Source of the DNA: Nemertoderma westbladi
Taxonomy: Eukaryota > Animalia > Xenacoelomorpha
Direction of reading: 5' to 3'
Length of the DNA stretch: 53,957 nucleotides
Assembly: GCA_032718475.1 (NCBI GenBank)
Contig: JAUCBJ010005647.1
Location: 1-53,957 of the forward strand
The translations under genes and the position numbers were made by a program. The notes under the pieces were generated by a model, which was not told where the DNA came from, did no database searches, and saw only the letters and a program-made list of their open reading frames with translations. Position 1 is the first letter of the stretch. The number at the start of each line of letters is the position of its first letter. This document shows, piece by piece, positions 1-53,957 of this stretch.

Positions 1-840
1 AGTCCCCAGACCTGCTCTGGAATCAAATTGTGTCAATTTTAACATCAAATAATAAAATTCACGGGAATAAATTTAAATTCATATTCGAATGAATTTCATA
101 AATTGTCATTTTGTGCAATTTATAACATTCCCAAAATTCCAGTAATTAATAGATCATGGGAGCGGAGATTCATATTGAGTGTACTAGAGCGCGAGAATCT
201 CCAACATATAGTCAATAGCCGATAAAATTTATAAAATCAGGCATAAAGAGAAGATTGACAATTAAAGAATTACTATTAAATAACATCCCAGATCTGTATA
301 CATGAGAATTGCCCTAATTCTACCGCTACTTTTCCATAATGTCACCATGGCAACACCCACGCTAGAATTAGAAGCAAGTTAAAGGAACAATAAAAAGCTT
401 GCCCCATTGCGTAGCATAAGAGTATACACAGCGCACTATTAGTATCCAAGGATACATAGTAATAACGTGACATTCTGGAAGACACTGACTAACGGACAAA
501 TGGCATGCATGTGTGCAGTAAGTAATGATTGTATGGAATTTGTGCGTTTATAGGTGAATGTTACTACTAAAGTGTGTTTACAGTAGCTAATCGCAATCGT
601 AAAATAGCCCTAACTCTACCGAGGTAACCTCAAGTGGATTCAAGCCTTTGGGACGGACAGTGGTGGGACTTGTGCCGGTTATCGTTGTCGTGCTGTTGCT
701 ACATGTTGGCGTAAACACTGCGACAGCGGTACATCGGCGCTGAGAAACCCACTGTCCGGGGGCAAAAGCCTAGTAGGCAGCGACGCCCGCTTGCCTAAAA
801 TATTAACTCATATTGATATTAATAAACTCAGATAGCAGAT

Positions 841-2968
841 ATGACGGAATTGATAGAAGATGACCTTGGTATTAGAGAGCGATATACTCTACCTTTACAA
901 GCGTTTGTGGATAGCTTGATACGCGGTGAAGCCGATCCGACTATTACGGAGGACGATGGTCGTTATATCGAACCGCCGATGTCCCAGGAACAACTTACGC
1001 GTGAATTGGACTATAGAAAATTCACCGCTCGCTATACGAATCGTAATGGTACGTATATGGACTTCTTAACTACCGGCCATGGGTATCGATGGATCGATGT
1101 TACCCCAGCCCGTTCTCGAGATGTTATTCAACGAAAGAATCATTAAAATCGGCTCAGCTGTTTACGGAGATCTCCAAAACGACTTTCGGAATATGGAGAA
1201 TATCCCCTATCCTTTCGTGGATACTCAGCTGATAGCTCCTTGGGCCGAAGGCCGAGGTTTCTTTCGCACCATGTATGCTAATGTGTCTAGCAATATTACA
1301 AAGGTGCAACGAACTTCCATCGGACATCTTGCCTTTCAGGAATACGGGTGGAATTTCAAGGTCGGAAATCCCATCAACTATCAATAAGTATACGGAGACC
1401 ATTATTCTCGATTATACTTTGACGGACCGTTGACCGCACCTGGCGCCGTGTATAGCTTCATGAGTGTTCCACTCCGTCCCTCCTTAGCTATCTACACGAT
1501 CTTCGAAAACACCGCACTTTCCGGTTGGCTAGCCGATGTGTGCAGTCGTACTATACGCGCCCATCCATTAATCCTTGGGACCAAACTCGCTAAGCTAGAT
1601 GAACATAATAAATTCATCCGCTTTGAATGTTTCCGACGGTTTTTAACCCCGTTTCGCAACGTGGATAGCCAATTCAAAGACCGCGCTTTGACCAAGCTCA
1701 GCTTAAGAGACTCGGCTGCGGAGAAGTTAGATAGCGCTGGATTCGCTATTTTCAGAGACATTTGTGTAATAAACCTGCACTCCTCGGTTATCCAAAGACC
1801 TCGGATCCCCACCGGTTATTCTGTCGTGGAAATTCAGACGGTAGGTCCACTTGAGGAGACGGCCATGCCTACCTCAACTATACAAGGGGAAGACGAACCC
1901 ATATGTTTAGAATCTGAAGAGATTCAGCCCCCCACGTCTCGGAGTAGCGATAGCGACTACATATTGGAATGGTATCAAGGTCCCCAGTGTCTTACTGCGT
2001 ATGATTATCGCCATGCCAATTATGTTTCTAGACAACGTTGTCGGCTGTGCGCATCGAGAGACCATATTACGTCTATGGACACCAACGATCTTTGTTCCTA
2101 TTTCCACGAGCAACCGTCGATGGAAATCTATTGTGCATATTGTCGGCTTAATAATTTGCACATTTTTGCTGTCTGCCCCCAATTTATGACTCAATGCCAT
2201 CATTGTCAATTAAAAGGACACGCCAGCTTTGATTGTCCCTTTAACCATGATTTAGAGAGCGTAGATGAAATGATTGTACTACGTTATATCAGAGCTTGGG
2301 AAGCGAACGCTGATTTACATTGTGATTCACGCCATCGCTATTATCCTGGACGCGCTTACGAAGGAGTTTATGCGTTCCATCCTTATTTGTTTGCCTCCGT
2401 CGAGCAGAAATCGCGCCTATCAAGTTATGAACTATTGAAGCGCGTTGGAGAATGTATTTCAACCAAATATGTACGCAAATTTCTCAGGAGCATTAATCCG
2501 AGTGACATCCATTCTTACAACTTAATAAACTTTATCCGTCAAGACCCTGCCTATGGAGACTTATTCGTCAACTCACACCCTGAGTTACAAGAAGTATATC
2601 GACGGCCTTACGAGTACCGAGCCCGCGAACGCGAGTTGGAAAGAACCATTAAACCAAGGAAGTTTCTAACTACCTATGGTCCACCCACGGCCCTCGTGCA
2701 GACCACTCGTACAGGACCCGTAAGAGCGGCTGTCTTGAAACGAGCTCTCAAAGCCGTTAGACCCCTCTCCCCGGACGTTGATGTCAATCAACCCGGTACT
2801 TCGACCGGCGGATATACCGATCGCAATCCCATACCTTCTGATGCAATCATATTGCACCCTTCACCCAGGAGTTATAGCCCTCCTCGTAAAGTGGCTCGCC
2901 CCAAAGAGAAAAGGACTCTTGCTAGCTTTAAAAAACTGCGTAAACGCCGTCCGCGCAAGAAAGACTAA
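841..2968 (+). pseudogene. Extra 3' ORF of LTR family A: DEDDy/WRN-like 3'-5' exonuclease + 3 CCHC zinc knuckles (disrupted)
   Basis: ORFs 841-1146, 1079-1387 and 1430-2968 join through one frameshift and an in-frame TAA (1385-1387). Exonuclease-like motifs LPQPVLEMLFNERIIKIGSAVYGD, FVDTQ and LAIYTIFE. Knuckles CRLCASRDH, CAYCRLNNLHIFAVC and CHHCQLKGHASFDC. Collinear with 24785-27335 and lies directly upstream of an LTR. Confidence 0.7.
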
Positions 2969-3046
2969 CTGTTTAGAGTATTTTTATATTTTAGAAACTG
3001 TGATTTTGTATATTTTATAGACTTAAATCCCATTTTCTGGGAGCGG

Positions 3047-4256
3047 TGTAAAAGCTTTTGTGGGATAACTGATACGTTTGCCTTTGCTGGCCAGTTCCCC
3101 CCCAGTCGCTAGAATACTCTCAAAGGGATTTATAACTAAAATAGTGCAAGCTACCAGCTTATTGGCTGATGTGCTGTACGGAGATATCTGGGCTCAGTTT
3201 AATCGGCCAACTAGCTTAGAGAGGTTGCCTTAGCCTTGCTGTTCGTGTCGGCCAATAGAATTTGCGTAGGCGTTGATTTCGACCTATCCCAGCGCTACTG
3301 AACTGAATTTCCTATCTCTATGCTCATCCTCTGTGTTGAACGGGGCTTCGTGGAATAAGAGTTTTTGGTATACTCGTATAGTAGTAGTAGTCATATGATT
3401 TTATATGATTCTGTTGTTGTGTTCCCATTTTTCGCCATAACACCGGCTTTTTGGGAAGAACTCTAGTAAAACTGCTTAAATTATCGAAAGTATAAACTGT
3501 TACCGAATCCTACTCACTAACTAATCTAATCAATCTTAACTCACTATTAATCATATTGTTTGTACTGTTATTTACCGTCAGTTATTAATTGTACCTATTT
3601 GTTGATGGAAATATTGCTCTTTGGATAATACGGATAAATCACCCAAATTTCCCAATTTTCTTGATACACTACAGGTTAGAGAGGCGGGCTATATATAACA
3701 ATTGCGATTTATATTAATGTGGTGTGTATTGAATCTAATGTTATTTAGCAGACCCTACATGAGTCAATTGCTGCTCTCTTTATGTGTGATCAAATGTACT
3801 GACGGTCGGCAGAATAGTGTGCATGATTGTTATTGGTAACAAAGCATTTCCTAAAGAATGCGCTTTATACTTTAATCATAAGCAGCAGTATCGTTGCGTT
3901 TAGTATAAGTCCTAGTTCTGTTTAAATAGATAGAGCGCCACGTCCTAAAGGAACTGTTAATATTTCCCGAAAGCCAATAATATCTGTCAGAAATTAATTA
4001 ATAACGATCTATCGAATAATACAGTAAGTTTACACTGCAACCTTGCAACCTTACGCTGCAATAATAAAATTTAAGCAGCCGAATTCAGCCTCCCGGGTGT
4101 AGATCCATCGGGTGAATGATCGCGCATGGGCTGACTTCGGGTAATGTTTTGTGTATTAGCATAAAATATTGTCGTATGCTAAAGTTGTTTTAATTAACTA
4201 AAAGACATATAAATTTTGGCAGGTTGAACTGCTAAAGGTCTTCAAAAGCGCGAACA
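3047..4256 (+). mobile_element. 3' LTR of LTR retrotransposon family A (~1.2 kb, TG...CA)
   Basis: Near-full-length direct repeat of 49359-50563. Starts TGTAAAAG, ends GCGCGAACA, and is preceded by purine-rich GGGAGCGG (3039-3046, PPT-like). Confidence 0.88.
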
Positions 4257-4750
4257 GCCAGTCCCAGTACTACTGGTGAAATAGTTTGTAAGAGATAAAG
4301 CATAAAACACTATAGGACAGTAAGATTAGCCAACCTAGGCAGTAGAGTTAATTGAAGTATATTGTGCTGTTTTGAGATATAAATTTATTGACTTATAGTA
4401 GGCCTAGTAGTGGAACAACAAGATAATAGAACAGACTCAATTCAACAGTATCCCTAACTCTGCTGACTGCTGTCCGACTCTCCATAATGCCCCGTGCAGC
4501 AATCTCCCAGTCCGCAGCTGGGGAGATCCATAACCCTCTCATGTAACAGTATCTTTATTTCTGGTGAATCTTTATATGTACTGTAGCCTACGTACTGTGA
4601 GCACTATATAATTTTCTCGTTCTGTAAATATGTATTTTACTGTGTTCTAGTTCACCTTGACATATGCATGTAATTAAATATATGTATTTTATGATCAATG
4701 CGTAAAAATATATTTTAATCATTAGCCTATTAACTGAATATATTATTGCA

Positions 4751-6209
4751 ATGATGGTTGCGCTTACCATCTTCGTTTTGGCCAATGTGGTCGGATTATC
4801 GATTGGTGGTTTTTACATCAACAGTTTCTGTACCAACCAGACCACAACTGGAGTTTCTACCAAAGCCGCATCCTCGAACCAGTGCATCATTGATTGTGAC
4901 CGGAACGATCAATGCTGGTCTTTCAACTTCACTGACAGATGCGAAATATATGAAGAGGATTGTCTGGCAGATATGGAGAACTGGGATGTGGAAACTCTGG
5001 GGAAACGATGGATGAGCAAGAAAAAAGGTATAGAAGAAATGTAATATTTAACAAAGAATGTAGAAAGTTGGTTGTTCCTTAAATGCTACCCGGGTAAGGG
5101 AGGGTGGGCGGGTGGGCGGGTGGGCGGCGCCCACCCGCCCACCCGCCCACCCTCCCTTACCCCCCCCCCCTCCTGCAGAGGCGTAGCGAGCTCTTCTGGC
5201 GCCCAGGGGAATGGAGCGCTTAGATAGACCCCCCCCCCCCTTCACTAGTTTTAATTTCTCATTTATGACTTTGTTTTCTGAAATATTATATATCTAACAG
5301 TATATAACTATATCAAATCTATTATACACAAGTTTGATATAGTGAGGTCATTTATAATATATAGAATGAAGCGATATATGATGACGAGCGACAGAAAATT
5401 TTTACACATTTTCGCTTATGTCCTGTAATTACTCTATCACAATAAATTTTAATTTTTTTAAAATAAATTTTACAAGAATTCACCGACTTTTCCCTGACAT
5501 TTCAGCGCCCCTGGGTGAGTGCGCCCGGGGGTACATTCCCCCCCCCCCCCCCGCCATCGCTACGCCTCCCCCTCCCTTCTTGGAATTCAATATATATTGT
5601 GCATATTTAACAATTTAACAATTTAAGATAGATAATCTGTTAATAATGTAGAAACTTACAGTATTGGTATATTACATCGGCGGCGTATTTATTACCAATC
5701 TGATTGAGAATATTAAATATGATAATACACTGTTATATGGGGAAAGAGTACAATTTAATTTTTTTTAGAAAGTTAGAAAGAAAGTATTCGCACCCCAATG
5801 GTAGTAGTATTCTAGTTGTGGTGATTTATCTCTGGTAGCTCACATGGTAAAGCGGTAGACTTAAGATGTGGAAGTACTTGGTTCGACCTCAGATAGTTGT
5901 AAATTATTTTCCACTTCCTTCTAGTACCATGGGTTGGCTCATTTACCTCACCATGCCACACCAACTACATGGGGGATGTTTCTCTAATGAAACAGAACGA
6001 CATCGGCAATTATATACAATGCATGACAGAATGTGGGGCTACTATAGACTGTACAGCTGCTGTGTGGGCCTGGGACGACGAAAATCTAACTGCCAAATTA
6101 TGTCTGTTCGAAAATCCAAATCATTCTGACACAATTCTAAGCAACATCATTGATACATATGGGGATAATGTTGCATTCTTTGACAAGGTGGACAATATCG
6201 AATTTCAAT
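4751..6209 (+). CDS. Probable host gene: small secreted protein with two PAN/apple-like Cys domains (exons ~4751-5027 and 5925-6209; 3' end uncertain)
   Basis: Hydrophobic signal-like N-terminus MMVALTIFVLANVVG. Cys patterns CIIDCDRNDQCWSFNF..C and CMTECGATIDCTAAVW..C. Phase-compatible splice sites AAG|gtatag (5027), ttccttctag|TA (5925) and T|gtaagt (6209). Confidence 0.6.
5092..5162. repeat. Perfect GC-rich palindrome, 35-bp arms with 1-nt spacer
   Basis: GGGTAAGGGAGGGTGGGCGGGTGGGCGGGTGGGCG-G-exact reverse complement. Confidence 0.9.
5176..5568. mobile_element. MITE-like element in the intron (possibly hAT-type)
   Basis: Inverted termini GAGGCGTAGCGA (5178-5189) / TCGCTACGCCTC (5557-5568), subterminal GCGCCC motifs, AT-rich core. 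No clear TSD. Confidence 0.5.
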
Positions 6210-7094
6210 GTAAGTTTTGTTTTACAAATTCTTCCAACTTTTTTTTTAACTTTAACTTTTAACTTTATTCCCGATGAATTGTGTTAATTATTAATTATAA
6301 ATAGCACACCCAACACCACCAATACAAAATAAGAGCTAGTAGCTTAAGATATAATAGTAATATAAAGTAGTAAGTGAACTGGTAGTGAGGCAGCTAAATT
6401 AATAACTAGCCAACCCCCCACAATAGCAGAGGTAGTACAGCGGGAGGATTGGCTAAAATAACGGGAAAGGTTAGGAATAATAAATTTGATAGTACATATG
6501 GCAGGATAGAGAAAATACCTATAGACAAACCTAACAGTTAACCTATAGCCACCATGAGACGACGACATGAAGATACGTTAGAAGAATTTACTGCGAGGCT
6601 GAACAGAGATTTTTGCTTAAATGGAACAACATGTATATAGACAAGTAACAGGGCAACAGGGCGATGCGGAACGAGAAAAAAAATAATAATAAATGGACAC
6701 AGCGGAAAATATTTTTACTGCGACTATTTCTTATATAATCAGAAAGTGTATTCCATATTAGTGCTCCTTGGAAAGAAAACGAACACCATGCGACCTCCAG
6801 TCAGACCCTCGGAAGATGGAAGTGACCAGAAGAGGCAGAGCGAGTGTTATGATCGTGGACACTGGAAGACCTAGTAAATAAAAGCGCGAATGGATGGTTG
6901 GGATTATTACTAATATCAAACATAAGAATTGCAACTTAATGTTCGTACAGTAGTGGTAGAGGTGGAATATAGAACTGTTGGTAAATACGAATTGCTGAAG
7001 ACCTAGAATCTCTAAAGGTCATAAATCTGATTATTTTATTGAATTTTGTTTTTAATTTTTTTGTAATTAACGGGAAAATACCACCCCATACCAC

Positions 7095-10000
7095 TATGAC
7101 AGGAACCAACAGAGTTGGCAGTATCGGATCCAGACCGGTACGTGAATTATACGCGTTGCCGCGTCCGTGGGCTGCTGAGCTGTTACTGGATATCTATAGT
7201 AGACCGAAGGCCGTTCAAAATAACTGAGTTTTGTTGTCTGTGTTAATAATCATAGTAATCGATAATAGCACAGTCTGAATATAATAGCATGCAATACAAT
7301 GGTTAGTGACGACGGTTAAGAACTGTTCCAGTCTCACAACTGTAAGGAACCAACTGAACTAGTGATCAATAACTACAACGGTTATATCATTGACACATAT
7401 TAAATGACCTCTACGCTACTGAGTGGCCTGAATATCCAATAGATGCGCTCTAATCACCCCAATGTGCTTACCCGCCCACCATTGGCTTAACCTGATTAAT
7501 TGTCACCTCGCCACTCCCTGTTGTCACCATCCCCACAAGCTAGACATACTAGGTTGTTTGTCCCTCTGAGGTGGTTTGACCTCTCACCTCTCTCTGTGGC
7601 TTATGGCATGTATCGCCTTAGTTGGTTGTGAGGTGACATTATTATTACTAAAATCACCTCGCCAACTATAATTGGTAAAATGACACTAATCCTATTTTCG
7701 GTGGGTAATGCAGGGAATTGAATCCGCTTACTTCACGTATTGTGCGTAGATTCATATCTAACGGTTTAGTGTTTTGGTTACTTGGACTGGCCTACTGGGG
7801 GTATTGGGTTTGTATTTGTTTATGTTGTTGCTTTGCTTCTGTCCCTGCCACGGTGTGGCTCTACTCCCAGCTCATGTGGACTAGAAGTCCCCTGCGTGGC
7901 CGCATGCGGTAGCAACTGTCTCACTTTCGGAAATGCATCCGCCGAAATATGTTCCGGTTTAGGTCGGCTGCATTCCGCTTTCGGTACCTTACTGAGACTG
8001 TCCTCACTATAGACTGGATCCGTTATTAACTCCGCCTCGTAGTTAAGGAAGTTCGACATCTCCTCCAACCCTGGCTCCACACCTTTCCTTTCTCGAGTGG
8101 AGAAAGCGATCTTTCTCCATTTGTTTCTCAGCCAGATCGGTAGTGCCTGCTCTATCGTGGTGATGTTGTTCGATGCATTGAGTTCGTGAGGTGCATCTAG
8201 AGTCTTTAATAATATTAGTGCTTTTTCTACTTTGTTAGTGAAAGTCTTGATGCTAACAGGGTTATCTGCGAGTCCACCTGATGTTATTCCCCTTAAGGTT
8301 TCTCGGATAATCTTCGCAGGATGGCCGAATTCCCGTCCAGGGCTCGCCATGCAGTCGTGAATCCTCCTTCAATACCTTGGCATTGCCTCACGATGTCGTA
8401 AGCTGGCCCCCCAGCATAGACTTGTAGATATTTAAGGCACTCCGCCTGCATGAGATTTTTTGTCAAGATCTCATTGCTGTACATACGCCGGAACTGTAGA
8501 TATTCCTCCGGCTCTTGCTACCATCGAACTTGAAGGGCTCCACGGGTGGCAGCTCAATTCTAGTTTTTAGCGCATGGATGAGTATTGCCATTCCCATCGC
8601 TTGTACTTCTAGCGCGCTCGATGGTGGGGATACAGGCTCCTTTGGTGTTGGGTGCGGTTCGCCTATCGCGCCTGTCGACTTTCCCTGAGTGGGATATATC
8701 ATCGGGGGTAGCGGTCCTCTCCATATCTCTGTGTCGCACGATTTGTTTGGATCGGAGGGGGTCGGGGTTCTTGTTTTTGGTTGTGTATATTGCGGATACT
8801 GTAATGGGGGAATGTCACCCTGCCCCATGTTATGGTTATGTTAGGTTTGGTACTGGTGTTGATGTTATTATATTTGGGGCCCACACACCTATCTGCAATA
8901 CCCTGGATATATATTGTATCCCTGCATATTATAGTAATACTGGTGTGCAGGTACCGGTATAGGCCAATCAGGTTCTTGCCAACTAACCGGTATGCATGCC
9001 GCGACCTCCGGGTCCAATCCCGGCATTTGCTTTACCCTATCGCCTACACTATCTCTCCCAGCATGGCCTATAGTATGTGCAGTAAGGCCTATAGTATGTC
9101 CTGCAGTCTGCCTGTGTCCTTCCAGATCGAAGTTTAATCTTCTCGAATATTCTGAGCACTCCTCCCCGCGACTACCATATCCTCGATCGGCAGCTATGTT
9201 CCGACGGGAAGTTTCCCTCCGATCCCCTCTTCTGTCTTCTTCCTCGTACCGGTGCACTCTGTACCCCTCTCCCGGTGCATGGTATATTTCGCCAGGTTGT
9301 ATTTCTCCGGGGCGACGGCTATCTCCCGGAGTACGACCCCACCAGCTCTCTCTCTCCATTTCGACTATCAATGGTTCACTGTCCATCCTTTCTCTCTGGT
9401 TGCCCATAGCAACACTTCCTCATCCCTCCTCACCTTTTTTAATTTCAGCATAATGTCCTCCTTCATGAGATCTCGTATTGACCTCCCGGATGAACTCCAC
9501 TGTTCTTCTTCCGTCTTCCGAGTGGGCTAGACGTTTCCTCGTTTGGCTGCTTACGGCACCAACGTCCCTCCCTCTGCCTGGTTGGACGGCCCCGTGGATA
9601 TTCGCACTCCTCCTATTATGCTCTGTCATCGGGTGCCACGGTTCACTTAACTCACCGCACGCATTATCTGCCAACACTCGTGGGGCCTCTGTTGCCCCCC
9701 CCCCCCCACCTTTCCTCCATCATCGGGTGCAACGGTTCACTTAACTCATCGCACACATTATCTGCCGATGCTCATGGGGCGTTTATTGCCCCCCCCCCCT
9801 TTTTTCCGTCCGTCATCGGGTGCCACAGTCCATTTAACTCACCGCACGCATTATCTGCCGACGCTCGCGGGGCGTTTTCTGCCCCCCCTTGTCATTAATT
9901 GGTTGTGGCGGTGTGCCCGTAGCACCCCCCCCCCCCCCCCACCTGTCACCTCTTGTCTCGCCCCCATGCCCATGTTCCCCTCCAGTCGACACGTTAGTTC

Positions 10001-10577
10001 TCTCCTCACTGGGTTTATTTAACCGCGTTCCTCCCTCCACAACTGCATGGCCTTGTAGGCCCTCACTAGGCAAATTGCCTCTTTCCCCTAGGTTTGTATT
10101 AATTGTACCACCATTAGACTTGCGTGTGAATTATACGCGTCGCCGCATCCGTGGGCTGCTGAGCTGTTACTGGATTTCTATAGTAGGCCAAAGGCCATTC
10201 AAAATAATTGAGTTTTGTTGTCAGTGTTAATAATCACAGTAATCGATAATAGCACAGTCTGAATATAATAGCATGCAATACAACGGTTAGTGATGACGGG
10301 TAAAAACTGTTCCGGTCTCACAACTGTAAGGAACCAACTGAACTAGTGATCAATAACTACAACGGTTATATCATTGACACATATTAAATTACCTCTACGC
10401 TACTGAGTAGCCTGAATATCCAATAGATGCGCTTTAATCACCCCAATGTGTTTTCCCGCCCACCATTGGCTTAACCTGATTAATTGTCACCTCGCCACTC
10501 CCTGTTGTCACCATCCCTACAAGCTAAGCCTTACTAGCTTGTTTGTCCCTCTGAGGTGGTTTGACCTCTTTCTGTGG
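7095..10577 (-). mobile_element. Internally deleted BEL/Pao element related to family B (LTR - gag fragment - partial LTR)
   Basis: Diverged direct repeats ~7140-7600 and ~10125-10577. The left copy extends to TGTCA (7685) and GTCATA (7095) on the minus strand, and its end resembles the family-B LTR end. The interior is homologous to gag at 17044-19000. Confidence 0.75.
7700..10100 (-). pseudogene. gag: Fragmented BEL/Pao gag
   Basis: ORFs 8889-9407, 8463-8828, 8293-8484 and 7820-8350 match family-B gag (RIELPPVEPFKFDGS, GHPAKIIR, WLRNKWRKIAFS) with several frameshifts. No pol. Confidence 0.85.
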
Positions 10578-11874
10578 ATATTTTAAATGATTACAAATTT
10601 AAATGAGAGCAAAATTGTTTCCAAAAATTATATTCAGTTAAAAATTAGGTTCAGATGCATGGGGTGCGACCTACGATCGCATTGTTCAAGCCTCGAAAAT
10701 TTGTAACTATTGGTTCTTCAAACACCCCATTAAATACATTTCACAATAATGAGAATTGAAGAATTTGGACATTTTTTTTTAGCATTTTTTGGTACAAAGA
10801 TCGTAAATATTTTAATATAGATTTTTTAGGGGCTGGAAATTTTCCGCTACACTGGTGTCACCAGCGAAAATGCTTCCATTCTTATTCCAACCTGCCCACT
10901 GGCCCTGCACTGGCAATTTGGCATTCACTGTCCTGTGTCATTCTGTGACTGCTGGACTGCAGACTGTCATTTTAGTCATTGACACTCTATGACAGTCAGA
11001 CCGTCATGTCATAGTGGTAGTCAGGTGACTGGTGGTATACCAGCTGACCGGTACTGTCAGACTAGGTACTGCTGTACTGGCTGACTGGTATAGCATGTAG
11101 CAGTATTCCGGTACTGCACTGGTACAGTGGTAGGCCTATACCACAACCACAGTCAGACAGTCTGACAGTACCAGGGTTGGAATTCATGCTGCAAAATTTG
11201 GACTCGTCAGCCCGTACGCACGCACGTCGTACCGGTACCTGCACGACATGACCGTGCGCGTGCATGCACGTTGATCTCGAAACAACAAAGCATACGCATA
11301 CCTGCACGCTCCTGCATGAATTCCAACCTGCACCTGGCGGGCTTCTGCAATATCACGAATCAATTGCAGAAGCCGAACGGAACCGGAATTGCCAAACTTC
11401 GGCCCGAACCAAAGCTGAAGCCTGACTGCAATACTTCCAAAACTTGCGCCAGATAGTGCCATTAAACTGTGCCCATCAGCCCATGGCGGGTCCGAAATCG
11501 CGCCAATACCAACTTACACAAAATGTAAATAAATCGCGAGCGAAGCGAGCGAGCGAAATTTTTTTTGTGGCAAATTTCTTGTTCTCACTTCTGCACTTTG
11601 CAAGAACTTTAAACTGTTAAAAGATTTGAGAGTACAAGCTTTACTGCTTTAAAAGAGCCCTCCTGTCGCTCAGCGCCAGGCAGTCAGGGCACTCAAATCG
11701 CGCCTGTCGCGTGCTGATCAACCATGGCCTAAGTCACAAATATTAGGAGACCCAACAAAGATTGGCAGTGTATGTAAAGTTAAATACCGTCGAAAGCTTT
11801 GGAATGTTCTGATTGTGCGTTGTGAAACAACTTCTTCTGCGCCTAAATCAAAGAAGAGGGTTCATAGTAAACGT

Positions 11875-12375
11875 CCTCCAGAACCTCCTATTAGCGATGG
11901 TATCGACCTTCCTCCAGAACCTTTTCTTGGCGATGGTATCGACCTTCCTCCAGAACCTTTTCTTGGCGATGGTATCGACCTTCCTCCAGAACCTCCTATT
12001 GGCGATGGTATCGACCTTCCTCCAGAACCTTTTCTTGGTGATGGTATCGACCTTCCACCAGAACCTCCTATTGGCGATGGTATCGACCTTCCTCCAGAAC
12101 CTTTTCTTGGCGATGGTATCGACCTTCCTCCAGAACCTCCTATTGGCGATGGTATCGACCTTCCTCCAGAACCTTTTCTTGGCGATGGTATAGACCTTCC
12201 TCCAGAACCTCCTATTGGCGATGGTATCGACCTTCCTTCAGAACCTTTTCTTGGCGATGGTATCGACCTTCGTCCAGAACCTTTTCTTGGCGATGGTATC
12301 GACCTTCCTCCAGAACCTCCTATTGGCGATGGTATCGACCTTCCTCCAGAACCTTTTTTTGGCGATGGTATTTAC
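11875..12375 (+). repeat. 36-bp coding tandem repeat (DGIDLPPEP[FL/PI]G, ~14 copies)
   Basis: Direct inspection; in frame within ORF 11815-12666. Confidence 0.9.
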
Positions 12376-12635
12376 CTGCCAGAGTCCTGCTCTCCATCTC
12401 AAATAGATGTAGAACAAGAACAGCTTGAAGGTTTGGAGGAGTATATTCTTTTTGATGCACCTATAGGTGAACCTCACAATAGTGATATAGTTGTGAAATC
12501 CGTACGCAGGAATTTGTTTTCTTATAAACCCCCAGCTGATGACGAAGTGTCTAAATCACCCAAATTTAAAGGTAGTGGTATATTTCGTATTGGAGCAGGG
12601 GTAAGAAAAAGAAAGAAGCTTAAATGTCCCTTATG

Positions 12636-14075
12636 TACGGTGGCTGAATGTGGCCAATTTAATTAATTTTAAAAATGGGAAATATAAAAAGAAATTAATG
12701 AAATATAATTCCTTAAAACAGAAATTAATCAAATTTAATTCAGCCAGAAACAGAAATTAATCAAATATAATTCAACCCAAAACAGGAATTAATCAAATAT
12801 AATTCAACCCAAAACAGGAATTAATCAAATATAATTCAACCCAAAACAGGAATTAATCAAATATAATTCAACCCAAAACAGGAATTAATCAAATATAATT
12901 CAACCCAAAACAGGAATTAATCAAATATAATTCAAACATTTTGGAGGGAAATTTAAAATACTTTCTCAGTGCAGTGCAGCAAATTGTCGTTTCCTTTTCA
13001 GTCTATCAGTGCAGTACTGCAGTAACGGTTGCCCGTAGCTCTGTAAGCTTAGTTCTGTGGTTAGTTGTTAATCTTTTAATCACTACAGCACTACTGACTA
13101 CCGATCTACGTAATGATGGTAGTACAAAATGTAATGATGTCATGGGTGATAGGGAGTTGTGGCGGCGCAATTTTGTCGACAAGCCCGCACAGCATTCTTA
13201 AAAATGCAGCTGCAATGCAGCATGCAGATACTAGTAGTACACCTGCAGTACAGTTCTATATACAACTACTGAACTAACTAATCCTACGGAATTACCGGTC
13301 TTTCTGAAGATTGGTAAGGTAAAGCTGCCGGATTGCCCCGTAGTCAGGTCGTATCGGTCTGTTGGTAGTCAGTAGTGATTAAAAGATTAACAACTAACCA
13401 CAGAACTAAGCTTACAGAGCTACGGGCAACCGTTACTGCAGTACTGCACTGATAGACTGAAAAGGAAACGACAATTTGCTGCACTGCACTGAGACAGTAT
13501 TTTAAATTTCCCTCCAAAATGTTTGAATTATATTTGATTAATTCCTGTTTTGGGTTGAATTATATTTGATTAAATTCTGTTTGTGGTTGAATTATATTTG
13601 ATTAATTCCTGTTTTGGGTTGAATTATATTTGATTAATTTCTGTTTCTGGTTGAATTATATTTGATTAAATTCTGTTTGTGGTTGAATTATATTTGATTA
13701 ATTCCTGTTTTTGGTTGAATTATATTTGATTAATTCCTGTTTTGGGTTGAATTATATTTGATTAATTCCTGTTTTTGGTTGAATTATATTTGATTAATTC
13801 CTGTTTTGGGTTGAATTATATTTGATTAATTTCTGTTTCTGGTTGAATTATATTTGATTAATTTCTGTTTCTGGTTAATTATATTTGATTAATTTCTGTT
13901 TCTGGTTAATTATATTTGATTAATTCCTGTTTTGGGTTGAATTATATTTGATTAATTTCTGTTTCTGGTTGAATTATATTTGATTAATTTCTGTTTTAAG
14001 GAATTATATTTCATTAATTTCCTTTTATATTTCCCATTTTAAAATTAATTAAATTGGCCACATTCAGCCACCGTA
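12636..14075. mobile_element. Non-autonomous foldback DNA transposon, IS3EU-like
   Basis: Termini TACGGTGGCTGAATGTGG...CCACATTCAGCCACCGTA with 6-bp TSD CTTATG (12630-12635 / 14076-14081). Very long TIRs contain 32-bp tandem repeats around a ~260-bp unique centre. TAY..RTA ends with a 6-bp TSD fit IS3EU as recalled. Confidence 0.8.
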
Positions 14076-14195
14076 CTTATGTTCGAAACGGATTTACAAT
14101 CTTAAACGGCACTTATTTCTCATACATAACGAAGTTAAGGATTCTAATTCAATAAATTACTTGATGGCAAAGGGTCGCAATGCCGAGACGAAACG

Positions 14196-14739
14196 TGTTA
14201 GCTTATTCAATCCCGCTAACACCCCATAAAGTTATAAGCCGATAAGCAATATTGGGAGCCACGAGATTGGGTAATTAACCAACTCGTGCCATCCCAATAA
14301 GAATGGGAAGGAGAAGCACACAATGAGGGTCAGGGGCCAAACCCCTAACCCAGAGAGAATAGGTGGAGTGAACGGGAACACTCCAAAGGGCGCCAACAAG
14401 GGTATCAACCAATCAGAGGGGGGAAAGGCATCGATTAGGTAGAGTAACAAGGCCAACCGTGCAATATAGCCACTTGGCAGTAATCATACCAGTTCAGTTA
14501 TCTCAGTGCAATACCGGTGCTAGATTAGGTTACAATAGTTTAGCTAGGGAAGGACCGGGACTTTAGTTACCGTATCCCGCCTTCCGTATACGACAATATA
14601 TCTCATACCTATATCTATATCTATATCTGCATATCATATTATATACGACAAACAGTACAAACTCATTTACTCTTTATACACGGCGGGGACGCGTGAACTA
14701 AAACCGGATAAACCGGGATCCCTCTTGGATCCCGTCACA
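14196..14739 (+). repeat. 5' LTR of family B (544 bp)
   Basis: Identical to the 3' LTR except one substitution seen and a 288-bp insertion in the 3' copy. Confidence 0.95.
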
Positions 14740-14748
14740 GTAACTAAA
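14740..14748 (+). promoter_or_regulatory. Non-tRNA primer-binding-site position, complementary to own LTR (14562-14570)
   Basis: GTAACTAAA is the reverse complement of TTTAGTTAC. Confidence 0.6.
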
Positions 14749-14805
14749 CCAGCTGCCGCCCTAGACAAACTCAGTAACCACCAGCCACCAACCTGCAGAA
14801 GAAAG

Positions 14806-17800
14806 ATGAGTCAGTCGGGAGAAATAACACCGACGCGGACCCCGGACGAAGAACAAACGATCCGCGAGGCCGCGACCAGGCGGTATAGGCCCACGACGCC
14901 GGAGCCATCGATAACGGGCGACCCGGAAGTTCAAGATGAGGGAGACCGTCTGGAGTCAGAAGCCGAGTCGAGAGGAGGGGGAATCGAGTCGGAGGATAGA
15001 GAGAACGGGCTCGAGGGAGAAGGAGACGAGTCGACACGGGGCGAGGGTCGACGCACCGGTGTCGTCGGCCAGCCACAGGCCGAGAGCGACGAACGGCCCA
15101 CCGAGACGATGACAGTGGGGCCGACGGTACGAGGAAGGACCCGGAGAGACGACGGAGGTGTCGATACCGATGTCGCCGGCCAGCCACAGGCCGAGGGCGA
15201 CGGACGGCCCGCCGAAACGGCGACGGTGGGGCCGCCGGTACGACGTCGAACCCGGAGAGACGGATGAGGGGTCGGCGACGAGGACGTCGGGGTTTCTGAG
15301 CGACTTCGACGGGCCTACAACGCGACCCGGAGACTACTAGAGGAGGCCAGAAAGGGGAAAACGATAGACGAGGTAAAACTGAAGTCAGGACTAGGTAAGT
15401 CGGACAGACATTTATACTATCTAATGCATTTCGGGCAGAGAGAATTGGCCGAGGAGAGAGCGAGAAAGGTTGCCGAGGAACTGTATGACTCATGGCGGCA
15501 TGGGGGTATACAACCTAGTGTAGTGTACATAGGGCCATATTTAATCGATGCCCGGGGTATAAAATTAATGGGTTGGAACAGACCTGAAGGGGGCGAATCC
15601 GAGGTTAACCCCGAGGATTCGGCCTCGTCGGTCGGAGGGAGTTCCGGGAGGAGGGGGAAAGCTAGTAGATCGGGAAGGCGGAGGGAGTCCGTCGTAACCG
15701 ATAAGTCTGCTACATCCTCCGCGAAAGAAAGACTGGTGAGAGAGGCAGGTGCCGCGTACCGTCTCGAGCTGATAGAGCAAGGTCAGAGGGAAATGGATAA
15801 ACGGCTAGAGGAGGGGAGAATGCGGCTAGAGAGGGAAGCGGCATTGATTAGAGAAACCGGAGAGAGGGCCGAAAGGGCTTTGAGAGGCCTTAGGGAGTGT
15901 GAGGAAATAGAGGAAAAGGAGTGTAGGGAACGTGAGGCAAGAGAGGAAAGGGAACGCAAAGAGCGCGAGGCGGAACGCAAGGAGCATGAGGCGAGAGAGG
16001 AAAGGGAACGCAAAGAGCGTGAGGCGGAACGCAAGGAGCATGAGGCGAGAAAGGAAAGTGAACGTAAGGAGCGTGAAGCGAGGCGAAGGGAGAGTGCTAG
16101 GAAAGTAGTAGAGTTGGCTGAGCGGGACGCGCGGGAGTGTGAGAGGAGAATGGCAGGAGCCGAGCGAGACCATGAGGAATTAAAGAGACGCCAAAGTGAG
16201 CTTGGGGAACATAGGGTTAGACGCGCGCACGAGCTGCAACTGGTGCGGGCGGGGGCGTCTGAGGGCGGGACTGGCTCGAGTATTCTAGGGGAGCCAGGGG
16301 CCGTGGATACATTTATTAATACCCCACTTGCAGGGACCGCACGACAGACCCAAAACTGGTGTGACCGTACGGGCGGGGGGGGGGGGGGGGTAACAATGAT
16401 AATGATACAGTAGACGTGGTTAATATTAATAGTACCGTATGGGATAATTCTAATCAAACCTTTATTGCAGGGAATACTTTGCCTAGTGGTAGTAATTTAA
16501 ATTTAAATCAGAACAATCTTAATATTAATGTAGAAAATAATCCTAATATTAATGTAGCTACGCAAAATAATCCAAATAATCAAAATAATAATAATTCAAA
16601 TAATTTAATTAATGATCCAAGCCCGAATTTACAAAGTAATTCAGACAGTGTAGTCGTGCAAAGTAATTCAAATGATTTTGTTTCAAACGAACAAATTAAT
16701 TCTGTATCCGATATGGGTGCTATTAACGTAAACACGTCGGGCGTGTACAGCCAGGCAAACGGGGACCTGGCAGGCCACACAGTTGGTGGGCCGGAAGTAG
16801 CTGGGTTAGGTAGACCCAGCGAGGGCCTGGTAGGCCACGCAGTTGGTAGACAGCGAGCAGAGGGCCTGGTAGGCCACGTAGTTGGTAGGCAGGGAGTGGC
16901 TGGGTTGAATAGACCCAGCGAGGGCCTGGTAGGCCACGCAATAGCAGAGGGAGAGGCGGGGGTGAATAGACCCGACCGCGATAGGGTTGATGTGTCGACT
17001 AGAGAGGGATATAGTAGCGTAGTGAGGGATAGCGAAGTTAGATGTGGCGAGTGGGGGGGGGGGGCTACAGGGGCCCCACAACAGCGAGTTCGCGGCGAAA
17101 GGGGGGGGGTGTGCAGAGAGTGTCCCACAGCCGTCAGCGGATAATGCGAGGGCCAAAATAGGTAAACCGCAACAACCGGCGACGGAAAGTAATAGGGGGA
17201 TTGCGAGTATCCCCAGCGGCGTGCGACCGAGCAGAGAGAGACAGGTTGACGTCGTGGGAGGGCGGACGAAGCGTCGAGCCCGATCAGAAGAGGGAAGAAG
17301 AACAGTGGGGTTTAACCGGGAGGTCGACGAGAGATCTCACGAGCGGGAATACTCCACTGAAAGGAGAAGAAGAGAGGATAGTAGTAGAGGTATCGCCGCG
17401 AACGATAGAAGAGCGAGGACGGATAGCGAGCCGTCGGTGGTCGAGATGAGAACAGAGAGTCAGTGGGGTCGGACTCCGGGAGATTGCCGTCGCCCCGGAG
17501 AGATGCGACCCGGCGAGGCGCACTACACGCCGAGAGAGGGGTACGCGATGTACCGGTACGAAGATGAAAACAGTAGAGAGGGGGGTCGAAGAGAAACTTT
17601 CCGACGGAATATACCTACCGATCGAGGATACGGTAGCCGCGGGGGGGACTACTCGAGAAGAATAAACTTCGATCCCGAACAACACATGCAGACTGTAGGA
17701 CATACTGTAGGCCTTACTGCACATACCACAGGCCATACTGAGAGAGGCAATGTAGGCGATAGGATAGCGTGGACAACGGGATTAAACCCGGAAGTCGCGG

Positions 17801-20800
17801 AATACATACCGGCGAGTAGGCCAGAAGCTGATAGGCCTATACCGGTACCAGTACGGCAGTATGACTACAGCATGCAGGGACATAACATATACCCAGGGGA
17901 GGGGGGAATCATTGCGGATTGTTGCATGGGCCCCAACATATTAACATCAACCCCAGTACCAAACATACCAGTGGGGGGGGGGACAGGGTGACATTCCCCC
18001 ATCACAATATCAACAATATACCCCGATAGGAGCAAGAACAACGAGACCCTTGGATGAGAATAGGTCGTGTGATACAGACATATGGAGGGGGCCGCTACCC
18101 CCGATGACATACCCAAGTCAGAGAAAGTCAAGAAATAGGACAGACGGAACGCACCAGACAGGAGAAACTATACAGTACCCATCGAATCCATTGGAAGCAC
18201 AGGCGATGGGGATGGCCACGTTGATCGATGCGTTGAAAACGAGGATCGAGTTACCACCCGTGGAACCATTCAAATTCGATGGGAGCAGGCCGGAAGAATA
18301 TCTACAGTTTCGGCGCATGTATAGTAACGAAATACTAACAAAAAACTTGACGCAGGCGGAGTGCCTAAAGTATCTACAAGTGTACACGGGAGGCCCAGCA
18401 TACGACATAGTGAGGCAATATCAAGGAATAGAGGGCGGCTTCACGACAGCATGGCGGGCACTGGATAGGGAATACGGGCACCCGGCCAAGATCATCAGAC
18501 AGACGTTGAGAGGCATAACATCGGGTGGCCTACAGGATAATCCCGTTAGCATTAAGACATTTGCTAACAAAGTTGAAAAGGCGCTAATCGTGCTGAAGAC
18601 GCTAGACGCGCCATACGAGCTCAACGCGTCCAACAACATCACCACGATAGCGCAGGCACTACCGAGCTGGCTGCGCAACAAGTGGAGGAAAATCGCCTTC
18701 TCCACTCGAGATAAGAAGGGTGCGGAACCGGGTTTAGAAGAAATGTCAAACTTCTTAAACTACGAGGCTGAACTAATAACTGACCCAGTCTATAGCGAAG
18801 ATAGCCTGGGAAAGGGACCTAAGACAGACTACCATAGACCGAAACCAGAGCACAACACATCAAACGCATTACCGAGACTCAGGCAATCATTGCCATATGC
18901 AGCGATGCAGGGGACTGCAAGTCCACAGCTAGCCGAGGATAAGACAACACCATGGAACGGACAGGGAAACAATAACAACACGAATAAACATGACCCCAGT
19001 ACGTCCAGTAGGCTAAATCCAAACAATAAGAATAGTAGGGACTTTGGTACAAACGCAACTGCGATACGCAATGTGCTGTATAAAGAGGGCTACGACCCAA
19101 AGAGCAAATGCCAGCTACACGCAAATGCGCTTCATCAAACCATGAACTGCAGGTACTGGCAGGCGCTACCTAGGCAAGATCAGATAGATTATGCGTTCAG
19201 CAATAAAATCTGCTCGCGATGTGTAATGAGTGGACATAGAGCAAGGGAGTGCAAGGAGAAGCCAATAAAATTTGGTCAAAGGAGAGGCCAAACGATGGCG
19301 ACGAGCACAGTAGGGGCGAAGAAGAGGGGAACGGTGTTACTTGGAGTAGTACCAGTGCGAGTGATCGGGGAAGGCAATCGATCAGTAACAACACTAATGC
19401 TGGTTGATAGTGGAGCTGCCTTCACATTAGTCGAGGAATGGGTGGCCGAAGAGATAGGATTGAGAACGAGGCCAAGCAGGATGGCGGTAACAACCATCTC
19501 TAGCAAAGATGAGATCCTAGAGATGAGAACAGGACGGTGCGCAATTGCAGCAGTGGCACCAGGATGCGACTATGGGGCAACCATCGACCCCATCCAAGTG
19601 ATAGAGTCAATTAATATTAATGCCAGGCGACCAACCAACATCGAGGTCGAGCAGTATAAATTCCTGGACGACATTGACTTCTCAATCCCAGACGTGGACG
19701 TTAGGAAGGTGTCCATCATAGTAGGCATGGACTGCCCAACGGCCCACGAAAGAATGCAAACGGTCTTCGGCGAAGACAAGCAGAGTGACCCGGTGGCCAT
19801 ATTAACACCATTCGGGTGGACGCTGAGTGGTCCAATTAAGAGCAAGATACCATTTAGGATGTCAGAGACATCAGGATGCATGTTCGCGGGAACAATGCAG
19901 GAAATGGGTGACGAGGGAGCAGAGGAGCAGCTTAAAAGACTGCTCAGACAGGATTTCGAGGGACTGAAAGAAACCGGGGTCGGGACCTCGGTGGAAGACA
20001 AGCAGGCTTTACAAAGCGTGGAGGAATCGATGACATGCGATGAGGGGCGGTATACTATAGGAATGGTATGGAAACTACCGAAGATACCGCTGCCCGACAA
20101 TAGGGGGATGGTACTCACGAGACTCCGCAAGCTGAAACAAACACTAAAACGGAGCCCCGAGAAGAATGAGTACATCTACAGGACGATTAAGAAGTACGTC
20201 GAGAAAGGATGGGCCGTGGAGTTACCGGTCGACGAGCCGAACACGGACAGGACATATTACCTGCCACTACACGTGGCTTTAGATCCAAAGAAAGGTAAAC
20301 TACGGATGGTAGTCGACGCATCGGCAAAGACCGACGGAAAATGCTTAAACGACTACCTGTTGGAAGGCCCAAACATATACAATTCGGGCATAGAGGTGTT
20401 ACTTAGATTTAGAAACGGGAAACACGCCTTCACGTGTGACATAGAAGGCATGTTCAACCAAGTCCGTGTAACAGAGGAAGATAGCGACAGTCAACGCTTC
20501 TTATGGTATAACGGCGAGGAAGAACCGTCGATAATACCGGCATATAAGATGGTAGTACAAAACATGGGGGCCAAGTCGTCTTCATTTACGACGACTATGG
20601 CAGTGAGAGACACAGTGAAAGGGAAGGAAGATAGATAGAGCAGTAGGGCCGTCGATATGATTCGACGCGGCTTCTACGTAGACGACGGAATGGAGTCTGG
20701 AAATACGGTTAAGGAGATACTGGACACAGGGCGCGAGGTTCGCGACATCCTAAAAGGATCCGGCTTTAACCTGACCAAATTCCAATCCAGTTCGGAAGAA

Positions 20801-23314
20801 TTTATTAAGGCGATAGAGGACAGGAGACCAGAATCGACCATGGACAATCCCACAACAGCCAAAGGGCAGGACATGGCGATTAAGAGAACAGAATCTCAAC
20901 AGAAGGCATTGGGAATCGTGTGGAACAGGGAGACAGACGAACTGAAGTATCAGCTGAACCAGGAGGGCGCAGACATCCACACGAAGAGGGGCTATGTATC
21001 GTATATAGCAAGGATATACGATCCCCTAGGCCTAGCATCCCCATTATTAGTCACGGGGAAACAGATACTCAAGAGAGTATACAAACTGAAGGATGAGTGG
21101 GACGTAGAGGTACCAGAGGAAATCAAGAAACAGTGGAGCAAGTGGACAGGAGACTTGGAGAAGATGGGAACATACAACTTGCCACGGGTGTATTTCCCGG
21201 ATGGGAACATGACGAATGTGGACCTACACATGTTCTCCGACGCGTCGTTGGAAGCGTACGGAGCGGCACTCTACTTAGTACAACGAGAGGGGGCTCATAA
21301 GCCAAGACTAGCCTTTAGTAAAGCAAAGTCAACGCCACCGGATTCAGCATCAGTTCCTAAGTTAGAACTGACAGCCGCGAGACTAGGGGTAAGAGCCACA
21401 GCCTACCTAGTGGATACTATTCCCAGCATAGTGGAGACACACTACTGGACGGACTCCATGGTAGTGCTTGGTTGGCTACACAACGAAAGAACGAGATACC
21501 CGATATTCGTCGCGAATAGAGTGGACGAAATAAGGGTGAGCACAGAACTGGAAAGGTGGCACTACTGCCCAACGGACGAGAACCCAGCAGACTTGTTGTC
21601 GAGGGGCGTGGTACGCCACACTTTCTTGAAGAAGGAAGTATTGTGGCAACATGGGCCACAATTTCTGAGCGATAAGGAAGCCTGGCCGCCGATGAGGAAG
21701 GTGGACCCGGGCTCGGAAGTAGTATCAGAAGGAGAAGAGGGAGATTCAGAGGGAGAAGAGATATACTCCCAGATGGTGAGGGAGATTAGGGACGTGCAAC
21801 CAGGACGGGAACTGTGCGATAACCCGACGGATAAACTCCTCAGCTACAGTTCTAGTTGGTATAAGACCATGAAACTAGTGGCGTACTGGAGAGCCTTCGG
21901 GAATTTCCTTGCGGGAGTTGGCAAGGACAAGAAGATCAGGACAACCATAGATCTGGAAGGAGCGGCCAAGGCAGTGATCCGCTATGAACAACGGAAGAAC
22001 TACGGCGACGAGGTGGAACGCGTCGGTAACTAACAGCACCTCCGACGGGACAGCGAGCTGATTACGCTGTCGCCACAACTCAATGACGACGGGATTCTAG
22101 TAATGAATTCTAGGGTGGGATACAACAACAGCATAGTCGTACCACCGAAACCTATCATCATTCCTACAGGATCGCCAATAGTCCACCAGATTATATGGGA
22201 CTCCCACAAATCGATATTGCATGGGGGCACCAACCGAACCCTCACAGAGATAAGGAGGACCTATTGGGTCAAACAATTAAGGAAGAAGGTTAAAGCGGTA
22301 GTGGGGCAGTGCCAGACCTGCCGACGAGCGAAGAAGGAGCGAGCCGTACAGGAGATGGCGCCACTACCGGCGAGTAGGGTAAGACAGCACGACCCGCCAT
22401 TTACGCATTGCGGTGTGGACATGTTCGGGCCGATAAAGATCAAAGTGATGCGACACACGGAGAAACGCTACGGCATTATCTTCGTATGCAATAACACACG
22501 GGCGGTAGGGATAGAACTCGCCCAAGATGCAACCGCATCAGCATTCATTAATGCCCTAGAAAGATTTAGAGACCGCAAAGGTGGGACGATCGCAGTGATA
22601 TACAGCGACAACGGCACCAACTTTGTGGGCGCAGAGAGTGAGATGGCAGAGGCCTTGGACATCTTGGAGGGAGAAGAAGTCAGGGCAGCCATGAGACGAC
22701 GACAAGTAAAGTGGGAGAGAAGGACGCCGTATGCACCACATACACTAGGATGCGTCGAGAGACTGGTGGGCAGTTCAAAGCGTCTAATGACGAAGCTAAT
22801 GAACACCCACATGGTCACTGAGGACGTCTTACGGACAGTACTTGCGAAGTGCGAGGGGATCATTAATAGCAGACTGCTATATCCGGAGAATGATGACCCT
22901 GAGTCATTAGACGTGCTGACACCTAGCCATTTCCTGATGGAAAGGCCAGCGACCATCGATATGCGGCGTGTAGACCCAGATGACATACACTCCCGCCAAA
23001 GTTGGAAAGTCGCTAAAGCAATAAGCGCAGAGTATTGGAGGAGGTGGGTCGAGGAATACCTACCCACACTCCATAAACGAAGCAAGTGGAGGAAGTCAAA
23101 CAGGGAGTTAAGAGAGGGATATCTCGTAATCGTTACGGATGATACTATCATCAACAACCAATGGCGGTTGGCGAGAGTAGTAGGCACCTACTCCGACGAG
23201 GACGGAAGAGTCCGATCGGTAGAAGTACGGATAGGTGGAAAGATAGGTGCGAAGGACAGAAAAACCTACAGGAGAGCTGTAGGCAAATTCTGTCTGTTAG
23301 AAGGGGCACCTTAG
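14806..23314 (+). pseudogene. gag-pol: BEL/Pao gag-pol polyprotein with frameshifts and nonsense codons
   Basis: Gag knuckle CSRCVMSGHRAREC; protease LVDSGA; RT YYLPLH, RMVVDAS, DIEGMFNQV, YVDD; RNase H FSDAS, LEL, WTDS, NPAD; integrase H-H-CC, GVDMFGP, SDNGTNF, ERLVG, WRRWVEEYL. In-frame stops at 20636-20638 and 22031-22033, and several gag frameshifts at poly-G runs. Confidence 0.95.
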
Positions 23315-23435
23315 TGGAGTTAGAGAAAAGTTTAGTCGTCCAAGTTTTGGACTGAGGGGGGTGGGATTGAGGGCGAGACGTCCTTCCCACAAACAAAAAA
23401 AAAAAAAAAATAATAATAAAATAAAATAATAGTAC

Positions 23436-24310
23436 ATGGTAGGTACGCAGTTAGTAGGCAGAAGTTAGTTAAGAGGTACGTAGTACCTAGTTAGTTAGTT
23501 AGTTAGAAGGTACGTAGTACCGATAGTTAGTTAGAGAGTTAGAGGGTACGTAAGTACCGCTAGTTAGTTAGAGTTAGAAGGTACGTAGTACCTAGTTAGT
23601 TAGTTAGTTAGAAGGTACGTAGTACCGATAGTTAGTTAGAGAGTTAGAGGGTACGTAAGTACCGCTAGTTAGTTAGAGAGTTAGAGGGTACGTAAGTACC
23701 GCTAGTTAGTTAGAGAGTTAGAGGGTACGTAAGTACCGCTAGTTAGTTAGAGAGTTAGAGGGTACGTAAGTACCGTTAGTTAGTTAGTTAGAGAGTTAGA
23801 GGGTACGTAAGTACCGCTAGTTAGTTAGAGTTAGGAGGTACGTAGTACCTAGTTAGTTAGTTAGTTAGAAGGTACGTAGTACCGATAGTTAGTTAGAGAG
23901 TTAGAGGGTACGTAGTACCGATAGTTAGTTAGTTAGTTAGAAGGTACGTAGTACCTAGTTAGTTAGAGAGTTAGAGGGTACGTAAGTACCGCTAGTTAGT
24001 TAGAGAGTTAGAGGGTACGTAGTACCGCTAGTTAGTTAGAGTTAGAAGGTACGTAGTACCGATAGTTAGTCAGAGAGTTAGAGGGTACGTAGTACCGATA
24101 GTTAGTTAGAGAGTTAGAGGGTACGTAGTACCGATAGTTAGTTAGAGAGTTAGAGGGTACGTAAGTACCACTAGTTAGTTAGAGAGTTAGAGGGTACGTA
24201 AGTACCGCTAGTTAGTTAGAGAGTTAGAGGGTATGTAGTACCGTTAGTTAGAGAGAAAGTAAGAGTCAGAGGGTACGTAGTACCGTTAGTTAGAAGAGAG
24301 AGAGTAAGAG
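23436..24310 (+). repeat. ~30-bp tandem array between pol and the extra ORF
   Basis: Unit approximately GTTAGTTAGAGAGTTAGAGGGTACGT(A)AGTACCGCTA, roughly 25 copies. Confidence 0.92.
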
Positions 24311-24784
24311 GTAAAAGGGGATATAGATATAGATATTAGTTAGCAGTTAGTAGAGAGAGGGGGGCATATGAGTACAGCTGGGTAAGTCGTGTGGCCACAC
24401 GACGCATACTGCTGTACTGCATAGGCCAGAATACAGAGTAGGCCAGAATGTGGATTAGAGAATAGAATAATCCATAGGCAGTAGTAAGTAGTAGGACAGT
24501 AGAATCAAATTAAATAAATAAATAAATAGAATAGGGCTGAAAGTTACAAAATAGTGGCAACACAAGGGAAGTTATTCTAGAACATAATAAAAGTAACGGA
24601 CAGAAATTGTAAATTACGCTCATTTACTAGCTTCAAAATTAATTAGTGATAATTTAGGTTAAAAGGCGCAGTTAAGTAGGAAGTAGGCCATTATCGAACC
24701 GTACAGAACATCCTAGATACATCACTCATCTGTATTGCGCCTTGGTAAGGCACCACCTTGCAGGTGAGCGAGTGAACGTTCGGA

Positions 24785-27335
24785 ATGGCGAGTAAGTTGA
24801 TCAGAAATAGAAAAGCGGAGTCAGGAGGAAAGGAGATACTGGTGGATTTCACCGAGAGGCATCCGGAAGAGAAGACGAGAGGATACTACGAGAGGTTGGA
24901 AAGGGGTCACGCGGCGCGAGCACTGCAAGATCACTTCAGGGAGATGCACGAACAGCGGCTGGTCGGGACCTACGGGACGCCGTCGCTGGACAACGCGATC
25001 TTCCAACACTTCCACTACGTGGTGAGAGGGGACGAGGCGAAGTTCGGGATTCCGAAGTACCCGAGGGAATCACCGAGGAAGGGCTGGAAGAGATTCATAG
25101 AGTCCGTCAACAGAGGAGGATATATGATCCTAGACGACGAGGGAACCGTGGAAGACGAGGCGGGTTCGAGACGAGGAACGGCGGGGTCGGCCAGGACCAT
25201 ACTCCTACATTTGGCCACGCCAAATGGGGACATCTTCTTATTCGACCTAGGGACGTATGGGAAGAAGGACAGGCCGAAATTAAACCGGTTACCGAAAGTG
25301 GTACAAGTCTTAGTAAGAGAGAAGTCGACGACGAAAGTGGGATCGGCGATTCGCGAGGACGCGGAGAGGATCATCAGTCCGGACGCCACCAACCTCCTGG
25401 ATATGCAGAAAGTCTTTATGGCTATGACGGCACCGGATGGGTTGGGGGTAGTCGAAAACACAGGCCAAAGCGGGGCAGTGGCGATGGGCCAATCATTGGG
25501 GCTCGTATGCCACAAACCGATGGACTGGGGGAAGTTTAGGGAAGAATACGGAGCAGAACTAGCGAACTCGCTAAAGTGGGGAGCGAGACCGGGAAGGCAG
25601 GAGGTATATCAGTTCCGAAGGGGAGCGATAAAGGTATATCAGAAGCGATATATCCTGCAGGAGGACTGGATGATGATAAGTTTGCTTAACTTATTCATGA
25701 CCGTGGTTATCGAGAGGGAACCAGGGGCATTTCTGTTATCGGGATCACCCCTAAGCTACAGGAGAGCCTTTAAGACGGCCTTTGACGATCTGGTAGACCA
25801 CCCGGGGCTGAAGGGCGAGTCGGTGTACTACAACAGCCGACATCTGGTAGACGGGGAGACAGATACACCGTATCAGAGATGGGAGCAGCTAGAGACGGAT
25901 AGACGAGAAGCAAAGCGACTGGAAGAAGTCGCTAGACGGGAGAGGATAGAAGCAGAGGAGAGGGAAGAGGAGGCAGGGACACAGAGTTACGGCTTCAAGG
26001 AACAGGCAGGCCTAGACGAACTTCATTGGACTTCATCAGGGAGTTCGGAGGAGTCTCTAGGGCGAGAATTGGGATGGACGGTGGGATCGCCGAAACAGTC
26101 GACGTCGGGGTTGCAAACAATGCCCATACCAGCGGGCGCCGAGGGCGACCAACCGCCAAGGAAGTTAAGGGAGCTAGAAGGATGGAGAGCTACGGGCGAG
26201 AGCCAAGGCGGGAAGGGACATAGTGGATCCATCGGGATACCGGGGTTGGAGACACTACCAGAAGAGGAGGACGACGACGATGAGTTCGGAGAGATGCCGC
26301 CCATCGAGAGGATAGGCCACTCGGACATGGACTGGGTTGGCGGAAGGGTGGTGACTGCCAGTGGGGCAAGGGCCTTCTGGAACAGATCCGGCAAGCGGAC
26401 CTGGGTGCACGAGGAGTGTGGCGATGGATTTCGCGGGGAGCACCATCAGGTTGGGCGAGCAACCGGGGACGACACCACGGATAGTATTCGGGGAGACGAT
26501 GCCCGAGAGGGGCGGAGAGATCGACGTAGATAGAGAGACCAACGTAGAGAAGTTCGCCTACCAGCTACTCCACAGACCGCGGAGATCGCTTGGGACGAAA
26601 GACGAGGTGGGACGGGAGACATTGGTACTCGGCTGCGACTACTGTGGGAGACAGACCCATCGGGAAAGCAGCTGCCTATACCGGTTCCAAAAAGGAACCT
26701 TTTGTCTCTACTGCAGAGAACCAAGCCACAGGATGGGGGCGTGTCCACGGTTGCATAACCGATGTCCAAAGTGCCACTTTCGGGGACACTACGGACGCGA
26801 GTGCGACTGGATGAACGACGAGGAGAAGTTCACAAGATTCGAGGAGTGGGCCGACGTCGGGGCCATGACGCGCCAGCGCATGAAGGCCCAGGAGTTCAAG
26901 TGGGGTTTCTTCCTTATCAATCAGGAGACTCACATGGAAATCATAAAGCGGAGGCTGCCGTTTACCTACCAAGAGGTAGCAACGGCGGCGTCGTACGCTG
27001 GAGTGATGAACACGCAAAGATATTTGGACAGGTGGACGCCAGAGAACCGAAGGGAGTTTAGGGATTTCTTGGCGGAGCACGTACCAAAGGCAATGAAAAT
27101 GATCCTATGGGACGCCACCAGAGGGAGACAACCGGGCCACTCTGAGGGGCCACCGGCGAAGCGATATCGGGCACTAATAACACCAGCGCCCAAGGAGCCA
27201 ACGACCGGGATCAGCAAGGAAGTAGCGGCGAAGGTCCGAAAGCAGAAAGCGGATGATGCCAGAGGAACGGTGATAACCAAGAAACGGCCCAGGGAACAGG
27301 ACGCCAGGGGGAACTATCCCCAGAGGAACAGATAG
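24785..27335 (+). CDS. Extra 3' ORF of family B: DEDDy-like 3'-5' exonuclease + triple CCHC knuckle (two overlapping frames, probably one frameshifted gene)
   Basis: ExoI MILDDEG, LLHLATPNGDIFLFDL, LPKVVQVLV..KVGSAIRED (ExoII), LLDMQ and QKRYILQE (ExoIII-like). Then CDYCGRQTHRESSC, CLYCREPSHRMGAC and CPKCHFRGHYGREC. Confidence 0.78.
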
Positions 27336-28050
27336 GTTCCCAGAGTCGAGGGATAGAGACTGAGACTTGGACGTGGTGCGCCTGGAAGGCGCCGCGTGGG
27401 ACGTACGAACTATTAAGTACAAGTTTAATTAATGCAAATAATCATATAAGTGCAATTTGTATGTACGTATGTAGTAATTAGTAATCTACGAATATATACG
27501 CTGGGAGTAAGTACTATAGTCATACAACCTTTCTCAATTAGCTACTGGGACTGGGGGACAACTGACTATGGCACTATGGACGAGACACCAGACGATTTCA
27601 CACTTCTTGAGTGCGACGGCACAAGAGGGGGGGGGGGGGGATTCGTCAGAAGGGATGAGGTAGTCAGAGTAGGGTTGAGGGACAGAGTAGTTAGTGCGAA
27701 GTGTGGAGAGAGTGCGGACGCAATTCTAGTGTGGGGGGGGGGAGAATAAGAGGCTGAGTGAGGGACGAGGAGGTCCGAGTGTATGAGAGAGTTAGGATGA
27801 GAGTGAAGAAGAGATAGGGCGGAAGTGTTGGGGAAACAAAAGTTGTGTGAGAGGTGAGCGTGATCGGCCCGACATGAGACGCCAGGCACACAGGGTAGCG
27901 TTATCATACCCATAGGGAGCGGCCTGGAAAGCCGGCTCCGAGAGAAAAGAATTCCACCCCACACCCGATACTAGATCGGGATCCAGCGGGATTGTAGCGC
28001 ACTTTTTGGTTGATGCTATCTTCTTACCGGGAAGATAGCATGGGGGGGAG

Positions 28051-28882
28051 TGTTAGCTTATTCAATCCCGCTAACACCCCATAAAGTTATAAGCCGATAA
28101 GCAATATTGGGAGCCACGAGATTGGGTAATAAACCAACTCGTGCCATCCCAATAAGAATGGGAAGGAGAAGCACACAATGAGGGTCAGGGGCCAAACCCC
28201 TAACCCAGAGAGAATAGGTGGAGTGAACGGGAACACTCCAAAGGGCGCCAACAAGGGTATCAACCAATCAGAGGGGGGAAAGGCATCGATTAGGTAGAGT
28301 AACAAGGCCAACCGTGCAATATAGCCACTTGGCAGTAATCATACCAGTTCAGTTATCTCAGTGCAATACCGGTGCTAGATTAGGTTACAATAGTTTAGCT
28401 AGGGAAGGACCGGGACTTTAGTTACCGTATCCCGCCTTCCGTATACGACAATATATCTCATACCTATATCTATATCTATATCTGCATATCATATAGGTTT
28501 AAATGAGTTAGAATGGGCTATATTCCGGTTTAAATAGTTAAAAAATTCAAAATTTACATGGCAATATAATTATGATCATTAAACATATTAATATTAACAT
28601 ATTAAACTATATTAAACTTTATTATTTTTAAACCAGACGTTCTGAAGATTTTGAAATGCATTAACGTTTTTAATATCTGGTTTACTTATTTATTTGTTTT
28701 TAATTACTTTTAATAATTTAATGTTTAATGATCATAATTATATTGCCATGTAAATTTTGAATTTTTTAACTGCATATCATATTATATACGACAAACAGTA
28801 CAAACTCATTTACTCTTTATACACGGCGGGGACGCGTGAACTAAAACCGGATAAACCGGGATCCCTCTTGGATCCCGTCACA
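28051..28882 (+). repeat. 3' LTR of family B, with secondary insertion 28495-28769
   Basis: Matches the 5' LTR. The insertion is flanked by a 13-bp duplication CTGCATATCATAT. Confidence 0.95.
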
Positions 28883-30209
28883 AAACGTAAGTTAGTTAAA
28901 TGTACGGTGGAAGGATGTGTATCATATGTACGACGATATATGCGGACCACCTAAACAGGGTTCATAGCATTCCCCGTTATGCAATAGAATCTGAAGACAA
29001 ATCCCCAATTTCCAATCCTGAACGTCAGCAATATTTACGAAATCCGGGGCGTTTTTCCATCCCCTCACCCCCATCAATCCCACAAGGTCCTCTACCAGTA
29101 ATTCCACAGTTTAAACTTTATTTGGATAGTCCTATGTCGCGAGTTTCTGATGATGTTACGAAAAGAATGACCCTATCGTATTGCATACATTTTTTCAACT
29201 TAATGCAGAAATGTCTTACTACTGATGATATGTTTGAAACTGATAACATAGTGAATACTTTTGTGCTCGTGAAGGAGGAGAAGGTGCGTGGGGGGAAAGT
29301 GAGACAGGCTACAACATTAAATATGTATCTCCAACGCCTGATTAGCTTTATGGATTTTTCAGTTATTAATAATGATTTAAGACTGGAAAGGTCCCAAATT
29401 ATAGCTGCAAGAACGACTTTAAAATGTCTGGTAGCCAATCAACGAAGTTTATTGAAACGACACCTGTGGCAAATAAGGGCGGAGGCAACTAAAACGATGC
29501 CGACAGCAGATGAACTTTTGCGGTTTGAAACTGCCCCTCTCAGTGGGCCAATTCGCAGCTCAATTAATCTTCTAAAAACTGGTGTTAAAGATGGAGGTGT
29601 TCCGCTATGGAGTATGCAAGCTTGGTTGATGTTGGGGCTTTCTCTGTGCCATGGGAATCGATCTTGCGGAGTTATTAACATGACACTAACTGAATTTGAT
29701 AACGCATTCAAGAGAGAAGATGGTTATTGGATGATAGACGTAACAAACCATAAGACTGGGAGTCAACATGGTCCTCAAACCTTTATGATCTCACCAAGTT
29801 TATTTGAATTGTTAGATATCTGGGTCAAATTTGGACGTAACAGTTATTCGTATACTATTAATGCCCCTCTCGTATTCCTCACGAAAGCTGGAGAGAGATA
29901 TATGTGTATTACGAACAAGTTAAATCGTTTATGGAAAAAATGATACCCTAGTTCCAAATCCAAAGCCGGAACAACAAGTATCCGACACAGTATAAGTTGT
30001 TTTAACCAGCAATACCCGGGAATGGAAGGAGATCAGAACAGGGTTGCGAAACTAATGGGACATTCCTTAGTTTGCCAACGTAAAGTTTATGACGAAGTCA
30101 TAAGGCCCAACCAAGCAAAAGAAGCAATTGGCCGAATAAGACATGCTGTAGAGTATGCTGCCACTGGTTCTATCAGCCTGAGAGAGAACACCATAGAGTT
30201 GCCCACCAA

Positions 30210-30362
30210 TTCTGACCTACTTAAAGATTGCCCTGCCGATTCTGACCCACTTAAAGATTGCCCTGCCGATTCTGACCCAGTAAAAGATTGCCCTGCCGAT
30301 TCTGACCCAGTAAAAGATTGCCCTGCCGATTCTGACCTACTTAAAGATTGCCCCGTCGATTC
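30210..30362 (+). repeat. 30-bp coding repeat (DSDPxKDCPA x5) in the YR C-terminus
   Basis: Direct inspection. Confidence 0.88.
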
Positions 30363-31015
30363 CAACAATGTTAAACTAGACCTTACTTCTATTTTAACGA
30401 CAGTTTCTGGAGAACGAATCTATAATATCAGTATTCCTTCTACATCTACCGAACCCCTACCGTCAGCGCGTCATCCCCGCACTATTTGGTCGACAAAAGA
30501 AAACACGAAATTAAGAAGTCTATTTAGTTTAACCGATAGAATTACGAAGGAGAAATTTAAAGCTTGTCGGGAGCACGTCCCGCCCCGCCTCCCCGTAACT
30601 CCAGTCTTCAGTATTAACTACTACTACATTTTAGTAGTAGTCACTTACAGTAGGTTCCAATATTTATTTCGTCAATATTAATATTTTTCTTGTTAGACGT
30701 TTTGGAAACTTGTATAGTTGCTATATATGTGCATATATTTTTTTCTGTAAAAAAAAACGTTTTGGCTACAAGGAATATATATATATATATATACTTACTA
30801 TACGATGTATGTATGTAAGTAAGTACGTACAATCTAGAGTTCGTATACAAAAGTATACATTGGGAACATATTTCATATACCTAATGTATACTTTTGTATA
30901 CAATAAAAAAAACAACATTGGAAAAAATTTTTTGAAAATTTTTTCATCAAAAATTATTATTTGGTGTATAATTAACCCATTAATTAACAAGACCAACCAA
31001 TTTTTTTTTCCTAAA

Positions 31016-33274
31016 TTAAATTAATTCAGGCCGGAAAGGGTTAATAGGGTTTACTATAGGAGTTTCTACTTCACTAGCAGTATAGATGCGTTTAGGCTCC
31101 ACACCTTGCGCATGAAATACTTCAGACCTAACTGGCTGACACATTGTTACAGAGGGTGGTGGTATACTCATATGTATATTTACTAATTTATCGAGTTCGA
31201 GAGCGATATGCTGCTGTACTTCTTGCAGCTCTAATTTACTCTCTCTTACTGTTCCATTTAACAGTTGAACAGTCCCTTCCAATTCTCGGACTGGAATTTA
31301 TTCTCCTCCAATTGCCCGAGCAATTCCTCCATCCCCCGTCGTCCTTCCTCCATCCACTGGACCGCGGATGCAGGAGTCGCCAACAGCGTAGCTGGATGGT
31401 ACATAGGGACGACAGGGGACAGTCCGGTTATTATCTCTTGCTCAGTGTCAATGACAGTCTGAGATTCTGGCAGTTGTCTACTGCAGATAGGTATTTTGGT
31501 ACTGTGTAAAGGGAATTTTGAGTTGGGTTCTGGGAGCAAAGGGGTCTCTATTGAAGGAGTGTCTTTGCTAACAGGCCTAATTAATTCTGGCTCATCTACT
31601 ATAGTAGGGAGTCTTTCTACTCTTATAATTTGGGCTGTTGACTCCTTATTACTTAAGTCTACATTAGCTAGTTCCCTTCTCACCGTAGGGGGTAAGTTAG
31701 GCAACTTATGTCTGTGGGGCGCTCTTCTACGTCCGTTTGAACGAGCTTGGTTACCTTTATACTCGGAATCAGTAGTAGTACCTTCATCTGAGGAGGTAAA
31801 TCCATATCTTCTGGGAGTAGATCGACTCAGTAGTTGCATCTGAGTAGCTGTCCTTTGTTTATTTAAGTAATCTTGTCTCGCCTGAATGCTCTCTAATTCT
31901 AGCTGTGCCTTTGCTTCAGCTGCCTTTCTATCAGCTTCTGCCGCTGCTGCCTTTCTATCAACTTCTGCCGCTGCTGCCTTTCTATCAACTTCTGCCGCTG
32001 CAGCCTTTCTATCAACTTCTGCCGCTGCTGCCTTTCTATCGACTTCTGCCGCTGCTGCCTTTCTATCAACTTCTGCCGCTGCAGCCTTTAATTCAGCTTC
32101 CATGGTTGCAGCTCGTTTCCGGTCTTCTATCTGTCCTTTCTTTATTTGTTCTCTTTTGTCCATCTCGATGAGAATGCTTTCATCAAATTTAGCCTGCTCC
32201 GCAGCTAATGTCTCCGCATCTAGGGAGTCGAAAATGAATTTGGCTTCTTCACTATTGGGGTGAAGTCCAGCTAGACGTCTCCTTAGCTCTTTGTCACCTA
32301 TAAATCGTTGATAATCCGACAGATAGATGTCAATAGCATCCATCTTCTGAGGTTTTTCGGATACTGCCTCACCTTCCACATGGGAGAAAGTTGCATCGGT
32401 TGATTCTCCTCAGGCTATGCGTTCAGCTAGTTGAGCCTTCCATTGTGTTGTTCCCTGGACTTTAGCATTCACTCGTTCGAACCAAGTCTTTACTGCCACC
32501 TGCAGCGATGTGTCTTGACTTCTCTTCGAGGCCTCTTCAAAGGCTGAAAGGATTAATCTGATCCTCAATATACGTTCTCTCACTTGGTAAAGCAGTTCTC
32601 CCTGCTCTTGAGGTCCCTGTTGTTGTTGAAATAACTGTGCTTCTACTCGTCCCAAGGAGTTGAAGAATCCCTGGACATATCCTGCTGCTGACCTCTTCCA
32701 TACAGCGGGATCTCGGGTGTCCCTAACTACTCCCATTTGATATAAGTCTTCCCAGGCAGCTTCCGATAAGTTAACCAGAGTCTGTGTCCAGGGAAGTTCC
32801 ATTGAGTCTCTACAATAGACCTTAGTTCTTCCAATGTGTATCCAGCGTAACTGTCCCTGGTCGATCTCTTATTTCTCATCTAATCCGCTTGATGTTCTTC
32901 TATAGCTATAAGTACTCTAGTGAGCACTGCCCCAAGAAGAACTAAAAGTGGGTCAGGGTAAACCGCTTCTTCCATCCTTGATCCAATTACTTTTTATCCA
33001 GTTAGTTACTACGTAGTTGAGAAATAACTTCTCGGTTCGGGTACTGTTGCTGTTTTACAGCCGTCGCTTGGTCTCGCTTAACTTGAGCCCTAGTGCCTAT
33101 AATAGACCTATGGTGCTTCACTAGCCTAGGGTCCGACACGACTACTGTAGGGATGACCTTTCTTACAGTAGGAGGGGACTTAGACTTTGGTCGGGGCCTT
33201 TCTATACTTTGATCTGGGTCACAGATTGTCCTTTCCAAGAGACTATCTGACAGGGTTTGTTTTGTGTCAGACAT
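31016..33274 (-). pseudogene. Disrupted gag-like ORF1 of A' (includes 27-bp AAAAEVDRK repeats at ~31920-32090)
   Basis: ORFs 33002-33274, 32410-32802, 31258-32379 and 31016-31282. The first three align with the intact ORF at 52745; the last lies beyond the part of that ORF inside the window. Confidence 0.75.
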
Positions 33275-35577
33275 AATTTATTTTACAGTTGAATGCCTAT
33301 CACGATAATAACAGTTAAAGTAAGTCTAGGGGAAATCAGTATCAACTGTCAGTCTCGTAGTTACTGATATTGCTACTCAATGTAACGTGGTATATATCTA
33401 GTATTAGAATACCGGTATACACCTATAGTATATATAACAGTATTATTACAGACTATGATCAGTCACAGAATACCGGTATATAAGTTTAGCCTAATTTATA
33501 TAAATATATAATAAGCTTACTTTAAACACTGGTAATGTCAATAATGTAATAATAACTGATTATCCAAATTTTAGGAATTATTTCCCTTTACTTTATGACT
33601 GATATTAAGCAGTAGGTTCAACTGATATTAAGACCTAATTGATGTATAACAGGCCTATTAATTTATAAATCTGATTGAGTTAATTTATAAATATATATAC
33701 CCGTAATGGGTTTTGTCAATATTTGAAATAAATGTTATTATTTCTACACAGAGGCTGGACACTCTCAGTGGAGTGATACTTGTTAGACACTAAATACTGA
33801 TAATTCTACCTAACTAAGTTACTTATCACTACAAATTACTTACGTATCGGGTTGAGATTACACAATCTCTAAATAAACAATGAACAAGTTACACGTACAA
33901 TTTTTAGGGTAATTTAACAAGAAATTTACGAACCAGACTAACAAGGAGTTAGAATTTCTGGTTCTTACAGACTGACAGGAATTACGGTATTTTGAAACCA
34001 ATAAAGTAGTATTCAGTACGTTGTGTTGTCCAGATAAGGAAATGCCAACGTCTGACGGCTTATAGTCTACACACTAAGCACTACGTACCCGGAGTGTCCT
34101 ATACCTAGAGATTAATTATCAAAGCCAACTATAGCTAACGGACCTATTAACCACATTACAACACAAATATACTGCCTACGCACTAAATTACTTTCAGGAA
34201 AGCACTGTACTCTAAACCCTAAATTAGGTACTAGCACTTATACTACGTATAACTTGCAGTTAAATATACATGAACAGCCAAAAGAACCACGGTATCTGCT
34301 GGAGTGATCGGAGCACTAAATCACCAGTCTGTCCTACGCCAAGCAGTCCTGAAGTAGTACCAGGGTTAATTTAACTATAACAGTATGCATAACAAGCATA
34401 ATTACTGTAAGGGATAAACTTGGGGACATGAAGGTTGCAATTACTTGCATAAACTCTGAATAATAAATATTACGCTACCCGTACAGACTATTCAAACAAA
34501 ACACAGACCAAATGCTGGCAGACTACTGTCAAGCCTAAATAAACCACAGTATATGCAATCTCCGAAATGGTTAGTTAGTAAGCGTTCTAGACTACGTAGT
34601 ACGACTTATTCCTTCGTGGAGGGTTTACCTTATAGCACTGGATGCCTCCACTTTCCTAACTAGCACTTTATCGGACAGACACTCTATATACACTGCAATC
34701 GCCTCAGACCTAACAACAATCAGACAACAATCCGGCCTACAAGTTATTTATATAATCTGAGCAGGCTTACACGCCTTCTGCTCAATATTACACTTACAGA
34801 TAAATAAGCCAACAGAAATAAGTAAAATCCTAATAAAACCAGGGCTGCAGTCCCTGATTAAATATTAAGACCTACCGGTATATAATTATCGCAATCGAAT
34901 TAATACTGCTGTAAGTACCGGTTCGGGTCAGGCCTACAGTTTACCGTCCGACCAGTACGTTTTGGGTTTATTGCCTACTGGGCAATAAAAGAAACAAAAT
35001 CTATTAATGTTTGCGCTTTTAGACCTTTTAGCAGTTAACCTGCCAAGTTAAATGTGCCTTTACTTATAAATCGACTTTTGCCCTTACCAATTACCTGGTC
35101 TACTGAATTTACATCCACCGAAGCCAGTCCATGCGCGGCGTATGACCCACTATATGGGAGACTGGATTCGGGTCCAGAGAAAGTTATTATGGTGTAGGCT
35201 ACTTTGTATTATTCATTTGATCGCTACTATATAATCTCCAACAACTATATTTACTTTCGGGGAAATATTACCAGTTCCTTTAGGACGTGGCGCTTTAAGT
35301 ATAAAACAGAGTTATGACTTACACTAATCACAACTAGATGGCTACATAGCGCATTCTTTAGGAGATGCTTTATTAACCTTCACATGACTTCACACTACTT
35401 CACACTAATTTGCTGACCATCACTGACTTTTATCATATATAAGGAGGATTGCAACTGACACACGAAGGTATTATGAAATAGCATTTAATCCACACAAAAA
35501 CCACTATAATTTGAGTTGCAGTTGCTACCGGTAGACCCTTCTGCTTACCTGAGTAATTAAGAAAGTTGAGGGGTTAA

Positions 35578-37111
35578 CCCTATTAAACCCGGGGGAGGGT
35601 CAATATGACCCCCCCCCCGTGGTTTTTTTATTATAATTCTGAAACAAACGCAGTTGGGAATCTGAAATTTTTTGACTTTTCCTAAAAATCTAATGTCTTT
35701 CAAGTAGTGAAAACCGTTTTCAAAAATATTGGGTACTTTTCGAGTTATAGCACCATTTTTTAACCCTACTTTTGGCACTTTTTTTGAGACGTTTTTTGAA
35801 AATTACATTTCATTAAATATGAATTGTAACATCTCTATTTTTGATTTACACCGGTTTTTTGGTGTTAGAAATTTGATGGAATTCATATAAATTGATTTAG
35901 AAATTTCAAACTTGTTTTTTTCGGTGGGTGCCAAATTTTGGTGCCAACACCAAATTTTGAAATAAGTCAATTTTGTAAATTGATCATTTGAAACTTGTTT
36001 TTTACGCAATTGGGTTTTTGGGTTTCTGGATTCGATGAAATATATACGAGTTGCACCAAACGTATCAAACTTGTATTTTTCGGTGCTGTGTGCAAATTTT
36101 GGTGCTAGCACGAAAATTTGAAAATCCAATCAATAGATAAAATTGCTTGTGACAATTTATTTCTTGCGTTTTAGAGGTTTATAGCTGTTCTGAATTCAAT
36201 GGAAAATATAATTATCGAACTAGACATCTCAAACTTGTATTTTTCGGATGCGGGTGCAAAATGTGGTGCTAGCACCAAATTTTGAAAACCATCAAATATA
36301 TCAATTGATTGTGTCACCTTGTTTCTTGCGTTATACGGGTTTGTGATGATTCTAAATTCAATGGAATCAGTAAAAATTTCATAAGAGTTCTCAAACTTGT
36401 ATTTTTCGCCGGTGGGTGAAAATTGTTGTGCCAGCACCAAATTTTGGAAAATATGCAAATTGATAAGTAGATAGTATCACCTTGTATCTTGCGTTATACG
36501 GGTTTATGAGGGTCCTGAATCCGATGGAATCAATAAAAACAGCACTGGACATCGCAAACTTGTACTTTTTGGTGATGGGTACGAAATTTGGTGCTAGCAC
36601 CAAAATTTGCCAAATTACGCCGAAAAATACAAGTAGCAATGATCTGGCATATTAGAAATGTATTCCATTAGAATCAGCGCCCTCGAAAACCTGAAAATGT
36701 GAATTTATAGCATCGTATAAGTGAATTAAAAATTTTGTGTTCTAACTGAAAAGTGCTGGTTACTTGTTTTTTTCATTTTTTTCCTACGCAGAGAGGACTA
36801 AACAGCCATTTATAGTAATCATATCATTTTTTAACATTTTCCAATGTATTTTGCACCCCTGAAAACCGAAAATGTAACTTTCAAATTTGGTGAAAATTGT
36901 GCACTACTTGGAATTTTGGTGCTGCAATATAACCACCCCAGTACATTTTTTCGAAAAATTTTTTTTTCGGTCGGATCCAGACAAGTGATACCTTCGTACA
37001 AACAAAAAATCGGACGTTTTCGTAAATATTTGTAGATTTTAGAGGGGGGGGTCAATATGACCCCCCCCCCCCGGTATTTGTACAACATTTTATAGCCCGG
37101 TACTAATAGGG
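35578..37111. mobile_element. Non-autonomous TTAA-specific (piggyBac-type) element inserted in LTR A'
   Basis: TTAA TSD (35574-35577 / 37112-37115), termini CCCTATTA...TAATAGGG and subterminal GGGTCAATATGACCC palindromes. Removing it restores the LTR. Confidence 0.85.
35860..36620. repeat. Five diverged ~160-bp repeats, each with an AAATTT-GGTGCTAGCACC-AAATTT-type palindrome
   Basis: CAAACTTGT anchors near 35908, 36066, 36230, 36392 and 36555. Confidence 0.75.
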
Positions 37112-37628
37112 TTAATGATTATTTATCGGTATTCTCCAAATATAACATCCATTAATATAAACAGCAATTAACAACAATATAAAACAGCATTAAAACAGTG
37201 CGGTGAACAGAGTCAGTATATGTTCGTGAAATATGTTATGAGTTATGATGTGGTGTTCGTATGCAACATAAAACAGGGTAATAGATTTACGTTCTTATAT
37301 CTCCAGCCATCAGATGTTCTTGGGCCAAAGTCTGAAACATCTGTACTTAGTACTGAATCCAGAAAGGAATTGGATTCTCAGAAAAACTATAACTGCACAT
37401 GCGCCAATTTCCACAGGTAGGTCTCTATTGGTATAACTGGGAAGATTGCTCTGATTGGCTGAATAGGCCCAAACAAAGAAACCTCCACGTACACAAATAA
37501 TCAGCTGACAGATTTCGTCATCTTGGTTCTAATTTCTGACCGATGCATAGTTGAACAATTTTAGGCCTTTTTAGAGTATTCAGCACATTGCATAAAAATG
37601 ACTTGTTATGTCCGCAAAACCTTTTACA

Positions 37629-39468
37629 GACATACCACGAGAGTAGTAGCAGGGTACATAGTGCCGTAAGAGGTAGAAGTTAGAGAATAGGGAGTGTAGT
37701 ATATAGACATACCATGAGAGTAGTAACAGGGTACATAGTACCGTAAGAGTTAGAAGTTAGAGAATAGGGAGTGTGGTATATTGACATACCACTAGAGTAG
37801 TAGTAGTATAGTACCGTGAGAGTTAGAAGTCGTGGGCACTGAGGGCGCCACATAGTAAGAGAGTAGAGAGTATGGTATGTAGGTATACCATAGAAGTAGT
37901 AGGGTACATATAGTACCATAAGAGTTAGAAGTTGTGGGCAGTGAGGGCACCACGTAAGTAAGTAGGAAGGTAGATATGATAATAGCACAGACAGGGGGAA
38001 AAAAAATAAATAAAAATAAAAATAAAAGTAAAATAAAAGGTTAGGGTAATATTGGCACGAAGGAAAGAACAAGGTAGGAGGAAGGCCATTACTGAACGAA
38101 ACTAGTAACATCTTGTTTAATGCCACTCACTTAAATTGAGCCTTTGTAAGGCCCCACCAATTGGGTGAGCGAGGGAAAGTTCATGATGGCGGAGAGGTTA
38201 GTAAAGAAGAGAAAGGTGGAGAGAGAGTGAAACGGGCGAGACCGGGAGTGACGAGTCATATCACCTCCGAGTTGGGGGGTTAAGACGCGTCATGTAGACG
38301 AGCATATAATATAATGTATATAATATATAATTATAATAATTAATTATATATATAGCTCGTATATATATTATATAATATATACCGTAGTCAAGTACAACCT
38401 TTTTTTCCAATTAGCTACTGGGACTGGGGAGTAATTGACTAGAAAGGCAGGACGAGACTTAGACGGATCCCACTAACATGATGCGCAAATGTGTGGGACC
38501 CAATAAGTGTATGGAGAATGAAAACGAAAATGGGGAATCGGGGGAAGTATGGAGAGGAGGTGTTGACATGCGTAGGAGTGAGAGGAGTGCAATTCAAGTG
38601 TGGGGAGCGAGCAGTAAGAGAGAGAGAGTAAGGGACAACGAGGTCCGTGAGAGAGGGAGAGTAAGGGACAACAAGGTCCGTGAGGGAGAGAGTAAGGGAC
38701 AGAGAGGTCCGAGAGTGAGATTAGAGTGAGGACGGAGAAAATTGTGTGAAGAGAGAGCACAATTGTTTCGAACAGAGACATCAGATACCTCGGTGCAACA
38801 TAGCTCGCGAATGCACCAAGGATGGGTAGTAATAACATACCCAGGGGGGTGGCCTGGAAAGCCGACCCCGAGAAAAGAACTCTACCCCACGCCCGATATT
38901 AGATTGTGTTCCAGCGGAATTGAAGCGCACTTAAGGTTGATGCTATCTTCTCTCCGGGAAGATAGCATGGGGGGGTCAAACCACCTTGGAGGGAGGACAG
39001 CTAGTAGAGGCTAGCAGCGGGGGGAAACACTCACAGGGAGTGCCAAAGTGACAATTAGTGTATTAGCCAATAGCGGGGAGGGAAGCACGTGATAAGAGAT
39101 AGGAAAGCATCCACTGGGTACAGAGGGCCAAGTACAGTAAGAGGTGAAACCAATATCTGTGTGTATCAATCATATATTATTCTGCATTACTGATTTACCG
39201 GTCAGTTCATTAGTTACAGAGTTGCAGACCAGTCATAGTTTATGACCGTCACCGCCACCAATTAATATCTGTATTTTCTGCATTACTGATTTACCGTATT
39301 ACTGATATACCGATTCTGTGCTATTGCCAATCGAAACATTAATATTGAGAAACTCAAACCACATTGTTTTCCCCGAAGGCCTTCGGCCAAAACAACTGTA
39401 GTGCAGCATCCCGGCGAAACGGTGACGCGTACATATCTAACCCGGTTGGGATCTACGATCCTGTCACA
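37629..39468 (+). mobile_element. 3' remnant of a family-B relative (B'): spacer repeats, start of extra ORF, 3' UTR, PPT, 5'-truncated LTR
   Basis: MAERLVKKRKVE at 38186 resembles MASKLIRNRKAE at 24785. 38390-38975 aligns to 27525-28050, and the LTR ends GATCCTGTCACA. Confidence 0.8.
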
Positions 39469-40075
39469 TAACCCCAGATTTAATAATTGACTTTTTAGAA
39501 GCTGTGTTGTTTTTACGTTTGTTTAATAGACTGTTTAAAAGCTTCCACGTCTTTGGCATATTACTATTCTTAGTAAATTCAGATGTGTAATAATGAATTA
39601 GGATTTTTGACTGAAACATTGGTCATTTATGAAAATACCACAATTATATAAACCTTGCCAATGAAATCAGCACATTCTCAAACCTCTGTAGCCAAACTAT
39701 AAGGCCAAATTACCACTTTTGGCTATTTGAAAATTTCGAGCTACTTGTAATTTTGGTGCTCTTTTAGTGTCTATTATAAAATAAACAATGAAGATTTTAT
39801 CCTAATTTTGCTTTCGATTACTAATAATTAATTCGACGAACCAAAAAAAAGCATAATATTGAATTTATAAGAAATCATAATAAATCACGTACTGCTGTAC
39901 TGCTGCGGTCTAATACTGCTGTACCGTGCTTTTGATTGAATATACTACTGTTTTAACCTGAACTCAATTTGGTACCGCGCTACGCTGTACCTTCAATTAT
40001 TATTACTATACTTCTGTACCTCTACTGTTCGCATCTCGGTACCTACCTGTATCCGCCGTCACGGAATCGGATACG

Positions 40076-41320
40076 ATGGTGGATGCGGCAACGATGACCA
40101 ATATTATTTCGGGATCAGACGAAGATCCCTCACCTTCCCCATCGTGCAAGCATCTGAGTGACGATGTGCTCGCGTATGTGTGGTCAGCACACGAGCGTGG
40201 ATTACACCGAAACTCGATCATTGCAACTGTCGGGCCATGGCCACGTTTTACGGACAAAATGCTAAAAGATGGGAAGGCTAGTCTGCTGTCCCTTCTTGAG
40301 TCAAGTAGCGCAGCGCCCAACCGTACTATTCGGAAACAGGACTTTGCGAAACTTCGACACGCTGGTGAAAATATGCGTCGTAACGTAATCTCCGATATCA
40401 TCGATATGTTCGAGTACAGCGGGTTCAGAGACCTGAGCCCGACACCGGTGTTCGTTCCAGTGGACTTGACCACGATTCCACCCTTCTCCTCGACTGGGTC
40501 GGATATGTTGTTTTTATTGAATATGGTGAGCTCATTACAAGACCGTATTGCAGTGCTGGAGTCGCGAGGCGGTACCGGTACCTGTAGCACTCCTACCAAA
40601 CTACCATCCGAAGTAGCTGCGAACGCAGACCGGCCGCAAATAACTGGTCTGAAGAAACGTAAAAAAGGTAAGAAGAGCAAAGACGACAATACGAATTCTG
40701 ATCCGACACTATTCGATGCCATTTCTGATGGTACTGGTCCGGGTTCAGCCGGGAGTCGTTACTCCGCACTTGGTAACATGGTCATCGATATTGCCTCGGA
40801 TTCAAGTTCAGATGAACGCGAAGGTGAAGGGCCTCAGCAACCTGGTCTACCGGTAGCTGTTAGCGACGTTAATAGTCCTGTTAATAATGAGACTCCATAC
40901 ACCGTAGTGGGGAAGAACGGACGGCCACTCTCCCCAACTTCATATGCTGGGGCAATGAAATCAACAAATCAGGGTTCGGGGCAAAAGTATATACCACGTG
41001 TACGTCAATCCAAACCTACGTTCGTTGCGGGAAGGTCTAAGAGTAAGGCCTTTGACACCGTAGAACCACTGGAGAAGCTTTTCCTCACGGGATGTGCTGT
41101 GAGCGTCTCTAAGGAAGTGATAACTAAATATGTATCAGATAGTCTTCAGTTAATAATTCGCTGTTACCCTATTGGTAAATCCGATGCTTCATACAAGTCA
41201 TTCATTATTATGTGTCAGAGCTCGCAGTCTAAGCTACTGCTAGACGGTGACCTTTGGCCAGAATTCTGCAGCATTCGCCCATTTGAGGACCGTAGGAGCC
41301 AGGTTGCCTCCTTCATTTGA
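40076..41320 (+). CDS. LINE ORF1 protein
   Basis: Open 414-aa frame directly upstream of APE-RT. Its C-terminal LFLTG...YKSF...LL...LWP...IRPF motif is typical of invertebrate non-LTR ORF1. Confidence 0.75.
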   Translation: MVDAATMTNIISGSDEDPSPSPSCKHLSDDVLAYVWSAHERGLHRNSIIATVGPWPRFTDKMLKDGKASLLSLLESSSAAPNRTIRKQDFAKLRHAGENMRRNVISDIIDMFEYSGFRDLSPTPVFVPVDLTTIPPFSSTGSDMLFLLNMVSSLQDRIAVLESRGGTGTCSTPTKLPSEVAANADRPQITGLKKRKKGKKSKDDNTNSDPTLFDAISDGTGPGSAGSRYSALGNMVIDIASDSSSDEREGEGPQQPGLPVAVSDVNSPVNNETPYTVVGKNGRPLSPTSYAGAMKSTNQGSGQKYIPRVRQSKPTFVAGRSKSKAFDTVEPLEKLFLTGCAVSVSKEVITKYVSDSLQLIIRCYPIGKSDASYKSFIIMCQSSQSKLLLDGDLWPEFCSIRPFEDRRSQVASFI

Positions 41321-41455
41321 TTGATTCTGATTTGTAAATTGTAAATTAACGTTTAAACAAACCTAATTATGGGAATATTTTTATATAATTTATTTTCATT
41401 TTTATTATATTTATTCGTATTGCAGTGCGATTGTATATATAATATAAATTCTAAC

Positions 41456-44072
41456 ATGGCCAATGATATAAATTCAAACATATCTGTTGCATCTTATAAC
41501 TGCAACTCAGTTAGAACGCCACATTCACTAAATACTGTTAAGGATCTCTGTAATCTGTCCATGGATGTAATACTCCTACAAGAGCACTTCTTGCCAGTAC
41601 AGGAACTCAGCTTCCTAAATACCATTGATGAGAGGTATCTAGCAAGGGGTATATCACCCGTAGATTATAGAGAAAACATATTAACTGGCCGCCCATATGG
41701 TGGCTTAGCGATACTATTTAAGAAAAGTATTGCGCACGCGGTAGAATGTATTACGTTTGATGATATCCGGCTTTTAGGTGCTAGAATTAAGTTATCTGAT
41801 GGTCAAAAATTATTTTTACTCAATGTCTATCTACCATATCAGTGTAATGACAATGAATCCGAATTCTTAGATTATCTTGGCCGTATTAATGCCATTTTAG
41901 ATTGTGAATCAACTCCACTGTGTTTTGTATTTGGTGATTTTAACGCCGCAATATCTACAATATTTGATAGCCATCTTTTAGATTGGGCCGCAGATAGTAA
42001 TTTGCATCTGTGTGATACAATGTTTCAACTTCAAGATACTTTCACTTTCGTTAGTACGGCTCATGGCAGCACTTCGTGGCTCGACCATGCTATAAGTACA
42101 GGTAGCCTGCTCCCATATTTACGAGATTTTAATGTGCATTATAACTTGGCAATATCGGACCACTTTCCTGTGTCATGTAAAATTAATTTACTTTACTAAG
42201 TAGTACGGATGATATTAACATTGGTGCTACTGAACAAAAATGTGCCCGACTTGATTGGTGCAAAGCGTCACCCCAGCAACTTTCTGCTTACGGTAATAAT
42301 CTCAATGTATTGCTGTCGCAAATAGATACCAATTGCATAGGTGCTAATAACGGTGAGTCTATTTTATGTACAGAGCATAAACCATGCATAGATTATTATT
42401 ATAAATGTATAGTTGACTGCTTTTTAAGGGCAGCTGAATCGTCTATTCCTTCGAAAAAATCAGCCAATAGTGGAGCAAACAGAAATGTTCCCGGTTGGAA
42501 CGATTTCCTGCGAGATAAATATAATTTATCCCGCCGTTTCTTTCTAATTTGGAAAAGTAATGGCTGTCCGAGAAATGGGCTCATATATGAGGAATACACG
42601 AAATCGAGATTGAACTTCAAGCGCTACATGCGCGAGTGCAAACGTAACGCAAACCAGATCCGCAGCGACAAATTAGCTGAGTCAATTTACTCGAACAACC
42701 AGAACGAATTTTGGAATAATGTCCGTAAACAGACGGGTGTCTCTACACCACTGTCTAATAAAGTGGGCAGTGCGGTAGGTGAAAAAGAGGCTTGCGATAT
42801 GTTTAAAAATAAATTTGAAACTTTATACAATGTGAACCAACCTGAGCCCCATAAAGCTGAGGTTGATCGTAAACTTGAAGGTATTAAATTTTGTGAATCA
42901 ATGATTGTAACTCCGATAGAGGTAGTGTTTGCAATTGATAAGCTTGTTACAGGTAAAGCTGCCGGCCCGGATGGCATTTCTTGTGAATTTTTTATAAATG
43001 GTACTAAATCTCTATATGTTCACTTAGCAAATGTATTCACCTGTTTTAATGTTCATGGTTATATACCCGATGATTTTATGCGTTGTAACCTAATTCCTTT
43101 ACTTAAAGACAAGAATGACGATATTACATCGCCCGACAATTATCGTGGCATAGCCATTGCCACAATTATGAGTAAGATATTTGAACATGTATATATTGAT
43201 CGTTTTTGTGATAAGTTACAGACTTCGAATTCGCAATTTGGCTTTAAGCAAAATCACGGCACCGAACTCTGTATCTTCACTTTGAAAGAAATTATTCAGC
43301 ATTATCTTGAAAATGATTCAGCAGTTTACGTGTGCTTTATTGACTCATCAAAAGCTTTTGATTTAGTAAATCATTACACACTTTTTAAAAAACTTATAGA
43401 TAGGGGCATACCGTTGTTTTATATTCGGGCGATTAAATTTTGGTACAAATTTCAACAATTAGGTGTACTTTGGGGTGGTTTTATTTCTAACTATTTTCAT
43501 GTTTCTAACGGGACCAAACAAGGTGGTATTTTATCTCCGTATTTATATAGCGTATATCTTGATGACCTGAGTAGGGAATTAAATAACAGTAATGTAGGTT
43601 GTATGATGTCTGGTGTCCGCTCTAATCATATGATGTATGCCGATGATTTGTCTATGTTTTCAAATTCGATTACTGGACTGCAAAAACTGCTACATATTTT
43701 TGAAAAATATGCACTTCTACATTCGATTACGGTTAATCTTAAAAAATCCAAATGCATGTATTATTTCCCTAAATCGTGTAAAAACTCAAATGTAGGACAA
43801 GTATCTTTAAATATAATAAGTTAACAATAGTGCACGAGATTAAATATTTAGGTCATATACTTTGCGATAATACAGACGATAATTCGGATATTCATAATCA
43901 ATTAAGATCATTTTATAAACGTGCTAATACCATTATTAGAAAATTTGCAAATTGTACTACAGCCGTAAAAGTTAAATTATTTCGATGTTTTTGTACTCAA
44001 TTTTATTGTAACGCTTTGTGGTCTAGATTAAATTACTCTGCTTCTGTGCATAATAAATTAAGAGTAGCATAT
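41456..44072 (+). pseudogene. LINE ORF2 (APE endonuclease + RT), two frameshifts, 3'-truncated; RTEX/L2-like
   Basis: APE motifs SYNCN, LLQEH, GDFNA, SWLDH, SDHFP. RT motifs AGPDG, NYRGI, QFGF, SKAFD, KQGGILSP, YADD, KYLG. Confidence 0.92.
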
Positions 44073-44949
44073 CCCTGATAACAATTGCATGTTATTTTAA
44101 CGTTTATATCACATTTTTATTGAACATGGCAAACGTTTGAAAAAACGTTTGCGACACGTCCAGAAATAGATAATTTTCATGTTATTTTGTCCAAGCGGGT
44201 GGCATGTAATAAACGTTTAGAAGTAAACGTGTAAATAGCATGAAACAAACGTTACCCAATCGCCGGTTCTTTATGACGTTTGAATTAAACGTGTGTCTAG
44301 CATGTGTAACTAACGTGAACCATGCGTCGGTTCTTTCGAAATTGCTTGGAAATATACGTTTTTTTAATGCAAAGAAAACGTTTGTTTTAAACGTTGTAAA
44401 TCGTTATTCTCTACACTAATTTGGTCATCCATTGATTCGACCACCGGATTGTTCCCATGGTATGCAATTGTTCGAATTAAGAAGATAATTTATGTGTAAA
44501 ACATGAATATTATTAAGCACAACAAGGTAGTAGTAGCCAGTACAGCACAACTTAACCACCTAAAAACTAGTGTTATTGTTCACAATAACAACAACACCTA
44601 TTAAAAAAATGAACTGCATTGCACAAACTTTAAGTAAAATTGTACTGTATATACAAAAATGAAACAAAATTCCATTTGAACTGTAATATTATAGACCAAC
44701 CGCAGCCTTCTTTAACGCTATTTGGCCTGGGGGGGGGGGGGGGGGGGTGGGTGAGGGTCATTTAAATTTTTTTGAAATTAATCTGTATCTTTGAAACAGA
44801 TATGTTGTGAAAACCGAGATTCCGTGACTTTTCCTAAAATTTTATGGGCTATCCATCAGAGCACAAAGGAAATTATTATCCATATTGAAATATAATAAAT
44901 AGTTTCAAAAATTTCCCTGTTCACTTCAATGTTCCAAAATTGGAGACAA

Positions 44950-45180
44950 GGGGGGAGACTGGACGCAAATCCCATCTTGGCGAATTAATATCTCGCCTCA
45001 ATGTTAAATTCTCAATTTAGGGAAAGGAGCAGGTTACAGTGGTACGTTATTTTAACCAAAACAATAAACTAAATACAATAGAACAGGTTATAGTTTTATT
45101 TTTGAGAGAAATCATATGTTATTTGCGTCGAATTTCCCCTGGAGAGGGATGAATTTTTATTGCGTCCAGTTCCCCCCCCC
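44950..45180. mobile_element. Small MITE-like inverted repeat
   Basis: GGGGGAGACTGGACGCA ... TGCGTCCAGTTCCCCC. Confidence 0.4.
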
Positions 45181-45324
45181 CCCCCCCCCCCACCCACCCC
45201 GGGGCAATACATTGTAAAATAGACAACAATTAACATTTACGATAAAACAAATTACAATTAAAACAACAATGTTGGGACGTCACGGGGAGTTTTCAGTTAC
45301 ATTGATCATTCAGTTTCAGCCGCA

Positions 45325-47366
45325 TCGATATCACTGAATCCGGAGTCCGTTCCGCCAAGGATCTGTCGATATCACTGAATCCGGAGTCCGTTCCGCCAAG
45401 GATCTGTCGATATCACTGAATCCGGAGTCCGTTCCGCCAAGGATCCGTCGATATCACTGAATCCGGAGTCCGTTCCGCCAAGGATCCGTCGATATCACTG
45501 AATCCAGAGTCCGTTCCGCCAAGGATCTGTCGATATCACTGAATCCGGAGTCCGTTCCGCCAAGGATCCGTCGATATCACTGAATCCGGAGTCCGTTCCG
45601 CCAAGGATCCGTCGATATCACTGAATCCAGAGTCCGTTCCGCCAAGGATCCGTCGATATCACTGAATCCAGAGTCCGTTCCGCCAAGGATCCGTCGATAT
45701 CACTGAATCCGGAGTCCGTTCCGCCAAGGATCCGTCGATATCACTGAATCCGGAGTCCGTTCCGCCAAGGATCCGTCGATATCACTGAATCCGGAGTCCG
45801 TTCCGCCAAGGATCCGTCGATATCACTGAATCCGGAGTCCGTTCCGCCAAGGATCCGTCGATATCACTGAATCCGGAGTCCGTTCCGCCAAGGATCCGTC
45901 GATATCACTGAATCCGGAGTCCGTTCCGCCAAGGATCCGTCGATATCACTGAATCCGGAGTCCGTTCCGCCAAGGATCCGTCGATATCACTGAGTCCGTT
46001 CCGCCAAGGATCCGTCGATATCACTGAATCCGGAGTCCGTTCCGCCAAGGATCCGTCGATATCACTGAATCCGGAGTCCGTTCCGCCAAGGATCCGTCGA
46101 TATCACTGAATCCGGAGTCCGTTCCGCCAAGGATCCGTCGATATCACTGAATCCAGAGTCCGTTCCGCCAAGGATCCGTCGATATCACTGAATCCAGAGT
46201 CCGTTCCGCCAAGGATCCGTCGATATCACTGAATCCGGAGTCCGTTCCGCCAAGGATCCGTCGATATCACTGAATCCGGAGTCCGTTCCGCCAAGGATCC
46301 GTCGATATCACTGAATCCGGAGTCCGTTCCGCCAAGGATCCGTCGATATCACTGAATCCGGAGTCCGTTCCGCCAAGGATCCGTCGATATCACTGAATCC
46401 GGAGTCCGTTCCGCCAAGGATCCGTCGATATCACTGAATCCGGAGTCCGTTCCGCCAAGGATCCGTCGATATCACTGAATCCGGAGTCCGTTCCGCCAAG
46501 GATCCGTCGATATCACTGAATCCGGAGTCCGTTCCGTCAAGGATCCGTCGATATCACTGAATCCGGAGTCCGTTCAGCCAAGGATCCGTCGATATCACTG
46601 AATCCGGAGTCCGTTCCGCCAAGGATCCGTCGATATCACTGAATCCGGAGTCCGTTCCGTCAAGGATCCGTCGATATCACTGAATCCGGAGTCCGTTCCG
46701 CCAAGGATCCGTCGATATCACTGAATCCAGAGTCCGTTCCGCCAAGGATCCGTCGATATCACTGAATCCGGAGTCCGTTCCGCCAAGGATCCGTCGATAT
46801 CACTGAATCCGGAGTCCGTTCCGCCAAGGATCCGTCTATATCACTGAATCCGGAGTCCGTTCCGCCAAGGATCCGTCGATATCACTGAATCCGGAGTCCG
46901 TTCCGCCAAGGATCCGTCGATATCACTGAATCCGGAGTCCGTTCCGCCAAGGATCCGTCGATATCACTGAATCCGGAGTCCGTTCCGCCAAGGATCCGTC
47001 GATATCACTGAATCCAGAGTCCGTTCCGCCAAGGATCCGTCGATATCACTGAATCCGGAGTCCGTTCCGTCAAGGATCCGTCGATATCACTGAATCCGGA
47101 GTCCGTTCCGCCAAGGATCCGTCGATATCACTGAATCCGGAGTCCGTTCCACCAAGGATCCGTCGATATCACTGAATCCGGAGTCCGTTCCGTCAAGGAT
47201 CCGTCGATATCACTGAATCCGGAGTCCGTTCCGCCAAGGATCCGTCGATATCACTGAATCCGGAGTCCGTTCCGTCAAGGATCCGTCGATATCACTGAAT
47301 CCGGAGTCCGTTCCGCCAAGGATCCGTCGATATCACTGAATCCGGAGTCCGTTCCACCAAGGATAT
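45325..47366. repeat. Homogeneous 41-bp satellite, ~50 copies
   Basis: Unit GATATCACTGAATCCGGAGTCCGTTCCGCCAAGGATCCGTC, head to tail with no spacers. Confidence 0.97.
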
Positions 47367-47597
47367 CCGTCGCTAGCAAAGTGTAATAACTTTCCCGTAT
47401 CTTGGATCTGGAAAATTAATTTATTTATGTGTTAAAAAAATATACTCGGACTAGGACTATATTAGACTAAGACTTCATCATCTACAATAAATTTCTGTTA
47501 AAGAAATGTTATTTCATTAATATCTTCGTTGGCTATTCGTGTCATTCATTACCGGTATCTACTAGATGTAAACCTAAATAAAAATAAATGGGGAATT

Positions 47598-48262
47598 GTT
47601 GAGTGGCTGTCGCTGTGACATAGCGTTGGGTGGCCAGCGATGGGTGGCCAGCGTTGGGTGACTGTGACACAGCGTTGGGTGGCCAGCGATGGGTGGCCAG
47701 CGTTGGGTGACTGTGACATAGCGTTGGGTGGCTGTGGCATAGCATTGAGTGGCTGTGACATAGCGTTGATTGGCTGTGACATAGCGTTGGGTGGCTAGCG
47801 TTGATTGGCTGTGACATAGCGTTGAGTAACTGTGACATAGCGTTGAGTGGCTGTGACATAGCATTGAGCGGCTGTGACATAGCATTGAGCGGCTGTGACA
47901 TAGCTTTGAGCGGCTGTGACATAGCGTTGGGTGGTTGTGATGTGACATAGCGTTGGGTGGTTGTGATGTGACATAGCGTTGGGTGGTTGTGATGTGACAT
48001 AGCGTTGGGTGGCTGTGGCAGTGTGGCATAGCGGTTGAGTGGTTGTTGTGACAAAGCGTTGAGTGGCTGTGACATAGCGTTGGGTGGCTGTGACAATACG
48101 TTGAGTGGCTGTGACATAGCATTGAGTGTCTGTGACATAGCTTTGAGTGGCTGTGACATAGCGTTGAGTGGCTGTGACATGGCATTGAGCGCCTGTGAGA
48201 TAGCGTTGAGTGGCTGTGACATAGCATTGAGTGGTTGTAACATAGCTTTGAGTGGCTGTGAC
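47598..48262. repeat. Degenerate ~21-bp minisatellite
   Basis: Unit approximately GCGTTGAGTGGCTGTGACATA. Confidence 0.92.
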
Positions 48263-49358
48263 TTCTGTCTCGCCCAACTTCTGTCTCTGCTTCCAAAAGT
48301 ATAAAAAAGCGTCTCGATATATAAAACATCGAGACTGGAAAAATATTTCGAGAAAATATCGCCATGGGAAATATCGCCATGGGATATATAGTGGTAGCTT
48401 AGTGAAAGGGTTTGGTTAGGTAAGTCTAGAGTTTAGTGTTCTCTTAGGATAGGGTTAGGTTGTAGATAGAGGGAGAGGCGGTATCACAACTCACCTCTGA
48501 GTATCAATGATCAACGTATTGTTAGTTGTCTGGGTAATCAGTGTGAGTATCGTATTGGAAACATGATTGGATTCATTGTCGCTCATATATTCCACCTAAA
48601 ATGATAATAATATATATACATATAGCATTGGAGCAATTAGATCAACGTGCACAAGTCACCACAACCCATCACAGACTGTTTCACATTGCCACTGCACTGG
48701 GGACTGGTTTATAAAGAGGAAATGAGTAAAAAATAAAGCAAACATTTACTTACCTACCATAGATAGCCAGAGTAAGGCATGTTTTATTTTAAATTACAGT
48801 TTAAGCATATGCACGATCTGACGATTTATAAACGTCCCAAAGTACCAAGTGGGCCTAACCTAACAGCAAGGCCTAGTAGTAAGTAAAATAATAACTTAAT
48901 CGCCAGAATCTGATGCGTATCTTTAGCTGGCTGCCTGGGACCGCATGTGTAATTTACTTCCGGCCGCCGGCACTTTTTCCCTCTATTTGATCAAAATAGA
49001 TCACAGGATTAGGATTTTAATCACTTGAATCACTGAAATAACGAAGTGTAAGAAGCCTATTCAAGTTCAATACAAACCTGTTAAGTGAAGAACCTTCGCA
49101 TTAAATGTGGGCCAACTTGACAGTTGACAGAAGATCTGGATTCGAAAATTCTTTCCAACGTACCGGTAGTAGGCCGGCATTTCGAGGAGGCCATAATATT
49201 TTTCCAGTCAGCCAGTCTGCCAGTGCAGCCCTTGCCGCTTGCCTGTTGTTTCGACCAACCAGCGCCAGGAAGACAGACAGACAGAGCCCAATCTAAACTG
49301 TCGTCGTCATCGAATTACTGGCACTGCACTGCCTGCGGCCAGACGCTTTTTCGGGTAC

Positions 49359-50563
49359 TGTAAAAGCTTTTGTGGGATAACTGATACGTTTGCCTTTGCT
49401 GGCCAGTTCCCCCCCCGGTCGCTAGAATACTCTCAAAGGGATTTATAACTAAAATAGTGCAAGCTACCAGCTTATTGGCTGATGTGCTGTGTGGAGATAT
49501 CTGGGCTCAGTTTAATCGGCCAACCAGTGTAGGGAGGTTGCCTAAGCCTTGCTGTCCGTGTCGGCCAATAGAATTTGCGTAGGCGTTGATTTCGACCTAT
49601 CCCAGCGCTACTGAACTGAATTTCCTATCTCACTGCTCATCCTCTGTGTTGGACGGGAGCTTCGGGGAATAAGAGTTTTTGGTATACTCGTATAGTAGTA
49701 GTAGTCATATGATTTTATATGATTCTGTTGTTGTGTTCCCATTTTCGCCATAACACCGGCTTTTTGGGAAGAACTCTAGTAAAACTGCTTAAATTATCGA
49801 AAGTATAAACTGTTACCTAACTAACCTAACGCAATCGACTTATCTGATCTAATTAACTCACTATTAATCATATTGTTTGTACTGTTATTTACCATCAGTT
49901 ATTAATTGTACCTATTTGTTAATGGAAATATTGCTCTTTGGATAATACGGATAAATCACCCAAATTTCCCAATTTTCTTGATACACTACAGGTTAGAGAG
50001 ACAGGCTATACATAACAATTGCGATTTATATTAATGTGGTGTGTATTGAATCTAATGTTATTTAGCAGACCCTACATGAGTCAATTGCTGCTCTCTTTAT
50101 GTGTGATCAAATATACTGACGGTCGGCAGAATAGTGTGTATGATTGTGATTGGTAACAAAGTATTTCCTAAAGAATACGCTTTATACTTTAATCATAAGC
50201 GGTATCGTTGCGTTTTAGTATAAGTCTTAGTTCTGTTTAAATAGATAGAGCGCCACGTCCTAAAGGAACTGTTAATATTTCCCGAAAGCCAATAATATCT
50301 GTCAGAAATTAATTATTAGCGATCTGTCGAATAATACAGTAAGTTTACGCTGCAACCTTACACTGCAATAATAAAATTTAAGCATCCGAATTCAGCCTCC
50401 CGGGTGTAGATCCATCGGGTGAATGATCGCGCATGGGCTGACTTCGGCTAATGTTTTGTGTATTAGCATAAATTGTTTTCGTATGCTAAAGGTGTTTTAA
50501 TTAACTAAAAGACATATAAATTTTGGCAGGTTAAACTGCTAAAGGTCTTCAAAAGCGCGAACA
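49359..50563 (+). mobile_element. 5' LTR of a second family-A element (element runs off the window end)
   Basis: Direct repeat of 3047-4256, followed by a ~2.2-kb leader and a long ORF. Confidence 0.88.
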
Positions 50564-50576
50564 GTAACAGTTTATA
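50564..50576 (+). promoter_or_regulatory. Non-tRNA primer-binding-site position, complementary to own LTR (49804-49816)
   Basis: GTAACAGTTTATA is the reverse complement of TATAAACTGTTAC. Confidence 0.7.
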
Positions 50577-52744
50577 ATCTTATTGCAGTAGGCAATAAGG
50601 TTGCAAAATACCGTAGTGACTGGTAAAACTGAACCGGTGCTTCTGTAGGTCAGTAGGCCTAACTGTCATCACCGGTACCGGTACTGCTGTACAAGTACAT
50701 TTAGTATTATTCGATTTTGATTATTGTATACCGGTAGGCTGTTTAAGAGATTAGGGACTGTACACCCCTTGTTTCTTTTGGAGCTTACTTATTTCTGTCG
50801 GTTTTATTTCCTAGTAAGTTAATATTGAGCTGAAGACGTGTAAGTCTGCTCAGATTGTTCAGATAATTGTAGGCTGAACTGCTGTCTGACTGTGTTGAGT
50901 TTGGAGAGATTACGGCGTGTGTAGAGTTTGTCTGATAAAGTGCCGTTAGTAAGTTGGGGCAGCCATATGCGGTAAGGTCAATCCCCTCTTAAAGAATAAG
51001 TCGTACTACCGTGTTAGAACGCATACTAACTAACTGTTTCAGAATCTGCATATACTGTAGTTTATTTAGGCTTGATCGTAGTCTGCCAGTGTTTTAGCCT
51101 GTGTTTGTTTGTGTGGTCTGTTCAGGTACCGTAATAGTTATTACTCAGATATTTGTAGGCTAGATTGTTGTCTAGCTATTCTTAGGCCTGAAGGGATTGC
51201 TGCGTGTGTAGAGTTGGTCTGATAAAGTGCCGTTAGTAAGTTGGGGCAGCCATATGCGGTAAGGTCAATCCCCTCTTAAAGAATAAGTCGTACTACCGTG
51301 CTAGAACGCATACTAACTAACAGTTTCAGAATCTGCACATACTGTAGTTTGTTTAGGCTTGATAGTAGTCTGCCAGCGTTTAGTTTGTATTTTGTTTGAG
51401 TATTCTGTACGGGTAGCGTAATATTTATTATTCAGAGTTTATGCGATTATTCGCAACATTCATGTCCCCAAGTTTATTCCTACAGTAATTGTGCTTGTTA
51501 TACATACCGTTATAGTTAAATTAACCCCGGTACTACACGGGCTGCTCGGCGTAGGACAAGACTGGTGACTTTGTGCTCTAGTCACTCCAGCAGATGCCGT
51601 GGTTCTTTTAACTGTTCAAGTATATTTAACTACTGATTATTTGTTATACCGGTACTTGTACCTAATTTAGGGTTTAGTGTACAGTGCTTTCCGAAGTAAT
51701 TAGTGTAGGCAGTATATTTGTGTTGTAAAGTGGTTGATAGGCACATTCGTTAGCTCTATTAGCTTCTGGGTAGGAACAATCCGTGATACATAACGTAGTA
51801 CCTATAGCGATACAGTTATAAGTCGTCAGGCGGTGGTATTTTTCCTATCTGGACAGTACAATATATTTACTACTACTTATTATTTCAAATACCGTAGTAC
51901 CCTGTCCGTTGTAATAACCAGAATTCTAACCCTTTGTTAGGCTGGTTTGTAGACTTCCTGTAAAATTACCCTAAAAATTTCGTACGTAATATTTTGTTGT
52001 GTTTAATTAGAGAATTAATCTCCTCAGTATCGTAAGTAATTTGTAGTATTAAGTAACTTAGGTAAATTAGAATTATCAGTTTTAGTGTCAAATAAATAGC
52101 ACTTCACTGAGAGCGCGCAGCTTCTGTGTAGTGACCCCCCAGAAATAATAACATTTATTTCAAATATTGACAAAAAACCCATTTAAACGGGTATATATCT
52201 ATTATCAATCAACTCAAACGATTTATACATAGTAGGCCTGCCAGACAACAACTAGGTCTCAATATCAGTTGGACTACTGCTTAAATAACGGTAAAAAAAT
52301 AAGTTAAAGTAACTAAGTAACCCTAAAATATTCAGGAATTCAATTATTCTAAAAATAATTGACATACCGGTACTTACCATAGGCTTATTATATTTATTTC
52401 TATAAATTTGAGCTGAAATCATACCGGTACTCTGTAATTAATTTTAGTTCATAATTATACTTATATACTATAAGTGTAAGCTGTATACCGGTATTCCCTA
52501 TAGGCCTATTATATATTTATATATATCTGTGCTAAAATTATATACCGGTACTCTGTGACAAATCTAGTCTGTAATAATACTTATATATATTATAAGCATA
52601 CCGGTATTCTAATATATTGTATATATATCACGTTACACTGAGTAACAGTACCGGTAATAAATCGCTAGGCTTGCGGTCATACTGAATTACCAGACTTGCT
52701 TTAACTGAAACTATAGTAGTAGATATTCAACTGTATAACTAAAC

Positions 52745-53957
52745 ATGTCTGACACTCAGCAAAACCTGTCAGACAGTCTGATCGATACAACTATCTGTGA
52801 TTCAGATAGGAGTGTGGAGCGAATAAGAAAGGAGTTCGGCTCACCTCCTACTGTAAAAAAGGTCATCCCTCCAGTAGTATCAGACCCTAGGCTAGTCCAC
52901 CATAGGTCCATCATAGGCACTCGGGCACAGGTAAAACGGGACCAAATGGCAGTTGTCCTATCGCAGCAACATCTTGGTCAAGAACCTACTTCCCAGCGAC
53001 CCGATAGCTCCAGCAGTTCGGATACTGTAGAGCTGACTCCCGAACATGGAGTGCAGATGGCTGATACAGTCTACTCGGACCCCCTTCTTACTCTTCCTGC
53101 TGCAGTGCTAACTACTATATTCATTGCGGTGGAGGAACATCAAGCCGACTGGGCGAAGAATAAGCGAGCGACCCAAGATAATTACGCAGGATACGCCAGG
53201 GAAGAATTGATATCTATTGTTGAATCACAATGGAACTTTCCCGGACTCGGACTTCCGTTGGATCTGTCCGAGGCTACTTGGGAAGATATACACAGGATGG
53301 GAGTGGCTAAAGATACAATGGATCCAGCTGTTTGGAAGAGGTCGGCAGCAGGATATGTGCAGGGATTCTTCGGATCTTTGGATCGATTGGAAGAACAACT
53401 GTTTCGACAACCTCACGGACCTCAAGAGCAGGAAGAGCTGCTATATCAAATACGCGAAAGAACCCTACGCATACGACTAATCCTCTCAGCCTTTGAGGAA
53501 ACTTCCAAAAGAAGACAGGACACGTCGCTGCAGGTTGCTGTCAAAACTTGGCTACATCGGGTAGATCTCAAAGTACAGGAAACGGCCCGGTGGAAATCCC
53601 AGCTGGCTGAGAGATCAACTTATGAAGAACCAACTGATGTCACCCTTTCTCAAGCGGAAAGCGAAGAGGCCGCCGAGAAACCGCGAACTAGAGACGCTAT
53701 CGACATTTATTTGTCCGACTATCAGCGATTCCTAGGAGACGAAGAGTTGAGGAGACGGCTGTCTGGACTTTCCCCTAATAGTGAAGGAACCAAGCTTGTA
53801 TTGGACTCAATCGATGCCGAAATGTTAGCTGCAAACCAAGCTGAATGTGATGAAAAACTCCGTCTCACTAGAGTCCGAGAAGAACAAATAAAGAAAAGAA
53901 GGATAGAGGAACAAAAGGCGGCGGCTATGGCAGATGCAGAAGCAGAAAGAAAAGCAG
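52745..53957 (+). CDS. gag-like ORF1 of family A, open to the window end (absent from the supplied ORF track)
   Basis: Manual translation MSDTQQNLSDSLIDTTICD...AAAMADAEAERKA has no stop over ~400 codons and is homologous to the A' ORFs. The gag identity comes from position only. Confidence 0.75.
   Translation, partial: MSDTQQNLSDSLIDTTICDSDRSVERIRKEFGSPPTVKKVIPPVVSDPRLVHHRSIIGTRAQVKRDQMAVVLSQQHLGQEPTSQRPDSSSSSDTVELTPEHGVQMADTVYSDPLLTLPAAVLTTIFIAVEEHQADWAKNKRATQDNYAGYAREELISIVESQWNFPGLGLPLDLSEATWEDIHRMGVAKDTMDPAVWKRSAAGYVQGFFGSLDRLEEQLFRQPHGPQEQEELLYQIRERTLRIRLILSAFEETSKRRQDTSLQVAVKTWLHRVDLKVQETARWKSQLAERSTYEEPTDVTLSQAESEEAAEKPRTRDAIDIYLSDYQRFLGDEELRRRLSGLSPNSEGTKLVLDSIDAEMLAANQAECDEKLRLTRVREEQIKKRRIEEQKAAAMADAEAERKA

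Follow-up and report, generated by a model that had tools for sequence, protein, structure and literature searches.

The stretch between positions 841 and 2968 of the window, by which we mean the whole 53,957 nucleotides of DNA analysed, carries a disrupted copy of the 3′ accessory gene (ORF3) of a multi-copy LTR family, here called family A. A second ORF3 is carried by family B, a BEL/Pao retrotransposon of the same window. Judging from their sequences, the two are probably distantly homologous accessory genes, each coding for a DEDDy-like exonuclease joined to three zinc knuckles; the latter are likely to grip RNA, which would allow the enzyme to trim its 3′ ends.

Two retrotransposon families and their accessory genes

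Family A is represented by the 3′ end of one element (1–4256) and the 5′ end of a different copy, its pol lying outside the window (Table 1). That it is an LTR family, as the original prediction held, is borne out by the TG...CA repeat behind ORF3 and its second copy, which align over 1197 bases with 1151 matches and 46 mismatches. The 5′ ORF has no Pfam match. On the minus strand, 31016–35568 is a diverged relative of the family A 5′ end (68–77% identity), with a coiled-coil-like ORF, again without Pfam match, and with TTAAT, not GTAAC, behind its LTR.

All the family A motifs quoted in the prediction are found in the sequence, spread over three open stretches: AFVDSLIRG and TEDDG in frame 1 (841–1146), LPQPVLEM and KIGSAVYGD in frame 2 (1070–1384), and YSF, IYTIFE and the three knuckles in a single frame. 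The latter is open throughout 1388–2968, in agreement with the statement that ExoIII and the knuckles are read together. Hydropathy indicates no transmembrane segment, an env-like trait, in the five ORF3 pieces of A and B, the highest 19-residue Kyte–Doolittle mean being 0.36–1.33.

Table 1. Positions of the family A and family B features in the window.
Feature	Coordinates	Strand	Content
Family A ORF3, N-terminal piece	841..1080	+	Frame 1, open until stop at 1144-1146; contains TEDDG, probably not ExoI
Family A ORF3, break 1	1072..1080	+	Frame change; at least 150 further bases here in other copies
Family A ORF3, ExoII piece	1073..1384 (frame 2 open 1070-1384)	+	KIGSAVYGD; Asp codon at 1169; weak DEDDy profile match
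Family A ORF3, break 2	1385..1387	+	Premature stop, private to the window copy
Family A ORF3, remainder	1388..2968	+	ExoIII-like YTIFE (Tyr 1493, Glu 1505), acidic linker, three knuckles (2039-2236), basic tail
Family A PPT-like tract	3039..3046	+	Short, purine-rich, just before the LTR (from sequence)
Family A 3′ LTR	3047..4256	+	TG...CA, 1210 bp
Family B BEL/Pao element	14196..28882	+	LTR 14196-14739, gag-pol to 23314, 3′ LTR 28051-28882
Family B ORF3	24785..27335	+	ExoI D-x-E (25133), ExoII D (25358), ExoIII Y-x3-E (25649), three CCHC knuckles (26634-26804)
Second family A element, 5′ end	49359..53957	+	LTR 49359-50563, long leader, ORF from 52739 off the window end

Family B is a BEL/Pao LTR retrotransposon. 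Between its TG...CA LTRs the Pfam matches follow the order DUF1759, aspartyl protease, Peptidase_A17, integrase and DUF5641, that is, a gag (DUF1759), a protease, the Pao RT-RH region, an integrase and DUF5641; AAACG stands at both flanks as a 5-bp target duplication, and the LTR pair shows 543 matches and one mismatch. The BEL/Pao group is described as a metazoan subclass in the accessible text of PMC3118150, and the host is accordingly taken for an animal. ORF3 of this element lies 1471 bases behind pol, with 716 bases between its end and the LTR. It contains one frame break, near 26.42 kb and private to the window copy; the window sequence of the exonuclease domain (24947–25870) is without breaks.

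Several further observations concern the family B elements. The 3′ LTR of B is split by a MITE-like insertion (28495–28766), 272 bp of AT-rich sequence whose terminal inverted arms are long, although the LTR pair is otherwise nearly identical. Despite the near-identical LTRs, the reading frame of the gag-pol region (14740–23314) is interrupted by two stops and shifts several times at long runs of G (16375, 17053, 17973); some of these breaks may be assembly errors. A relative at 38074–39468, of which the 3′ end is present, has about 200 bases in place of the 2.7-kb ORF3 region and is a derivative without the accessory gene. A 13-bp hairpin directly precedes the polypurine tract both in B (28013–28041) and in this relative (~38938–38967). 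Another relative, internally deleted, lies on the minus strand at 7142–10569, where a gag fragment stands between direct repeats of 444 bp (94.6%).

Contigs of four sequencing runs were aligned to the window, the family A stretch being present in six of the 11 runs listed. The numbers aligned per run were 16773, 4909, 83 and 393 for A and 6228, 3560, 8 and 55 for B; with 16773 and 6228 contigs in run X1, both families are high in copy. None of the depth covering position 1385 agrees with the window in any of the four runs (49, 35, 1 and 3 contigs), and the stop in A is therefore private to the window copy. The place near 26.42 kb in B is covered in three of the runs (6, 3 and 1 contigs) and not in the remaining one; almost all of this depth lacks the frame break of the window. 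A single fused exonuclease–knuckle protein in both families, as originally proposed, is thus supported by other copies free of the A stop and of the B frameshift. Among the best supported rows of variants between copies, which are not a random sample (40 of 626 in A; 40 of 349 in B, reduced to 39 by dropping one non-coding row), the third codon position is the one affected in 25 of 40 for A (p = 1.5e-4) and in 26 of 39 for B (p = 2e-5). This excess, which is not a dN/dS estimate, suggests purifying selection on ORF3 in A and B.

Exonuclease identity and the relationship between the two genes

A DEDDy profile, made from 64 bacterial PF01612-type domains and no window sequence, was compared with the 242 six-frame segments of at least 60 residues. 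Family A 1070–1384 ranked first (E = 0.0097; 1 of 1000 shuffles scored as high) and family B 24776–26530 second (E = 0.057; 0 of 1000), and the two matches, weak yet consistent, overlap around ExoII, at model positions 89–139. With hhalign, none of 60 shuffles equalled the match of the A ExoII piece to this profile, and likewise none that of B ORF3; the A ExoIII piece alone gave no match (53 of 60 shuffles as high). Results were weaker with a profile restricted to 120 EXD2-like proteins (A rank 1, E = 0.079; B rank 3, E = 0.72), and Pfam yielded no exonuclease in any A or B exonuclease piece at E values up to 1.

The motifs can be placed on these alignments. The ExoI D-x-E of B (ILDDE) lies at a strand end aligned with GFDTE, the first Asp being invariant in the alignment, and the ExoII Asp of both KIGSAVYGD (A) and KVGSAIRED (B) aligns on the profile Asp. 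Compared with 24 EXD2-like proteins, B displays ExoI D-x-E, ExoII D and ExoIII Q-x2-Y-x3-E, and keeps K130, G132, D138, Q232, Y235 and W241, which are invariant among them. The canonical ExoIII Y-x3-D is absent; B has Y-x3-E (YILQE), as does A (YTIFE) by its alignment to B, and the domain is therefore classed as DEDDy-like, not canonical. A register that read YSFMS in A as a dead Y-x3-S was dropped, since YTIFE takes that place when A is aligned to B.

Within the PF01612 group (EXD2, WRN-exo, Nibbler/Mut-7, EXD1, Egalitarian, RNase D), the likeness comprises the order and spacing of ExoI, beta2-beta3, ExoII and ExoIII, as well as K[IV]G...D at ExoII and aromatic-x11-Y at ExoIII. The A and B domains differ from this group in being about 20% identical to it, below Pfam detection, in 30–40 extra residues between ExoII and ExoIII, and in the Y-x3-E, the fused knuckles and the mobile-element carrier. 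In the Atlas, B comes nearest to the cluster 'Werner syndrome-like exonuclease' (0.82), which is a lead only. A single-sequence fold model of B reached a pLDDT of 33.6 and had no meaningful structure match, and a model guided by 24 EXD2-like sequences reached 51.6; exonuclease domains fill the top 28 of 50 rows for the guided model (best Z 6.7, rmsd 5.5, 143 aligned), with EXD2, Egalitarian, Nibbler, Exd1 and RNase D near, a result which, being circular and biased by its alignment, speaks for compatibility with a DnaQ-like fold only.

Database searches retrieved no relatives. Word-indexed searches of a protein collection, restricted to near lengths, gave no match among 2679 candidates for B residues 70–360 and none among 1846 for A residues 1–400. 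The B exonuclease domain had no phmmer match among 1.84 billion representatives; PDB sequences gave one unrelated row (E = 2.4), a phage search found nothing, and none of 62 pattern matches of the A query in metagenome contigs was confirmed.

Comparison of the two ORF3 products by BLASTP shows a match at the knuckles only (E = 6e-07; 20 of 73 identical). The knuckle blocks reach a local score of 87, attained by none of 2000 shuffles, and with Cys and His held fixed a score of 80 versus 44 ± 8.5 (p = 0.0008); knuckles 2 and 3 are separated in both by a spacer of the same length, six residues with Pro first. For the ExoII–ExoIII region, four settings of end-gap-free alignment yielded p values of 0.0050, 0.0017, 0.0047 and 0.071; the printed setting recovers the register VYSF/VYQF and YTIFE/YILQE, with 33 identities in 145 columns. 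Local alignment was not significant for the exonuclease pieces (p = 0.39, 0.08 and 0.60) or for the read-through A exonuclease against B (p = 0.26 and 0.11). The 24-residue ExoIII window alone gave p = 0.10. Behind the knuckles the match is poor (p = 0.75, or 0.02 in a different register), and blastn found no match between the two genes. The collinear matches claimed between the families are supported for the ExoII–ExoIII region by the end-gap-free p values of three of the four settings and for the knuckles by the shuffles; the ExoI pairing TEDDG/LDDEG is not supported.

One might suppose that only the knuckles are shared and that the exonuclease likeness of A is due to chance, given the blank Pfam, PDB and protein-collection searches and local alignment p values of 0.08–0.60. 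The first rank of the A ExoII piece among 242 segments, matched by 1 of 1000 shuffles against an independent profile, and the collinear end-gap-free alignment with B make this highly improbable. Homology of the two genes is further upheld by shared unusual traits, the comparators being bacterial DEDDy domains and not animal Mut-7/EXD/WRN. K[IV]GSA occurs in A and B and in none of 164 bacterial entries (some counted twice), the ExoII–ExoIII spacing is 108 in A and 97 in B versus 65–68 in 48 of 50 bacterial domains, and Y-x3-E at ExoIII is found in A and B versus none of 64. We hold it to be probable that the two genes are homologous and that their domain is of the DEDDy type. The gene may indeed be called highly diverged: the 33 identities in 145 columns and the absence of a blastn match imply that the shared ancestor is old. 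Together with the third-position excess in both families, these values agree with the earlier view of an old, conserved gene.

This does not by itself make ORF3 the marker of a single clade. Between 3 and 17 of the 64 bacterial domains score against A or B as high as A against B, so that the closeness of the pair rests on motifs and architecture. The two families might each have captured DEDDy-like and knuckle modules of their own, or an old exchange might have passed the gene between them, as would fit A–B scores that do not exceed the best cellular ones, linkers of unlike length (178 residues in A, about 324 in B, in proteins of about 760 or more and an inferred 850 or so residues, respectively) and the lack of any match to family B in the 5′ ORF, LTR and non-coding parts of family A. 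The accessible text of PMC5408684 reports sharing between unrelated retroelements in rotifers and proposes old exchange between them. Independent capture, as distinct from old exchange, is at odds with the three shared exonuclease traits and the same Pro-first spacer, and GTAAC behind both 5′ LTRs likewise speaks against such a history; on balance we regard capture or exchange as unlikely.

The ExoI motif of A requires separate comment. The acidic residues of ExoI had been thought to differ between the families (EDD versus DDE), which is not supported, the window copy lacking at least 150 bases where ExoI is expected. Loose contig ends lie behind 1080 in all four runs (48, 19, 2 and 6 contigs), contig records starting at 1072 are preceded by 84, 122 and 150 unaligned letters, and among the 32 records listed of 22175 none bridges 1072–1080. 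This is most simply explained if the window copy of A has lost at least 150 bases at 1072–1080. With the missing stretch included, TEDDG is at least 114 codons (43 + 50 + 21) from the ExoII Lys, whereas ExoI and this Lys are 49–51 codons apart in most of the bacterial domains and 67 apart in B; without the missing stretch the distance is 64, which accounts for the original ExoI match. The TEDDG piece is equalled against the DEDDy profile by 31 of 60 and 656 of 1000 shuffles, and against the N-terminal 122 residues of B its p value is 0.22–0.58, reaching 0.01 only versus a hand-picked motif. Most likely, the ExoI of A lies in the stretch missing from the window copy, and the EDD/DDE difference is most likely an artefact of the deletion. 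Alternatively, but less likely, the exonuclease domain of A contains a large insertion.

Possible function

CCHC knuckles bind single-stranded nucleic acid. The ORF3 protein, presumably made from a separate 3′ message, would bind the RNA of its own element through the knuckles and the basic tail, and the exonuclease would then trim a 3′ end, that of the primer or of the genomic RNA, within the element ribonucleoprotein. Trimming of 3′ ends of RNA or single-stranded DNA is what DEDDy enzymes do, according to the accessible text of PMC5408684. Granted homology and domain identity, we incline, with some reserve, towards a catalytically active enzyme; that trimming of the element's own RNA would be its main job is a more tentative proposal.

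Egalitarian is a member of the exonuclease group without normal nuclease activity, and EXD1 is described in the same way in the accessible text of PMC5408684. By comparison with these, ORF3 could be a pseudo-nuclease adaptor, a non-cutting RNA-binding module that packages or transports element RNA. The replacement of the ExoIII Asp by Glu in A and B and the presence of Egalitarian and Exd1 among the structures nearest to the guided B model would fit such a role. B nevertheless retains an acid at all four metal positions, plus the Tyr, and the ExoIII acid has been kept in A and B across a very deep divergence; we therefore consider the adaptor quite unlikely.

The target might also be host RNA. 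The protein could over-trim or sequester host piRNAs or siRNAs, or compete with Nibbler/Mut-7 and EXD1, and thereby weaken silencing. Exd1 and Nibbler are near the guided B model, itself biased by its alignment (Z 6.2–6.7, rmsd 5.2–5.6, 141–145 aligned), both families are high in copy, and the B relative without ORF3 fits a trans-acting factor, although action in trans fits other models equally. The accessible text of PMC5408684 raises a silencing role for the DEDDy ORF and reports no clear link between this ORF and copy number. Such counter-defence appears to us somewhat unlikely, and own-RNA trimming remains our preferred, if tentative, reading.

A hint as to which 3′ end may be trimmed by ORF3 comes from the bases behind the 5′ LTRs, which in both A and B are GTAAC, not TGG, and from complements of these bases within the LTRs. 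In A, a perfect 13-base complement of 50564–50576 is present at 3491–3503 and at 49804–49816 (duplex energy reached by 0 and 1 of 300 shuffles; a 12-base exact match by 1 and 2 of 2000). The complement in B is of nine bases (14562–14570 versus 14740–14748; 9 of 2000 by exact match, 40 of 300 by energy). Self-priming has a precedent in Tf1. It is tempting to speculate that A and B form an undescribed BEL/Pao lineage that is self-primed without a tRNA 3′ end, with ORF3 trimming the self-primer. However, the complement site in A overlaps TATAAA, which may be a promoter, in which case the site would fall outside the transcript, and we consider the proposal very unlikely.

Known counterparts

DEDDy-like ORF3s are known from the bdelloid rotifer LTR retrotransposons Juno and Vesta, and also from Athena/Terminons (Rodriguez et al. 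2017; PMC5408684, accessible text); PMC6431247, PMC5718144 and PMC6338049, likewise by their accessible text, are further publications on rotifer DEDDy ORFs. Like the Juno/Vesta ORF3 as described there (PMC5408684), the A and B genes are separate ORFs downstream of pol, in the position of env and without membrane segment, and encode a DEDDy-type 3′-5′ exonuclease with altered acidic motif and putative function. By the same published description (PMC5408684), they differ in that the carrier of B is a BEL/Pao element, that the motif of B reads D-E-D-E instead of DEED and that the exonuclease is followed by a long acidic linker and three fused CCHC-type knuckles, a Cys-His-Cys motif being noted there only in two Vesta ORFs. 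Dada transposases, according to the accessible text of PMC3706591, also contain a transposon-borne DEDDy domain, with a proposed role in 3′ end processing; unlike A and B, Dada is a DNA transposon, its domain is inserted in the transposase and the four residues are canonical.

With the present data, enzyme-type ORF3s would be known from a BEL/Pao element as well as from those of rotifers. The gene has stayed in frame and apparently under selection in both families, and outside the knuckles the two lie beyond linkage by BLAST; retention in two such distant families suggests that it does useful work, either in the cycle of the retrotransposon or in countering silencing by the host. The nematode BEL-type Cer elements are said to carry an extra 3′ RNase D-like exonuclease with a Cys motif (reportedly in work by Malik et al. 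in 2000), and reportedly also an env-like gene, which is not seen in A or B. If so, the combination of a 3′ exonuclease and a Cys motif in a BEL/Pao element has already been published, and the present case is less new. In the searchable literature, outside which lie Repbase and most subscription papers, no report of a BEL/Pao exonuclease was found. The word exonuclease is absent from the accessible main text of PMC3118150, PMC9094657 and PMC3315495, and the sequences in the supplement of PMC3118150 might hold such ORFs. The unbroken exonuclease domain of B can be assayed, which would address whether such ORFs are active, a question posed in the accessible text of PMC5408684.

The window as a whole is repeat-rich eukaryotic DNA, in which no tRNA gene was found. 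Right behind the B 3′ LTR, an ORF with one stop (28900–30681) has by eye tyrosine-recombinase-like motifs (R...HK...RH...GH...Y) and no Pfam recombinase match; it is possibly a Crypton-like element. A LINE with endonuclease and RT (PF03372, PF00078) occupies 39962–43824, and a satellite array of about 50 near-identical 41-bp units extends from about 45180 to 47500.

Follow-up and report, generated by a model that had tools for sequence, protein, structure and literature searches.

Structure and setting of element B

The window considered here is the whole stretch of DNA that was analysed (53,957 nt; positions 1 to 53,957 of contig JAUCBJ010005647.1 from Nemertoderma westbladi). It is animal-type DNA, rich in repeats, and tRNA and Rfam searches of it gave no match. 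Within it lies a retrotransposon of the BEL/Pao superfamily, called element B here, with long terminal repeats (LTRs), a target-site duplication (TSD) and a polypurine tract (PPT):

14196-28882, forward strand: element B, BEL/Pao
14191..14195, forward: 5' TSD, AAACG (same letters at 28883-28887)
14196..14739, forward: 5' LTR of B, 544 nt, TG...CA
17945..23314, forward: BEL/Pao gag-pol part of B, with two in-frame stops in this copy
28042..28050, forward: PPT of B
28051..28882, forward: 3' LTR of B, with a second copy of the anti-PBS (see below) at 28417

Element B has the features by which BEL/Pao elements are recognised, namely a Pao-type order of Pfam domains (DUF1759, aspartyl protease, RT, Peptidase_A17 with E 4.8e-41, integrase and DUF5641), TG...CA LTRs, a 5-bp TSD (AAACG) and a PPT, which bears out its description in an earlier note on this DNA as a bona fide BEL/Pao family. 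Database matches of its RT were BEL polyproteins, the nearest protein being 41% identical, and the nearest database proteins to its RNase H were 27-39% identical. This copy is disrupted by frameshifts and the two in-frame stops. The B insertion is young, since its LTRs are nearly identical (1 difference over the first 444 nt, leaving aside 272 nt inserted into the 3' LTR). A quick tree of 59 rows, built without named references, left B on a long branch (2.7) without placement in a named clade.

The 272-nt insertion in the 3' LTR (~28495-28766) is AT-rich and palindromic, and is flanked by a duplication of ~13 nt. Between the integrase and an extra open reading frame of B, positions 23467-24300 hold a tandem array of 23 copies of a 37-bp unit. 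Just upstream of B (12659-14053), two inverted arrays of a 32-bp unit form the long arms of a foldback-like element. Element B itself was inserted into the start of a broken ORF (14170-14195 / 28883-30200), the later part of which (28883-30200) looks tyrosine recombinase-like by eye, judging from its motifs; Pfam gave no support for this reading.

A primer-binding site complementary to the LTR of B

The earlier note had drawn attention to the letters that follow the TSD-verified 5' LTR, stating that they pair with 14562-14570, and the two segments indeed form a perfect 9-nt complement. They are called here the PBS (for primer-binding site) and the anti-PBS:

14740..14748, forward: PBS GTAACTAAA, directly at the LTR end (spacer 0), without TGG
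14562..14570, forward: anti-PBS TTTAGTTAC, predicted primer 3' end at 14570, next base C
14512..14560, forward: upstream arm; predicted partner is leader 14749-14790, continuing the register of the anti-PBS:PBS helix

In B, as in three further elements of the window (A, C and D; see below), no TGG occurs within 5 nt of the LTR end. B is thus not classed as tRNA-primed, since that assignment relies on a PBS starting TGG within 5 nt. Dinucleotide shuffles of the B LTR gave a 9-nt match at offset 0 in 7/5000 cases, and in 21/5000 when offsets 0-3 were allowed, while 36 of the 13302 internal 9-mers of B have a complement in the LTR. By itself, the 9-nt match in B is unusual yet modest. Its length is also one short of the 10-nt cut-off given in the available text of Neumann et al. 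(PMC6317226), which A and C reach.

The pairing continues beyond these nine bases. When the 60 nt ending at 14570 were combined with the 60 nt after the LTR, a duplex of -37.9 kcal/mol was predicted in a single continuing register (1/1000 shuffles), and the extension without the 9-nt core was matched by 13/1000 shuffles. If the upstream arm pairs with the leader in this way, it must be present in the RNA.

Families A, C and D in the window

Three further elements of the window were compared with B:

49359-50563, forward: family A LTR, with a second LTR copy at 3047-4256
49804..49816, forward: family A anti-PBS, 13/13 complementary to the PBS at 50564-50576 (1/5000 shuffles)
37278..37288, reverse: anti-PBS of family C, AAATCTATTAC; complement of PBS 35007-34997 (minus) from the second PBS base on
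10300..10308, reverse: candidate anti-PBS of element D, degenerate; LTR end assigned by the analyst

Each of A, B and C matched its own LTR better than foreign ones (B 9, A 13 and C 10 nt; foreign LTRs at most 7). The match of family C covers 10 nt from PBS base 2 (1/200 shuffles), the first PBS base being unpaired, so that the terminal pair is lost. The register is the one that a primer requires: in all three families, the last base of the complement faces PBS base 1, with the terminal base of C mismatched. Families A and C are related, and letters have changed on both sides with the pairing kept; the PBSs of A, B and C have only 3-5 leading bases in common.

These comparisons bear on the idea that a host RNA, such as a tRNA half or another small RNA, primes B, the LTR complement serving as a switch for packaging, dimerisation or translation. 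Copia lineages with half-tRNA priming and no TGG are known (available text of PMC6317226), and the folding described below marks the B RNA, with its U5 decoy and leader helices, as a switch in any case. However, A, B and C would each require a separate host primer, and their complement always ends at the first PBS base. Together with the spliced complements of distant loci presented in the next section, this makes host-RNA priming very unlikely in our estimate.

The match of element D at the expected place was no better than chance (200/200 shuffles), and its LTR end is uncertain because a shared block continues past it. D is nevertheless the closest relative of B within the window. It spans 7142-10569 (minus strand) as a gag-only derivative related to B (73% at the DNA level), and its two repeats are alike on both sides of the apparent LTR, perhaps as part of a tandem array.

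The motifs CA/GTAAC and GTTAC/C (slashes mark the LTR end and the predicted primer end, respectively) are common to A and B, as the earlier note had said. A 3' ORF that encodes three CCHC knuckles is common to the two as well (tblastn E 1.8e-6), and they are therefore not unrelated; A, which is known in the window without a pol, probably belongs to the same lineage as B. The extended pairing seen in B was not significant in A (257/1000 shuffles). Overall 94% identical, the two A LTRs agree at 101/102 positions as far as the base that follows the predicted cut, then at 17/36 in the next block. Of all 30-column windows in this 1.2-kb LTR, the least alike one starts at 49817, immediately behind the predicted end of the primer. 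With two copies only to compare, this divergence block (49817-49852) looks as expected of a strand-transfer boundary.

Primers assembled by splicing were considered in the window as well. A 15-nt splice-junction primer in A was rejected, its donor and acceptor being poor and the terminal pair dropped, and in B, C and D no splice-junction primer was better than the contiguous match (best junction in B 8 nt, 10/200 shuffles). Spliceosomal cleavage at the primer end was likewise rejected, as GT does not follow the end in A, B, C or D. Families A (50564-52744) and C (35007-33275, minus) both have a leader of ~2 kb before a first ORF without a Pfam match. Family C is truncated. A 1.5-kb element that carries terminal inverted repeats (~35570-37110) divides its LTR in two.

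Self-complementary LTRs in distant BEL/Pao loci

An RT alignment yielded 79 BEL/Pao loci from metagenomes (31-40% identity), and the 11 of these with both LTR ends defined by a repeat were tested for contiguous and splice-junction complements of the PBS. In nine, the complement is created at a GT-AG junction inside the LTR (10-15 nt); one has a contiguous complement (L043, 11 nt) and one a TGG site (L019). Shuffle nulls were 0-2/200 for each of the ten self-complementary loci. The nine junction loci (L005, L009, L014, L022, L032, L047, L073, L075 and L078) represent eight families if L073 and L075 are counted as one. The predicted primer ends at AC/C in 8/10 of these distant loci, the exceptions being L009 (AT/C) and L032 (AC/T), and the same end is common to B (TTAC/C), A and C. 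A blind scan of 43 further loci, in which AC/C was not required, found junction matches in 11 (6 new families), all of them AC/C. Contiguous matches of the blind scan, evaluated without a null, were mostly chance-like and are uncounted; L026 alone among them ends AC/C. Further junction-type loci include L001, L002, L023, L028, L029 and L071.

The LTR introns at the junction-type loci are GT-AG introns of 71-164 nt, spread widely across the BEL/Pao tree of loci, from which 21/79 loci, L019 and L078 among them, were left out for short matches. That splicing creates the complement implies that it acts in RNA. Moreover, nine loci that build an AC/C-ended complement by splicing are difficult to reconcile with priming by a host RNA. 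Like B, the nine junction loci are BEL/Pao elements with a non-TGG PBS and an AC/C-ended self-complement in the LTR, 87-216 nt from the LTR end compared with 169 in B. Unlike them, B has a contiguous, intron-free complement and is a distant long branch, so that the shared feature indicates a common trait and not close kinship. The AC/C-ended self-complements of the distant loci are the strongest reason for taking the 9-nt match of B as functional.

The earlier note had named canonical tRNA sites in relatives of B as evidence against its proposal. When this was checked, a tRNA-type PBS was found in 1/11 loci, all of them distant. No close relative of B was found (best RT match 41%), the exact LTR-end pattern of B gave 0 matches in metagenome contigs, and viral contigs searched with the B RT query and alignment gave no match. 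Short tandem duplications occur just after the predicted primer end in L072 and L075.

Self-priming of B is thus backed beyond its 9-nt match by the own-LTR pairing in A, B and C, by the extended pairing in B and by the same AC/C trait in distant BEL/Pao elements. Overall, these comparisons suggest that B is very probably self-primed.

Folding of the leader RNA

Four further segments of B are needed for its predicted folding:

14548..14585, forward: local hairpin, loop 14561-14574, predicted before U5 is transcribed
14571..14592, forward: segment adjoining the predicted cut on its 3' side; U5 ~14675-14691 is its predicted partner, with predicted stacking on the anti-PBS:PBS helix
14693..14702, forward: U5 decoy, an imperfect direct repeat of the PBS that captures the anti-PBS in the minimum-energy fold
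14714..14734, forward: U5 terminal hairpin, 8 bp, beside the LTR end

The earlier note had placed the anti-PBS in the loop of a hairpin with a stem at 14548-14586. The hairpin exists, with its 3' boundary at 14585 rather than 14586, and reaches -16.6 kcal/mol when folded alone (z -1.86; 9/200 shuffles equally good). The loop position holds for nascent or truncated RNA only; in the whole leader the motif is predicted outside the loop. The probability of the hairpin is ~1.0 while the RNA ends before ~14690 and at most 0.07 once 14693-14702 is included, when pairing of the anti-PBS with the decoy is predicted at 0.93-1.0. Local hairpins elsewhere vary: D has a comparable one with the motif in the loop, that of C is weaker and A has none.

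For leader 14496-14810, the energy cost relative to the minimum is 11.4 kcal/mol for the hairpin fold and 5.4 kcal/mol for the anti-PBS:PBS fold. The predicted ensemble gives the anti-PBS:PBS pair a probability of 0.001 in B and 0.02 in A, where a U5 decoy likewise wins the predicted fold. Since this pairing is not the predicted ground state in either family, chaperoning must be assumed. When B is constrained to the anti-PBS:PBS fold, the primer helix stacks on a helix of 14571-73 with U5, and a short helix together with the U5 hairpin closes a junction beside the PBS. The leader RNA of B is accordingly predicted, from modelling, to be a structural switch.

The decoy also raises the question of whether the 9-nt match is a by-product. 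The PBS nearly copies U5 14693-14702, which pairs with 14562-70 in what could be an ordinary LTR hairpin; the decoy is an imperfect PBS repeat that wins the predicted fold, and 9 nt is short. Nevertheless, the match of the PBS is perfect and that of the decoy imperfect, the geometry recurs in A, C and 10 distant loci, and the decoy varies among other copies of B. We consider chance or a by-product highly improbable.

Variation among other B copies was taken from contigs of four public runs aligned to 14100-15000, which are presence data without phase. None among the 40 listed of 242 variant rows falls in 14545-87 or 14740-49, which may lend self-priming weak support. Contigs from one possible RNA run covered neither the anti-PBS nor the PBS. 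There are insertions in the decoy (14693-14702); the stretch from 14590 to 14664-74 and whatever follows 14742, 14743 or 14748 are replaced at joints. Some contigs depart from B after 14742/14743, and the PBS there may differ.

Start site and position of the primer

The following segment carries a TATA-like and an initiator (Inr)-like motif:

14465..14498, forward: TATAG (14465), TATA-like, and TCAGT (A at 14496), Inr-like, with a spacing of 31 nt

The Inr-like TCAGT is present at 14494, where the earlier note had placed it, and a second occurs at 14503. The spacing between the TATA-like motif and TCAGT is 31 nt in both B and D, and the motif pairs imply primers of ~75 nt in B, 40 nt in D and ~77 nt in C (37-nt spacing); a clear TATA-like/Inr pair was not found in the family A LTR. 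Neither AATAAA nor ATTAAA was found in the B LTR. The TATA-like/Inr pair suggests that transcription of B may start near 14496.

An alternative is the plain geometry of Tf1, in which the RNA would start at or just before 14562 and the primer would be its first ~9 bases, TCAGT being another or an unused start. At L005, a TATA box lies 36 nt before the donor, which would place the start on base 1 of the complement, as suits a 5'-terminal primer. For B itself, the earlier claim that the primer would not be the first nucleotides of the transcript is plausible from its 31-nt motif pair and its upstream arm pairing (13/1000). An RNA from 14562 would, in addition, have its anti-PBS:PBS fold just 2.5 kcal/mol above the minimum, and alternative starts are used by Tf2 (available text of PMC5341516). 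On the other hand, a TATA-like motif is absent ~31 nt before 14562, whereas both B and D place such a motif 31 nt ahead of TCAGT; pairing with the leader involves the arm that lies upstream of 14562 (13/1000); and a capped 9-nt primer would be weak. A 5'-terminal primer therefore appears somewhat unlikely, a judgement that concerns the position of the primer, as self-priming is common to this geometry and the preferred reading. From promoter motifs and upstream pairing only, we lean towards a primer that is internal to the transcript. An internal primer needs no new chemistry because only the 3' OH matters.

Proposed priming mechanism

In Tf1, RNase H creates the 3' OH of the primer by cleaving between bases 11 and 12 (available text of PMC7175516). 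By analogy, B probably primes itself with an RNA whose end at 14570 arises by cleavage, likely by RNase H in a Tf1-like junction. Transcription would begin near 14496, and the nascent RNA would fold the local hairpin first. The hairpin would then give way to a long R:U5 duplex with the anti-PBS parked on the U5 decoy. In the particle, Gag would transfer the anti-PBS to the PBS at a cost of 5.4 kcal/mol, and the anti-PBS would there stack on the helix of 14571-73 with U5. Cleavage behind ...GTTAC, for which the RNase H of B itself is the likeliest enzyme, as in Tf1, would put the 3' OH exactly at the LTR end, and this AC/C cut would free a capped primer of ~75 nt that still grips the leader through 14512-60. 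Synthesis of minus-strand strong-stop DNA would run as far as 14571, and the sequence lying upstream of the cut would be recovered from the copy in the RNA's 3' LTR. If the primer is internal, capped 5'-terminal bases are not required as a primer, and the model names one exact RNA end.

The extra 3' ORF and a trimming alternative

Both A and B carry an extra ORF (ORF3) in their 3' part:

24776..27335, forward: extra 3' ORF of B, in two frames; N-part weakly RNase D (DEDDy)-like, C-part with three CCHC knuckles as in A
826-2968: extra 3' ORF of A, with an RNase D-like piece and then three CCHC knuckles

The piece of A at 1070-1384 matches TIGR01388 (ribonuclease D) at E 1.5e-4, far below the curated cut-off. 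ORF3 of B resembles this piece weakly (E 0.016; the B-versus-A alignment was equalled in 84/1000 shuffles) and, further along and in the same order, E. coli RNase D (E 0.002). Searches of B ORF3 against Pfam, PHROGs, NCBIfam and PDB sequences, two large protein searches and a phage/plasmid tblastn found no homologue; two single-sequence AlphaFold models of ORF3 had pLDDT values of 32 and 37, and Foldseek returned nothing usable. The exonuclease part of ORF3 gave 0 matches in the 79 distant loci, many of which are short. The AC/C trait does not require ORF3, since loci without an exonuclease match still have the AC/C end.

DEDDy ORFs occur in rotifer LTR elements, with a suggested role in RNA 3'-end processing (available text of PMC5408684). 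A comparable activity could act in B if the PBS were annealed to a short transcript of the LTR, or to genomic RNA by its 3' end, and an RNase D-like protein of the element trimmed this RNA 3'-5' to ...GTTAC. The RNase D similarity of the A piece, the weaker one of B ORF3, the rotifer precedent and the presence of the anti-PBS in the 3' LTR as well are in line with such trimming. Against it, an RNase D domain is not established for B, the AC/C end occurs in loci without an exonuclease match, and a fixed base after the primer end suits an endonuclease better. Trimming as the source of the primer end thus seems quite unlikely next to the RNase H cut, and the RNase D-like protein of ORF3 is a candidate trimmer that would at most be an accessory of this lineage.

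Comparison with known priming systems

Tf1 and Tf2 (Schizosaccharomyces pombe), Tj1 and Tosmo1-3 form the Tf1/sushi group of Ty3/gypsy chromoviruses. B resembles them in having no tRNA site and an LTR-adjacent PBS complementary to LTR-derived RNA. It differs in its pol, which is BEL/Pao and not that of a Ty3/gypsy chromovirus; in its complement of 9 nt, predicted ~66 nt inside the transcript; in the sequence 3' of its PBS, which pairs upstream of the primer and not downstream; and in its competing U5 decoy and extra ORF. B likely works like Tf1 in priming and is not a member of the Tf1/sushi group. As in the Tf1 pretzel (available text of 10.1101/2022.12.06.519325), a multi-helix junction is predicted in B, with LTR downstream of the primer pairing beside the PBS and a U5 hairpin. 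Compared with the three-duplex pretzel, however, the junction of B is seen only under constraint, 5.4 kcal/mol above the minimum, and one of its flanking duplexes uses upstream RNA.

For the plant lineages Tcn1 (gypsy) and TAR/Houba/Osr-1 (copia), self-priming has been predicted because their PBS is complementary to the 5' LTR, with a 10-nt cut-off (available text of PMC6317226); the basis of prediction is the same as for B and the superfamilies are others. According to the same text, the half-tRNA copia lineages Osser, Bryco and Bianca have, as B does, a PBS without TGG and, as predicted for B, a primer end cut from a longer RNA. Unlike in these lineages, the complement of B, A and C is in the element and differs by family. 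The LTR elements Juno and Vesta of bdelloid rotifers have an RNase D-like (DEDDy) ORF3 after pol, some with a Zn motif, as here (available text of PMC5408684), but they are not classed there as BEL/Pao, and the RNase D domain is weakly supported in B; that text, as far as available, mentions neither a PBS nor self-priming.

Descriptions of self-priming so far concern Tf1/sushi, and predictions of it concern two plant lineages. The open literature, as searched, yielded no report of it for BEL/Pao, although subscription papers or Repbase entries may mention odd BEL PBSs. The C. elegans BEL element Cer7 is reported to have a self-encoded tRNA-like primer, a report that a literature search did not locate. 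If BEL/Pao elements do self-prime, this would be a reason why many of them have no recognisable tRNA site, and tRNA-free priming would have arisen again, or be ancestral, in a third LTR superfamily. Such elements would be immune to tRNA-fragment control and could be annotated by a non-TGG PBS together with an LTR complement ending AC/C, contiguous or spliced.

A broader and more speculative reading, which we regard as unlikely in its entirety, joins these observations: much of BEL/Pao would have given up tRNA priming, relying instead on a self-primer that is cleaved at a conserved AC/C, and the B lineage would use a capped, tRNA-sized (~75 nt) internal primer, gated by a switch from hairpin to decoy to PBS and finished by its own exonuclease. 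If true, this would be a fourth way to start LTR reverse transcription.

Other repeats in the window

Apart from the elements described above, the window contains a LINE with ORF1, endonuclease and RT (Pfam) at 39962-43824, and a satellite at 45325-47364 made up of 50 copies of a 41-bp unit (97% matched).

Follow-up and report, generated by a model that had tools for sequence, protein, structure and literature searches.

What a nuclease-like gene does between pol and the 3′ LTR of a retrotransposon is the question raised by a BEL/Pao-type element of Nemertoderma westbladi (contig JAUCBJ010005647.1), in which such a gene, ORF3, stands in the env position of an element that probably uses its own RNA as primer. 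Exonuclease ORFs of retroelements were reported from rotifers with a proposed role only, and here a likely one is carried by a different LTR lineage. The analysis covers the whole 53,957-nucleotide stretch, called the window, together with related elements and sequencing contigs.

The element and the layout of its third gene

The main element (14196-28882, 14.7 kb) and its surroundings comprise the following features, all on the forward strand.

14191..14195 (left) and 28883-28887 (right), plus strand: 5-bp target-site duplication, from sequence
14196..14739, plus strand: 5′ LTR of 544 bp, TG...CA, by blastn against the 3′ LTR
14806..23314, plus strand: gag-pol with DUF1759, aspartic protease, reverse transcriptase (YVDD), Peptidase_A17/RNase H, integrase and DUF5641
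23400..24340 (limits approximate), plus strand: tandemly repetitive non-coding spacer from pol to ORF3, from sequence
24785..26533, plus strand: first frame of ORF3, 582 aa, with an N-terminal region, an exonuclease-like domain and an acidic low-complexity linker
26355..27335, plus strand: second frame of ORF3, 326 aa, with three CCHC knuckles and then a helical and basic tail
28042..28050, plus strand: polypurine tract, from sequence
28051..28882, plus strand: 3′ LTR

BEL/Pao traits are present in the TG...CA LTRs, the target duplication, the polypurine tract and a pol whose BEL-type domains run PR-RT-RH-IN. Of 1,329 integrase relatives, the 120 best, at 32-41% identity, all carry DUF5641, most of them Peptidase_A17 as well. 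By its domains and integrase relatives, a placement made without a tree, the element is assigned to BEL/Pao, as the original prediction had it. The LTR pair matches at 99.8% over 445 bp and at 99.1% over 116 bp (blastn), the 3′ LTR having an insertion between the two blocks. This copy of the element is recently inserted, yet broken in gag (frame changes and one stop) and in pol (stops at 20636-20638 and 22031-22033). The LTR insertion itself is palindromic and AT-rich, about 270-290 bp from 28495 (28495-28782), and its ends carry a short duplication. BEL/Pao gag has three zinc knuckles; a pattern search of the gag here gives two knuckle-like motifs. A variant genetic code was considered and rejected because TAG terminates both pol and ORF3 at their natural places.

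ORF3 starts 1.47 kb past the pol stop (23314) and ends 0.72 kb ahead of the 3′ LTR (28051). It had been taken for a single gene frame from 24785 to 27335, which does not hold for this copy, where two different frames overlap. The break was checked in three DNA runs, with 9 or 10 contigs in all, and is private to this copy, because nearly all the summed contig depth differs from it in length at the overlap; the ORF3 of the family is most likely a single reading frame of some 850 codons. Since most copies are without the break, both a programmed frameshift and a layout of two genes are rejected. Deletions of the 3′ part of ORF3 are also seen in DNA contigs. The view that the gene is not env, for lack of a signal peptide or transmembrane segment, stands: hydropathy gives no signal or membrane-anchor segment in either frame, the highest 19-residue value being 1.3 in the first (the helix of the last motif) and 0.36 in the second.

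Among the listed differences between copies, those in ORF3 are synonymous in 14 of 19 cases against about 35% expected (p 6e-4), with shares of 10/11 in the exonuclease domain and 4/8 in the knuckle half, the share in pol being 5/8. The listing covers 40 of 2,708 differences, of which the 27 in pol and ORF3 were classed and the 13 in LTR, gag and spacers left out, and as the listed differences are clustered rather than independent, selection is indicated, not measured. The pattern indicates that ORF3 is a conserved accessory gene with signs of purifying selection.

An exonuclease-like domain, zinc knuckles and a sister gene

25070..25750, plus strand: DEDDy-like (RNase D/WRN type) domain of ORF3, by motifs, alignment and profiles
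26634-26675, 26703-26744 and 26763-26804, plus strand: three knuckles, by pattern

The four motifs on which the original prediction was built were all located in the N-terminal half of ORF3 (25127-25663): ILDDEG with the DxE at 25127-25144, KVGSAIRED at 25334-25360, LLDMQK at 25394-25411 and YILQE, the YxxxE motif, at 25649-25663. The corresponding residues are D117 and E119 for ExoI, D192 for ExoII, W265, and an ExoIII of the form L-x3-Q-x2-Y with Y289 and E293. When aligned with 53 bacterial PF01612 proteins (55 rows), ORF3 has the four acidic positions in register, as also the invariant Lys and Trp and the L-x3-Q-x2-Y, with an overall identity to these proteins of 12-19%. The Tyr-x3-Asp of ExoIII is altered, the Tyr being present and the last Asp replaced by Glu. 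The three predicted CCHC knuckles are exact CX2CX4HX4C motifs and follow about 320 codons downstream of the exonuclease-like domain.

Standard libraries are silent on the N-terminal half: no match was found in Pfam, NCBIfam, PHROGs or PDB sequences, and no relative among 1.84 billion representatives, in phage records or by word search. The knuckle half has no match within longer proteins. Scans of contigs turned up a single short BEL piece and no ORF3, and PF01612 occurs in none of the best 120 BEL polyproteins among the 1,329 integrase relatives, where a separate ORF3 would not show. Because the libraries give no match, assignment of the N-terminal half rests on targeted profiles and on a sister gene. 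The profiles were built from bacterial PF01612 loci. Against the 40-sequence profile ORF3 scores 6.7 bits, the best of 501 shuffled or reversed controls reaching 1.3; against the 70-sequence profile the match is weak (5.4 bits, best control 4.8). It ranks second of 262 natural sequences, after the sister piece, with two of four profiles (WRN-like and pooled), and is outside the top 7 of 262 with the RNase D-only and NrnC-only ones.

The sister gene belongs to family C, one of several related elements that share the window.

841..2968, plus strand: sister ORF3 of family C, an RNase D-like piece and three knuckle-like motifs
3047-4256: 3′ LTR of family C, downstream of the sister ORF3
49359-50563, plus strand: 5′ LTR of family C, 94.5% identical to 3047-4256
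34997..37629, minus strand: element F, a relative of C, its 5′ LTR split by a 1.5-kb insertion
37625..39466, plus strand: element E, a deleted relative of the main element

Though broken by one frame change and one stop, the sister ORF3 is the better recognized of the two: its piece at 1070-1384 scores 21.8 bits against an RNase D profile and matches TIGR01388 RNase D at E 1.5e-4, under the curated cut-off. The knuckle block common to both ORF3s scores 87 where the best of 1,000 shuffles scores 58, and the spacing from the Lys to YxxxE is 45 residues in each. Global alignment of the two exonuclease cores gives p 0.006, with limits chosen by the analyst, while local alignment of the two N-terminal halves is not significant. 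The ExoIII Asp is Glu in the sister as well, which keeps ExoII; the ExoI Glu is missing from its aligned position, a loss that may be private to that decayed copy.

An unguided model of ORF3, made with no alignment, has a pLDDT of 31 and no structural match. A guided one reaches 71 and superposes on RNase D with Z 12.6 and an rmsd of 3.3 over 174 residues, its structural neighbours being RNase D, diDNase, Nibbler, EXD1, EXD2, trypanosome RNase D and Egalitarian, the last being the top Foldseek row; that model is circular because DEDDy rows guided it, and it shows compatibility with the DEDDy fold only.

Taken at the level of sequence, the N-terminal half of ORF3 very probably has a DEDDy fold of the RNase D/WRN type, and catalytic activity is somewhat favoured. 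The predicted combination of a DEDDy-like exonuclease and a triple knuckle in the env position is upheld by the motifs, the profiles and the TIGR01388 match of the sister. Its closer specification as a WRN/RNase D-type enzyme fares less evenly, the register of the motifs and two of the four profiles agreeing with it, and the Glu at the ExoIII Asp and the other two profiles counting against it.

Other occupants of the window may be recorded here. Element E retains only the first codons of ORF3, with the 3′ UTR and a 3′ LTR that has TTAGTTAC at 39210. In another deleted relative of the main element (7142-10569, minus strand) two LTR parts of 444 bp enclose a stretch of gag at 73%, and the upstream one of these LTR copies lacks both its 3′ end and the primer site. 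The 5′ leader of family C (50564-52746), shared with element F, is AT-rich, 2.2 kb long and internally duplicated over 293 bp. The insertion in the F LTR (35592-37082, 1.5 kb) has repeated ends and internal tandem repeats and is likely a DNA transposon. For families C and F, pol lies outside the window and the gag pieces match nothing tested. Right after the main 3′ LTR, at 28900-30681, are two in-frame ORFs that by eye resemble a tyrosine recombinase, the first of them having no Pfam match. Also judged by eye are a LINE-like element with ORF1 and endonuclease/reverse transcriptase ORFs (39962-43824) and pieces that resemble exons of a host gene for a small, secreted, cysteine-rich protein (4750-6210). 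A satellite array with a 41-bp unit occupies 45179-47400; others lie near 11700-12400 and, as an inverted 32-bp array, at 12700-14050.

Primer sites complementary to their own LTRs

14740..14748, plus strand: primer-binding site of the main element, flush with the LTR end, without a TGG start
14562..14570, plus strand (second copy at 28417-28425): candidate self-primer, an LTR segment complementary to the primer-binding site
14529..14566, plus strand: candidate 38-nt GT-AG intron in the LTR, from sequence

The primer site of the main element does not have the form expected for pairing with a tRNA 3′ end, there being no TGG and the partner being its own LTR; it adjoins the LTR and is complementary to LTR sequence, as in the Tf1/sushi group. 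The pairing is of 9 nt, reached by 30 of 20,000 shuffles (p 0.0015). In family C a 13-nt site (50564-50576) is complementary to its own LTR at 49804-49816, to which none of 5,000 shuffles attained, and in element F bases 2-11 of the site (10 nt) pair with 37279-37288 (21/5,000 shuffles, p 0.004). The LTR primer segments of the three families all end in TTAC and elsewhere differ by matched changes. The main BEL/Pao family is thus read as probably self-primed. The expectation that ORF3 would co-occur with a self-complementary primer site is borne out in both families of the window in which the two features can be seen, the main one and C, which are probably related and so not independent cases.

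Among variants in read contigs, 3 of the 40 listed (of 62) fall in the duplex and two of these are partners of one base pair; one read run (X5) has one partner variant without the other, which weighs against a coupled change, and one partner variant, a common one, falls on the candidate splice acceptor. Removal of the candidate intron would create a junction that pairs with 12 of 14 bases of an extended primer site (29/5,000 shuffles, p 0.006). At this intron, the bases on the side of the junction are variable among other copies. The 9-bp duplex is predicted at -7.3 kcal/mol, with a probability of 0.06 to 0.5 when the stretch is folded, and the primer segment has a competing pairing with the U5 arm in a long hairpin (14562-14703), and the two alternatives may act as a switch. 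In both families examined, prediction leaves the first 30-60 nt counted from the primer segment with hardly any structure. Folding gave no position for the start of transcription. Side helices of the Tf1 type were sought in 15 duplex tests, of which none was significant (best p 0.06), a survey from which short helices could escape.

Possible roles and what is known elsewhere

Third ORFs of DEDDy type are known from the bdelloid LTR elements Juno and Vesta and from Athena/Terminon retroelements (PMC5408684), in keeping with the rotifer precedent invoked in the original prediction. In the available text of that report nematodes are not mentioned and such exonucleases are stated to be previously unreported in retrotransposons; RNase D-type enzymes are described there as processing the 3′ ends of structured RNAs, and RNA 3′ processing or silencing is proposed, without test, for the rotifer ORF3s. 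Those genes are like the present one in being RNase D-like, downstream of pol, without a membrane segment and with one acidic position as Glu, whereas their carriers are Juno/Vesta and Penelope-like elements, their altered motif is DEED as against a fourth-position Glu here, no knuckle array is described in them, and the report, as far as available, is silent on primer sites. The element shares with the Belpaoviridae its LTRs, polypurine tract, PR-RT-RH-IN order and BEL-type Pfam domains (PMC8742986; PMC3118150, PMC9094657, from the parts available). The ICTV profile gives an 18-nt tRNA primer site, a length of 4-10 kb and an optional env-like gene, with only tRNA priming and env-like third genes described, so that an element of 14.7 kb whose primer site is self-complementary and whose third gene is exonuclease-like differs from it on each count (PMC8742986). 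The literature searched, some of it available in part, contains no report of an exonuclease ORF or of self-priming in BEL/Pao, and as far as that search reaches ORF3 is an accessory gene unreported in the group. Nematode Cer elements are also said to carry a DEDDy ORF, and such a precedent may exist.

Tf1-type elements prime themselves from the RNA 5′ end by way of a three-helix structure, according to the portions available of two reports (PMC4600332; bioRxiv 10.1101/2022.12.06.519325). Like Tf1, Tf2, Tj1 and the wider Tf1/sushi group, the main element has a site beside the 5′ LTR that pairs with its own LTR and not with a tRNA. Those elements, as described there, are Ty3/gypsy chromoviruses with three helices, in contrast to a BEL/Pao pol and an extra exonuclease-like gene here, so the main element would prime like Tf1 and, as its pol is BEL-type, would fall outside the Tf1/sushi group.

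The leading reading, tentative as it is, has the ORF3 nuclease finishing an own-RNA primer derived from the 5′ LTR copy of the segment. This primer could be an imprecisely cut 5′ end of the RNA, or else a short LTR transcript, perhaps spliced; it would pair with the primer site, leaving an unpaired 3′ tail. The zinc knuckles would hold this single-stranded tail while the nuclease, working 3′ to 5′, would stop at the duplex edge, so that the trimmed 3′ end, from which reverse transcriptase could start, would coincide with the end of the LTR. A 3′-tailed primer would require such trimming because the duplex ends flush with the LTR. The nearest parallel is the RNase D of Trypanosoma brucei, which unites the same two types of domain, a 3′-5′ exonuclease followed by tandem CCHC fingers, binds the tail through the fingers and trims the 3′ tails of small RNAs (PMC7797062, from the part available). 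That enzyme is cellular and mitochondrial, with four fingers and a 28-residue linker in place of three knuckles some 320 codons downstream, and the likeness is of domain layout, with no sequence-level link. Primer finishing is also consistent with the nearly unstructured short RNAs predicted from the primer segment and with Tf1-type side helices being significant in no family. Against it, the 9-bp duplex is weak and in competition with the U5 arm, Tf1/sushi elements self-prime and, in the sources as available, have no such gene described, and the presence of DEDDy ORFs on the non-LTR Athena/Terminon elements indicates a more general role.

That commonness among unrelated retroelements lends some weight to a use against silencing, in which an active ORF3 would degrade or mis-trim piRNA or siRNA precursors and priming would proceed separately through RNase H, as in Tf1. 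The main family is abundant and recently active, and the guided model lies near Nibbler, EXD1 and EXD2, but those neighbours derive from a circular model and Rodriguez et al. (PMC5408684, in the text available) did not see copy number clearly linked to ORF3; the proposal is doubtful, if a serious competitor. It is unlikely on present indications, though close behind these readings, that ORF3 is instead a catalytically weak or dead RNA-binding adaptor, after the manner of Egalitarian, EXD1 or Maelstrom, for export, localisation or packaging of RNA. The Glu for the ExoIII Asp in both families, the sister copy without the ExoI Glu, Egalitarian at the head of the Foldseek rows, the three knuckles and the involvement of inactive DEDD derivatives in piRNA biogenesis (PMC5408684, same limits) would all suit an adaptor, yet D117, E119, D192 and Y289 are retained despite an overall identity of only 12-19%, and the residue lost from the decayed sister may be a private loss. 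The DEDDy family also has DNA-acting members, WRN and the proofreading domains of polymerases, and with a primer site flush with the LTR end it can be imagined that ORF3 removes mismatched or untemplated bases from cDNA ends, aiding strand transfer or giving a clean end for integrase; this is distinctly improbable, the best profiles and neighbours being mostly RNA enzymes.

Least probable, and very much so, is the scheme put forward in the original prediction, of a nuclease that chews the full transcript from its 3′ end back to the primer-segment copy in the 3′ LTR. The copy at 28417-28425 would indeed prime into U5, and the family C segment, which opens with TATAAA, could precede the transcription start, though TATA-like words have no common offset in families A, C and F. 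The nuclease would need to remove poly(A) and up to 169 nt in the main family, or about 580 nt in family C, across RNA predicted to be 52-59% paired. In LTR replication the 3′ repeat of the transcript is required for strand transfer. As both a long half-paired RNA would have to be crossed and the strand-transfer repeat would go, trimming from the 3′ end does not stand up well.

Returning to primer finishing, the broader supposition is that a BEL/Pao lineage has replaced the host tRNA primer by a short self-encoded RNA, which may be spliced within the LTR, and encodes an RNase D-like maturation enzyme that cuts this RNA to the exact primer end; it is speculative and rather unlikely. With ORF3 beside a primer site whose pairing is kept between families by matched changes, the substrate for a simple assay is defined, as is a genome-wide test of association. 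If the link between ORF3 and the primer is true, it would represent a new, tRNA-free start of reverse transcription.

Follow-up and report, generated by a model that had tools for sequence, protein, structure and literature searches.

Family-specific LTR complementarity suggests self-primed reverse transcription in two related retrotransposon families of Nemertoderma westbladi

What primes reverse transcription in a long terminal repeat (LTR) retrotransposon that carries no tRNA site next to its 5' LTR? The question is raised by a contig of Nemertoderma westbladi (GenBank assembly GCA_032718475.1, contig JAUCBJ010005647.1), the whole 53,957 nucleotides of which are referred to here as the window. 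The window is retroelement-rich eukaryotic DNA with no tRNA genes, and it holds two LTR retrotransposon families, A and A', together with a neighbouring BEL/Pao element, BEL1 (Table 1). Self-priming is established for Tf1 and has been predicted in some lineages of Gypsy and Copia, and BEL/Pao elements are described as tRNA-primed. According to sections of three sources, the Tf1/sushi group is defined by self-priming (bioRxiv 2022.12.06.519325; PMC4600332; PMC5341516), and part of a further study describes a screen that requires a self-primer match of 10 bp or more, starting within 0-5 nt of the LTR, and in which plant Tcn1 (Gypsy) and TAR (Copia) elements are predicted to be self-primed (PMC6317226).

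The A' element belongs to a sister family of A and is no longer intact. Its leader and broken gag-like open reading frame (ORF) are 68-77% identical to those of A at the DNA level, and it ends abruptly near 31047, with pol absent from the part in the window. We take the insertion in its LTR to be piggyBac-like, judging by the TTAA flanks and the terminal inverted repeat. Family A has a 2.2-kb leader and an extra 3' ORF. The A' motif lies 2.3 kb from its primer-site position with the insertion included, and removing the insertion brings the distance near the 760 nt of A. Neither family has a tRNA-type TGG site, the first TGG after the LTR standing at +58 in A and +54 in A'.

Table 1. Positions of the elements and motifs discussed, numbered along the window
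Feature	Position	Strand	Remarks
A' 5' LTR, whole	37628-35008	(-)	interrupted by 1534-bp insertion
A' 5' LTR, part 1	37112..37628	(-)	starts TGTAAAAG, as family A does; 51% identity to A over 511 aligned columns
A' LTR insertion	35578..37111	.	1534 bp; TTAA on both flanks; 8-bp perfect terminal inverted repeat
A' 5' LTR, part 2	35008..35573	(-)	terminates ...GCGCAAACA; together with leader, 68% identity to A (849 columns)
A' LTR motif	37278..37288	(-)	37288-37279 complements post-LTR site; 37278 opposite mismatched first base
A' primer-site position	34997..35007	(-)	no TGG; bases 2-11 complement LTR motif
A' leader hairpin, 9 bp	34967..34989	(-)	directly 3' of primer site; A counterpart at 50579-50599
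A' gag-like ORF	31258..33274	(-)	stops and frameshifts; 60-70% identity to A's ORF
Family A 5' LTR	49359..50563	(+)	1205 bp, TGT...ACA; 94.5% identity to 3047-4256
Family A LTR motif	49804..49816	(+)	13 bp complementing post-LTR site; opening six letters TATAAA
Family A hypervariable stretch	49818..49852	(+)	directly 3' of motif; 14 of 61 differences between both A LTRs
Family A primer-site position	50564..50576	(+)	abuts LTR without gap; no TGG in following 57 nt
Family A gag-like ORF	52745..53957	(+)	404 aa, still open at window end; label by position
Family A 3' LTR, separate copy	3047..4256	(+)	preceded by short purine run; motif 3491-3503
Extra ORF(s) 5' of A 3' LTR	826..2968	(+)	zinc-knuckle-like motifs; weak similarity to BEL1 extra ORF
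BEL1	14196..28882	(+)	full-length BEL/Pao, 14.7 kb; 5-bp target duplication; LTRs 99.8% alike
BEL1 predicted core promoter	14465..14501	(+)	TATA-like word, with initiator-like TCAGTT (A at 14496) about 31 nt further on
BEL1 primer-site position	14740..14748	(+)	following 60 nt lack TGG; 9 bp complement LTR 14562-14570

Helices between LTR motif and post-LTR site

A first-pass annotation of this DNA had proposed that the bases after the A' LTR pair with a motif inside it, and its reading of the letters was correct: on the minus strand, 35007-34997 is TTAATAGATTT, directly following the LTR end ...GCGCAAACA (35008), the LTR stretch 37288-37278 is AAATCTATTAC, and 35006-34997 pairs with 37288-37279 over the 10 bp claimed. 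Across the whole LTR this 10-mer, at offset 1, has a single complement, the one at 37288. The family A helix comprises 13 bp from base 1, so that A and A' (13 bp and 10 bp) both fall within the published self-primer screen. In 20,000 Markov LTRs, the chance of the A' helix was 0.010 when offsets 0-5 and the whole LTR were allowed; it was 0.006 for offsets 0-1 across the whole LTR and 0.001 within the 186-nt interval containing the motif, and empirically an equally good helix occurred at 92 of 6791 window positions. The corresponding chance for the 13 bp of A was 0.001-0.003. The A' sequence is AT-rich over its pairing 10-mer, and, by energy, a rival site at 37518 (-9.1) matches the motif (-8.1) when the A' 13-mer is considered. 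Paired with the LTR of the other family, each site reached at most 6-7 bp, with duplex energies of -4.3 and -5.2 kcal/mol across families and -15.7 and -11.0 kcal/mol within them. Because a chance origin is improbable and the match is specific to the family, the A' pairing appears to be real and is probably used.

The mismatch at the first base of the A' site is present, as first described, and had been ascribed to decay of this copy, with the prediction that an A' consensus would restore a pairing base at position 1. As sister copies we compared contigs covering 34965-35065 from four of the six runs that contain this DNA, among seven listed; 93 and 78 came from two studies (the two other runs gave one and none); these contigs are short, differences near their ends are unlisted, and the first run is possibly the source of the window itself. 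At 35007, no alternative letter appeared at a 3% threshold in summed depths of about 17,000 and 11,000, and the predicted pairing base was thus not seen among the sister copies. Since this letter is uniform in contigs from two studies, decay of the first leader base was rejected; either the A' family pairs from base 2, or the LTR side has changed in the copy found in the window. The sole substitution listed lies at 34996, where it was carried by 11 and 9 contigs and made up 12% and 23% of depth, and this variant would extend the A' helix to 11 bp.

Covariation between A and A' and the RNA end

When the two helices are set in register, pairs 5, 8 and 11 are changed on both sides between A and A', pairs 2-11 are Watson-Crick in both families, and the breaks in A' are confined to positions 1, 12 and 13. 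If one gap is allowed, the differences reduce to a paired substitution and a paired insertion. In this comparison the LTR end fixes the register of the leader side. The motifs inside the LTR had been called positionally equivalent, a description that alignment did not bear out: MAFFT opened a gap of 65 nt and placed the A' motif at another position, and none of 16 global alignments (8 settings with 2 LTRs) matched the two, the A motif being placed 15-40 nt further downstream or in a gap. Both motifs fall in one stretch that aligns poorly, bounded by a CCAAT block on one side and by a conserved block further downstream. In local comparisons, the best match of the A block 49756-49817 was A' 37334-37277, in register in 4/4 settings (p 0.18-0.27), and the 19-nt A motif alone was likewise matched in register in 4/4 settings (p 0.03-0.05); with the motif removed from the block, the best match lay elsewhere in all four settings. 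Homology of the two LTR motifs is therefore plausible, not proven.

The covariation had also been read as selected RNA pairing rather than chance. Chance is indeed unlikely (0.001-0.014), and selection is not the sole route to covariation. With two sequences and a homology on the LTR side that alignment did not establish, the covariation between A and A' is only suggestive. Part of a study of Tf1 describes how its primer is copied into primer-site DNA, with about half of the cDNA retaining the copied site in single-stranded form (PMC11042837). On this ground we rejected an account of the covariation in which each pair records two mutations selected independently, since copying could carry a single change from the LTR motif over to the primer site. 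By analogy with Tf1, such a templated change would still mean self-priming, and counts of the R-scape type would score one event as two.

Where the motif stands relative to the start of the RNA bears on its use. The family A helix was present in the minimum-energy fold of 7 of 8 RNAs starting at 49770-49807 and in none of four starting at 49740 or 49600, a dependence that fits a motif at the RNA 5' end. As it stands, A' kept 10/10 pairs in two folds begun at the motif; in A as in A', this starting point favours the helix by construction. The copy depth of family A (contigs, largest run) was 55-167 thousand over 49414-49755, 380 thousand in the bin holding the motif and 356-1702 thousand from 49870; as a rough measure, this depth fits sequence that varies upstream and is conserved downstream, the pattern to be expected close to a U3/R border. 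Of the 61 differences that separate the two A LTRs, 14 are concentrated within the 35 nt that follow the motif, and the preceding 76 nt (49742-49817), which include the motif, have none; such a cluster might be expected at a strand-transfer joint. Among the 40 of 249 substitution rows listed for A, none lay in the motif or primer site, which is uninformative. The downstream side of the A primer site folds as a local hairpin, and a hairpin of 8-9 bp directly after the site is kept in A and A'; the A' sequence offers no equivalent of an extra U5 arm that the predicted A fold forms between 50343-51 and 50554-62.

The absence of a TGG, the family-specific complementarity of 13 bp and 10 bp, and a site abutting the LTR end together suggest that A and A' likely prime reverse transcription with their own RNA in the manner of Tf1. 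In such a scheme, the bases following the 5' LTR would pair with the motif inside the LTR, replacing a tRNA. By analogy with Tf1, the motif would lie at or near the RNA 5' end and fold onto the primer site, the element's RNase H would cut at the 3' side of the motif, and the freed motif would prime minus-strand DNA. The motif of a daughter copy would then derive from the 3' LTR and its primer site would be re-copied from the primer, which would keep motif and site matched and place the strand-transfer joint directly behind the motif. The A' helix would start one base past the LTR end. This first-base mismatch, the leader letter of which is shared by the sister copies, counts against the Tf1-like reading, as Tf1 is said in part of one source to need perfect complementarity (PMC5445492); the same layout in BEL1, with 9 bp, counts for self-priming.

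Comparison with known elements shows both likeness and departure. As in Tf1 and Tf2 of Schizosaccharomyces pombe, Tj1 and the Tf1/sushi chromoviruses, as far as they are described in sections of PMC4600332 and bioRxiv 2022.12.06.519325, A and A' lack a tRNA site and their post-LTR bases complement a stretch of the LTR. The window contains no pol of A or A', so the likeness to the chromoviruses concerns the sequence of the priming region, not membership. The site begins with ATAAC in Tf1, according to a portion of PMC11042837, and with GTAAC in A and BEL1. Unlike in Tf1, the motif and site of A are separated by about 760 nt of LTR, the leader is 2.2 kb long and an extra 3' ORF is present, and A' is mismatched at base 1; the predicted folds of A and A' do not share the pair of helices that flank the primer site in the Tf1 'pretzel', and a three-helix structure is not evident. 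With plant Tcn1 and TAR, as covered in part of PMC6317226, A and A' share the same kind of evidence, drawn from sequence; they differ in having an animal host, and no sequence relation to these plant elements is shown.

BEL1 and the placement of A and A'

By its proteins, BEL1 is a young, complete BEL/Pao element: the domain order DUF1759, protease, Peptidase_A17, integrase, DUF5641 is that of BEL/Pao, and 20/20 protein matches carried PF05380 and PF03564. Its 3' LTR contains a 272-bp insert. It departs from the ICTV profile of BEL/Pao (Belpaoviridae), which describes an 18-nt tRNA-Arg or tRNA-Gly site and genomes of 4.2-10 kb (PMC8742986), in having no TGG site and a length of 14.7 kb. As in A, its site starts at the LTR end, its LTR motif ends in TTACC and an extra 3' ORF of weak similarity is present. 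The 9-bp match had a chance of 0.005 at offset 0 and 0.017 at offsets 0-5, and is one base short of the 10 bp required by the self-primer screen. The TATA-like and initiator-like words of the BEL1 promoter were identified against consensus words, and the start at 14496 is a predicted one; the same layout is repeated in two related LTRs (10339 minus, 39204 plus). The BEL1 motif lies 67 nt after this predicted start, where it folds into an LTR hairpin, and of ten folds one paired it with the primer site. No hairpin follows the site, unlike in A and A'. The case for self-priming is thus weaker in BEL1 than in A. The related LTRs BEL2 and BEL3 have no primer site within the window, and a search of viral contigs with the BEL1 reverse transcriptase found nothing.

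For a control set, the best 80 of 533 BEL/Pao loci were taken, direct repeats being listed for 30; L062 and two single rows were dropped as non-LTR repeats and split rows were merged in three loci, leaving 29 LTR pairs. A TGG lay within 12 nt in 24/29, and a self-complement of more than 8 bp occurred in 0/29; 17 of these pairs have a site in common and many stem from a single assembly, so that the set represents far fewer than 29 independent families, and the elements are only 27-38% identical to BEL1. BEL/Pao elements are found only in animals, according to part of PMC3601003. In open PubMed Central and bioRxiv literature, including parts of PMC5445492, PMC5443660 and PMC6934838, we found no report of self-priming in BEL/Pao, and primer-related terms had no matches in PMC3118150, PMC6238403 and PMC2774666.

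The coding parts of A provided few clues to its superfamily. Database searches with its gag-like protein found no homologue, and a single-sequence model of that protein (pLDDT 57.5) gave generic three-helix bundles as best matches (Z at most 13.4), which is uninformative. Of its coding parts, the window contains the beginning of the first ORF plus the extra 3' ORF, and these matched neither Pfam nor a BEL/Pao profile built from 20 polyproteins. For the extra ORF, no homologue was found, and all Atlas matches to zinc-knuckle clusters scored under 0.9; the model of the BEL1 extra ORF (pLDDT 34.7) was unusable. The two extra ORFs resemble each other (E 6e-7, 27% over 73 aa), with an alignment score of 84 against a maximum of 54 in 500 shuffles, a similarity that may reflect shared zinc knuckles only. 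A conserved 22-24-mer of the A LTR found nothing in viral or metagenome contigs, and the tRNA-Arg or tRNA-Gly site of the BEL/Pao profile is absent from A and A'. The link between A and BEL1 comes from the shared layout and the weak extra-ORF match; assigning A and A' to BEL/Pao is a guess about as good as its opposite. To judge from their sequences, they work like Tf1 and may belong with BEL/Pao.

Alternative readings and significance

The pairing could be real with the motif lying in U3, in the TATA region, so that it reaches the RNA in the 3' LTR only, where it would join the RNA ends or supply a primer at the 3' end. TATAAA opens the A motif and TATAAG stands 10 nt before the A' motif; if these words are TATA boxes, the motif lies upstream of the RNA start, and the lack of any TATA-plus-initiator pair about 30 nt upstream of either motif agrees with this. 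The words stand at unequal distances from the motif in the two families, however, they may be a by-product of an AT-rich helix, and folds that include more upstream sequence lose the pairing, which leaves a U3 position unlikely. A chance match in A', or a new and non-homologous site there, would confine real pairing to A and remove the covariation. The failure of MAFFT and of all 16 global alignments to match the motifs would fit this, as would the block p values, the AT-rich 10-mer and its mismatched first base. The low chance values for A' (0.001-0.014) speak against it, as do the in-register best local matches in 8/8 tests that included the motif and the only common sister variant (34996), which lengthens the helix; even a non-homologous pairing site would argue for use. 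We regard this reading as quite unlikely.

Still less credible is a primer taken from a tRNA fragment or another host RNA, with the LTR match being secondary structure that masks or regulates the site. Half-tRNA primers in Copia lineages leave no TGG, as noted in a portion of PMC6317226, but the sites of A, A' and BEL1 all differ and each finds its match in the LTR of its own element, so that three host RNAs would be needed and the LTR matches would be left unexplained. The conserved hairpin after the site might instead be the working part and the LTR pairing an accessory, a very improbable arrangement. Fungal GalEa Copia elements, described in part in PMC5445492, are likewise devoid of a tRNA site and have a conserved hairpin close behind the LTR, and in this they resemble A and A' with their 8-9 bp; unlike A and A', GalEa has no LTR complement in that account. 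A hairpin offers no free 3' end next to the LTR and leaves the LTR match unexplained, and BEL1 lacks one. Production of the primer by splicing inside the LTR has the least to recommend it: AG directly precedes the A motif and a single junction would lengthen the A helix by 3 bp to 16, but the donor is weak, a pyrimidine tract is absent, and no junction beats the unspliced 10 bp of A' or 9 bp of BEL1 (best 10 and 8).

Self-priming by the element's own RNA thus remains our preferred reading. A broader and doubtful extension, which we consider possible at most, is that A, A' and BEL1 form one lineage of large BEL/Pao elements that gave up tRNA priming for self-priming, which would then have arisen a third time, besides Gypsy and Copia. 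Copying would hold primer and site in step, and the primer would either tolerate a shift of one base (A') or be located within R, not at the cap (BEL1). The A/A' pair is by itself thin evidence, and its value lies in the exact RNA ends that it names. If true, a high-copy animal family and a young BEL/Pao neighbour of the same layout would mean that tRNA priming can be dropped repeatedly, and self-primed elements of this kind would escape annotation tools based on tRNA.

Features of the window around the BEL1 element
Feature	Position	Strand	Remarks
BEL1-related LTR	10339	-	
BEL1, young BEL/Pao element, full-length	14196-28882	+	14.7 kb
BEL1 extra ORF	24776-27335		three zinc knuckles
ORF with one stop	28900-30681		adjoins BEL1
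BEL1-related LTR	39204	+	
LINE-type element	39962-43824		endonuclease + reverse transcriptase
Tandem array, 41-nt unit	45325-48262		50 copies, 97% match; then 21-nt array

Setting of BEL1
The insertion point of BEL1 lies just upstream of the ORF with one stop, and inverted arrays of a 32-nt unit (12686-14021) also adjoin the element. By eye, the motifs of this ORF resemble those of a tyrosine recombinase; Pfam, PHROG, and PDB searches with it returned zero matches. Downstream of pol, BEL1 carries a tandem array of a 37-nt unit. A by-eye resemblance of its extra ORF to an exonuclease was not confirmed.

Neighboring elements
The broken copy A', from a sister family of the LTR retrotransposon family A, carries two TTAA-bounded insertions, one near 31047 and the other at 35578-37111, the latter with an internal repeat of 163 nt. 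The A leader (50859-51436) holds a ~290-nt duplication (87%), present as a single copy in A'. The stretch 4706-6262 may hold host exons; its similarity to a PAN domain is weak (E 0.013).

Primer-site complementarity of BEL1, and its related LTRs
A tRNA site is absent from BEL1, and the LTR complement to its primer-site position spans 9 bp. Three partial sites for the primer site, spaced ~35 nt apart, were found: the initiator region (14492-14501; loose pairing, duplex -5.6 kcal/mol), a further loose partner at 14519-35, and 14562-70 (duplex -10.2 kcal/mol). The two BEL1-related LTRs, whose primer sites lie outside the window, have in common a TATA-like word at ~-31 plus TCAGTT. In both, the last base of TTAC falls at +14 of the predicted RNA, which is where a 14-nt self-primer, a stretch of LTR RNA pairing with the element's own primer site, would end.

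Follow-up and report, generated by a model that had tools for sequence, protein, structure and literature searches.

The 13 nucleotides that directly follow the LTR of a retrotransposon family of Nemertoderma westbladi, here called family A, are the exact reverse complement of a segment within that LTR, and pairing of the post-LTR sequence with the element's own LTR was also found in a second family of the same contig (family B) and in distant relatives of family B within the BEL/Pao superfamily. The pairing is real, goes far beyond chance and is part of a wide pattern. It makes it very probable that the RNA of the element itself, in one form or another, is the primer of reverse transcription. 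The window analyzed is the whole stretch of 53,957 nucleotides of contig JAUCBJ010005647.1 (assembly GCA_032718475.1), and the features of the two families and of their relatives within it are collected in Table 1.

Table 1 LTRs, predicted primer segments, candidate primer binding sites (PBS) and coding regions in the window
Feature	Position	Strand	Remarks
5' LTR of a family A copy	49359..50563	+	TG...CA, 1205 bp; from LTR-LTR comparison
3' LTR of another family A copy	3047..4256	+	short purine tract ahead at 3039-3046
Predicted self-primer segment, LTR A	49804..49816	+	LTR positions 446-458; no difference between the two A LTRs
Primer segment in 3' LTR of A	3491..3503	+	same letters as 49804-49816
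Candidate PBS of A	50564..50576	+	exact complement of the LTR A segment; no TGG
First ORF of A, Gag-like by position	52739..53956	+	open at window end; no Pfam match, no database relative
Extra 3' ORF of A, in pieces	826..2968	+	zinc-knuckle cluster homologous to extra ORF of B, E 8e-6
5' LTR of B	14196..14739	+	544 bp; TSD AAACG at 14191-14195 and 28883-28887
Predicted self-primer segment, LTR B	14562..14570	+	LTR positions 367-375; also 28417-28425
Candidate PBS of B, GTAACTAAA	14740..14748	+	9-nt complement of the LTR B segment
gag-pol of B, in pieces	15268..23314	+	DUF1759, aspartic protease, Peptidase_A17, integrase, DUF5641
Extra 3' ORFs of B	24776..27335	+	3'-5' exonuclease-like domain (lead only), zinc knuckles
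3' LTR of B	28051..28882	+	interrupted by palindromic insertion
LTR of C, relative of B	10125..10569	-	no complement after LTR end
LTR of D, relative of A, 3' part	35008..35568	-	69% DNA identity; part expected to hold primer segment missing

Post-LTR complements in families A and B

The two LTRs of family A belong to different copies, as judged from their flanks (GGGTAC on the left, GCCAGT on the right, no common TSD). Compared over 3047-4257 and 49359-50564 they are 94.5% identical, and their similarity stops one base past the terminal CA. The G that both copies share at this place is taken as chance, and the end of the LTR was therefore set at 50563. A boundary elsewhere, which the preliminary description had named as a possible objection, was thus examined on the basis of LTR-LTR similarity, and its further claims on this region held: TATAAACTGTTAC, the sequence of both primer segments, has its exact reverse complement at 50564-50576; pairing begins at the first base after the CA and none extends into the LTR end; and no TGG-starting tRNA site follows the LTR. 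Among 20,000 dinucleotide shuffles of LTR A, one reached the exact 13-nt match. With a laxer score, in which spacers and splice junctions are allowed, the value of 13 was reached in 0 of 300 shuffles of LTR A. A hypervariable stretch of 40 nt, richer in differences than any other part of the LTR, lies right after the segment (14 of the 64 differences between the LTRs fall within LTR positions 451-500), and in contigs of the DNA runs no variant was located in the segment or the PBS among the 40 listed of 300 variants. Downstream of the segment, a possible 538-nt intron was noticed at 49992-50529 (+), whose donor and acceptor are kept in D and which includes an AATAAA at 50370; its removal would shorten the loop between segment and PBS from 747 to 209 nt, close to the 169 nt of B.

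Element B, which spans 14196-28882 and has LTRs that are 99.8% identical, is a bona fide member of BEL/Pao (Belpaoviridae) by its sequence features. It shares with the ICTV description of this family the domain set and order (Gag-PR-RT-RH-IN, with a DUF1759 Gag, a protease, a Peptidase_A17 RT-RNase H region and an integrase with DUF5641), TG...CA LTRs, a 5-bp TSD and a polypurine tract. Its 9-nt complement was reached in 37 of 20,000 shuffles and is modest taken alone. LTR A and LTR B have no BLAST similarity to each other. Their PBS begin with the same five bases, GTAAC, and differ at positions 6-9, each change being mirrored in the respective LTR, which amounts to four compensatory differences. 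Variants and depth of B were taken from contigs of three DNA runs, depth not being equal to copy number. The B segment forms a depth peak in a variable LTR (about 60,000 versus 3,000-10,000 in X1), and no variant was found in it among the 40 listed of 62 variants. The commonest variant of the B PBS (about 8%) retains a G.U pair, whereas a rarer one, with about 5% of the depth in X1, disrupts the last pair at position 9 and has to be counted against the pairing.

Although the LTRs of B are nearly identical, its pol (17945-23314, +) consists of a single frame with two stop codons. The palindromic, MITE-like insertion of about 270 bp that splits the 3' LTR (28495-28766) must be very recent in view of this LTR identity, and a 37-bp array at 23467-24300 separates pol from the extra ORF. 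In both A and B an extra ORF with an exonuclease-like region and zinc knuckles follows pol instead of env. For B, the exonuclease assignment is a lead only, coming from an Atlas match of 0.94 with PF01612 on 50% of the members; the Atlas neighbors of the extra ORFs are fungal and plant 3'-5' exonuclease-like proteins, and the exonuclease-like region of B gave no Pfam or PDB match.

The Pol of family A lies outside the window, and its membership in BEL/Pao is putative, the indirect signs being a possible kinship to B in the start of the PBS and in the extra ORF, where the zinc knuckles match as given in Table 1 and the exonuclease-like piece matches with E 0.12. Extra ORFs of this type move between retroelement groups (PMC5408684, in part). 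Database searches for relatives of the ORFs of A gave none (all Atlas matches were under 0.9), a 22-nt motif common to A and D was absent from metagenome and viral contigs in an exact scan, and the viral contigs searched held no Pol relatives. The LTR of D is cut where the segment is expected, and D thus drops out of the covariation comparison with A. Copy C has no self-pairing (best 4 nt) and was scored as a miss; its PBS has probably been deleted, because right after its LTR a stretch of about 2 kb, homologous to leader and gag in B, is missing. The remainder of the window includes ORFs at 28900-30681 (+) in which a tyrosine-recombinase-like R...H-x-x-GH...Y motif was recognized by eye, with no Pfam match, and which we take to be Crypton-like, a non-LTR retrotransposon with endonuclease and RT domains (39962-43824, +), a 41-bp array of 50 copies with 97% identity (45325-47364) and two inverted, foldback-like arrays of a 32-bp unit (12686-12935 and 13523-14021).

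Own-LTR pairing and splice junctions in distant BEL/Pao loci

Relatives fetched with an alignment of the Pol of B and 24 database matches comprised 79 BEL/Pao loci (best 80 of 558; 27-37% identity). For six of them the LTR-LTR repeat served to fix the LTR at both ends, independently of pairing; in L062 the LTR end was moved back by 3 nt so that it coincides with the terminal inverted repeat. Five of these six loci have own-LTR pairing of 11-12 nt, and in the sixth a 4-nt spacer leads to a TGG site and self-pairing is absent (score 4). The seven non-TGG elements with fixed ends thus score 13 (A), 9 (B) and 11, 12, 12, 11 and 12 (distant loci), the observed score being reached, in the same order, in 0, 3, 0, 0, 0, 1 and 0 of 300 shuffles; non-cognate pairs (n=56) score 4-9, with 9 in two cases. 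The covariation that the preliminary description had proposed to look for is therefore present in B and the distant loci: in A, B and five of the six distant loci the post-LTR sequence pairs with the LTR of the same element but not with those of the other elements.

L003 pairs contiguously, while in L016, L020, L051 and L062 full pairing depends on joining the two sides of a GT-AG junction within the LTR, so that a junction-spanning full complement is found in four of the five pairing distant loci (four of seven if A and B are included). For A and B no splice junction improves the pairing (spliced score 0). L008 lacks exactly the 168-nt GT-AG intron of its sister L010, both having the same 11-nt complement, and L003 has an intronless 3' LTR and a 5' LTR with an acceptor at that place. 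We infer that the intron in LTRs of the L010 type is real, because its exact loss is the outcome of reverse transcribing a spliced RNA. The spliced duplex is stronger than the unspliced one in all 16 intron-bearing leaders, 12 of which had been picked by pairing.

Of the 57 loci whose 5' sequence was long enough for a blind scan, 11 showed junction complements of 11-13 nt where an LTR end is plausible; matches of 10-14 nt away from LTR ends, which count against the pairing, occurred in five. Among 21 loci with LTR ends picked by eye, ten have a full 10-14-nt complement (including L043, whose 13-nt junction was taken from a separate scan), three have one exon side, and eight (L009, L013, L019, L026, L045, L047, L048, L052) are without convincing pairing; in several of these eight, part of the LTR is absent from the contig. 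As pairing was the basis on which both sets were chosen, neither is an independent test. Classification of L049 as TGG-type is not supported, since the motif was not seen to follow an LTR and the locus groups with the self-complementary ones. Side observations concern L043, L069 and L070, which form head-to-tail tandem arrays of BEL/Pao elements with shared LTRs and units that are 100% identical, and LTRs that end in TA instead of CA (L020:6295-6835, L008:183), the TSD of L020 being clean.

The anatomy of the leader was analyzed in a set of 20 (A, B and 18 loci, 13 of them chosen by pairing). The cognate duplex averages -18.2 kcal/mol versus -7.5 kcal/mol for non-cognate pairs and ranks first in 16 and second in four leaders. 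The predicted primer ends with AC or AT at its 3' side in 19 of 20 cases. The first exon contributes only 4-9 nt to the complement, and Inr-like motifs lie 26-53 nt upstream in nine of 20 leaders (a count without control), which together suggest that the paired segment is not the extreme 5' end of the transcript. In B, L001, L002, L010 and L020 a GGA[C/T]-like motif was seen by eye just 5' of the paired segment; past a bulge of 2-4 nt, it can pair with the extension of the PBS in another short helix.

About 20 distinct PBS sequences, each matching its own LTR, bear on the question whether a host tRNA half or another small RNA is the primer, the LTR match being incidental. Half-tRNA primers are known in Ty1/copia (PMC6317226, in part), and the A segment opens with TATAAA at LTR position 446, which was counted against self-priming and which, if read as a TATA box, would leave the complement to chance. 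No tRNA gene was detected in the window by ARAGORN. A primer supplied by the host is nevertheless very improbable, as A and B differ within one host at four of the first nine PBS bases and track their own LTRs there, as do the other PBS sequences, and as a junction made by splicing is without meaning at the DNA level.

Long-range pairings in the leader are common in retroelements, and the PBS adjoins the gag ATG in some relatives, so that the duplex might instead be a regulatory or packaging structure, such as a splice-dependent switch near the start of gag, with another primer in use. This reading is very improbable as well: the duplex begins 0-4 nt beyond the LTR end, at the place that minus-strand priming demands for chemical reasons, the pairing is missing from the one element that has a TGG site, and no other PBS is visible in A or B.

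Probable priming from the element's own RNA

A cut in the 5' leader, in analogy to Tf1, is a reasonably probable source of the primer. According to this proposal, an LTR segment of 9-14 nt, carried in the 5' leader of the RNA, would serve as primer instead of a tRNA. The segment would be part of R, some tens of nucleotides downstream of the start site and a short way ahead of the poly(A) signal, and would anneal to the PBS that directly follows the 5' LTR. The element's reverse transcriptase would use its RNase H to cut just 3' of the duplex and create a 3'-OH, as in Tf1; from this end it would copy U5 and then jump to the 3' copy of R. In each cycle the primer would be the template from which plus-strand synthesis renews the PBS, and this proposed copying would explain why PBS and LTR segment change in lock-step. 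In intron-bearing families the primer would be built by splicing; the intron would persist because the 3' LTR end of the RNA is the template for all sequence 5' of the cut, and would be lost exactly when this end is also spliced; A and B would be such intronless forms. Two features of A count against self-priming: the nearest canonical AATAAA lies 554 nt downstream of the segment, and the loop to the PBS is long (747 nt versus 169 nt in B).

Self-priming could also start from the other R copy, i.e. from the genomic RNA at its 3' end or from a short spliced polyadenylated LTR transcript acting in trans, which would be cut, or else shortened as far as the duplex, perhaps through a 3'-5' exonuclease. 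In 16 of the 20 leaders, A not among them, a poly(A)-like hexamer lies 11-75 nt after the segment, and an acceptor directly before the poly(A) signal is the normal layout of a terminal exon. Both speak for the other R copy, as does the retention of the intron, which would also result if the 5' copy remains unspliced; the hexamer was counted in favor of the cut in the 5' leader as well. The resemblance of the extra ORF of B to 3'-5' exonucleases, again as a lead, and comparable ORF3s in LTR elements of rotifers (PMC5408684, in part) fit an exonuclease that trims the primer. We nevertheless regard this source as rather unlikely: the exonuclease assignment of B is without a Pfam or PDB match, relatives such as L016 have only about 1.6 kb from the RT-RNase H match to the 3' LTR and hence little room for an ORF beside integrase, and Tf1, the sole proven case, uses a 5' segment.

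A FastTree phylogeny of 104 RT-RNase H rows included 77 of the 79 loci (two were too short) and no named reference elements; the clade names Sailor, Sinbad and Suzu are used in PMC6238403 and PMC3118150 (in part). The self-complementary loci are scattered in a group of 92 rows together with proteins from fish, echinoderms, molluscs and nemerteans. B forms a long branch beside a set of insect and TGG-type sequences (support 97), outside the spliced self-complementary group, a placement compatible with one origin or with two. For the superfamily as a whole, we lean slightly towards the view that a large part of BEL/Pao would do without tRNA priming and take the primer from its own leader, mostly across a splice junction, so that the spliceosome would license reverse transcription; A and B would then either descend from these forms with loss of the intron or represent an independent invention by a deep-branching lineage whose exonuclease-like gene could trim the primer.

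Relation to known priming systems and significance

The ICTV profile of Belpaoviridae lists an 18-nt PBS for tRNA-Arg or tRNA-Gly and calls replication poorly understood (PMC8742986). A, B and most of the delimited relatives differ from it in lacking such a site with its TGG start; the tRNA-type PBS is a described trait of the family, membership in which rests on Pol. Self-priming occurs in Tf1/Tf2 of S. pombe, Tj1 of S. japonicus and the Tf1/sushi and Tcn1 chromoviruses of Ty3/gypsy (PMC7175516, PMC4600332, PMC6317226, each in part), RNase H cutting the Tf1 RNA between bases 11 and 12 (PMC7175516, in part). As in Tf1/sushi and Tcn1, no tRNA site is present in A and B and the PBS at the LTR edge is complementary to the own LTR (over about 11 nt in Tf1). 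By its sequence, the A/B pairing thus resembles Tf1 self-priming without belonging to the Tf1/sushi group, which has a Ty3/gypsy chromovirus Pol instead of the BEL/Pao Pol of B. Moreover, Tf1 uses the first 11 nt of its RNA, whereas the segment here appears to lie inside R and requires splicing in most relatives, and primer cleavage is proven for Tf1 and here predicted from sequence alone. The claim of the preliminary description that family A primes from its own RNA is supported by covariation; the geometry would differ from that of Tf1, the segment probably lying inside R, and A is a putative member of BEL/Pao by indirect evidence.

For the BEL-type element Cer7 of C. elegans a self-encoded primer has reportedly been proposed, a tRNA-like RNA from an internal 3' region, which differs from the LTR segment or splice junction proposed here. 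For the TAR lineage of plant Ty1/copia elements (Houba, Osr-1), self-priming has likewise been predicted from sequence, in a second superfamily; these elements differ in being copia elements of plants, and splice dependence is not mentioned in the available part of the source (PMC6317226). Literature searches, to which subscription journals and Repbase Reports were out of reach, found no paper on self-priming in BEL/Pao, in agreement with its earlier characterization as undescribed for these elements. The words PBS, priming and tRNA are absent from the accessible portions of the main texts of PMC3118150, PMC554778 and PMC6238403, and those of PMC8220671, PMC3601003 and PMC5408684 contain nothing on BEL/Pao priming.

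Primer sequence, primer 3' end and splice junction are predicted to the base. If the proposal is true, BEL/Pao would be the third superfamily with self-priming, and its spliced form would link splicing to the start of reverse transcription, for which no description was found in the literature examined. It may also explain why elements are missed by annotation tools for want of a PBS, and the elements themselves would no longer depend on the supply of tRNA or be open to silencing through tRNA fragments.
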